In this document: in pieces, positions 1 to 39,128 of the stretch
How the letters are laid out: each line of letters begins with the position of its first letter
Position numbering within the stretch: position 1 is the first letter of the stretch
Made by a program: the position numbers and the translations under genes
From: Gammaproteobacteria bacterium
Lineage (GTDB): Bacteria; Pseudomonadota; Gammaproteobacteria; Eutrophobiales; Eutrophobiaceae
Assembly: GCA_003645215.1 (NCBI GenBank)
Contig: QNEM01000003.1
Span: forward strand, 1 to 39,128
Length of the DNA stretch: 39,128 nucleotides
Direction: 5' to 3'
Notes under the pieces: generated by a model
What the model saw: the letters and a program-made list of their open reading frames with translations, nothing else
The model's database searches: none
Told to the model about the DNA's origin: nothing

Positions 1-534
1 AGAACCCATCAGGCCTATTTGTTGTGTAGCGGTATCGTCAGCCCTGTTCATATGAGCAATACTGAAATCAGCGATTTTTACTTCCAGATTAACTTCAGCC
101 AGGATATTTGATGGTTTTATATCTCGATGAACGACACCCTGCTTATGCGCATAATCCAGTGCCTTGGCACACTTGAAGATAATTTCTACAACTTTTTCTA
201 TCGGCAAAAGATTTTCAGGTGTGCAGTAAGGTTTAAGTGTCCCGCCACCCTTGACCAGCTCCATGACGATGTAACAAACATCCTGATCCGTGCCGGCATC
301 AACAATACCAACGATATTGGGATGATTCAGGCTGCCCGCTGTGTGTGCTTCGTTGAAGAACATTTTCTTGTATTGATCACCGGATTCTTCATTTTCCAGG
401 GACTCGGTATGTGCGACCTTGATTGCTACACCACGATCAGTATATGGATCATGTCCCAGGTAGACCGTTCCCATACTGCCCCGGTCTATTTCACCTAACA
501 CATCGTATTTGCCCAGTTTTTCGGGGAAACTCAT
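1..534 (-). CDS. Hanks-type Ser/Thr protein kinase, N-terminal part (runs off the left edge); paralog of 3026..4318
   Basis: Not in the ORF track. Manual minus-strand translation from ATG at 534 gives MSFPEKLGKYDVLGEIDRGSMGTVYLGHDPYTDRGVAIK...NEAHTAGSLNHPNIV...YIVMELV...HRDIKPSNIL...KIADFSIAH...GLMGS, open to base 1. Kinase subdomains I-VII are present. Confidence 0.93.
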   Translation of the reverse strand, partial: MSFPEKLGKYDVLGEIDRGSMGTVYLGHDPYTDRGVAIKVAHTESLENEESGDQYKKMFFNEAHTAGSLNHPNIVGIVDAGTDQDVCYIVMELVKGGGTLKPYCTPENLLPIEKVVEIIFKCAKALDYAHKQGVVHRDIKPSNILAEVNLEVKIADFSIAHMNRADDTATQQIGLMGS

Positions 535-838
535 CTTATTCAGGTATCTATTTTTTTATTTAAGTAGCTATTTTAAGCATTAAAATTGGCCTCAATCGCA
601 ACAATTCATTTGTTTGATGAAGTCATGTGTGTACCCTTTGAAATAGTACTGCAAACATAGCTTTTTGGACAGACATACCCAAATTATTTGTGCGTAGTTT
701 GAGTTTACACATAATAGATGCCAAACTTGACTTAAAATCTAAATCATTGCTGATTATACTGAGTCCAGTGTGTTATTTACATCTCATTACAGTGATTATT
801 TATTGTTACAGGGAAACCGATTTAGTGAGGACAATTTC

Positions 839-1270
839 ATGAAAACACCTGCAAGCCAGCTTTTAAATAACAAAGGACGCAAAACGCATTCGGTTTCACC
901 AGAGACCATGGTCTATGACGCAATTAAACTCATGAATGAAGCAAAAGTCGGTGCACTACTGGTCATGGAAAACAACAAACTGGTGGGTATAATCTCCGAA
1001 CGAGATTACGCTCGTAGAGTTATACTTGAAGACAGGGCATCACACGATACACCAGTCAAAGACATCATGACCCCGGATGTTATAACCGTCACACCTGATC
1101 AATCCGTTGAAGACTGCATGAAGCTGATGTCTGCACATCATATTCGACATCTCCCGGTCGCAGAAAATGGAGAGGTATCAGGTGTAATATCCACGATGGA
1201 TGTCGTAACAAGTATTATTTCAGAAAAAGAATCCGTCATTGACCAGCTGGAACATTACATCTCAGGCTAA
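839..1270 (+). CDS. Stand-alone tandem CBS-domain (Bateman) protein
   Basis: KVGALLVMENNKLVGIISERDY and HIRHLPVAENGEVSGVIS are CBS-pair motifs. ATG 839 follows a GAGGA RBS and is preferred over the GTG at 770. Confidence 0.9.
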   Translation: MKTPASQLLNNKGRKTHSVSPETMVYDAIKLMNEAKVGALLVMENNKLVGIISERDYARRVILEDRASHDTPVKDIMTPDVITVTPDQSVEDCMKLMSAHHIRHLPVAENGEVSGVISTMDVVTSIISEKESVIDQLEHYISG

Positions 1271-1394
1271 TAAAATATTTTCTGTCTTTGCAACCGCCCA
1301 CATTCAGGGATTATCAATCAAGATTACGCATGGCGTTTTTAGTTTCTTTCAATGATGGATTAACTAAAGTCCCTGTACCTCCACTATTATCTCT

Positions 1395-3020
1395 ATGAGT
1401 ACGCACAAAATACCTAGACATGTATCTGTAAGCTGCTGGCAAGCACTCATAGATCACAAGAAAGATATTTCCAGAACAAGTCTGCAGGAAATGTTCATTC
1501 AGAACCCGGGGCGCGCTAAAAGTTTTTCTGCTGAAAATAACAAGCTCTATGTCGATTATTCGAAGCACTATATTACTGAAGAAACTATTCAGCTCCTGAT
1601 CTCCATGGCACAAAGCACTGATTTAAATGGTGCAATTCAAAAATTGTTCAGTGGTGCAACAATAAATTGGACAGAAAACAAGGCTGCTATGCACATGGCG
1701 CTGCGTGCACCAGCAGATAAAACCTATTCAGTCGAAGGTGAGGATGTCAGCAAACAGGTACACGATGAACTACAGCATATGCAGGACTTTGTTACGGCTT
1801 TGCACAGTGGTGAGTTCAGGGGCCATACTGACAAACCCATAGAAACAGTCTTTAATCTCGGTATTGACGGATCCGATCTTGGTGCTAAATTAGTTACCGC
1901 AGCACTCTCAAATTTTGCCGTATCAGATATCGACATTCATTTCGTCTCGAATGTTGACATTAACGACATGAATTCAGCATTGGAAAAATCGGATGCAGAA
2001 ACGACATTATTCATTATTTCATCAAAATCTTTTACTACAAAAGAAACGCTGTTTAACGCAGAAACTGCGATTAAATGGCTCAGGGAACATGGCTGCAAGT
2101 CCCCCGATAAACATTTGCTGGCAGTAACTGCAAATCACGATGCAGCAAAGGCCTTGGGCGTGAAAGATGAAAATATATTTCACATCTGGGAATGGGTGGG
2201 TGGGCGATATTCACTCTGGTCCGCCATTGGTTTGCCCATTGCCATCAGGATTGGCATGGATCATTTCCGGGATTTTCTCTCAGGTGCGTCCGCAATGGAT
2301 CAACATTTTTGTGAACAAACCATGGAAAATAATCTACCTGTAATCCTCGCCTTGATTGACATCTGGTATATCAATTTTTTTCATGCAGAGACGATGGCAA
2401 TATTTCCTTATGACCATTCACTGAACATGTTGCCCGCATATATTGGCCAGTTAATTATGGAAAGTAATGGCAAACAGATTGATAAGGAAGGTAATCAGAT
2501 AAAATACAACACCTCTCCAGTTATATGGGGCGGAACTGGAAACAATGCCCAACATGCCTATTTCCAATGCCTGCACCAGGGAACACATCTGGTTCCTGTT
2601 GATTTTATTGTCAGTCTTATAAGTAATAGTGAAAATAAAAGCCAACATCAGGAGCTGCTGGCAAATTGTCTGGCTCAAGGCGAAGCACTTATGCATGGCC
2701 ATACAGAGGTTGATCGGGCAGAGACTGAATGGGCAGCCTACAAAAATATTCCCGGGAATCGGCCTAGCACTACTATTCTGCTGGACGAATTATCTCCAGC
2801 CACATTAGGTTCACTATTATGTCTGTATGAACATCGATGTTTTGTACAAGCTCATATATGGAACATTAATCCATTTGATCAGTGGGGAGTCGAATTGGGA
2901 AAAAATATTGCAAAACAAATCTCAGAGGAACTTAATGAGGCCACTGACAATAACGTTACTCATGACTCATCAACAGAAAGACTAATATCTTATTACCGCA
3001 AAAAGAACGAGTCTTGCTAG
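1395..3020 (+). CDS. pgi: Glucose-6-phosphate isomerase (somewhat divergent)
   Basis: SKSFTTKET, WVGGRYSLWSAIGL, MESNGK, QHAYFQCLHQG and NPFDQWGVELGK motifs are present. The GIGGS loop reads GIDGS. Confidence 0.92.
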   Translation: MSTHKIPRHVSVSCWQALIDHKKDISRTSLQEMFIQNPGRAKSFSAENNKLYVDYSKHYITEETIQLLISMAQSTDLNGAIQKLFSGATINWTENKAAMHMALRAPADKTYSVEGEDVSKQVHDELQHMQDFVTALHSGEFRGHTDKPIETVFNLGIDGSDLGAKLVTAALSNFAVSDIDIHFVSNVDINDMNSALEKSDAETTLFIISSKSFTTKETLFNAETAIKWLREHGCKSPDKHLLAVTANHDAAKALGVKDENIFHIWEWVGGRYSLWSAIGLPIAIRIGMDHFRDFLSGASAMDQHFCEQTMENNLPVILALIDIWYINFFHAETMAIFPYDHSLNMLPAYIGQLIMESNGKQIDKEGNQIKYNTSPVIWGGTGNNAQHAYFQCLHQGTHLVPVDFIVSLISNSENKSQHQELLANCLAQGEALMHGHTEVDRAETEWAAYKNIPGNRPSTTILLDELSPATLGSLLCLYEHRCFVQAHIWNINPFDQWGVELGKNIAKQISEELNEATDNNVTHDSSTERLISYYRKKNESC

Positions 3021-3025
3021 AAAGT

Positions 3026-4318
3026 TTAATCCTCGTTCAGGACTTTTGCAGTTGTTAAAGAAAGCCTTTTCACCAGCGTCCTTAAAAACACCTTGTTAAA
3101 GTGTAACTGGCAGCCGACGGATAACTGATCGATCACGGTACTGTTAATTTTCAAAAGGCGTACTGCATCTTTTGCCTGAATCGTCGCTGTCCTTTCAGTA
3201 TTAGACAAATAACCCATTTCTCCGAAACAATCCCCTGCCTTAATAGTTCCAATGCGGGTAGTTTTTCGATAAACATCAACATCACCCGCAACAATTACAT
3301 AGAATGCCTCGTCGACATCTCCCTGAACCAAAACTTCCTGGCCTGCTTCATATTCCTGCCATACACATGACCGAATGATCTCCCAGATTTCTGCTTCTGA
3401 AAAACCCTGAAAAAATTCCAGTTGCTGAACCTGCGTAAATCTTTCCTTCTCATCAAGATCTTCCTCTGGCTCATCGAGATAATCAAATACCAGGCTCAAG
3501 TCTGCTGCCATATTCAAACCCATCTTGTAACGCCTCTCAGGGTTCTTTTGTAGCACATGATGAATAATTTTCTCGAAAATTTCCGGGATGTCAGAACGGT
3601 AACTTCTCAATGGCGGTGGTTGTTCATTCGTGATTTTATAAATCAAACGTGAAAAGCCATCCGCAGCGAAAGGATGTTTGCCAGTTAATAATTCGTACAA
3701 GACGATACCTAATGAGAACAAGTCCGTTTGATTTGTAATCATATCTTCCTGTACCTGCTCAGGAGACATATAACGAGGTGACCCAACGAAACCAGTCGGC
3801 ATGGTGCTCTCTGCTTCTTCAGTCATTAAATGCGCAATACTAAAATCACAAAATTTAACATCCATGTCTTTTGTCAGCAGTATGTTCGTGGGTTTGATGT
3901 CCCGATGCACGACCCCGATTCTATGTGCATAATCCAGCGCTTTTGCACATTTAAAAATGATTTGTACAACCTGCTCATATGACAAAAGATTATCAGGTTT
4001 ACAGTGTGGTTTTAAGGTGCCTCCACCTTCAACCAGTTCCATAACGATATAACAAACATCTCCTTCTGCACCAGCGTCCAGAATCTCAACAATATTTGGA
4101 TGTTTTAATTTCCCGGCTGTATGGGCCTCGTTAAAAAATGTTTTTTTGTAGCGTTCTGCGGTTTTTTTATTCTTGAATGTATGCGTATTGGCAACCTTCA
4201 GGGCAACACGATGATCAGTAAAAGGGTCATGCCCTTCATAGACCACACCCATACTGCCACGGCCCAGTTCTCTGATTACTTCATACTTCCCCAGTTTTTT
4301 CGGTATGTCAGTCGCCAT
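3026..4318 (-). CDS. Ser/Thr protein kinase with C-terminal cyclic-nucleotide-binding domain
   Basis: Kinase motifs LGRGSMGVVY, VALK, HRDIKPTN, DFS and GSPRYMSPEQ. The C-terminal GDCFGEMGYLSNTERTATIQA is a cNMP phosphate-binding cassette. Confidence 0.93.
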   Translation of the reverse strand: MATDIPKKLGKYEVIRELGRGSMGVVYEGHDPFTDHRVALKVANTHTFKNKKTAERYKKTFFNEAHTAGKLKHPNIVEILDAGAEGDVCYIVMELVEGGGTLKPHCKPDNLLSYEQVVQIIFKCAKALDYAHRIGVVHRDIKPTNILLTKDMDVKFCDFSIAHLMTEEAESTMPTGFVGSPRYMSPEQVQEDMITNQTDLFSLGIVLYELLTGKHPFAADGFSRLIYKITNEQPPPLRSYRSDIPEIFEKIIHHVLQKNPERRYKMGLNMAADLSLVFDYLDEPEEDLDEKERFTQVQQLEFFQGFSEAEIWEIIRSCVWQEYEAGQEVLVQGDVDEAFYVIVAGDVDVYRKTTRIGTIKAGDCFGEMGYLSNTERTATIQAKDAVRLLKINSTVIDQLSVGCQLHFNKVFLRTLVKRLSLTTAKVLNED

Positions 4319-4473
4319 CGTTCATTTATCTAGATTGATTCAGTATATGGTTGTTAATACTACTTTATACCCAAACTACTTGGAAATCATAGCTCCTGCT
4401 GTACTTGGAACAGCATCATCAAGTACCATTCGCTTCTTTTTAGAAAACAAGTATTTGATAAGTCATTATAAAC

Positions 4474-5232
4474 ATGAAAACTATTATCCTTGCAGCTGGA
4501 ATTGGTCAACGCCTGGGAGATATTCCGGGCAACTCTTCGGAGAAAAAACCAAAATGCTTGCTGGAATTTGATGGCAGGAGCCTGTTACAAAGACATCTCG
4601 AGATCCTTCATCACTATGGCATTGATGACATCGTCATTATCACAGGTTTTGAATCCGATATGATTAAATCAACACTCTCCAGGATTGGTGCTGACCACGT
4701 TGATACTTGTTTTAACCCTGATTTCACCAAAGGTAGTATTTTAAGCATGTTATCAGGACTGAATACCCTGGAAGCAAGCCAGAATTTTATTCTGATGGAT
4801 GCTGATGTGCTCTACGATCACAATATTCTTGGCAGATTAATCAATTCGGACAAAGAAAATGTTTTCCTGCTGGATCAAGATTTCGAAATGGGAGAAGAAC
4901 CCGTGAAATTATGTGTTCGTAATGAGCATCTTGTCGAGTTCAGAAAACAACTGGATGAAAGTCTGGATTTTGATTTTATGGGTGAATCTGTAGGTTTCTT
5001 CAAATTCACCTCTGCAACAGGAAAACTACTTGGCTTAAAAGCAGCTGAATATGTTGACAAGGGTGAAGATGAGGCCCCTTACGAAGAAGTTATCAGGGAT
5101 TTGTTACTGGCTAAACCTGAGCAATACTCATTTGAAGATATATCAGGTTTACCCTGGCTGGAAATAGATTTTCCTGATGATGTTGTCAGGGCAAAGGATA
5201 TAATACTGCCAAAACTGACAGACTTGCCCTAG
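4474..5232 (+). CDS. LicC/PntC-like NTP transferase (putative phosphonate cytidylyltransferase)
   Basis: N-terminal IILAAGIGQRL..KPKCLL, central DAD and C-terminal WLEIDFPDD motifs. First gene of the pepM operon. Confidence 0.85.
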   Translation: MKTIILAAGIGQRLGDIPGNSSEKKPKCLLEFDGRSLLQRHLEILHHYGIDDIVIITGFESDMIKSTLSRIGADHVDTCFNPDFTKGSILSMLSGLNTLEASQNFILMDADVLYDHNILGRLINSDKENVFLLDQDFEMGEEPVKLCVRNEHLVEFRKQLDESLDFDFMGESVGFFKFTSATGKLLGLKAAEYVDKGEDEAPYEEVIRDLLLAKPEQYSFEDISGLPWLEIDFPDDVVRAKDIILPKLTDLP

Positions 5233-5269
5233 AACCATACACAAGGCCCATAGACAAGAACCATACACA
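5231..5269. repeat. 13-bp tandem repeat, three copies
   Basis: AGAACCATACACA / AGGCCCATAGACA / AGAACCATACACA, starting in the NTP-transferase stop codon and running towards pepM. Confidence 0.75.
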
Positions 5270-5304
5270 AAGACCGTAATTAAAAGCTACAAGCCAGAGT
5301 AAAA

Positions 5305-6942
5305 ATGACCCAGAAGAAACTAATAAGCAAAAGTGCAAAACTCCGCGCCTTACTCGAATCGGGTGAGCTTGAATTTATCATGGAGGCACATAATGGTATT
5401 TCTGCTCTAATTGTGGAAAAGGCCGGGTTTAAGGGGATTTGGGGCAGTGGACTATCAATGTCTGCACAATATGCGGTACGTGACAGTAATGAAGCCAGCT
5501 GGACCCAGGTCGTTGATATGCTGGAGTTCATGTCCGATGCAACAGAAATTCCAATTTTACTTGATGGTGACACTGGCTATGGCAATTTCAATAACATGCG
5601 CCGCCTGGTCAAGAAACTTGAGCAACGTGATATTGCCGGTGTCTGTATTGAAGATAAACTATTCCCGAAGACCAATAGTTTTATTGATGGCGAACGCCAA
5701 CCATTGGCCGAAGTGGATGAATTTTGTGGAAAGATTAAAGCCGGTAAAGACAGTCAGTACGATGAGGATTTTTGTATCATCGCCAGGGTTGAAGCACTGA
5801 TTGCTGGCTGGGGGATCGAGGAAGCACTGCGACGTGCCGAGGCTTATCACGAGGCCGGCGCAGATGGCATACTGATTCATAGCAAGCTGTCACAGGCAGA
5901 TGAAATTCTGGAATTTGCAGCCGAATGGGCAAACCGTTCCCCATTGGTAATTGTTCCAACAATCTATTACAGCACACCAACAGATATCTTCAGGAATGCA
6001 AATATTAGTCTGGTAATCTGGGCTAATCACATGATTCGTGCAGCAGTGGCTTCGATGGAGAAAATCTGTGCCGATGTTTATGCAAATGAATCGGTGGCCG
6101 GTGTTGAAGATAATATTGCGCCCGTGAAACAATTATTTTTCCTGCAAGGTGCGGCAGAGCTCAGCGAAGCTCAGGAACGTTATTTACGGCCTAAAGGCTC
6201 GGAAACCAAGGCCATTGTACTTGCTGCAAGTCGTGGTTTTGCACTCGGCGAACTCACTGAAGATAAACCTAAATTAATGCTTTCAATCGGTGGAAAAACT
6301 GTTTTACGTCGTTTGCTTGATGAATTTAAAAATCAGAATATCAATAAAGTGACGCTGGTTGCTGGTTATAAACCTGAGGCTATAGATACCAGTGGCATAG
6401 AGATGAAAATTAATAAGGATTATGAAACAACAGGTGAGTTAGCATCACTTACCCAGGTCGTCAGTGAATTTCATGATGACATGATTATCACCTATGGTGA
6501 CTTGCTGTTTCGTAGCTATATCCTCAGGGATTTGCTTGAAAATGAAGGTGAGATTGTTGCCGTCATTGACTCCTCTGTTGAGAATGATAATTACAGTGGC
6601 ACACCTGATTATGCTTATTGCTCACAGAAAGAAGACCGGGCCATATTCAAGCAGGATGCATATTTAAATCATGTCTCTGAAGAAAAAAATACTGCATCAG
6701 GCGACCCTACTGGTCGATGGATTGGCATGTTACGCGTACGAGGCCAGGGCAGGCAATGGATCGAAGATGCCATTGATGAATTAAAATCCCATGAAAACTT
6801 TAAGCAATTGTCCCTGGCCGATCTCCTGAACCAGTTAATCAAGACAAATCACCCTGTCAAAGTCCATTACATCAACGGTCATTGGGTTGATATCAATGCA
6901 TTGGCAGATATCGACCGTGCTGGCGACTTCACCAAGTTATAG
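5305..6942 (+). CDS. pepM: Phosphoenolpyruvate mutase fused to a C-terminal NTP-transferase domain
   Basis: Diagnostic EDKxxxxxNS motif ([10 protein letters not shown], 5650-5679), plus EAHNG and DGDTGYG. The C-terminal ~245 aa begin [10 protein letters not shown]...KPK, an NTP-transferase fold. Confidence 0.96.
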
Positions 6943-6966
6943 GCCAGATGTTTTGAGGGAAGGAAA

Positions 6967-8121
6967 GTGATAGAAGCAGGAGATTTTGTTGAGGCTGCAC
7001 GAGACTTGGGTTTCCAGCGCTATACGGGCGTGCCCTGCTCTTTCCTCACGCCCTTTATAAACTACGTTATCAATGATGAGTCTCTAAATTACGTGTCATC
7101 TTCAAATGAAGGTGATGCCATTGCTACAGCCGCAGGGGCAGCGATGGGCGGAGAAAGGTCTATCGCCATGATGCAGAACTCAGGACTGGGTAATGCTGTC
7201 AGCCCCATCACCTCACTAAGTTACGTGTTCCGCATTCCCATGATAATTATCACCACTCATCGTGGTGCACCAGGCATAACAGACGAACCCCAACATGAAT
7301 TAATGGGACAGATCACCGGTGAAATGTTCGATACCATGCGCATTCCATGGGAAACATTTCCTGTGGAAAAAGCAGACATTGCACCGGCATTAAAGCGTGC
7401 CTGTGAATTTATGGAAAAAGAACAAAGACCATACGGTTTTATTATGCAGAAAGGTACGATTTCTGCACATGAACTCAAAAACAATAGTCTTGTTGCGACC
7501 AAAAATACTGATATCGAGAAAAAGATATTCAATAAAAACAATGTGCCCCTGCTTAGCAGAAACGAGGCACTGAAAAAAATTATTGAACATACACCGGTTG
7601 AGAATTCTGTTGTCATCGCAACCACTGGATTTACGGGACGAGAGTTATTTGCCATTGATGACCGTAAGAATCAACTCTACATGGTCGGCTCCATGGGCTG
7701 TGCTTCTTCACTGGGCCTGGGCCTGGCACTGGCACGTCCTGATTTACAGGTAGTGGTGGTTGAAGGTGACGGGGCAGCACTGATGCGCATGGGTAATTTT
7801 GCAACTTTAGGCAGTTATGGCGGGGACAATCTCACGCACATCATCCTGGATAATGAAGTTCATGACTCAACCGGTGCACAAGCCACAGTCGCAAACAATG
7901 TGAAATTCGCAGAAATCGCTGCTGCCTGTGGTTATGCCGTGACTTACCAGGGCAATGATATTGAATTGATAGAACAATTATTTAATTGTAAGAAACAGGC
8001 AGGTGCAAAATTTGGGCACCTCAAGATTTCAGCGGGGGCAATTGAAAATCTGCCTCGACCTGATGTCACACCGGTTGAGGTCTTGCAAAGACTGATGCAA
8101 CATATCGACACGAGTTTCTAG
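6967..8121 (+). CDS. ppd: Phosphonopyruvate decarboxylase (ThDP-dependent)
   Basis: TGVPCS, NEG, MQNSGLGN, DEPQH, MVGSMG and the GDGAALM...DNEVHDSTG ThDP motif. GTG start after GAGGGAAGGA; follows pepM. Confidence 0.95.
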   Translation: MIEAGDFVEAARDLGFQRYTGVPCSFLTPFINYVINDESLNYVSSSNEGDAIATAAGAAMGGERSIAMMQNSGLGNAVSPITSLSYVFRIPMIIITTHRGAPGITDEPQHELMGQITGEMFDTMRIPWETFPVEKADIAPALKRACEFMEKEQRPYGFIMQKGTISAHELKNNSLVATKNTDIEKKIFNKNNVPLLSRNEALKKIIEHTPVENSVVIATTGFTGRELFAIDDRKNQLYMVGSMGCASSLGLGLALARPDLQVVVVEGDGAALMRMGNFATLGSYGGDNLTHIILDNEVHDSTGAQATVANNVKFAEIAAACGYAVTYQGNDIELIEQLFNCKKQAGAKFGHLKISAGAIENLPRPDVTPVEVLQRLMQHIDTSF

Positions 8122-8123
8122 TT

Positions 8124-8171
8124 AGTCGCACTTGTGCCTCCATGCACCCGCGACATACATTATATCCATGT
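8124..8171 (-). repeat. Intergenic hairpin element, related to the copy at 30682..30713
   Basis: The reverse complement of 8124-8155 (TGTCGCGGGTGCATGGAGGCACAAGTGCGACT) matches 30682-30713 at 25/32 positions. Nested stems GTCGC/GCGAC and GTGC/GCAC. Confidence 0.7.
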
Positions 8172-8186
8172 TAATAACAAAATATT

Positions 8187-9266
8187 ATGTCTGAAATATT
8201 ATTAAATCCCGGCCCTGTAGTCCTCAGCGAGCGTGTTCGTAATGCCATGTTGCGTCCTGATCTATGTCATCGTGAAACAGAGTTTGTTGAATTACAAAAT
8301 AGCATTCGCCATGATTTATTAAACGTCTATCCCCTGCCTGAAGATAAATGGGCCGCAATATTAATGACCGGCTCTGGCACCGCTGCGATGGAAGCCATGA
8401 TGACCAGCCTGGTACCTGACCACGGCAAGGTCCTGATTATTGAAAATGGTGTCTATGGAGAACGCCTGAGCAAGATTGCAGAAATTCATCAGATTAATCA
8501 CATGCGCTTACACCATGAATGGGGGGCAGCCATCGACCTGAAACTGCTCGAAGACGAACTACAGTACAAAGAAGGATTCAGTCATGTTGCTGTGGTCCAT
8601 CACGAAACTACAACAGGGCGGTTGAATGATCTGGCAGGTATAGCGGCAGTCTGCGCAAAATATAATTTACCTATCCTGTTGGATGGTGTCAGTAGTTTTG
8701 GTGCCGAGGATATTGAATTTGAAGACTGGAATATCATTGCCTGTGCTGCCACAGCCAATAAATGTTTACATGCTGTGCCCGGAACCTCGTTTGTCATTTG
8801 CAACAGGAATGCGCTCGATGTCATGCAAGCAACACCGCCTAGAACGCTCTATCTTGATCTCTCCAGCTATTTGAAAAATCAGGATGCAAATGGCACACCT
8901 TTCACGCAATCGGTGCAAACCTTCTACACGCTTGCTGAGGCCCTGAAAGAATTACAGGATCAAGGCGGCCAGAAGAAACGCCAGCAAAGCTACTGGCATA
9001 GACTGAATATTGTCAGAGAAGGTCTAGACAAACTGGGGATCGATGCCTTGATGCAGGTGGAAGAATGTTCCTGTGTCCTCAATGCCTTTCATTTACCAGA
9101 TGGCATTGACTACCAAAGATTACATGATGAACTCAAGAAAAACGGGTTTGTTATCTATGCTGGACAGGGTGACCTGTCAAAAACACTTTTCAGAATTTCA
9201 TGTATGGGGGAAATATCTGATCAGGAGTTGGAAAGGTTTGTAAACGTAATGGGGAGTATTGTCTAA
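8187..9266 (+). CDS. aepZ: 2-aminoethylphosphonate aminotransferase (class V PLP; AepZ/PhnW family)
   Basis: LLNPGP, GSGTAAME, NGVYGER, HHETTTG, DGVSSFG, ANKCLH (PLP lysine) and GFVIYAGQG. The pepM-ppd context suggests the biosynthetic direction. Confidence 0.92.
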   Translation: MSEILLNPGPVVLSERVRNAMLRPDLCHRETEFVELQNSIRHDLLNVYPLPEDKWAAILMTGSGTAAMEAMMTSLVPDHGKVLIIENGVYGERLSKIAEIHQINHMRLHHEWGAAIDLKLLEDELQYKEGFSHVAVVHHETTTGRLNDLAGIAAVCAKYNLPILLDGVSSFGAEDIEFEDWNIIACAATANKCLHAVPGTSFVICNRNALDVMQATPPRTLYLDLSSYLKNQDANGTPFTQSVQTFYTLAEALKELQDQGGQKKRQQSYWHRLNIVREGLDKLGIDALMQVEECSCVLNAFHLPDGIDYQRLHDELKKNGFVIYAGQGDLSKTLFRISCMGEISDQELERFVNVMGSIV

Positions 9267-9270
9267 CTAA

Positions 9271-11200
9271 CTACACGCTCTTGATTTTAGCACTCTGCTT
9301 ATGCTCACCCAGGTGATGCCGAATAAATTCCAACAAGCCTTCCTTATTCATACCAACATCATTGAGCATGTCATCTCTGGAACCGTGCTGTATTAGTCGA
9401 TCTGGCAAGCCATAATTTACAATTGCCTGTACCACACCATTCTCAGACAAAACCTGGCTCACTGCTTCTCCTGCACCACCTTCAATCACATTATCTTCCA
9501 CTGTGACTATCAAATCATGGGTTGCAGCCATATTCAGGATCAGTTCTTCATCCACAGGTTTGACAAAACGCATATTGACCACAGTTGCGCCAAGTTCATC
9601 ACCCGCTGCCTGTGCAATGTCCAGCACCACCCCAAAAGCAAGGATAGCAACCCGTTTGCCCCGGGATCGTACTTCAGCCTTACCAATTGGCAGAGCAGTC
9701 ATTTCTTTTTCGACCTCAACACCAGGCCCACCACCCCTTGGATATCGTACTGAGGCTGGACCATCAATTTGAACTCCGGTATAGAGCATTTGCCGACATT
9801 CATTTTCGTCTGCGGGCGCCATGATGACCATGTTCGGCAGACAACGCATAAATGAAATATCGTAACAACCATTATGGGTCGGACCATCGGCACCAACGCA
9901 ACCGGCACGATCAATGGCGAATAACACCGGAAGATTCTGTAACGACATCATGAATCAATTGATCATAGGCACGCTGCAGAAATGTGGAATAAATCGCAAC
10001 GACAGGTTTCAGGCCGTCACAGGCCATGCCCGCTGCAAGGGTGACGCTATGCTGTTCCGCAATACCAACATCGAAATAGCGATCAGGAAACTTTTGTTCA
10101 TATTCAACCAGACCAGATCCCTCGCGCATGGCCGGCGTTATTGCAACCACTCGTTTATCCATCGCGCTGATATCGCAAATCCAGTCACCGAATATTTTGC
10201 TATAGGTGGGTGCGGATGGTTTTCCAGATGGCACAATTCCCTTCACAGGATCAAATGCAGTCACACCATGATATTTGATTGGTTCGGCTTCTGCCGGTGC
10301 ATAGCCTTTACCTTTTTTGGTAATAATATGGAGAAATTGAGGCCCCTTTAATTCGTGAATACCTTTCAGGGTTGATATCAGCGTGGGTAGATCATGTCCG
10401 TCAACTGGGCCAATGTAGTTAAAACCAAATTCCTCAAATAAAATGCCCGGGGTCAATAATCCTTTGACATGCTCTTCTGCATACCTGGCGATATCCAGCG
10501 CATTAGGTACTTTGGACAGGACTTTCTTACTCCCGTCTTTAACTGTTTTATAGAGTTTCCCTGAAAGGATCTGGGCAAATCGGTTCGAAAGAGCGCCTAC
10601 GTTTGGCGAGATCGCCATATTATTGTCATTCAATATAACCAGCAGGTCGGCACCCACATCACCTGCATTATTCAGGGCCTCAAAGGCCATACCTGCTGTC
10701 AGGCCACCATCACCAATAATGGCAACTGATCTTCTCTGGCTGCCCGTTTGTCTGGCAGCAATTGCCATACCCAGTGCTGCACTGATCGATGTGCTCGAAT
10801 GTCCAACACCAAAGGCATCATATTCGCTCTCTGCACGCTTGGGGAAAGGCGAGACACCATCCCATTGACGTATGGTGTGCATCTGATCTTTCCGGCCCGT
10901 CAAGATTTTGTGGGGATATGCCTGGTGACCCACATCCCACACCAGATTATCATCAGGGGTGTTGTAGATGTAGTGAAGTGCGATGGTGAGCTCAATTGTG
11001 CCCAGTCCTGCGGCAAAATGACCACCACTTTGACTGACAGAATAAAGCAGGAACTCCCTGAGTTCTTTTGCCAATGTTTCCAGGTCTGATTCTGCTAGCT
11101 TACGCAGGTCTGCCGGGCTATTGACCTTATCCAGTAAGGGTGTACTGATTGTCATAACTGACTTTTGACCTGTTTCTTGATTATTATTTGAACTCATCAC
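9271..11200 (-). pseudogene. dxs: 1-deoxy-D-xylulose-5-phosphate synthase split by a frameshift near 9943 (true pseudogene or sequence error)
   Basis: ORF 9911..11200 has [25 protein letters not shown] and AMREGSG. ORF 9271..9951 continues [19 protein letters not shown]. The junction reads GAT GTC G TTA CAG AAT instead of the expected D-V-A-L-Q-N. Start may be 11155, 11197 or 11200. Confidence 0.9.
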
Positions 11201-11386
11201 AAACTTTTATTAAGGAAAGCCTTGCATTATGTAGTTGCCCCATTTGCCTTGCAAGAACATTATATTGCAAATAGAAACATTATATTTAACTAATAAACAG
11301 GATGCTCGGCCCTTAAGGCCTTCATTTTATGAGCAATTTAGGGCAAAATGATGCGTTGCCAGAAAGAACAATAACCGGAGTCAAGC

Positions 11387-12517
11387 ATGGCCGTTCCACT
11401 CATACAACAATATCGAATCGCAAAATACATAATCGGACAGAAACTTCGTCGCGTGGAGAAGTATCCGCTGGTATTAATGCTTGAGCCTTTATTTCGATGC
11501 AACCTCACTTGTGCTGGATGTGGCAAGATTGATTACCCGGAAGAAATACTGGACAAACGTTTGAGCTATGATGAATGCATGGAAGCCATCGATGAGTGTG
11601 GTTCACCAATGGTATCTATTGCCGGTGGTGAACCCCTGATTCACAAGGAAATGGCCAAAATTGTTCATGGTTTTATTGATAGAAAGAAATTTGTATATTT
11701 ATGTACCAATGCGCTGCTGCTGGAAAAACGCATGGCAGACTATTCCCCGTCACCCTATCTGACTTTTTCAATCCACCTGGATGGCAACGAAATGCGACAC
11801 GACAACTCCGTTTGTCGTGAAGGAGTCTTCAAGAAATGTGTTGAAGTCATCAAACAGGCACGTTCCAGGGGTTTTCGTGTAACCATTAATTGCACGCTGT
11901 TTCAGGGAGAAACTGCCGATGAAATTGCTGAATTCATGGACATGGCGATGGAACTCGGTGTTGAAGGTGTCACCATTTCTCCAGGATACAGTTACCAACA
12001 TGCACCAGACCAGGAATCGTTCCTGAAGAACCAGGAAAGCAAACAACTGTTCCGTGATTTATTCAAACTTGGTAAGGGTTTGAAATGGCGTTTTAACCAG
12101 TCTTCACTTTACCTCGATTTCCTCGCAGGGAACCAGAGTTACCAGTGCACGCCCTGGGGCAACCCGACGAGGAATGTCTTTGGCTGGCAAAAAGCCTGCT
12201 ATCTACTGGTTGACGAAGGCTACACCACCTCATTTAAAAGCATGCTGGCAGAGACTGAATGGGATAATTACGGCAAGGGCCGTAATCCTAAATGTGCCAA
12301 CTGCATGGTACATTGTGGATTTGAAGCATCAGCGATTAACGATACATTCAGGAATCCATTGAAAGCACTGAAAGTTGCTATTCAAGGCCCTAATACTGAA
12401 GGACCCATGGCACCTGAACTACCTGTCCTGTACAAAGATCAACCTGCGGTTGTTGCCGAACATGTCATTCACCAACAACCCACGGCCTCTTGTAGCTCGC
12501 AAAAAGAAATCGCCTAG
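11387..12517 (+). CDS. hpnH: Adenosylhopane-forming radical SAM enzyme HpnH
   Basis: YPLVLMLEPLFRCNLTCAGCGKIDYP (CxxxCxxC), GGEPL, CTPWGNPTRN and CANCMVHCGFE are characteristic of HpnH. Confidence 0.92.
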   Translation: MAVPLIQQYRIAKYIIGQKLRRVEKYPLVLMLEPLFRCNLTCAGCGKIDYPEEILDKRLSYDECMEAIDECGSPMVSIAGGEPLIHKEMAKIVHGFIDRKKFVYLCTNALLLEKRMADYSPSPYLTFSIHLDGNEMRHDNSVCREGVFKKCVEVIKQARSRGFRVTINCTLFQGETADEIAEFMDMAMELGVEGVTISPGYSYQHAPDQESFLKNQESKQLFRDLFKLGKGLKWRFNQSSLYLDFLAGNQSYQCTPWGNPTRNVFGWQKACYLLVDEGYTTSFKSMLAETEWDNYGKGRNPKCANCMVHCGFEASAINDTFRNPLKALKVAIQGPNTEGPMAPELPVLYKDQPAVVAEHVIHQQPTASCSSQKEIA

Positions 12518-12627
12518 AGGCCTAAGCAATGGCCAGTGTGTCATGGAATGGAGCCTGTTGGCCCCCGGCCTGGTCATACTTCAGGCAGCCCCCTATGACA
12601 CATAAACACTTTTCAGAGAGTAATTTT

Positions 12628-13296
12628 ATGGTTTCATTCGAAAACGCGAGAAAATTTTCATATTGGCCTGTTCCATTACTGCAGTTTTTCATGGCCAGCA
12701 TGTTCCTCGTATTGAGTCAGTCAGCATTCACTGAAGAAACGACAGATGATTCATATACTGGAGCTATTGAAGTTGTTGAACAATTGCATACGGTCCTGCT
12801 CAGGGTCATGCAAGCGGGAGACTCCATGGAATTCTCTGAACGTTATTCAATCCTGGATCCCGTAATTACAGAAAGCTTTGACACACCTGTGATTGCCAAA
12901 GTCATTTTAAGCCGATACTGGAAAGATCTAACACCACAACAACAGGAAGATTTCATTCTTCTTTTTAACCAACAGACTGTCGCCACATATGCATCCAGGT
13001 TTGACGGCTTTAATGATGATGTATTCACGACAATCAAAGTTGAACAATTAAAAAAGGGCCGGATTTTAGTGCGGACTGAAATCCGTAGTGGCAATGATAG
13101 CCCGGTTAAACTGGATTATCTGATGCATAAAAATAATGAGCAATGGCTCATTATCAGCGTCATCGCCGATGGGGTGAATGACCTGTCACTCAAACGTGCT
13201 GAGTACTCAACAGTTGTTAAAGAAAATGGATATGAGTACCTTGTCACAAATATTGGAATAAAGATTACAGACATGGAGAGCCAGAAGGAAAAGTAA
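12628..13296 (+). CDS. HpnM/MlaC (Ttg2D)-like periplasmic lipid-binding protein
   Basis: Signal-like hydrophobic N-terminus, then ILSRYWKDLTPQQQEDF...TYASRF and LDYLMH...WLIISVIADGVNDLSLKRAEY. Start uncertain (12595, 12628 or 12691); downstream of hpnH. Confidence 0.8.
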   Translation: MVSFENARKFSYWPVPLLQFFMASMFLVLSQSAFTEETTDDSYTGAIEVVEQLHTVLLRVMQAGDSMEFSERYSILDPVITESFDTPVIAKVILSRYWKDLTPQQQEDFILLFNQQTVATYASRFDGFNDDVFTTIKVEQLKKGRILVRTEIRSGNDSPVKLDYLMHKNNEQWLIISVIADGVNDLSLKRAEYSTVVKENGYEYLVTNIGIKITDMESQKEK

Positions 13297-13376
13297 TTTG
13301 TGAATGTTACGATTATATGTCAACATCACGCGTTCAATTAATGCAGTTGGTCAGGCAAGTTTAACAAACAGAACCA

Positions 13377-14171
13377 GTGAAAAAATCAACTAAAATCAAA
13401 GCATTACCAATAATCTTCGCGCTACTTCTTGTTAGTCTGGCGTCAGGCTGTGCCTCCACCCAAACCAAAGGTATTGAGACCAACAACGACACGCTTGAAC
13501 CCGTGAACAGGGCTTCATTCAGCTTAAATGAAACATTGGATAATTACATAATAAAACCAATTGCAGAGCCCTATGCAAAATATACACCCGAAGTTTACAG
13601 GTCAGGTATTACAAATTTCTTTAATAACCTCTCATACCTGAATGTTGTCCTGCATTCTTTCCTCCAGGGCAAGTTCGGACAGGGCTTCTCCGGGATAACA
13701 CGTTTTGTTGTCAATTCCACGATTGGAATAGGAGGATTAAACGATATAGCGACGCCAATGGGCCTGCCAAAACATAATGAAGATTTTGGGCAAACACTGG
13801 CCACCTGGGGTGTCGGTCAGGGATCATACCTGGTCATACCTTTAAATGGCCCGAATACTGTTCGTAATACGCCCGATATGGTCACCAGCACCCTTTTGAA
13901 TCCGTTCTTTTACATCTCAAGCGCAATACTATGGCCGGTTACAGCTCTTAACCTCATTAACACCAGGGCCAACCTGTTAGAAGCAACCAGTATCCGTGAT
14001 GAAGCCGCCATCGAACCTTACACTTTCACGCGTGAAGCCTATCTTCAACATCGTCAGAATTTGATCTACGACGGTAATCCCCCCCTGGAAGGTTATGACG
14101 AAATCTTTGACGATGACTTTGAAGACGATGGGGATGGCTCCTCTGATAGCGCCACGTTAAGTATTGAATAG
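13377..14171 (+). CDS. VacJ/MlaA-family lipoprotein
   Basis: Lipobox LASGC, EPVNR, RFVVNSTIGIGGL, EDFGQTLATWGVGQGSYLVIP, YTFTREAYLQHR and an acidic tail. Confidence 0.92.
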   Translation: MKKSTKIKALPIIFALLLVSLASGCASTQTKGIETNNDTLEPVNRASFSLNETLDNYIIKPIAEPYAKYTPEVYRSGITNFFNNLSYLNVVLHSFLQGKFGQGFSGITRFVVNSTIGIGGLNDIATPMGLPKHNEDFGQTLATWGVGQGSYLVIPLNGPNTVRNTPDMVTSTLLNPFFYISSAILWPVTALNLINTRANLLEATSIRDEAAIEPYTFTREAYLQHRQNLIYDGNPPLEGYDEIFDDDFEDDGDGSSDSATLSIE

Positions 14172-14185
14172 AAATAACTCTCGAT

Positions 14186-14224
14186 AAACGTCCACTATAG
14201 ACGTCCACTGCATACGTCCGCCGT
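14186..14224. repeat. 13-bp-period tandem repeat, three copies (ACGTCC core)
   Basis: ACGTCC occurs at 14188, 14201 and 14214 (AAACGTCCACTAT / AGACGTCCACTGC / ATACGTCCGCCGT). Confidence 0.65.
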
Positions 14225-14366
14225 CTGTTAGTAACGCAAGCTCTGACTACTCACACTTTCACCTGTCAGGAATTTTCCTGATCCCCCCTGTAACTGAACT
14301 AATTTTTCAGTAACGACTCATAGCTACATAGAATATTTTAATAAAGAGTTTTACTCGTGCAAAAAG

Positions 14367-15593
14367 TCAGGATTGAATGTCCTCCTCTAAAATTTCAATC
14401 CAGTGTTTGACAGGGATTTCGGTTGCCTGCTGTAGATGCAGTTGGCAACCGATATTAGCAGTCAAAATTACATCCGGTTTCACCGCCTCCATTGCACTGA
14501 TTTTTTTTCTTCGTAATTTTTCAGACAGTTCAGTTTGTAACAGTGAATATGTTCCAGCTGAACCACAGCATTGGTTTGCATCTTCAATATCATCTATTTG
14601 ATAGCCGAGTTTTTTCAGCAAAACTTCCGTATCATCTTTTATTTTTTGACCATGCTGTAATGAACAGGGATTCTGAAAAGCATAGCTCTTCGTACTCACC
14701 TTGATTATTTTCCGTAATTTCTCGATCTTTTCAGAGACAATTATTTCTCCAACATCCTTTGCCATCATTGAAACCTGACGTGCTTTGTCTTTATAGTCAA
14801 TATCATTCCTTAAAATATAACCATAGTCCTTTATCATGGCGCCACAGCCACTGGCTGAAATGACAATGGCCTCAATCCCTTCCTCAATGTATGGCCACCA
14901 GGCATCAATATTGTTTTTTATAAATGACAAGCCACTATCATCAACGGCCATATGATGATTGATAGCACCACAACATACTTCACCATGACTGCTTATTGTT
15001 TCAATTCCAAGCTTGTCTAATAAGTTCGTTGTTGCACAATTTGTTTCAGGTGAGAGTGATGGTTGTACGCAGCCTGAAAATAAAATCATTTTGCGTTGAT
15101 AACTGGCTGATTCTGTTTTTCTGATACGCTTGTTTTCAGGAACCATCTGACGATACTTGCCTGGCAATATAATCCTGACTCCTCTTCCCAACCTGAGAAA
15201 AAAGGAAAACCTCCCCGGATAAGGCAGGATGTTTCTGATTAAATAGCGATAGACTCGTTGAATGGGAGTTCGCCTGACTTTTTTGTTAATCAGCTGTCTA
15301 CCAATATCCAGAAGATGTCCATATTCAACACCCGATGGACAGCTGGTTTCGCAAGCAAGACAGGTGAGACATCTATCAAGATGTATTTGAGTTTTATCAC
15401 TGGCTTCACTTCCTTCCAGCAAACCCTTGATCAGATAAATCCTGCCTCTGGGTCCGTCCAGTTCATCTCCCAGTAATCTGTAAGTTGGACAGGTCGCAGT
15501 ACAAAAACCACAATGCACACAACTCCGCAGTATTCTTTCTGCTTCAACACCTTCGGTTGTTGTCTTTATTGCTTTATCAATATTCGTTTGCAT
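14367..15593 (-). CDS. glcF: Glycolate oxidase iron-sulfur subunit
   Basis: CVHCGFCTATCPTY..ELDGPRGRIYL, CLTCLACETSCPSGV and two CCG domains. Confidence 0.93.
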   Translation of the reverse strand: MQTNIDKAIKTTTEGVEAERILRSCVHCGFCTATCPTYRLLGDELDGPRGRIYLIKGLLEGSEASDKTQIHLDRCLTCLACETSCPSGVEYGHLLDIGRQLINKKVRRTPIQRVYRYLIRNILPYPGRFSFFLRLGRGVRIILPGKYRQMVPENKRIRKTESASYQRKMILFSGCVQPSLSPETNCATTNLLDKLGIETISSHGEVCCGAINHHMAVDDSGLSFIKNNIDAWWPYIEEGIEAIVISASGCGAMIKDYGYILRNDIDYKDKARQVSMMAKDVGEIIVSEKIEKLRKIIKVSTKSYAFQNPCSLQHGQKIKDDTEVLLKKLGYQIDDIEDANQCCGSAGTYSLLQTELSEKLRRKKISAMEAVKPDVILTANIGCQLHLQQATEIPVKHWIEILEEDIQS

Positions 15594-15600
15594 ATAAAAT

Positions 15601-16677
15601 CTAGAATTTCTTGTAAAGTCGACCCCGATTCAGAATTCTCTTCGGGTCAAAGGCATTTTTCAAGGCAACATGCAGATGTTCTATGCCTGTAGATAATGGC
15701 TGAAAAATTTCACCATCCCGATCTCCTCCTCGAAACAATGTGGCATGACCACCAGCTTTACCTGCAACATTACGTATTTGTTCCAGGGGCTCTGATGTTA
15801 TTAACCAGCGTTGTGCCCCACCCCACTCAATAAGCCATTGGCCTTGAAGATTTATTTCTTCTGTTGTCGAAGGAACCGAGAGTCGCCATAGATTTCTGGA
15901 ATCCGAGGAAAAATCATCCGCAAAATAATTATCTTTATGCTCTCGCAATGACTGCCAGTAGTTCTCTCCATCAGGGTACTCTGATAGAGGAAACTGGCTG
16001 GCTGCAGCAAGTACAGCACTTTTATGTCCGGACAGGCGAATATAAATATTGCCGTCATGAAAACTTGTAGCAGAGACTGGAACAGACTGTCCCGCCCATT
16101 TGTTCATAAGTTGAATTGCTGTAGCAAGATCTGATTCACCCTTAAGTGTGAGCTCATATTCCGGTTCTGGTAACACTTTCAATGAAACTTCCAGTAACAC
16201 GCCTAGTGTCCCCATCGCTCCTGTCATCAGCCTTGATACGTCATAGCCGGCGACATTCTTCATTACCTGACCACCAAAATTTAGTATTTCAGCCTTACCA
16301 TTCAGGCACTTGAGACCAAGCACAAAATCCCTTACAGCACCTACATAAGGGCGGCGTGGACCAGATAATCCACAGGCAACCATCCCGCCTGCAGTCGCAT
16401 TTGTGGCAAAACATGGAGGTTCGAATGCCAGCATCTGCTTTTCCTTGGCCAGAACTTCGTTAATTTCTGAAATCGTGGTGCCAGCCCGGACTGTGATGAC
16501 TAACTCGGTAGGTTCATAAGATATAACACCTGCATTTGCCGAGACATCAAGTATTTCACCTTTTATTTTGCGGCCATAAAATGCCTTGGACCCACCACCT
16601 TGTATGCATAGAGGTGTCTCTGCTACATAAGCATCCTGTATATGTTGCTGGTATTGTTGAACTAATTCCCCGGTCAA
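15601..16677 (-). CDS. glcE: Glycolate oxidase FAD-binding subunit GlcE
   Basis: YEPTELVITVRAGT, GLSGPRRP, FGGQVMKNVAGYDVSRL, IEWGGAQRW and FDPKRILN. TTG start. Confidence 0.93.
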   Translation of the reverse strand: MTGELVQQYQQHIQDAYVAETPLCIQGGGSKAFYGRKIKGEILDVSANAGVISYEPTELVITVRAGTTISEINEVLAKEKQMLAFEPPCFATNATAGGMVACGLSGPRRPYVGAVRDFVLGLKCLNGKAEILNFGGQVMKNVAGYDVSRLMTGAMGTLGVLLEVSLKVLPEPEYELTLKGESDLATAIQLMNKWAGQSVPVSATSFHDGNIYIRLSGHKSAVLAAASQFPLSEYPDGENYWQSLREHKDNYFADDFSSDSRNLWRLSVPSTTEEINLQGQWLIEWGGAQRWLITSEPLEQIRNVAGKAGGHATLFRGGDRDGEIFQPLSTGIEHLHVALKNAFDPKRILNRGRLYKKF

Positions 16678-16690
16678 AATCTTTTCCTAG

Positions 16691-18139
16691 TCAAAATCTT
16701 TCCAGGTCCGCATGAGGAAGTTTGCCCTGATGAACATGCATTGCTCCAAATTCTGCACATCTGTGCAGGGTGGGGATGGCCTTTCCTGGATTAAGTAGTC
16801 CTTTCGGATCAAAGGCGCTTTTTATGGCGTGGAACTGTAAAAGTTCTTCGGTATTAAACTGCACACACATCTGGTTGATTTTCTCGACACCGACGCCATG
16901 TTCACCAGTGATGGTACCGCCGACTTCTACACAGATCTCCAGTATTTTTCCACCTAGCTCTTCGGCTCGTTCCTGCTCACCTTCAATACTGACATCATAC
17001 AAAATAAGCGGATGTAAATTTCCATCGCCTGCGTGAAAAACATTCACAACACCCAGATGATATTGTTCGGCTAAATCATTAATCATGTTTAACACACTGC
17101 CGATGTGTTTTCTTGGAATTGTGCCGTCCATACAATAATAGTCAGAAGCAATACGACCCACGGCAGGAAATGCTGACTTGCGCCCTGCCCAGAATATTTC
17201 ACCTTCAGCTTTATCTCTGGCAACTCGCACCTCACTGGCACCGGCAGCCTTCAATATAGCTTCTACCTTACGGCACTCTGAATCGACTTCTTCTGCTGCA
17301 CCATCAATCTCACAAATTAATATTGCTGCTGCATCCACCGGGTAACCAGCATGCAGATAATCCTCCACCGCCCGAATACATGCATTATCCATCATCTCCA
17401 GACCAGCAGGAATGATTCCTGAAGCAATTATCCCGGCGACACTGTCTCCAGCTGCTTCTACTTCATCAAATGCTGCAAGCAGTACTTTGTTGCAGAGTGG
17501 TTTACTTAATAACTTAAGCGTAACTTCCACTATCACTCCTAACATACCTTCAGAGCCTGTAATCAGTGCCAGTAAATCATATCCAGCCGAGTCTAATGAT
17601 TCGGCACCTATCTCAACCAGTTCGCCGGTGACAGTAATTAATTTAACCGCCATGATATTATGTACCGTTAAACCATATTTTAAGCAGTGAACACCCCCTG
17701 AGTTTTCCGCGACATTACCGCCGATGGTGCATGCAATTTGAGAAGAGGGATCGGGTGCATAGAATAAATCGTATTTTTCTGCTGCTTCCGAGACACAAAT
17801 ATTTCGGACACCTGGCTGGACTCGAGCCGTCCTTTGGTGAGGATCCACCTCGATAATTTCATTAAATCTAGCCAGGCTCAGCAACAGCCCATCGGCAACA
17901 GGCATAGCCCCACCAGAAAGCCCTGTACCAGCACCCCTGGCAACGACGGGAACATTTTCCTGATAACAAAGCTGCATTATTGCCTGTACTTGCTCCACGT
18001 TTTCAGGCAAAACAACGCATAGAGGCAATTGTCGATACGCTGAGAGGGCATCGCATTCATACGCTCGCAACAATTCCTCATCAGAGATGATTAATTCTTT
18101 GGCTATTTGTGTCTTTAATTTATCTACAAACAATGACAT
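16691..18139 (-). CDS. glcD: Glycolate oxidase FAD-linked subunit GlcD
   Basis: RGAGTGLSGG, YAPDPSSQIACTIGGNVAENSGGVHCLKYG, HAGDGNLHP and GEHGVG. Confidence 0.95.
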   Translation of the reverse strand: MSLFVDKLKTQIAKELIISDEELLRAYECDALSAYRQLPLCVVLPENVEQVQAIMQLCYQENVPVVARGAGTGLSGGAMPVADGLLLSLARFNEIIEVDPHQRTARVQPGVRNICVSEAAEKYDLFYAPDPSSQIACTIGGNVAENSGGVHCLKYGLTVHNIMAVKLITVTGELVEIGAESLDSAGYDLLALITGSEGMLGVIVEVTLKLLSKPLCNKVLLAAFDEVEAAGDSVAGIIASGIIPAGLEMMDNACIRAVEDYLHAGYPVDAAAILICEIDGAAEEVDSECRKVEAILKAAGASEVRVARDKAEGEIFWAGRKSAFPAVGRIASDYYCMDGTIPRKHIGSVLNMINDLAEQYHLGVVNVFHAGDGNLHPLILYDVSIEGEQERAEELGGKILEICVEVGGTITGEHGVGVEKINQMCVQFNTEELLQFHAIKSAFDPKGLLNPGKAIPTLHRCAEFGAMHVHQGKLPHADLERF

Positions 18140-18373
18140 GTACCCAAACTACTTGGAAATGCAGGTTTCAGCAAGACGAGAAATAGCCCAATTCTGAAGA
18201 TTTTCCGCATGGACCGTCAATACTGCCAGCTGGGACTTTTTCATAAACTATTTAATAGTATTTCCTGCCCCCACGTTTTTTATCATGTGATTGATTTATC
18301 AGTTATAATTTCCGCTTATAACTACCGATTAGCTGATTTTCCCGAACTGGATTAAGAAGTATCACAAGACGAG

Positions 18374-19912
18374 ATGAGCGAAGAAATTCTGATAAATGTT
18401 ACGCCGCAGGAAACCCGGGTTGCTGTGGTAGAAAATGGCATCTTGCAGGAAATCTACATCGAGAGATCCCAGAAGCTCGGTTTGGTCGGAAATATCTTCA
18501 AAGGCACCGTATCACGTGTCTTACCCGGAATGCAGGCAGCATTTATAAATATAGGTTTGCAACGAACCGGTTTTTTACATACTTCAGATATCGTTACAGA
18601 GACTGATACTTCATCAGCATCTGAAGATAGTTCAGTTCAGCAGCCAGCGATCGAGACATTACTTCGTGAAGGACAGGAAATTCTGGTTCAGGTTGTCAAG
18701 GATCCTCTGGGAAGCAAAGGTGCACGCTTGACTACCCGACTTTCCATTCCCTTAAGGTATCTTGTTTTTGTCCCGGATTATAAATACATAGGGATATCTC
18801 AACGTATTGAGGATGAAACCGAGCGTGAGCGCTTACGAAATTTAATACTAGCTTATGATGCTGAAAATATAGCACTCGTTGCAAATGCCAATGTCACTTC
18901 GATAAAGGCCACAAATGAAGAGGCCCAATTAAGTAAAGGAGGCTTTATTGTCAGAACGGCTGCCGAAGGAATCTCCGAGGAAGAAATTTTCCGGGATATT
19001 GAATTCTTGCATAAATTATGGGATTCAGTTGTTGTCCGTTCAGAAAATACCTACCCGCCCGGTATTGTCTATGAAGACCTCCCTCTTGTTATGCGCACAA
19101 TGAGAGACCTGGTTCACGCAGATATTGAAAGAGTCCGCATTGATTCGAAAGAAACCTATAAAAGACTGATGGAATTTTCGAAAAAATTCATTCCTGAATT
19201 CCTCGGCAGACTTGAGTATTACAAGGGAGAGCATCCCATCCTCGATCTTTTTTCTGTTGAAGACGAAATCCAGAAGGCATTAGGCAAGAAGGTGCAGTTA
19301 AAATCAGGCGGCCATATTATTATTGATCAAACTGAAGCAATGACCACGATTGATGTCAATACCGGGGCCTTTGTTGGCAGACGAAACCTGGAAGAAACCA
19401 TCTACAAAACAAATCTTGAAGCAGTACAAACGATAACCAGACAACTTCGCTTACGTAATCTCGGTGGCATTATCATTATCGACTTCATTGATATGCAGGA
19501 TGCAGAACATGGCCGACAGGTATTACGTACGCTTGAAAAACATCTTAGCAGGGACAATTCGAAAATAGCCATGAGTGAGTTAACTTCACTGGGACTGGTA
19601 CAGCTCACACGAAAACGAACCAGAGAAAGTCTTGAACATACCCTCTGTGAAGCTTGTCCAACCTGTGATGGCAGAAGTTCTATTAAAACAGCAGAAACTG
19701 TCTGCTATGAAATTTTTCGTGAAATTATGCGTGAAGTACGACAGTTTGATGCAAACAAGTTGCTCGTTGTTGCGTCACAGGAAGTTGTAGATATGTTGCT
19801 CGATGAAGAATCAACCAGCGTAGCTGAATTAGAAGAATTTATTGGCAGACCAATCTCATTCCAGGTGGAATCTCTATATAACCAGGAACAATACGATATC
19901 GTGTTACTTTAG
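18374..19912 (+). CDS. rng: Ribonuclease G
   Basis: MSEEILINVTPQETRVA, S1 domain, TEAMTTIDVNTG, GGIIIIDFIDM and the CPTC Zn-link. No RNase E C-terminal extension. Confidence 0.95.
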   Translation: MSEEILINVTPQETRVAVVENGILQEIYIERSQKLGLVGNIFKGTVSRVLPGMQAAFINIGLQRTGFLHTSDIVTETDTSSASEDSSVQQPAIETLLREGQEILVQVVKDPLGSKGARLTTRLSIPLRYLVFVPDYKYIGISQRIEDETERERLRNLILAYDAENIALVANANVTSIKATNEEAQLSKGGFIVRTAAEGISEEEIFRDIEFLHKLWDSVVVRSENTYPPGIVYEDLPLVMRTMRDLVHADIERVRIDSKETYKRLMEFSKKFIPEFLGRLEYYKGEHPILDLFSVEDEIQKALGKKVQLKSGGHIIIDQTEAMTTIDVNTGAFVGRRNLEETIYKTNLEAVQTITRQLRLRNLGGIIIIDFIDMQDAEHGRQVLRTLEKHLSRDNSKIAMSELTSLGLVQLTRKRTRESLEHTLCEACPTCDGRSSIKTAETVCYEIFREIMREVRQFDANKLLVVASQEVVDMLLDEESTSVAELEEFIGRPISFQVESLYNQEQYDIVLL

Positions 19913-19935
19913 TCAGTCTGTGATGCTTAAATAAT

Positions 19936-22900
19936 ATGTTTAAACGTATCTATCATTTTTTTCTGTATTCATTTGCCTTTGTTATCCTGACATCTGCAAT
20001 TCTCATTACAGTTATCCGCCTCGCTCTTCCCGGGATTGGTGGATATAGTCAGCAAACTCAGGACTGGATCAGTCAGTACATGGATTACCCTGTAGAAATT
20101 TCAAGTATTGATGCTGACTGGAATAGCTGGACTCCTAATCTACGCCTGCACCAGGTCAGCATTCTGGATCCTGCGTCCAATGAACATATCCTGGATTTTG
20201 GCTCGGTTCTGATTAGTATCGATATTTATAAAAGCCTGGTCAAAAATGAAATTATTCCAAGAACAATCACCGTCTCTGGCTTGAGCATGACGCTGATACG
20301 CCGACAGGATGGCTCTGTCACTGCAACAAAATACTTGCCTGATGATTTTAGTGAGAAACAACTCGACGATGATGCGCTGGCAAAGTGGTTTCTTGTACAG
20401 AAGAATATTCTGGTAAAAAAAGCACAAATCACCTTGCTCGACCTGAAAGATGAGGATGCTCCCCCCCTGTTACTGTCAGATGCAACTCTGCGCATAAGGA
20501 ACAATGACTATCGTACTCAAATTGAGGGCTCGGCAGTTCTGCCGGGGTCTTATGGACATATTCTTGATTTTGCGCTGGATGCCAGTGGCGATGTCCTGAC
20601 GCCTGAATGGTCGGGGGAAGTATATTTTGCAGGTAAGGATATCAATATTTCACCATTGTTCTCAAAAATTGAAGCTCTTGATATTGAGAACCATGAAGGA
20701 ACAGGTGATATCAAACTATGGAGCACCTGGAACCGGGCAAAACTCAGGAATATAGAAGGCCAGGTTAAACTCAAAAACCTGAAACTTGCAGATAAAGAAT
20801 CAGAGATTTATATCAATCAAATAGAGGGTAATTTTTCAGCAAGCAGGAGAACTGACAAGGGGATTGAAGTTTCTCTTGATCTGCAAAAACTGGTCACACC
20901 AAATGGGGAATGGCCTGAAACCGTCATTTCTTTAAAGAAAATCTATATCCATGAACATGACAAGTATCGATATATTGCCAGCGCCAGTTACCTGGACCTT
21001 GATAATATTGATTCTTTCCTGGATATTTTTTCAGATTTGTCGGAAGAATTTTATCCATCCGATGATTTTAATATTACAGGTATCCTGCAAAACAGTTTGA
21101 TCAAATACGATCCTACTCTTGAAGATGATAAAAGAATTTATATTGATACAGAATTTTTACATCTGGGTGGCTCTTTCCGTGATCATCCTCTTAAACTGGA
21201 CGGATTATATGGTCAACTGCAAGGAACTCGAAAAGAGGGAAGCATACATATCGAATCCAGCACGGCGCAGCTTGATCTGAAGGAGTTTCTTGCTAATTCA
21301 TTGACATTTTATGAACTGAATACCGAACTGAACTGGCAATATCATAATAATAATCTGGTTCTGAGCACAGAACAATTTGACACACACACTCAGGATTTCG
21401 ATCTGAATATTAAAGGCAATCTCAGGTTCGATGAAGAAGCAGAATCACCATTTCTAAACTTGCTGGTTGAACTATCAGATGCTGAAGTTGAAACAGTCAG
21501 CAAATATCTACCAAAAAACTCACCAGAAAAATCAAAGCGCTGGTTTAAACGAGCATTGGTGAGTGGCAAGATTCCATCTGCAGAATTTGTTTTCAGAGGA
21601 CGACCTAAAGACTATCCATTCAGGGATAATGATGGTGTTTTCCAGGGCTATGCCGAAGTCAATCTTGAAACACTGGATTATCACCCATTATGGCCGCCTG
21701 CAGACGGGATTAATGCGGGGATAATGGTCAGTGGCGACACCGTAACTATCGATGTGCAATCCGGATATTTTTTTAATGCTGAAATTACCGGGGTATCTGC
21801 AGTTATCAAGGATCTTTCTATTAAGGGTTCTAAAAAGTCTGTTGCGCTCAAAACTCACATCAATGGTGATATGAAAGATTTCTTGCTATTCATTAAAAAT
21901 AGCCCGCTTAAAAAAACACCATCATTAAAAAATTTACCCTCGCGAAATTTCACCGGAGGAATGGGTATTGATCTGGCTATGGAGATACCTTTATTTCCCT
22001 CGCAGATTCTATTCAATGGCAGCCTCACATTAAGAGATGCTACTTTTTCCCGTGATGATATTAAAATAGAACTCACTGATCTGAATGGCAGGATAGACTT
22101 CTCACGAGGTTTCATCTCTGCTAAAGGAATGAAAGCAAATTTCTTTAACTCCCCTGTCGAACTTGCAATGGAAAACCGCCATGGCTTTCCTTCCAGAACC
22201 ACATTGACTGGGACTGCAGATAATCAATTTATCAGTGCACAATTATTACGATACTTGCCCTGGCTTGAACCATATAAGTCTGAAATAGAAAAACGAATTA
22301 ACGGTTCATGTTCGTGGGAAGTGTCACAAATAAATGCCGAGCCTGACAGTGGCTTAAAGGTCAATGAACAATTTGTGCTCACTTCATCACTTACAGGACT
22401 TTCAATAGATGTACCTGCACCTCTTGCAAAAACCGTGGAGCCTGCTGCATTTAAATTATCAATCAGATATCCAGAACTTAATAAGCGTGAAGTAACTTTA
22501 GACTATGCAAATATCCTCAATGGCTTAATCCATGCCAGTGACATTAATGATGAAAAATCTGTCATAACGTCTCTGTCTTTTGGAGACAAAGCCACTATCG
22601 GTATTGAAAGCCATCAATATTCGATTAACGGGGATATTGACCAGATTGATGCAGGAGACTGGATTAAATTTATCTCTGACATTTCAGATATAGAGAAGGA
22701 AAAAAAGAAAAAAGACATAGCTCTGGGCATTCAGGTTGGTTCACTGGAGCTCGGACGGCAAATTTTTTCAGACGTAAACCTGAAAATCGAGGATATTGTC
22801 GATGGCTTCCATTTCAATTTAACTGCAGATGACATCGCTGGCGATTTCTATCTCAAGCACATAAATGACAGTAACAACCTCAAAATAAACCTGCAAAAAT

Positions 22901-23805
22901 TAAATCTTGCTGAAAATATATCTGATAATGAAGATAAGGAATATGAAATTTATCCAGCTTCAATACCTCCACTTGACATCGAAGTCTCGGAATTATCCTA
23001 TAATGGCAACAATCTGGGCCGCTTGCTTCTTACAAGTTCAAAAACAATTGATGGTCTAACAGTTGATAATATAAATATTAGCAAAACAGACATCGAGATA
23101 GATGGCTCAGGCATCTGGAATCTTGTCAATCATGAGCACCATTCAAAGTTTAACCTGACGCTCAATGCTACATCAATGGCAACTATGCTGGAAACATTTG
23201 CTTATGATATTTCACCAATTGAAAAGGGAGTAACAAGCCTGACTCTGGATGCCCAATGGCCAGGGACACCCATGGATTTCTCTCTTTCAAATCTGGATGG
23301 AACACTGTATATGGAAGTCGATAAAGGTCGATTTATTGAGATAAATCCATCAGCCGGAAGATTATTTGGACTATTGAGTCTGCAGACCCTGCCCAGGAGA
23401 CTGTCACTTGATTTTTCTGATCTGTTTGGTAAAGGCCTTGCATTTGATTCAATTGAAGGTCGCTTCAATATAGAAGATGGCAATGCCTACACCAATAATC
23501 TGGCCATGACGGGCCCATCAGTAAACATCAACATCTCGGGCAGGACAGGTCTTGTTGAACAAGACTATGATCAAATAGCAACAGTTACACCACAGATTAC
23601 TGATAGCTTACCTGTTGCCAGTGCTTTATTTGGACCTGTTGGTATTGGCGTTGGTGCAATTATATTTCTGGCAAGCGAAATATTTCAATCTTTACCAGAC
23701 AAGATTAATACATTGTTACGCAAACAATATACCATCACTGGTGCATGGGACGAGCCGCAGGTGACAAAAATAAAGAAAGCAAAGGAAGATAAAGATAAGG
23801 GGTGA
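19936..23805 (+). CDS. yhdP: YhdP-type AsmA-like bridge lipid-transport protein
   Basis: 1289 aa with a single N-terminal TM segment (RLALP). C-terminal GRLFGLLSLQTLPRRLSLDFSDLF..GLAFDSIEG and YTITGAWDEP; directly after rng. Confidence 0.9.
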   Translation: MFKRIYHFFLYSFAFVILTSAILITVIRLALPGIGGYSQQTQDWISQYMDYPVEISSIDADWNSWTPNLRLHQVSILDPASNEHILDFGSVLISIDIYKSLVKNEIIPRTITVSGLSMTLIRRQDGSVTATKYLPDDFSEKQLDDDALAKWFLVQKNILVKKAQITLLDLKDEDAPPLLLSDATLRIRNNDYRTQIEGSAVLPGSYGHILDFALDASGDVLTPEWSGEVYFAGKDINISPLFSKIEALDIENHEGTGDIKLWSTWNRAKLRNIEGQVKLKNLKLADKESEIYINQIEGNFSASRRTDKGIEVSLDLQKLVTPNGEWPETVISLKKIYIHEHDKYRYIASASYLDLDNIDSFLDIFSDLSEEFYPSDDFNITGILQNSLIKYDPTLEDDKRIYIDTEFLHLGGSFRDHPLKLDGLYGQLQGTRKEGSIHIESSTAQLDLKEFLANSLTFYELNTELNWQYHNNNLVLSTEQFDTHTQDFDLNIKGNLRFDEEAESPFLNLLVELSDAEVETVSKYLPKNSPEKSKRWFKRALVSGKIPSAEFVFRGRPKDYPFRDNDGVFQGYAEVNLETLDYHPLWPPADGINAGIMVSGDTVTIDVQSGYFFNAEITGVSAVIKDLSIKGSKKSVALKTHINGDMKDFLLFIKNSPLKKTPSLKNLPSRNFTGGMGIDLAMEIPLFPSQILFNGSLTLRDATFSRDDIKIELTDLNGRIDFSRGFISAKGMKANFFNSPVELAMENRHGFPSRTTLTGTADNQFISAQLLRYLPWLEPYKSEIEKRINGSCSWEVSQINAEPDSGLKVNEQFVLTSSLTGLSIDVPAPLAKTVEPAAFKLSIRYPELNKREVTLDYANILNGLIHASDINDEKSVITSLSFGDKATIGIESHQYSINGDIDQIDAGDWIKFISDISDIEKEKKKKDIALGIQVGSLELGRQIFSDVNLKIEDIVDGFHFNLTADDIAGDFYLKHINDSNNLKINLQKLNLAENISDNEDKEYEIYPASIPPLDIEVSELSYNGNNLGRLLLTSSKTIDGLTVDNINISKTDIEIDGSGIWNLVNHEHHSKFNLTLNATSMATMLETFAYDISPIEKGVTSLTLDAQWPGTPMDFSLSNLDGTLYMEVDKGRFIEINPSAGRLFGLLSLQTLPRRLSLDFSDLFGKGLAFDSIEGRFNIEDGNAYTNNLAMTGPSVNINISGRTGLVEQDYDQIATVTPQITDSLPVASALFGPVGIGVGAIIFLASEIFQSLPDKINTLLRKQYTITGAWDEPQVTKIKKAKEDKDKG

Positions 23806-23827
23806 ATATTTAATAATCAGAGTTACA

Positions 23828-24238
23828 TCAAGGACGAGCAAAAACAAAAAAAGTCATCATCATCACAGCTGCAACTGTCATTCCTACTCCAAACTCAATA
23901 ACAAGTATTCCTAAATGCTGGCCATGGACAGGGTCTGATAGCAAAACATTGTAATCAAGAAAATTGCCTCCTGATATCAATGCAACAACACCCACACCGA
24001 TGTAAAGTAATAATCCTGAAGCAGAAATAACACGTAATAAGTTAAATGAAATAACACTTCGAGCATTACCAACCCCGAATATAAGACTATATAAGATAAA
24101 TGCTGATGCAAAAATCACCCCGGCCTGAAACCCGCCTCCTGGCCCATAATCCCCATGAAATTGAACATAAAGTGCAAAGAGTAAAATGAGTGGGATCAAT
24201 AACTTGGCAATAACCCTGAGTACCAGATGATGTTCCAT
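23828..24238 (-). CDS. mnhB: Na+/H+ antiporter subunit B (MrpB/MnhB)
   Basis: LYVQFHGDYGPGGGFQAG motif; four TM segments. Confidence 0.88.
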   Translation of the reverse strand: MEHHLVLRVIAKLLIPLILLFALYVQFHGDYGPGGGFQAGVIFASAFILYSLIFGVGNARSVISFNLLRVISASGLLLYIGVGVVALISGGNFLDYNVLLSDPVHGQHLGILVIEFGVGMTVAAVMMMTFFVFARP

Positions 24239-24242
24239 TTAT

Positions 24243-24872
24243 CTATTCTCCTGTGGACCTTTTACCCTGTGAGCTTTTTGTATCTGTCTTCACACGAGTT
24301 CGCCTGGTATTACTTCTGAAACCACGACCTAATAACATCAAGACAGCTATGCCTGCTGTAAAAATAACCGTTACCTCACCCATCGTGTCATAACCCCGGT
24401 AGCTGGCCAGTACTGAAGTCACCATATTTGGCACACCAATTTCCTGTGGTGATTGATTGATATAACGATCTGACAAATATTGATGTGCAGGTGCCGAACT
24501 GTCACCAAACTTTGGAATATCAGAAACCCCGAACATCAAGACAGCTCCCGTTAACATTACAACAATAAATGCAGGAAGAGAGTTTTTACTGCCTGGTTTT
24601 TCCTGACTGCCCGATTTTTCCTGATTACCTGATTTTTCCCGATTACTTGTCAAGGCAATGGTGCTCAGAAACAGCAAGGTTGCTATGCCTCCACCGACAG
24701 CAGCCTCGGTAAATGCAACATCAACGGCATCCATTTCTATGTACAGACAAGCAGCAACCAGACTGTATATTCCAGTTAACATAACAGCAGCAAACAAACT
24801 GTCCAGACGGATAATGGCTATTCCCAATATCGCCAAAAAGGCCAGCAAGGTAATGTTGACAATCAGTTCTAT
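24243..24872 (-). CDS. Mrp antiporter DUF4040/MrpB-like subunit
   Basis: DAVDVAFTEAAVGGG and PNMVTSVLASYRGYDTMGE motifs. The frame extends to an ATA at 24872 behind a GGAGAG RBS; the nearest standard start is TTG at 24848. Confidence 0.85.
   Translation of the reverse strand: MELIVNITLLAFLAILGIAIIRLDSLFAAVMLTGIYSLVAACLYIEMDAVDVAFTEAAVGGGIATLLFLSTIALTSNREKSGNQEKSGSQEKPGSKNSLPAFIVVMLTGAVLMFGVSDIPKFGDSSAPAHQYLSDRYINQSPQEIGVPNMVTSVLASYRGYDTMGEVTVIFTAGIAVLMLLGRGFRSNTRRTRVKTDTKSSQGKRSTGE
24588..24646. repeat. 18-bp in-frame tandem repeat, about three copies
   Basis: ACTGCCTGGTTTTTCCTG / ACTGCCCGATTTTTCCTG / ATTACCTGATTTTTCCCG, encoding NREKSG-NQEKSG-SQEKPG on the minus strand. Confidence 0.8.
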
Positions 24873-24874
24873 GT

Positions 24875-25189
24875 CTACTCTCCTGTATTATGTAACAAGG
24901 GTTTAACTTCACCATGAAGCGCAGCCTTGGCCAGGGCATGAGCTGCTGCAGGAGTGGTAAACAGAATAAATACCACGATAAAAAACAGTTTCACTGTGAC
25001 AATGCCTGGGTCTGCCTGCAGCATCAATCCAAACATAATGAAAATACACCCAAGTGTATCTACGATACTGGCTGCATGCAGCCGTGTAAAAAAATCAGGG
25101 AAACGTACCAGGCCAATGGTACCGATAATTATAAAACTACTGCCGGCCATCAAACTGATCCAGCTGAACAAATCGAGCAGGGTATTCAT
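24875..25189 (-). CDS. mnhG: Na+/H+ antiporter subunit G
   Basis: GLVRFPDFFTRLHAAS..DTLG and TPAAAHALAKAA. Confidence 0.92.
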   Translation of the reverse strand: MNTLLDLFSWISLMAGSSFIIIGTIGLVRFPDFFTRLHAASIVDTLGCIFIMFGLMLQADPGIVTVKLFFIVVFILFTTPAAAHALAKAALHGEVKPLLHNTGE

Positions 25190-25473
25190 ATATCACTCTC
25201 CTGCTGTTCCAGTGAACTTCTGCCCATATCTCCATATTCGAAAAATTTAAGAACGGCAATCGTAGTAATGAAATTGATCAATGCATATACCAGTGCAATA
25301 TCAAGGAATTCCGGACGTCCGGTCAAAAAACCGAATATCGCAATAAATAAAACAGTGATGGTCCCGAATGTATTGACTGCCAGTATCCGGTCGTAAAGAG
25401 TTGGGCCTAATAACGCCCGGCCCAGGGCCAGCATCATGGCGACTAATATAGCAATGGTGGTCACAGCAAACAT
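25186..25473 (-). CDS. mnhF: Na+/H+ antiporter subunit F
   Basis: GPTLYDRILA and DIALVYALINF. 4-bp overlap with mnhG. Confidence 0.92.
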   Translation of the reverse strand: MFAVTTIAILVAMMLALGRALLGPTLYDRILAVNTFGTITVLFIAIFGFLTGRPEFLDIALVYALINFITTIAVLKFFEYGDMGRSSLEQQESDI

Positions 25474-25476
25474 ACC

Positions 25477-25974
25477 TTATTTCTCCGACCTGTTTTCGAG
25501 CGCAGTGACCCTGGTATCCATCGAGCCTTGTATTAGCGAACTTGCCGCCTCCTCAGTAATTGCGTGAACTTCAGTAATGTCACCATCAACATCTATGGTA
25601 ACCGTCCCGGGTGTTAGTGTGATTGAATTGGCAAATATTACGCGTGCGAGATCTGATGCCTGGCTGCTACGTAGGGCAATGACAGTGGGGCTAATTGGCA
25701 TGGTCGGACTAACTATCAAGCGGCAGACATAAATATTTGAAACAAATATCTCTTTCAGCAACCAGCACCAATAGATAAGCAGTGCTATGGGATCCAGATG
25801 TAAGGGCTGACCTTCATGGTCGACAACATCCATGCGTAATGCGAGCACCACAACCAGTGTCACAGAAAATAATCCGAACGATATCAGCAGTGACGTGTAG
25901 TGGCCTGACAGTAACAGCCATAAGATGAAAAGGAACAACCCAAGACTGATCGCATGTTTGTTTTTACTATTCAT
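25477..25974 (-). CDS. mnhE: Na+/H+ antiporter subunit E
   Basis: LWLLLSG and ANSITLTPGT motifs. Confidence 0.92.
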   Translation of the reverse strand: MNSKNKHAISLGLFLFILWLLLSGHYTSLLISFGLFSVTLVVVLALRMDVVDHEGQPLHLDPIALLIYWCWLLKEIFVSNIYVCRLIVSPTMPISPTVIALRSSQASDLARVIFANSITLTPGTVTIDVDGDITEVHAITEEAASSLIQGSMDTRVTALENRSEK

Positions 25975-26115
25975 TTCTCAATTCATTTAACTTTAGTGGC
26001 CAGCAACTGTATTTCCAGGTAGCCAGGGTATTTAGTAGTCAGGATTATAACTGTATTATACGCAAGCGCTCCACCCGGGCACCCATAAAATATAATTTCA
26101 GGAATTTTATAAATC

Positions 26116-26583
26116 ATGCGTTGGAAACCAAACGTCACCGTTGCAGCGATTGTAGAACGTGATCAGAAATTTCTTCTGGTTGAAGAAAATGCAGATAATC
26201 ACATCGTCTTCAATCAGCCTGCAGGTCATCTGGAACAAAACGAAACACTCATCGAAGCCATTAGCAGAGAAGTGTTGGAAGAGACCGCCTGGGAATTCAT
26301 TCCCAAAGCCATTGTCGGCGTCTATATGTATCCAAATCAGCACAGTGATATCACTTACCTGCGATTCTGTTTCTCCGGAACATGTGATAAGCATCATCCT
26401 GAGCAGGCCCTGGATGACGGCATCATCCAGGCCGTGTGGCTTAGTAAAGAAGAAATCAAGGAAAATAAAGACAAAATGCGTAGCCCAATGGTTGCCCAGT
26501 GCATTAATGACTATCTCACGGGGAAAAATTATCCTCTCAATCTCATCAATAGTTATTTAGCTGATAAAGAATCTATATCCTGA
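26116..26583 (+). CDS. nudJ: NUDIX hydrolase, NudJ/YmfB-like
   Basis: MRWKPNVTVAA and Nudix box NQPAGHLE...REVLEET; adjacent to mnmA. Confidence 0.85.
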   Translation: MRWKPNVTVAAIVERDQKFLLVEENADNHIVFNQPAGHLEQNETLIEAISREVLEETAWEFIPKAIVGVYMYPNQHSDITYLRFCFSGTCDKHHPEQALDDGIIQAVWLSKEEIKENKDKMRSPMVAQCINDYLTGKNYPLNLINSYLADKESIS

Positions 26584-26595
26584 GTATTTCATAAC

Positions 26596-27681
26596 ATGTC
26601 CAAAGGAAAAATTATCGTTGGCGTCTCCGGTGGGGTTGATTCTTCTGTCACTGCCCTCCTGCTGAAGGAGCAGGGCTATGAGGTTGAGGGCCTGTTTATG
26701 AAAAACTGGGAAGAACAACTGCCCGGGGGTGAATGCATGTGGGAAGCTGATGTTGAGGATGCCATGCAAGTCTGTGATCAGCTTGATATTCCATTGAATA
26801 CGGTCGATCTTGCCAGCGACTACTGGGACAGGGTATTCAGTAATTTTCTGGAAGAATACAAAAGTGGTCGAACGCCTAATCCTGATGTCCTGTGCAATCA
26901 GGAAATCAAGTTCAGTGCATTTTTAAGCCATGCCACCGATTCAGGCGCCGAAAAGATTGCCACCGGTCATTATGCCCGCATTACTGAAGTAAATGGCCAC
27001 TATCAATTAAGAAAAGGGCTGGATTGTAATAAAGATCAGAGTTATTTTTTGTGTCGACTTAATCAGGCTCAATTGAGTCTGAGTCTGTTCCCGATTGGTG
27101 AGCTTGAAAAACACGAGGTACGAGAACTCGCAAAAGAGGCCGGATTTCAGACACATGACAAAAAGGACAGTACCGGCATCTGTTTTGTCGGTGAACGCCC
27201 TTTTAGAGAATTTCTCTCACGTTATCTTCCAGAACAGGCGGGTGAAATCCAGACACCTGAGGGCGAGGTCATCGGACAACACAATGGTGTTTTCTATTAC
27301 ACACTGGGACAGCGGCAAGGACTAGGCATTGGCGGTATTCAGGGTGCATCTGACTCACCCTGGTACATCTATAAGAAAGATATTGAAAACAATATTCTAT
27401 TTGTCGTACAGGGTCATGACCACGAACTGTTATACAGCCAGAAATTAACTGCCACAGATATCAACTGGGTCAGTGGAGCTGCGCCTGAGACACCGTTCAA
27501 ATGTGCTGCCAAGACGCGTTATCGTCAGGCTGATCAAGCTTGTACGATTACGCATATTGATAATAATAGCTGCTCAGTCACCTTTGATGAAGCTCAGCGC
27601 GCAGTGACACCAGGTCAATTTGTGGTGTTTTATGATGAGGATATCTGCCTGGGTGGGGGCATTATAGACAGCACCAGCTAA
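26596..27681 (+). CDS. mnmA: tRNA 2-thiouridylase MnmA
   Basis: SGGVDS PP-loop, TPNPDVLCN, ATGHY, KDQSYFL, KKDSTGICF and AVTPGQ. Confidence 0.97.
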   Translation: MSKGKIIVGVSGGVDSSVTALLLKEQGYEVEGLFMKNWEEQLPGGECMWEADVEDAMQVCDQLDIPLNTVDLASDYWDRVFSNFLEEYKSGRTPNPDVLCNQEIKFSAFLSHATDSGAEKIATGHYARITEVNGHYQLRKGLDCNKDQSYFLCRLNQAQLSLSLFPIGELEKHEVRELAKEAGFQTHDKKDSTGICFVGERPFREFLSRYLPEQAGEIQTPEGEVIGQHNGVFYYTLGQRQGLGIGGIQGASDSPWYIYKKDIENNILFVVQGHDHELLYSQKLTATDINWVSGAAPETPFKCAAKTRYRQADQACTITHIDNNSCSVTFDEAQRAVTPGQFVVFYDEDICLGGGIIDSTS

Positions 27682-27947
27682 ATGTCTTTAAATGACTCTA
27701 TCCTCTCTTATTTGTTGCTATCTGTCGTCAACTGCCTGTATTTTTCAAGATAAGCATCTAATCTCTAACGCCGCATATTTTGCAGCGCAACGTAAGCATA
27801 TCTTGTATAATTTCCGGCCCAGTTTTTAGGACATGGTCATGAACAAACCGGGCGATGATATCAGGCCTGTGGCCCGATTTTATAAGCCAAGTGTTTCATG
27901 ACCAAAAATCAAGAATAATCATAGTATTAAGTCAGGAGATAGAAATC

Positions 27948-30563
27948 GTGCTTGAAGCGTACCGTAAACATGTGGCGGAAAGAGCTGCAGATGGCATCGT
28001 GCCACAACCGCTTAACGAGGAACAAACAGCCTCTTTAGTAAATTTGTTGAAGAATCCTCCCGCTGGAGAAGAAGAATTTATCCTCGATCTCATCACTAAT
28101 CGTGTGCCCGCAGGTGTCGATCAAGCAGCTTACGTCAAGGCCGGCTTTCTGGCCGCCATCAGTAAAGGTGAAGCAGAGTCTCCACTCATTGATAAAGTAA
28201 AAGCAATTGAGTTATTGGGTACCATGCTCGGTGGCTACAACATCGCGCCGATGATTGATGCGCTGGATGATGAAGCACTCGCAGCTACCGCGGTCAATGC
28301 CCTGTCACATACCTTGTTGATGTTTGATGCATTTCATGATGTTAAGGAAAAAATGGATGCAGGGAATCAATATGCCAAACAAATTATGGAATCCTGGGCT
28401 GAAGCTGAATGGTTTACCAGTAAGCCTGAATTGGCTGAAAAAATTACCGTTACCGTATTCAAGGTTACCGGTGAAACCAATACCGATGATCTTTCACCAG
28501 CGCCGGATGCATGGACACGTCCTGACATCCCGTTGCACGCACTTGCCATGTTAAAGATGGATCGTGATGGCATTGAGCCTGATGAGGCGGGCAGTATCGG
28601 CCCCATCAAGCAAATCGAAGCACTAAAGGAAAAAGGTCATCCGCTTGCCTACGTTGGCGACGTTGTAGGGACTGGCTCTTCACGTAAATCAGCGACCAAT
28701 TCTGTACTATGGCATATGGGCAATGACATTCCCTTTATTCCAAACAAACGAAATGGTGGCTATTGTCTCGGTGGCAAGATCGCACCAATATTTTTTAACA
28801 CCATGGAAGATTCAGGTGCACTACCCATAGAGTGTGATGTAGAGAAAATGAATATGGGCGATGTCATTGATATCTACCCCTATGAAGGCGTCATCAAAAA
28901 CAACGAAACAGGTAAAACCCTCTGTGAGTTTTCACTGAAGACTGATATTTTGCTGGATGAATCACAGGCAGGAGGCCGTATTCCACTGATTATCGGACGT
29001 GGACTGACAACGCGTGCACGTGAGGCACTATCCCTGGGTGAAACAGGTTTATTTCGTAAACCTGTGCCAGCTGAAGATACGGGTAAAGGTTTTACCCTGG
29101 CTCAGAAAATGGTTGGTAAGGCCTGTGGCGTGGATGGTATTCGTCCTGACACATATTGCGAGCCCAGGATGACAACCGTTGGCTCACAGGATACCACCGG
29201 GCCTATGACACGCGATGAACTCAAGGATCTTGCCTGTCTCGGATTCTCTGCTGATCTGACCATGCAGTCTTTCTGTCACACAGCGGCCTATCCAAAACCT
29301 GTTGATGAAATAACCCATCACACCCTGCCTGATTTCATTATGACGCGTGGCGGTGTTTCCTTACGCCCGGGTGATGGGATTATTCATTCCTGGCTGAACC
29401 GCATGCTATTACCAGATACCGTTGGTACTGGTGGTGATTCACACACACGTTTCCCTATTGGTATTTCATTCCCGGCAGGTTCAGGGCTGGTGGCCTTTGC
29501 CGCTGCAACGGGCGTCATGCCACTGGATATGCCTGAATCTATTCTGGTACGTTTCAAGGGTGAATTACAACCGGGCATTACCTTACGTGATCTGGTCAAT
29601 GCGATTCCACTAAAAGCCATAGAAATGGGACTGCTTACTGTTGAAAAAGAAGGCAAGGTTAATGCCTTTTCTGGTCGTATTCTGGAGATCGAAGGTCTGC
29701 CCGATCTGAAAATTGAGCAGGCATTCGAACTGTCTGATGCATCTGCCGAACGCTCGGCAGCAGCTTGTACCATTAAACTGAATAAAGAACCCATCATCGA
29801 GTATCTGAATTCCAATATCACCATGTTGCGTTGGATGATCGCCAATGATTATGGCGATCCTCGCACACTGGAACGCCGGGCGCTGGCCATGGAAGAATGG
29901 ATCAAGAACCCGCAGTTGATGGAAGCGGATGAAGATGCTGAATATGCCGAGATTATCGATATTGATATTTCAGAGATTAAAGAGCCGATTCTTGCATGCC
30001 CTAACGATCCGGACGATGTAAAGACATTGGCTGATGTTGCCGGCACCAAGATTGATGAGGTCTTTCTAGGTTCATGCATGACCAATATTGGTCACTTCCG
30101 TGCCGCAGGTAAATTACTCGAACAGTACGGTGAAAAAATACCTACCCGCTTATGGGTGGTGCCCCCGACCAAGATGGATGAGAAACAACTAAAGGATGAA
30201 GGATATTACGATATCTATGATGCGGCAGGTGCCAGGACCGAAATGCCCGGTTGTTCTCTGTGTATGGGTAATCAGGCACGTGTCGAAGCGAAATCCACGG
30301 TAGTCTCAACATCAACACGTAACTTCCCGAATCGTTTGGGAGATGGTGCTAACGTTTATTTATCATCAGCAGAAGTCGCTGCCGTGGTTTCAATACTCGG
30401 CAAGATTCCCACTTATGAGGAATATATGAAATTTGCTGAGAAAATAGACCCCATGGCCGATGACATTTATCGTTACCTGAATTTCGATCAGGTTGATGAC
30501 TATCAGGAAGCGGCATCAAGGGCAGCTGCTAAACTTGCTGAAATCCCGGTGAAAGTTGCATAA
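27948..30563 (+). CDS. acnB: Aconitate hydratase B
   Basis: GTG at 27948 after an AGGAG RBS gives [14 protein letters not shown]. Motifs [33 protein letters not shown] and [11 protein letters not shown]. Confidence 0.97.
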
Positions 30564-30583
30564 CAACAGCAGGTTAAAAAAAT

Positions 30584-30612
30584 AAAAGGGGCGGTTCTCA
30601 CCGCCCTTTTTT
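30584..30612 (+). terminator. Rho-independent terminator of acnB
   Basis: AAAAGGGGCGGT-TCTC-ACCGCCC-TTTTTT, about 20 bp after the stop codon. Confidence 0.85.
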
Positions 30613-30721
30613 ATGTACAGGGACGTACTGTCAGGATTATTGTTCCTGACTAATCCTAAGTGCCTACATCCGTGTAGGCACTGTCGTGGGCGCATGGATG
30701 CGCGAGAGCGGCTATGTACAG
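30612..30721. repeat. Modular multi-hairpin intergenic element bounded by the 9-bp direct repeat TATGTACAG
   Basis: TATGTACAG at 30612-30620 and 30713-30721. Hairpins GTAC-AGGGAC-GTAC, GTCAGGA-N7-TCCTGAC, AGTGCCTACA-TCCG-TGTAGGCACT and GCGC-ATGGAT-GCGC. Confidence 0.75.
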
Positions 30722-30735
30722 CTATATGGATATTG

Positions 30736-31194
30736 CTAACAATACTTTTTTATATATTTTTTATACTTCAATTCTTCAGCCTTACGTTCTTCATCAGTGA
30801 TTATTTCCGGATTATTCGGATCATCCGTTGGCCGGTATAGAAAGCTGGCATCTTTTATTTCCTGTAGTTCTTTTCTTGCCTCTGCACATATTTTCATTTG
30901 CTCTTCTTTCTTTCCTTTTTCTTCTTTTTTCAAGACATTCCTTTCATCACGTTCCTGTTGCATTACATTCAGCAATTTATTTTGTCTTTCATTTCGTCCC
31001 TGTACTACCGGATCCTGTACAGGAGCACTTTTTATTTTAATTTTATCGGCATCACTTGATCTTGGTTTATCGCCGTAGACTACTTTTCCATTTTCATCAG
31101 TCCATTTGTAAACCTCTGCATTTGCATTACTTACACAGAACAGAAAGAAGGTAATGATAAAAAATTTAGCGGGGGTATCTATGTAAATCAGCAT
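30736..31194 (-). CDS. DUF4124-domain exported protein
   Basis: Signal peptide (..SNANA) followed by EVYKWTDENGKVVYGDKP and a coiled C-terminus with two Cys. Start uncertain; the ORF extends to 31290. Confidence 0.82.
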   Translation of the reverse strand: MLIYIDTPAKFFIITFFLFCVSNANAEVYKWTDENGKVVYGDKPRSSDADKIKIKSAPVQDPVVQGRNERQNKLLNVMQQERDERNVLKKEEKGKKEEQMKICAEARKELQEIKDASFLYRPTDDPNNPEIITDEERKAEELKYKKYIKKYC

Positions 31195-31392
31195 AAATAT
31201 GTTTTCTTTTCTATTAACACTAAAACCAGACTGAATCCTGCTCGAATTGTCCCTGTCTAACCTGGACTCTATCGCTGCTTTAAGCTCCATGCAAATAGAT
31301 GCCTAATCCGGGTGACATCAACCAACGATTGTGGAACACTAAGAGCACATAATTGGAACACCCAAAATACATAATACGAAGAGGAACAAGCT

Positions 31393-32688
31393 TTGGCGAT
31401 CAATATAGACATTCCATCCGATGGAGCAAAAATAACCGTTGAAAATGGCAAACTTGATGTGCCTGATAACCCTGTCATCCCTTACATTGAGGGTGATGGT
31501 ATTGGCCCTGATGTATGGGCAGCGACCGTCAGGGTTCTGGATGCAGCCGTAGAAAAATCCTCACAAGGAGCCCGCAAGATTCACTGGGCAGAGGTCTATG
31601 CCGGAGAGAAAGCAAATCAGCTTTGTGGTAGCTGGTTACCTGACGAAACACTGGATACCTGCAGAGAATATCTGGTTGCTATCAAGGGACCATTAACCAC
31701 ACCGATCGGCGGCGGTATCCGGTCTCTTAATGTTGCCCTAAGACAAATTCTTGATCTTTACGTATGTCTCAGACCCATACGTTGGTATTCAGGTGTACCT
31801 TCACCTATCAAACATCCTGAGCTGGTTGATATGGTGATATTCAGGGAAAATACCGAGGATATATATGCTGGTATTGAGTTTGAAAGTGGTTCTGATGAAA
31901 ATAATCGCTTTCTGGAATTATTTAAGGAAGCATTTCCAAACCAGTATCAAAAAATTCGTTTTCCGGAATCGTCTGGAATAGGCATCAAAGCAGTTTCAAA
32001 AGAGGGTACTGAAAGACTGGTCAAGGCAGCGATCCAGTACGCAATCGACAATAATAGAAAAAGTATTACCCTGGTGCACAAGGGTAACATTATGAAATTT
32101 ACTGAAGGTGCTTTCAGAAACTGGGGTTACCAGCTTGCTGAAGCAGAATTCAGCGATCACACCTATACCTGGGATCAGTGGGAACGTACTCAGGCAGAGA
32201 AAGGACAAGATGCTGCGGATAAGGAACAAAAAGAAGCACTGGATTCTGGAAAAATTCTTGTCAAGGATGCCATCGCCGATATTACATTACAGCAGGTACT
32301 TACACGGCCAAAAGATTTTGACGTGATTGCAACAATGAACCTGAATGGTGACTATCTTTCCGATGCACTGGCCGCACAGGTAGGTGGGATTGGTATCGCA
32401 CCAGGTGGTAATATAAACTATGACACGGGCCATGCGATCTTCGAGGCCACCCATGGCACAGCACCAAAATATACAAATCTCGACAAGGTAAATCCGGGTT
32501 CATTGATTCTGTCAGGTGAAATGATGTTGCGTTATCTGGGTTGGACAGATGCAGCTGATCTCGTCATTAGCGCCATGGATGCGACGATCAGACAAAAAAC
32601 TGTTACATATGACTTTGCCAGATTGATGGATAAGGCAACAGAAGTTAAATGCAGTGAATTTGCTGATGCCATGATTTCAAACATGTAA
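31393..32688 (+). CDS. icd: Dimeric NADP-type isocitrate dehydrogenase with Bacillus-type insert
   Basis: [27 protein letters not shown] (Ser113 equivalent), [17 protein letters not shown] and [10 protein letters not shown] start after GAGGA. Confidence 0.96.
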
Positions 32689-32702
32689 GCAGAATATTTT
32701 CG

Positions 32703-34418
32703 ATGGCAAAAATGCCAGATAAAGAGCTGATCACCGAATCATCACAGATCATCTATGATGGCTTTATTCATTACAATGATGTATTTCATCGAATAACACG
32801 ACGTGCCAGGACCCGCTTCGAAAAGCGTGACTGGCAAGGCCATCAACAGGATATCGTTGAGCGCGTAGATCTATACGAAAAATCTGTTAGACGCATTGTT
32901 CTGGAGTTAAGAAGGCTTCTGGGCGCTCGCGTTAAAGATCATGAACTCTGGAATTCGATCCGCTCCTATTTTGGCAGGCGACTTGAGAAGGTTCCTGATG
33001 CCGGCTTTATCAAGACCTTCTTTAATTCGGTTACCAGAAGAATTTTTGACACAGCTGGTACAGATACCCGGCTCGAGTTTGTTTCAGTAGACCTTTATGC
33101 CGATATTGAGTTGGTGTATTCGCTAAATCTAAAACGCTATCCTTTCTGGGGTTCCGCTGAAAAAATCTTTGCAGCAATACTTAATGATTTCTCATTCAGG
33201 GTCCCTTATGCAAAATCAATTAGCAGTGACATTGAACAATTTGTTGAGTCAAATTTCAGCAGAAATAACGAATATTTAAGATTTGAATTTATCGACTCGT
33301 TTTTTTATCAATCAGCACGAGCTTATCTCATCGGCAGAATTGTGACGCACAATAGCGTTTCACCGATTGTAATTGCATTTAAAAATACCGACAGGGGAAT
33401 TATCATTGATGCAGTGCTGACCTCCGAAGTAGAAGTCAGTATTGTGTTTAGTTATACCCGTTCCTATTACTTCGCTGATCCAAACTCAGTGGTTGGTGCG
33501 GTACATTTTATTCATTCCATATTGCCTAAAAAACCGATAGACGAACTTTACACTGTTTTAGGCAGGCTACGGCAAGGCAAGACTGAAAGACACAGAATCT
33601 TTACCGAGCATTTGAAGTCGACATCTGATCAATTCGTACATACTGATGGTGATGAAGGGCTGGTGATGATTGTATTTACCCTGCCTTCCTATGATTTGGT
33701 CTTTAAAATTATCAGGGACAAATTTGGATACCCTAAAACGATTACTCGTGGTGAAGTTATCGAAAAATACAAACTTGTATCCAAACATGATCGGGCCGGA
33801 CGTTTGATTGATACACAGGAATTCCTCAATCTGAAGTTTCCAGTCAAGCGTTTTTCCAAAGAACTTCTGGATGAATTGTTACAGGATGCATCAGATACTG
33901 TAGAGATTATTGATGATAATTTACTGTTTAAGCATGTCTATATAGAGCGTCGCGTACGACCACTTAATCTGTATCTTAATGAAGTCAGCCGTGAAAAAGC
34001 AGAACTCGCTATTCTGGACTATGGGCAGGCAATAAAAGATCTCGCACGAACCAATATCTTTCCCGGGGATTTATTATTAAAAAATTTTGGTGTTACCAGA
34101 CACCGTCGAATCCTCTTCTATGACTACGATGAGGTCAGTCTGATCACTGAGTGTAATTTCCGGGATATACCACAAACCAATGATGATATAGATGAAATGC
34201 GTTCAGAGTCATGGTACTTCGTTGGTGAGCACGACATGTTCCCTGAAGAATTCATAAAATTTCTATCTATGGACAAGGAACTACGTTCGCTTTTCCTTGT
34301 GGTTCATGGTGAATTATTAACCGCAGAATACTGGCGAGAAATCCAGGCAATGCATCGGTCTGGTAAGGTCTCACTGGTGGTTCCTTATGATCGGCCTAAA
34401 TTACCTCACAACAGCTGA
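32703..34418 (+). CDS. aceK: Isocitrate dehydrogenase kinase/phosphatase
   Basis: TFFNSV, GKTE, GLVMIVFTLPSYDLVFKIIRD, KHDRAGRLIDTQEF and IFPGDLLLKNFGVTRHRRILFYDYDE. Confidence 0.95.
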   Translation: MAKMPDKELITESSQIIYDGFIHYNDVFHRITRRARTRFEKRDWQGHQQDIVERVDLYEKSVRRIVLELRRLLGARVKDHELWNSIRSYFGRRLEKVPDAGFIKTFFNSVTRRIFDTAGTDTRLEFVSVDLYADIELVYSLNLKRYPFWGSAEKIFAAILNDFSFRVPYAKSISSDIEQFVESNFSRNNEYLRFEFIDSFFYQSARAYLIGRIVTHNSVSPIVIAFKNTDRGIIIDAVLTSEVEVSIVFSYTRSYYFADPNSVVGAVHFIHSILPKKPIDELYTVLGRLRQGKTERHRIFTEHLKSTSDQFVHTDGDEGLVMIVFTLPSYDLVFKIIRDKFGYPKTITRGEVIEKYKLVSKHDRAGRLIDTQEFLNLKFPVKRFSKELLDELLQDASDTVEIIDDNLLFKHVYIERRVRPLNLYLNEVSREKAELAILDYGQAIKDLARTNIFPGDLLLKNFGVTRHRRILFYDYDEVSLITECNFRDIPQTNDDIDEMRSESWYFVGEHDMFPEEFIKFLSMDKELRSLFLVVHGELLTAEYWREIQAMHRSGKVSLVVPYDRPKLPHNS

Positions 34419-34441
34419 ACATTTAAACCACATACGCCATA

Positions 34442-34480
34442 AACAGAACCCGATACTGCCAGGCAGTATCGGGTTCTGTT
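34442..34480. terminator. Perfect 19-bp inverted repeat; probable bidirectional terminator between convergent aceK and aceA
   Basis: AACAGAACCCGATACTGCC-A-GGCAGTATCGGGTTCTGTT. Confidence 0.75.
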
Positions 34481-34498
34481 AAATCCTGTTCGACAGTA

Positions 34499-35788
34499 TT
34501 ATTTAGAGTCGAACTGTGCTTCTTCAGTAGAACCGGTTAATGCGGTTACAGAAGATGCACCACCTTGAATCACAGTGGTCACATCATCAAAGTAACCAGC
34601 GCCAACTTCCTGCTGATGGCTTGCAAATGTGTAACCCTGTTCTGCTGCTGCAAATTCAGGTTCCTGAACCTGTTCAACATAGGCAGTCATACCACGTTCC
34701 ATATAATCGCGGGTCAGGTTGAACATGTTGTACCACATGTTGTGAATACCGGCCAAAGTGATGAACTGGTATTTGTAACCCATGGCACCCAGTTCTTTCT
34801 GGAACTTGGCAATCGTTGCATCGTCAAGATTTTTCTTCCAGTTGAAAGAAGGTGAACAGTTATAAGCCAACAACTGGCCAGGATGTTCCTTACGAACAGC
34901 TTCAGCAAATTTCTTGGCTTCATCTAAACTAGGAACCGCAGTTTCACACCAAAGTAAATCTGCATAAGGTGCGTAAGCAATACCACGAGCAATCGCCTGA
35001 TCAATACCCGCGTTGGTTATATAAAAACCTTCTGGAGTACGTTCACCGGTGACAAATGGCATATCACGTTCATCAACGTCAGATGTCAACAAGTTAGCTG
35101 CATTTGCATCTGTACGCGCAAGCACGATGGTTGGAACACCCATGGTGTCTGCTGCCAAACGGGCAGAGATCAATTTCTGAATTGCTTCCTGGGTAGGCAC
35201 AAGAACCTTGCCACCCATATGACCACATTTCTTCACGGAAGCCAGCTGATCCTCAAAATGCGCACCAGCAGCACCTGCTTCAATCATGCCTTTCATCAAT
35301 TCAAAAGCATTCAATACACCACCAAAACCGGCTTCGGCGTCGGCAACAATAGGTGCAAAGTAATCAATATCGTTATTACCCTTTGCCCACTGAATTTCAT
35401 CAGCGCGGCGGAAGGTATTATTGATACGCTTGACCATGGTTGGCACTGAATTGTAAGCATAGAGAGATTGATCCGGGTACATGGTTTCTGATGTATTACC
35501 ATCAGCAGCAACCTGCCAACCAGACAGGTAAATAGCCTTGATGACACCTTTTACCTGTTGCATTGCCTGACCTGCAGTAATCGCACCCATGCAATTTACA
35601 TAGCTGTCTTCCTCATTAACAAGATCCCAGAGCTTTTCAGCACCACGGGTCGCCAATGTGTATTCTTCTATTATAGAACCACGCAGACGCACTACGTCCT
35701 CAGCACTGTAATCGCGCGTAACATTTGCCCAGCGCGGGTTTTCAGCCCAATCTTTCTCCAGCTGCTTGATTTGTTCTTGTCTCGACAT
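34499..35788 (-). CDS. aceA: Isocitrate lyase
   Basis: [25 protein letters not shown], catalytic [19 protein letters not shown] and HQQEVG. ATG at 35788 or 35791 after GGAGG. Confidence 0.97.
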
Positions 35789-35944
35789 CATTCCTCCCAC
35801 TTCTTCAATAATATAAACATTTTAATAGCCTAAATTTTTCAGCCGGCGATCATCGCACAAATCCCCCCCTCCTGCTAGGGAAACACACCGTAATCAGCAA
35901 TAAACCCGGCAAATTGTCATTGTCATGAATTTGCAGTTTGGGCA

Positions 35945-35957
35945 TAAATCATTGATT
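35945..35957 (-). promoter_or_regulatory. Candidate IHF binding site in the divergent aceA/clpS promoter region
   Basis: Minus-strand AATCAATGATTTA matches the IHF consensus WATCAANNNNTTR, with AT-rich flanks. Confidence 0.45.
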
Positions 35958-36072
35958 TTTTATTAATATTCAAAAACCTATCAAAGATAATGAATAAATA
36001 CCCTAACTTGGGTGGCATCCACGTATTTGCGCAGTATAATCAAGGCTAATACAGCAAAAAATGTAACACAAC

Positions 36073-36393
36073 ATGACAAAAGAGATTGATCACCATCAAG
36101 AAGGCGGTATCGCAGTACAGGAGGCGAAACCCAGGCTCAAGGTTCCTGCACTGTACAAAGTCATCCTCAACAACGATGACTACACCCCTATGGATTTTGT
36201 GGTGGAGATCCTGGAAGGTTTCTTCAGTTTGAATATAGAGGCTGCCACACGAATCATGTTAGATGTACACAAAAGCGGCAAAGGAGTATGTGGTATTTTT
36301 AGTCGGGAAATCGCGGAAACAAAAGTAGCTCAGGTCAATAATTATTCACGAGAAAATCAACACCCCCTTCTCTGTACTATGGAAAAAGAATAA
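36073..36393 (+). CDS. clpS: Clp protease adaptor ClpS
   Basis: [41 protein letters not shown]. Confidence 0.97.
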
Positions 36394-36405
36394 GGAGAGA
36401 GCGTT

Positions 36406-38673
36406 ATGTTGGATAAAGATCTTGAAATAACACTGAATACCGTTTTCAATGAAGCGCGTGACAGACGCCATGAATATGTCACAGTTGAACACCTGTTACT
36501 TGCCTTACTGGATAACACCTCTGCCGCACATGTGCTCAAAGCCTGTGGTGCTAACCTGAACGTGTTACATGGTGAATTAAGCAAATTTATCCAGGAGAAC
36601 TCACCACTGCTGACTGAAGGCGATGAGCACGATACACAGCCCACATTAGGCTTCCAACGAGTATTGCAGCGTGCTGTTTTCCATGTGCAATCATCAGGTA
36701 GAAAAGAAGTCAAGGGTGCAAACGTCCTGATCGCCATTTTTGGAGAACGAGAATCACATGCTGCTTATTTCCTCAGCCAACAGGAAGTCAGTCGTCTGGA
36801 TGTGGTTAATTATATATCTCATGGTATTGCGAAAATATCTGAAGATGAACATGACAATGAAGCAGAACCAGTCGAAGAAGATCTCGCCGGAGATGAACCC
36901 GGTACTACCCCACTGGAAAAATATGCGGTCAATCTGAATCAACAGGCAGAACTGGGAAAAATTGATCCACTGATAGGAAGACAACACGAAGTAGAACGGA
37001 CCATCCAGATCCTTTGTCGTCGGAGAAAAAACAACCCGCTTTACGTTGGTGAGGCAGGCGTTGGCAAGACTGCAATTGCCGAAGGCCTGGCCAAAAAAAT
37101 CGTCGATGGGGAAGTCCCTGATGTGCTTGCCGGGAATGTTATCTATTCACTCGATCTTGGGGCATTGCTCGCGGGCACAAAGTATCGTGGTGATTTTGAG
37201 AAACGCCTTAAAAATATCATCTCCCAACTCGAGAAAACAGAGGGTTCAGTACTGTTTATCGATGAGATCCACAGCATCATCGGTGCCGGTGCCGCTTCAG
37301 GTGGGGTGATGGATGCTTCAAATATTATCAAACCTGTGCTGGCTTCCGGGGATATTAAATGTATCGGTTCCACAACTTATCAGGAATATCGAGGTATCTT
37401 TGAAAAGGATCGTGCGCTCGCCAGACGCTTTCAAAAAATCGACGTCTCTGAACCAACTATTAACGAAACAGTAAAAATTCTTGAAGGTTTAAAATCAAGG
37501 TTTGAAGAACACCATCAAATTAAATATACGCACCAGGCATTACGGTCTGCTGTAGAACTCACCGATCGTTACATTACCGATCGGCATCTGCCTGACAAGG
37601 CCATTGATATCATCGATGAAGCCGGTGCATCTCAACAATTATTGCCCGCTTCTCGCAGAAAAAAATCTATCGGCGTTCATGACATAGAAAATATGGTTGC
37701 CAAGATTGCCAGGATACCTGCAAAAAATATAACTTCATCGGATAAGGACGTGATGAAAAATCTTGAACGCAATCTGAAGATGGTCGTATTTGGTCAGGAT
37801 GAGGCCATCAGCACATTAAGCAGTGCCATTAAGATGGCCCGCTCAGGCCTGGGTGACATACAACAGCCTGTTGGTTCATTCTTGTTTGCAGGGCCCACCG
37901 GTGTCGGCAAGACCGAAATCACAAAACAACTTGCGGGCATAATGGGCATTGAGCTAATCCGTTTTGATATGTCCGAGTATATGGAGCGCCACACCGTTTA
38001 TCGTTTGATCGGTGCACCTCCGGGTTATGTTGGCTTTGATCAAGGTGGCTTGCTCACGGAAGAAATAAATAAACATCCGCACTCGGTTCTGTTACTGGAC
38101 GAAGTTGAAAAGGCCCATCCTGATGTATTTAATCTATTACTGCAGGTCATGGATCATGGCACACTCACGGACACCAATGGACGTAAAACTGATTTTCGAA
38201 ATGTCATTATTGTCATGACCACCAATGCCGGTGCAGAACGTATCAGTCGTGCCTCAGTCGGATTCACACATCAGGACCATAGCAGCGATGCCATGGAAGC
38301 AATTAAAAGGACCTTTAGTCCTGAATTCAGAAATCGTTTGAATGCCATCATTCAATTCAACGCACTGGATGCAAAAACAATTGCTAATGTGGTTGATAAA
38401 TTTATCGTTGAACTGGAAGCCCAGCTGGATGGCAAAAAGGTACTTATTGATGTCGATGAATCTGCCAGAAAATGGTTAGGAACACATGGCTACGACAAAA
38501 ATATGGGGGCCAGACCCATGGCAAGACTGATTCAGGACAAGATCAAGAAACCCCTGGCCGAGGAAATACTTTTCGGCAAACTTGAACATGGTGGTCAGGT
38601 ACTGGTCAGTGAAAAAGATGATCAGCTCACCATTGAAGTACTGGAAAAAGAGACAGCAGCAGCGACAGTCTAA
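36406..38673 (+). CDS. clpA: Clp protease ATP-binding subunit ClpA
   Basis: HEYVTVEHLLLALL N-domain, two AAA modules (GEAGVGKT, GPTGVGKT) and no ClpB M-domain; follows clpS. Confidence 0.97.
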   Translation: MLDKDLEITLNTVFNEARDRRHEYVTVEHLLLALLDNTSAAHVLKACGANLNVLHGELSKFIQENSPLLTEGDEHDTQPTLGFQRVLQRAVFHVQSSGRKEVKGANVLIAIFGERESHAAYFLSQQEVSRLDVVNYISHGIAKISEDEHDNEAEPVEEDLAGDEPGTTPLEKYAVNLNQQAELGKIDPLIGRQHEVERTIQILCRRRKNNPLYVGEAGVGKTAIAEGLAKKIVDGEVPDVLAGNVIYSLDLGALLAGTKYRGDFEKRLKNIISQLEKTEGSVLFIDEIHSIIGAGAASGGVMDASNIIKPVLASGDIKCIGSTTYQEYRGIFEKDRALARRFQKIDVSEPTINETVKILEGLKSRFEEHHQIKYTHQALRSAVELTDRYITDRHLPDKAIDIIDEAGASQQLLPASRRKKSIGVHDIENMVAKIARIPAKNITSSDKDVMKNLERNLKMVVFGQDEAISTLSSAIKMARSGLGDIQQPVGSFLFAGPTGVGKTEITKQLAGIMGIELIRFDMSEYMERHTVYRLIGAPPGYVGFDQGGLLTEEINKHPHSVLLLDEVEKAHPDVFNLLLQVMDHGTLTDTNGRKTDFRNVIIVMTTNAGAERISRASVGFTHQDHSSDAMEAIKRTFSPEFRNRLNAIIQFNALDAKTIANVVDKFIVELEAQLDGKKVLIDVDESARKWLGTHGYDKNMGARPMARLIQDKIKKPLAEEILFGKLEHGGQVLVSEKDDQLTIEVLEKETAAATV

Positions 38674-38742
38674 ATTTATATTTTTTGTCTTAAAGAAGAT
38701 TTGTTTCTTGAAATCACTGGTGTTTAGCCCATCCCCATTAAT

Positions 38743-38862
38743 GTAGCTGTTCAGATTGCTCCTGTTTTGGTTCAGAGCAAGGAACAATTGCGCAGTTTAC
38801 AAGTGTAAATGAGCAATTCTGACGCTGTAATGGAGCAAAACAGGAGTGAGCTGAATAGTTAC
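38743..38862. repeat. 120-bp long-hairpin (MITE/ERIC-like) element
   Basis: Arms 38743-38769 and 38836-38862 are inverted repeats (22/27 Watson-Crick pairs), with an inner hairpin AATTGC..TTTACA-AG-TGTAAA..GCAATT. Confidence 0.7.
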
Positions 38863-39128
38863 CTAAATAGAGGCTTGTACACAGCGCAAAATTCCGTAGT
38901 CATAGCTTTCTTCCAGGGCTTCGTAGACCTGTTTTAAACGTCCCTGTTCTTCATCCTCCAGAGATTCAATCGCGAAAACTATCTCATCGTATTCCCGCTG
39001 ATCAAGATCGAGGACTTCTTTAACATCTAACAAGCCTGCTTCAATGGCTTCAGACAAATGCGCATAAATAGTTGAATGTTTCAGCTCACGTTTACTGACA
39101 ATTTTCTCAACATCTTCACCCCGTTGGA
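38863..39128 (-). CDS. C-terminal helix-turn-helix region of a probable RecQ helicase (partial; starts outside the window)
   Basis: Open frame QRGEDVEKIVSKRELKHSTIYAHLSEAIEAG...LKQVYEALEESYDYGILRCV resembles the HTH tail of long RecQ proteins. Confidence 0.6.
   Translation of the reverse strand, partial: QRGEDVEKIVSKRELKHSTIYAHLSEAIEAGLLDVKEVLDLDQREYDEIVFAIESLEDEEQGRLKQVYEALEESYDYGILRCVQASI

Follow-up and report, generated by a model that had tools for sequence, protein, structure and literature searches.

Why does a set of genes for 2-aminoethylphosphonate (AEP) synthesis end beside dxs and a group of hopanoid genes, and onto what would the phosphonate be placed? The locus lies in an assembly from the gammaproteobacterial family Eutrophobiaceae (GCA_003645215.1, contig QNEM01000003.1), of which the first 39,128 nucleotides were analysed and are here termed the window. 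Genes between 4474 and 14171 were called from the open reading frame list with Pfam and NCBIfam profiles against curated cut-offs, and are given below with the kinase that precedes them.

3026..4318, minus strand: Ser/Thr protein kinase with a C-terminal cyclic-nucleotide-binding domain (Pfam Pkinase 188.6 bits, cNMP_binding 57.8 bits)
4474..5232, plus strand: NTP1, free PntC-like cytidylyltransferase (NTP_transf_3 PF12804, 57.3 bits)
5305..6942, plus strand: PepM (PEP mutase) fused to a LicC/PntC-type NTP_transf_3 domain (TIGR02320 394.6 bits, cut-off 319.55; PF13714, PF12804)
6967..8121, plus strand: Ppd, phosphonopyruvate decarboxylase (TIGR03297 443.8 bits, cut-off 312.5)
8187..9266, plus strand: AEP aminotransferase of the AepZ/PhnW type (TIGR03301 391.7 bits, cut-off 360.8)
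9271..11200, minus strand: dxs, 1-deoxy-D-xylulose-5-phosphate synthase (TIGR00204 634.4 bits for the N part, 254.5 bits for the C part)
11387..12517, plus strand: hpnH, radical-SAM adenosyl-hopene transferase (TIGR03470 540 bits, cut-off 225)
12529..13296, plus strand: hpnM, MlaC-family periplasmic lipid-binding protein (TIGR03481 167.3 bits, cut-off 160.1; PF05494 125 bits)
13377..14171, plus strand: MlaA/VacJ-family outer-membrane lipoprotein, an extra paralogue linked to hpnM (PF04333 230.3 bits)

The first-pass annotation had described an AEP pathway with two cytidylyltransferase-type domains next to dxs, which in turn diverges from hpnH, hpnM-like and vacJ-like genes; every gene lies where it had been placed, and Pfam and NCBIfam confirm the families. 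Only 4 bp separate the AepZ stop codon from dxs, which runs towards the AEP operon and away from hpnH, hpnM and the mlaA paralogue. The kinase gene is divergent from the AEP operon; most gammaproteobacterial loci compared preserve the order PGI-STK-NTP1, so the kinase is a conserved neighbour of the AEP system, which it may regulate. The genome has a single hpnH, together with a second MlaC-like gene (contig C26, 23% identical to the hpnM product) and a second MlaA (contig C106, 40% identical to the paralogue in the window); the hpnM-mlaA pair also lies downstream of hpnH in the cassette loci compared. In the window dxs is read as two overlapping open reading frames (9911-11200 and 9271-9951), owing to a 2-bp deletion behind 9940 relative to five relatives. 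In Logan contigs of three runs (X1, perhaps the source sample, X2 and X3), an additional 'AC' behind 9940 puts the gene back in frame and is the one difference from the window; the genome has no second dxs. Since independent assemblies of three runs contain both missing bases, the break is an assembly error and dxs is no pseudogene.

Family membership assigns PepM, Ppd and AepZ to the synthesis of AEP, Dxs to isoprenoid supply and HpnH to the first step of the C35 extended side chain, and it likewise identifies two LicC/PntC-type cytidylyltransferases in the window, one free and one fused to PepM. The Ppm motif (ten residues) is found at residue 116 of the fusion, whose C-terminal domain has LicC (1JYK, E 2.9e-8) as its closest solved structure. 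Our preferred reading of these genes, held with moderate confidence from genomic data, is that CMP-AEP is passed onto an extended hopanoid. The need for two cytidylyltransferases has no explanation within this reading and counts against it. The closest PDB entry to NTP1 is the AEP cytidylyltransferase PntC Tde1415 (6PD1/6PD2, E 5e-12), aligned over the whole domain (residues 3-248), and its top NCBIfam match is the inositol-1-phosphate cytidylyltransferase half of IPCT/DIPPS (70.9 bits). The latter match favours a different account, in which NTP1 and the hopanoid-linked phosphotransferases described below would make a phospho-hopanoid from a non-phosphonate substrate (a CDP-activated polyol or phosphorylated hopanoid intermediate, for instance); AEP, made by the genes alongside, would then be a separate product. 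We regard this as very improbable: the closest solved relative of NTP1 is AEP-specific, and NTP1, present in 60/61 non-cyanobacterial and 19/19 cyanobacterial cassette loci, sits directly upstream of PepM in 79 of 80.

The first-pass annotation was correct that the window holds no transferase gene, and the genome search that it proposed located further genes on other contigs. The genome (83% complete) contains a C-terminal fragment of shc followed by hpnG-like and hpnN genes (contig C374), hpnI-hpnJ-hpnK followed by a CDP-alcohol phosphotransferase (CAPT1, contig C2), hpnL adjoining a second such enzyme (CAPT2, contig C319) and a PhnY*-like oxygenase beside gloA (contig C285); LicD, also sought, was not found in this 83% complete genome. 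CAPT1 carries the complete motif DxxDGxxAR...GxxxDxxxD, and in 61 of 63 CAPT1-related loci hpnI, hpnJ or hpnK lies directly upstream (all three in 49).

The order to which the genome belongs comprises 126 genomes in 34 genera and one family, of which 104 have PepM above the cut-off, 117 HpnH and 103 a CAPT (E<=1e-20). With six PepM fragments included, 108 genomes possess both PepM and HpnH; the two are 4.8-13.2 kb apart in 64, distant on one contig in nine (46 kb to 2.3 Mb; two of the nine, G081 and G083, are complete genomes of the same genus) and on separate contigs in 35. Adjacency is thus conserved among relatives, in 64 of the 73 genomes with both genes on one contig. In genus g13, PepM, HpnH and CAPT are all found in the identical three of nine genomes, and no CAPT was detected at E<=1e-20 in the PepM-positive genomes G005, G011 and G086 (92-98% complete). 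Conservation inside the order alone proves little, because synteny is shared among kin and the cassette also retains PGI, the kinase, glcDEF and RNase G as neighbours. Those conserved housekeeping neighbours are what would be expected if AEP were placed on a glycan, lipopolysaccharide or protein in the manner of Pnt/Lic systems and the dxs/hpn neighbourhood were inherited synteny, functionally meaningless. We consider that explanation improbable. Among 400 scored genomes sampled evenly across the class, HpnH is present in 25 of 27 genomes with cassette-clade PepM (at least 57% identity, full length) against 34 of 373 others, and in 18 of 20 PepM carriers when the own order and four unpublished genomes are removed. 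Eight genomes of this sample from outside the order, belonging to four families, have PepM within 10 kb of HpnH, and five genomes with lower-identity PepM (44-52%) have no HpnH. HpnH was undetectable in two genomes of the sample with cassette PepM (G749, G828), and no hpn gene accompanies seven non-cyanobacterial cassette loci and one cyanobacterial locus whose flanks are complete on either side.

Inherited synteny is also argued against by the recurrence of the association in three lineages, with differing gene orders and native hpnH. Among Nostocales, HpnH occurs in 11 of 19 cassette loci and some hpn or CAPT gene in 16 of 19. Loci L023 and L028 hold the same four-gene cassette (PepM 65-68% identical to that of the window), flanked on one side by hpnI, a B12-radical-SAM gene, a CAPT and a PhnY*-like dioxygenase, and on the other by hpnH-hpnA-hpnG. 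Judged by sequence identity, the HpnH beside the Nostocales cassette is native to cyanobacteria: it shares 74-92% of residues with HpnH of other cyanobacteria and 51-53% with that of the window. The cassette PepM groups with proteobacterial PepM (clade support 100/99) and is separate from the other PepM clade of cyanobacteria. Of 301 evenly sampled genomes of the cyanobacterial order, ten carry PepM, and HpnH is adjacent in just one of these. Locus L082 contains an uninterrupted run of hpnD-like, shc, hpnG, hpnN, CAPT, hpnA, flippase-like and 2OG oxygenase genes, continuing with NTP1, PepM-NTP, Ppd, AepZ, dxs, hpnH, hpnB, hpnM and mlaA, in which the CAPT overlaps hpnN by 4 bp and hpnA by 25 bp.

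In the alphaproteobacterium G126 the two sets are interleaved (flippase-like gene, hpnN, CAPT, aminotransferase, Ppd, dioxygenase, NTP1, hpnA, hpnH, hpnG, shc, hpnB), so that Ppd and the aminotransferase stand alongside NTP1 and CAPT, which speaks against a non-phosphonate substrate. The PepM-NTP gene of G126 sits with NeuB, CMP-sugar cytidylyltransferase and sugar aminotransferase genes, which would suit a glycan acceptor. CAPT1 is also encoded by Alphaproteobacteria that have PepM-NTP in a nonulosonic-acid glycan cluster, which counts against the hopanoid reading. Five alphaproteobacterial genomes have NTP1 homologues (38-43% identity), and both neighbourhoods retrieved lie inside hopanoid clusters. 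The order dioxygenase-NTP1-hpnA-ispH-hpnH-hpnG-shc was found in G128, in which no PepM was detected at E<=1e-50 (completeness of this genome is not established), so NTP1 and the dioxygenase may act on a non-phosphonate; hpnLIJK-CAPT1-CAPT2 is likewise found away from PepM in Alphaproteobacteria. As the linkage holds in the order, the class sample, Nostocales and Alphaproteobacteria with differing gene orders, it is not a local chance, and the earlier proposal that the AEP acceptor may be a membrane lipid, conceivably an extended hopanoid, gains support from genomic context.

The nearest described relative is the 'Group 1 phosphonolipid' or 'Burkholderiales_CDP-OH' ppm neighbourhood family (Yu et al., 2013, cited by Li and Horsman, 2022; PMC8942020), which the passages of the latter on this family present as a seven-gene core of unknown product and interpret as a maker of glycerophosphonolipids, not a modifier of hopanoids. 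As described there, the window shares with it Ppm fused to a PF12804 PntC, Ppd, the AEP transaminase and a second, free PntC, and the rest of the genome shares a PhnY*-like oxygenase, CDP-OH phosphotransferases and a PF03706-type flippase-like protein. The core is split here, with four of the seven genes in the window and the oxygenase on C285, and the transferases and flippase-like gene are hopanoid-operon versions (after hpnK, beside hpnL), 28-42% identical to the Group-1-type copies in L082 and Nostocales (38-42% for CAPT1). No Group-1-type CAPT or flippase paralogues were found in the window's genus, where CAPT1 and CAPT2 alone remain.

This family provides the main support for an ordinary phosphonolipid, in which AEP or hydroxy-AEP would be carried on diacylglycerol or another non-hopanoid lipid and never joined to a hopanoid, and the hpn linkage would arise because both gene sets serve a common programme of outer-membrane remodelling and trafficking, regulated together and using HpnN/HpnM/MlaA for export. 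The same passages predict Group 1 systems to make phosphonolipids and class the CDP-OH transferase as a 'phospholipid biosynthesis' type gene (PMC8942020). The CAPTs resemble phosphatidylinositol-phosphate and archaetidylinositol-phosphate synthases (NCBIfam 50-67 bits; AF2299, PDB 4O6M, E 1.9e-5), which act on CDP-activated glycerolipids; the PepM-HpnH linkage is breakable in the nine genomes of the order noted above; and co-occurrence and adjacency are expected equally under co-regulation. We judge this explanation possible but rather unlikely, since an independent glycerolipid would not need cassette-type PepM to be nearly confined to HpnH genomes, the CAPT genes lie in hopanoid operons (L082, and after hpnK) and not by glycerolipid genes, and linkage to hpn genes is absent from other PepM clades that have a weak CAPT-like neighbour of their own. 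IPCT/DIPPS and AF2299 (4MND, 4O6M) similarly pair a cytidylyltransferase with a small membrane CDP-alcohol phosphotransferase of the same catalytic motif, although the matches are weak (E 1.9e-5 and 1e-3) and their substrates are inositol phosphates.

The Pnt/Lic systems (PntC Tde1415/Ari1348, LicC-LicD), as presented in the relevant parts of Rice et al. (2019; PMC6697681), share the use of LicC-fold cytidylyltransferases, in many cases fused to Ppm, to activate AEP with a nucleotide. Characterised bacterial AEP is mostly on glycans according to the same parts, and PntC enzymes come from glycan contexts, which favours such an acceptor; their head group reaches glycans via LicD-type transferases, whereas here the candidates are CDP-alcohol phosphotransferases, and no glycosyltransferase or polysaccharide gene adjoins the cassette within the window (Pfam, NCBIfam). 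The 'phosphonate-terpene' cluster of Nitrosococcus, an antiSMASH call (PMC7285500) listed as GCF 731, 'possible phosphonoterpene' (Li and Horsman, 2022; PMC8942020), also has AEP genes adjoining squalene/hopanoid genes in a gammaproteobacterium, by the papers' description, so the phosphonate-hopanoid idea is not wholly new; the sections concerned devote one sentence per paper to it, without survey, transferase candidate or chemistry.

Our preferred reading, a phosphonate-capped hopanoid, would make the window the head-group-making half of a split Group 1 system serving hopanoid tailoring. One or both cytidylyltransferases would make CMP-AEP, or the PhnY*-like dioxygenase encoded elsewhere may permit CMP-1-hydroxy-AEP instead. 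Tailoring by hpnH, hpnG, hpnI, hpnJ and hpnK would lead to bacteriohopanetetrol, its glucosamine and its cyclitol ether, which are hydroxyl-rich acceptors; hpnH, hpnI, hpnJ and hpnK are in the window's genome above curated NCBIfam cut-offs, with the difference that an extra CDP-alcohol phosphotransferase without described role follows hpnK. This enzyme, CAPT1, or CAPT2 by hpnL, may move the phosphonyl group onto a hydroxyl of bacteriohopanetetrol or of its glucosamine or cyclitol-ether derivative. A zwitterionic product would result, and HpnL (flippase-like), HpnN, HpnM and the MlaA paralogue may carry it to the outer membrane. To our knowledge, known hopanoid head groups contain no phosphorus or C-P bond, none with either was found in the literature searched, and for a phosphonate-capped hopanoid that literature gave genomic hints only. 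The recurrence of the AEP-hopanoid gene pairing in unrelated bacteria suggests a so far unseen phosphonate-capped hopanoid lipid.

The locus encodes a pathway to 2-aminoethylphosphonate (AEP), followed by dxs and by hpnH, hpnM and mlaA, arranged as follows.

4474-5232, + strand, NTP1, a free NTP_transf_3 protein (PF12804); best PDB match PntC 6PD1, E 5e-12, full length
5305-6942, + strand, PepM-NTP, PEP mutase fused to a second NTP_transf_3 domain (PF13714 and PF12804); TIGR02320, 394.6 bits
6967-8121, + strand, phosphonopyruvate decarboxylase (Ppd); TIGR03297, 443.8 bits, above cut-off
8187-9266, + strand, AEP aminotransferase (AepZ); TIGR03301, 391.7 bits, above cut-off
9271-11200, - strand, dxs, read as two overlapping ORFs
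11387-12517, + strand, hpnH; TIGR03470, 540 bits, cut-off 225
12529-13296, + strand, hpnM, MlaC family; 167 bits, cut-off 160, and PF05494, 125 bits
13377-14171, + strand, MlaA-family gene; PF04333, 230 bits

All three AEP enzymes (PepM, Ppd and AepZ) exceed the curated cut-offs in the NCBIfam scan, and PepM carries the Ppm-specific motif EDKxxxxxNS (ten residues, at residue 116). The 6PD1 structure matched by NTP1 is the AEP cytidylyltransferase PntC of Treponema denticola; the closest solved relative of the NTP domain fused to PepM is LicC (1JYK). On these gene, domain, motif and solved-relative assignments the first-pass annotation therefore described the locus correctly: ORFs, Pfam and NCBIfam bear out an AEP pathway with two cytidylyltransferase-type domains, dxs lying on the opposite strand 4 bp past the AepZ stop and, across a divergent spacer of 186 bp, hpnH, hpnM and mlaA. 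Its statement that the window lacks a transferase gene also holds, as no CDP-OH phosphotransferase lies within it, nor does a flippase-like gene; Pfam and NCBIfam scans of the window likewise found no alpha-ketoglutarate/Fe(II) oxygenase. The hpnM and mlaA genes are extra paralogues, with second copies on contigs C26 and C106 of the same genome.

The window is the entire 39,128-base contig C3 of a MAG that totals 2.45 Mb in 389 contigs (completeness 83%, contamination 2.5%). Relatives of this genome are Gammaproteobacteria that have not been cultured, and DNA near-identical to the window is present in sediment and hydrothermal-vent metagenome runs; no RNA run is among those listed for it. The two dxs ORFs, spanning TIGR00204 model positions 3-405 and 399-615, result from a 2-bp deletion at 9940. 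Five relatives have two extra bases at this point, and independently assembled contigs of three runs, one of which is possibly the source sample, read 'AC' behind 9940 and are otherwise identical to the window over 9700-10200. The frameshift is thus an assembly error in the MAG, and a dxs pseudogene is ruled out; the two bases restore a full-length Dxs frame, and no second dxs was found in the rest of the 83% complete genome.

Several other features of the region were recorded. In most relatives hpnH and hpnM are separated by an HpnB-type family-2 glycosyltransferase gene (TIGR03469, 405 bits; 12381-13535 in L008). L011 and the window lack this gene, and in the window hpnH and hpnM are 11 bp apart (12517-12529). 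Upstream, a conserved Ser/Thr kinase gene with a cNMP-binding domain (3026-4318) is divergent from the AEP operon, a second kinase fragment occupies positions 1-534, and in a same-genus genome genes for an FHA protein and a PP2C phosphatase stand upstream of hpnL (L090:3104-4677). The AEP-operon and hpnL loci may both be under Ser/Thr phosphorylation control. Directly 3' of the mlaA paralogue is glcDEF (glycolate oxidase; 14367-18139), followed by an AsmA-like lipid transporter, YhdP (19936-23805), a - strand group of small Mrp/Mnh antiporter subunits only (MnhB, MbhD/E-like and MnhE, with an unassigned + strand ORF in between; 23828-25974), near which no large subunits were found, and a glyoxylate-shunt set of aconitase B, isocitrate dehydrogenase, AceK and isocitrate lyase (27855-35800).

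The four-gene AEP cassette belongs to a described family. The 'Burkholderiales_CDP-OH' group, which corresponds to the 'Group 1 phosphonolipids' of Yu et al. (2013), accounts for 318 of 882 RefSeq ppm neighbourhoods (36%) and is the commonest type (Li and Horsman, 2022; PMC8942020). Its seven-gene core, as set out in that paper's account of the group, comprises a Ppm-PntC fusion, Ppd, an AEP transaminase, an alpha-ketoglutarate oxygenase, a second PntC and two phospholipid-type genes; the same account identifies no product and states that no phosphonolipid has ever been characterized from these clusters (PMC8942020). The window has four of the seven (the fusion, Ppd, the transaminase and the free PntC), whereas the core is complete in the genome but split, with the oxygenase, the CDP-OH phosphotransferase and the flippase-like gene outside the window. 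The cassette is a split variant of this known Group 1 family. Its hopanoid link has so far only been hinted at in print: Li and Horsman (2022) remark that squalene synthase and cyclase genes of Nitrosococcus 'hint at a possible phosphonoterpene' (PMC8942020), a remark whose source reports only an antiSMASH 'phosphonate-terpene' label (PMC7285500). Our full-text searches of the literature found no description of a phosphonate-bearing hopanoid.

The first-pass annotation had suggested looking for hopanoid and transferase genes in the remainder of the genome. Contig C374 (2.6 kb) ends in a squalene-hopene cyclase fragment, a 29-residue C-terminal match (39 bits) in this 83% complete genome, followed by an hpnG-like gene (172 bits, just below the cut-off of 187) and the start of hpnN (N-terminal fragment, 153 bits). 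Contig C2 ends with hpnI-hpnJ-hpnK (411, 765 and 345 bits, all above cut-offs), and 3' of hpnK on the same strand is a gene for a CDP-alcohol phosphotransferase (CAPT1; 201 residues) with a complete catalytic motif. On contig C319, hpnL (TIGR03476, 255 bits, above its cut-off) is divergent from a second such gene, CAPT2, and in the relatives L097 and L137 the genes run CAPT2, hpnL, hpnI, hpnJ, hpnK, CAPT1; two of the five PF01066 genes in the genome flank hpnLIJK. Contig C285 carries, beside gloA, a PhnY*-like dioxygenase gene of the PhyH family whose product has 49% identity to the copy in the cyanobacterial cluster. LicD was not found in this genome, at 83% completeness. With genes dispersed over the window's own contig (C3), C2, C319 and C285, all seven Group 1 core functions therefore exist in the genome, and the AEP genes, both CAPTs and the flippase-like gene each adjoin hopanoid genes; the dioxygenase does not.

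Within the order, represented by 126 species genomes (34 genera, one family), PepM scores above the cut-off in 104, HpnH in 117 and a CAPT homologue at E<=1e-20 in 103. Co-location with hpn genes, for which the first-pass annotation had proposed a neighbourhood survey of this PepM clade, is kept in the order and in other lineages. Both PepM and HpnH are present in 108 genomes of the order (a count that includes six PepM fragments): 64 have the two 4.8-13.2 kb apart, nine have them on one contig at distances from 46 kb to 2.3 Mb, and 35 have them on separate contigs. The nine include the complete same-genus genomes G081 and G083, so the linkage is breakable. PepM occurs without HpnH in only two genomes, both incomplete (63% and 89%), and HpnH without PepM in nine, of which G016, G017 and G031 are near-complete. 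In genus g13, PepM, HpnH and CAPT are each present in three of nine genomes, and these three are the same. Three good PepM-positive genomes (G005, G011 and G086) gave no CAPT at E<=1e-20. CAPT1 was dropped as a strict PepM marker because they lack it and because Alphaproteobacteria have it with PepM located elsewhere or not found. Group-1-type CAPT and flippase paralogues were not found in the window's genus, where only CAPT1 and CAPT2, 33-42% identical to them, remain. Taken alone, conservation in the order shows only the age of the arrangement, because related genomes are not independent of each other and neighbouring housekeeping genes are kept as well.

The association was also tested in an unselected sample. 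Of 401 genomes drawn evenly from the class, 400 were scored for PepM, and PepM of this clade, defined as full length and at least 57% identical to that of the window, occurs in 27 of these 400 (~7% of sampled gammaproteobacterial species). HpnH accompanies it in 25 of these 27 vs 34 of the 373 others (Fisher p 3e-21, a value overstated by kinship), and in 18 of 20 after three own-order genomes and four flagged unpublished ones (G474, G730, G742 and G576) are dropped. HpnH was not detected in two cassette-PepM carriers of the sample, and it is absent from all five genomes whose PepM is only 44-52% identical. Beyond the order, eight genomes from four families have PepM and HpnH no more than 10 kb apart; one genome has them 20 kb apart, another 2 Mb apart, and the others have them on separate contigs.

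Among 301 evenly drawn cyanobacterial genomes of the order to which the Nostocales locus L023 belongs, PepM occurs in 10 and HpnH in eight of those, with the two adjacent only in G131. Eight of the nine other PepM neighbourhoods represent a different PepM clade (49-54% identity) and none has hpn neighbours, even though most genomes of that clade do have hopanoid genes. This control agrees with the class sample, and the claim is accordingly narrowed to one PepM clade. Three loci of the other clade (L164, L165 and L167) show a weak CAPT-like match (29-32% identity) 4-7 kb downstream and no hpn genes, which looks like a separate phosphonolipid-type cluster. A 12.3-kb cyanobacterial contig (L160; G157:C78) carries a cassette-type PepM-NTP (64% identical) with no adjoining NTP1, Ppd or AepZ match.

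The best 80 of 429 PepM relatives yielded 61 non-cyanobacterial and 19 Nostocales loci. HpnH is present in 33 of the 61, and 40 contain an hpn or CAPT gene of some kind; of the 41 whose sequence extends 8 kb or more downstream of PepM, 30 have HpnH. Seven non-cyanobacterial loci with full flanks have no hpn gene. All 19 Nostocales loci contain the four-gene cassette (PepM 65-68% identical), 11 with HpnH and 16 with some hpn or CAPT gene. The order in L023 is hpnI, B12-radical-SAM, CAPT, PhnY*-like dioxygenase, NTP1, PepM-NTP, Ppd, AepZ, Rieske-like gene, hpnH, hpnA, TnpB, hpnG-like. The HpnH beside these cassettes is native, with 74-92% identity to other cyanobacterial HpnH and 51-53% to that of the window, and this identity matrix rules out co-transfer of hpnH with the cassette into cyanobacteria. 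In a maximum-likelihood tree, rooted only at its midpoint and with an unresolved backbone, Nostocales cassette PepM falls in one clade with proteobacterial PepM (22 rows, support 100/99), and a second cyanobacterial clade stands apart (7 rows, 100/100). The tree and the native HpnH together indicate that the cassette crossed phyla and adjoins resident hopanoid genes in both. Candidate cultured carriers of the cassette among hpn genes are Nostoc sp. ATCC 43529, Scytonema sp. HK-05 and PCC 10023, and Nostocales HT-58-2.

The association recurs in further lineages. In the gammaproteobacterial MAG locus L082 the complete supercluster is contiguous, and CAPT shares 4 bp with hpnN and 25 bp with hpnA. 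The alphaproteobacterial G126 interleaves a flippase-like gene, hpnN, CAPT, a class-V aminotransferase, Ppd, dioxygenase, amidohydrolase, NTP1, hpnA, hpnH, hpnG, shc, hpnD-like and hpnB; its PepM-NTP lies apart from these, in a cluster for a nonulosonic-acid glycan.

Some of the surveyed loci depart from the common plan. Ten (L043, L046, L062, L065, L066, L073, L078, L080, L081 and L083) have Ppd followed directly by dxs with no AepZ match; either phosphonoacetaldehyde may be converted to their product along a different route, or their aminotransferase may be encoded elsewhere. The HpnH gene beside the cassette is interrupted in G794 (C31:59428-60383; one TGA and one TAA with a split) and in G114 (C2:38534-39289; four in-frame TGA), and these may be decaying copies or assembly errors.

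The first-pass annotation proposed that the AEP acceptor may be a membrane lipid, conceivably an extended hopanoid, and at the genomic level this gains support. The association is specific to a single PepM clade and the free PntC that accompanies it. It recurs in three lineages whose hopanoid genes are native and whose gene orders differ, and it includes membrane CAPTs inserted into hopanoid operons. From the enzyme families and their linkage we infer, as the simplest mechanism, that CMP-AEP or CMP-hydroxy-AEP would serve as donor and an extended hopanoid, through one of its hydroxyls, as acceptor, with the CAPTs as candidate transferases and export by HpnL, HpnN, HpnM and MlaA. On gene content, a phosphonate-capped hopanoid is the product we somewhat favour; for the narrower structure, AEP or 1-hydroxy-AEP esterified to bacteriohopanetetrol or its cyclitol ether, we would put the chances at about even.

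An ordinary phosphonolipid, co-regulated and co-exported with hopanoids, would account for most of the cassette-hpn linkage. It explains less well why cassette PepM is nearly restricted to HpnH carriers, or why the reading frames of hpnN, CAPT and hpnA overlap, and we consider it rather unlikely. In genome G128, NTP1 and the dioxygenase lie within a hopanoid cluster, and no PepM was found. Decoration of a glycan, or a non-phosphonate role of the hopanoid-linked enzymes, jointly take up the remaining probability. Against a phosphonate-capped hopanoid count the breakable linkage, the CAPT-less PepM genomes, G128, the HpnH-less carriers and the Group-1-type paralogues missing in the genus, as does the need for two cytidylyltransferases, which it leaves unexplained.

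Hopanoids are major membrane lipids and geological biomarkers, and no hopanoid head group is known to contain phosphorus. If the product is a phosphonate-capped hopanoid, it would represent a class of lipids in which a triterpenoid bears a C-P bond, overlooked by standard hopanoid work-ups, and hopanoids would gain a P- and N-bearing head group that resists hydrolysis. Hopanoid tailoring would then be the role of the most abundant predicted 'phosphonolipid' gene family, which would extend across Gamma- and Alphaproteobacteria and Nostocales. A large orphan gene family would thereby receive a named product, and lipids would emerge as a sink for phosphonate in marine and sediment settings.
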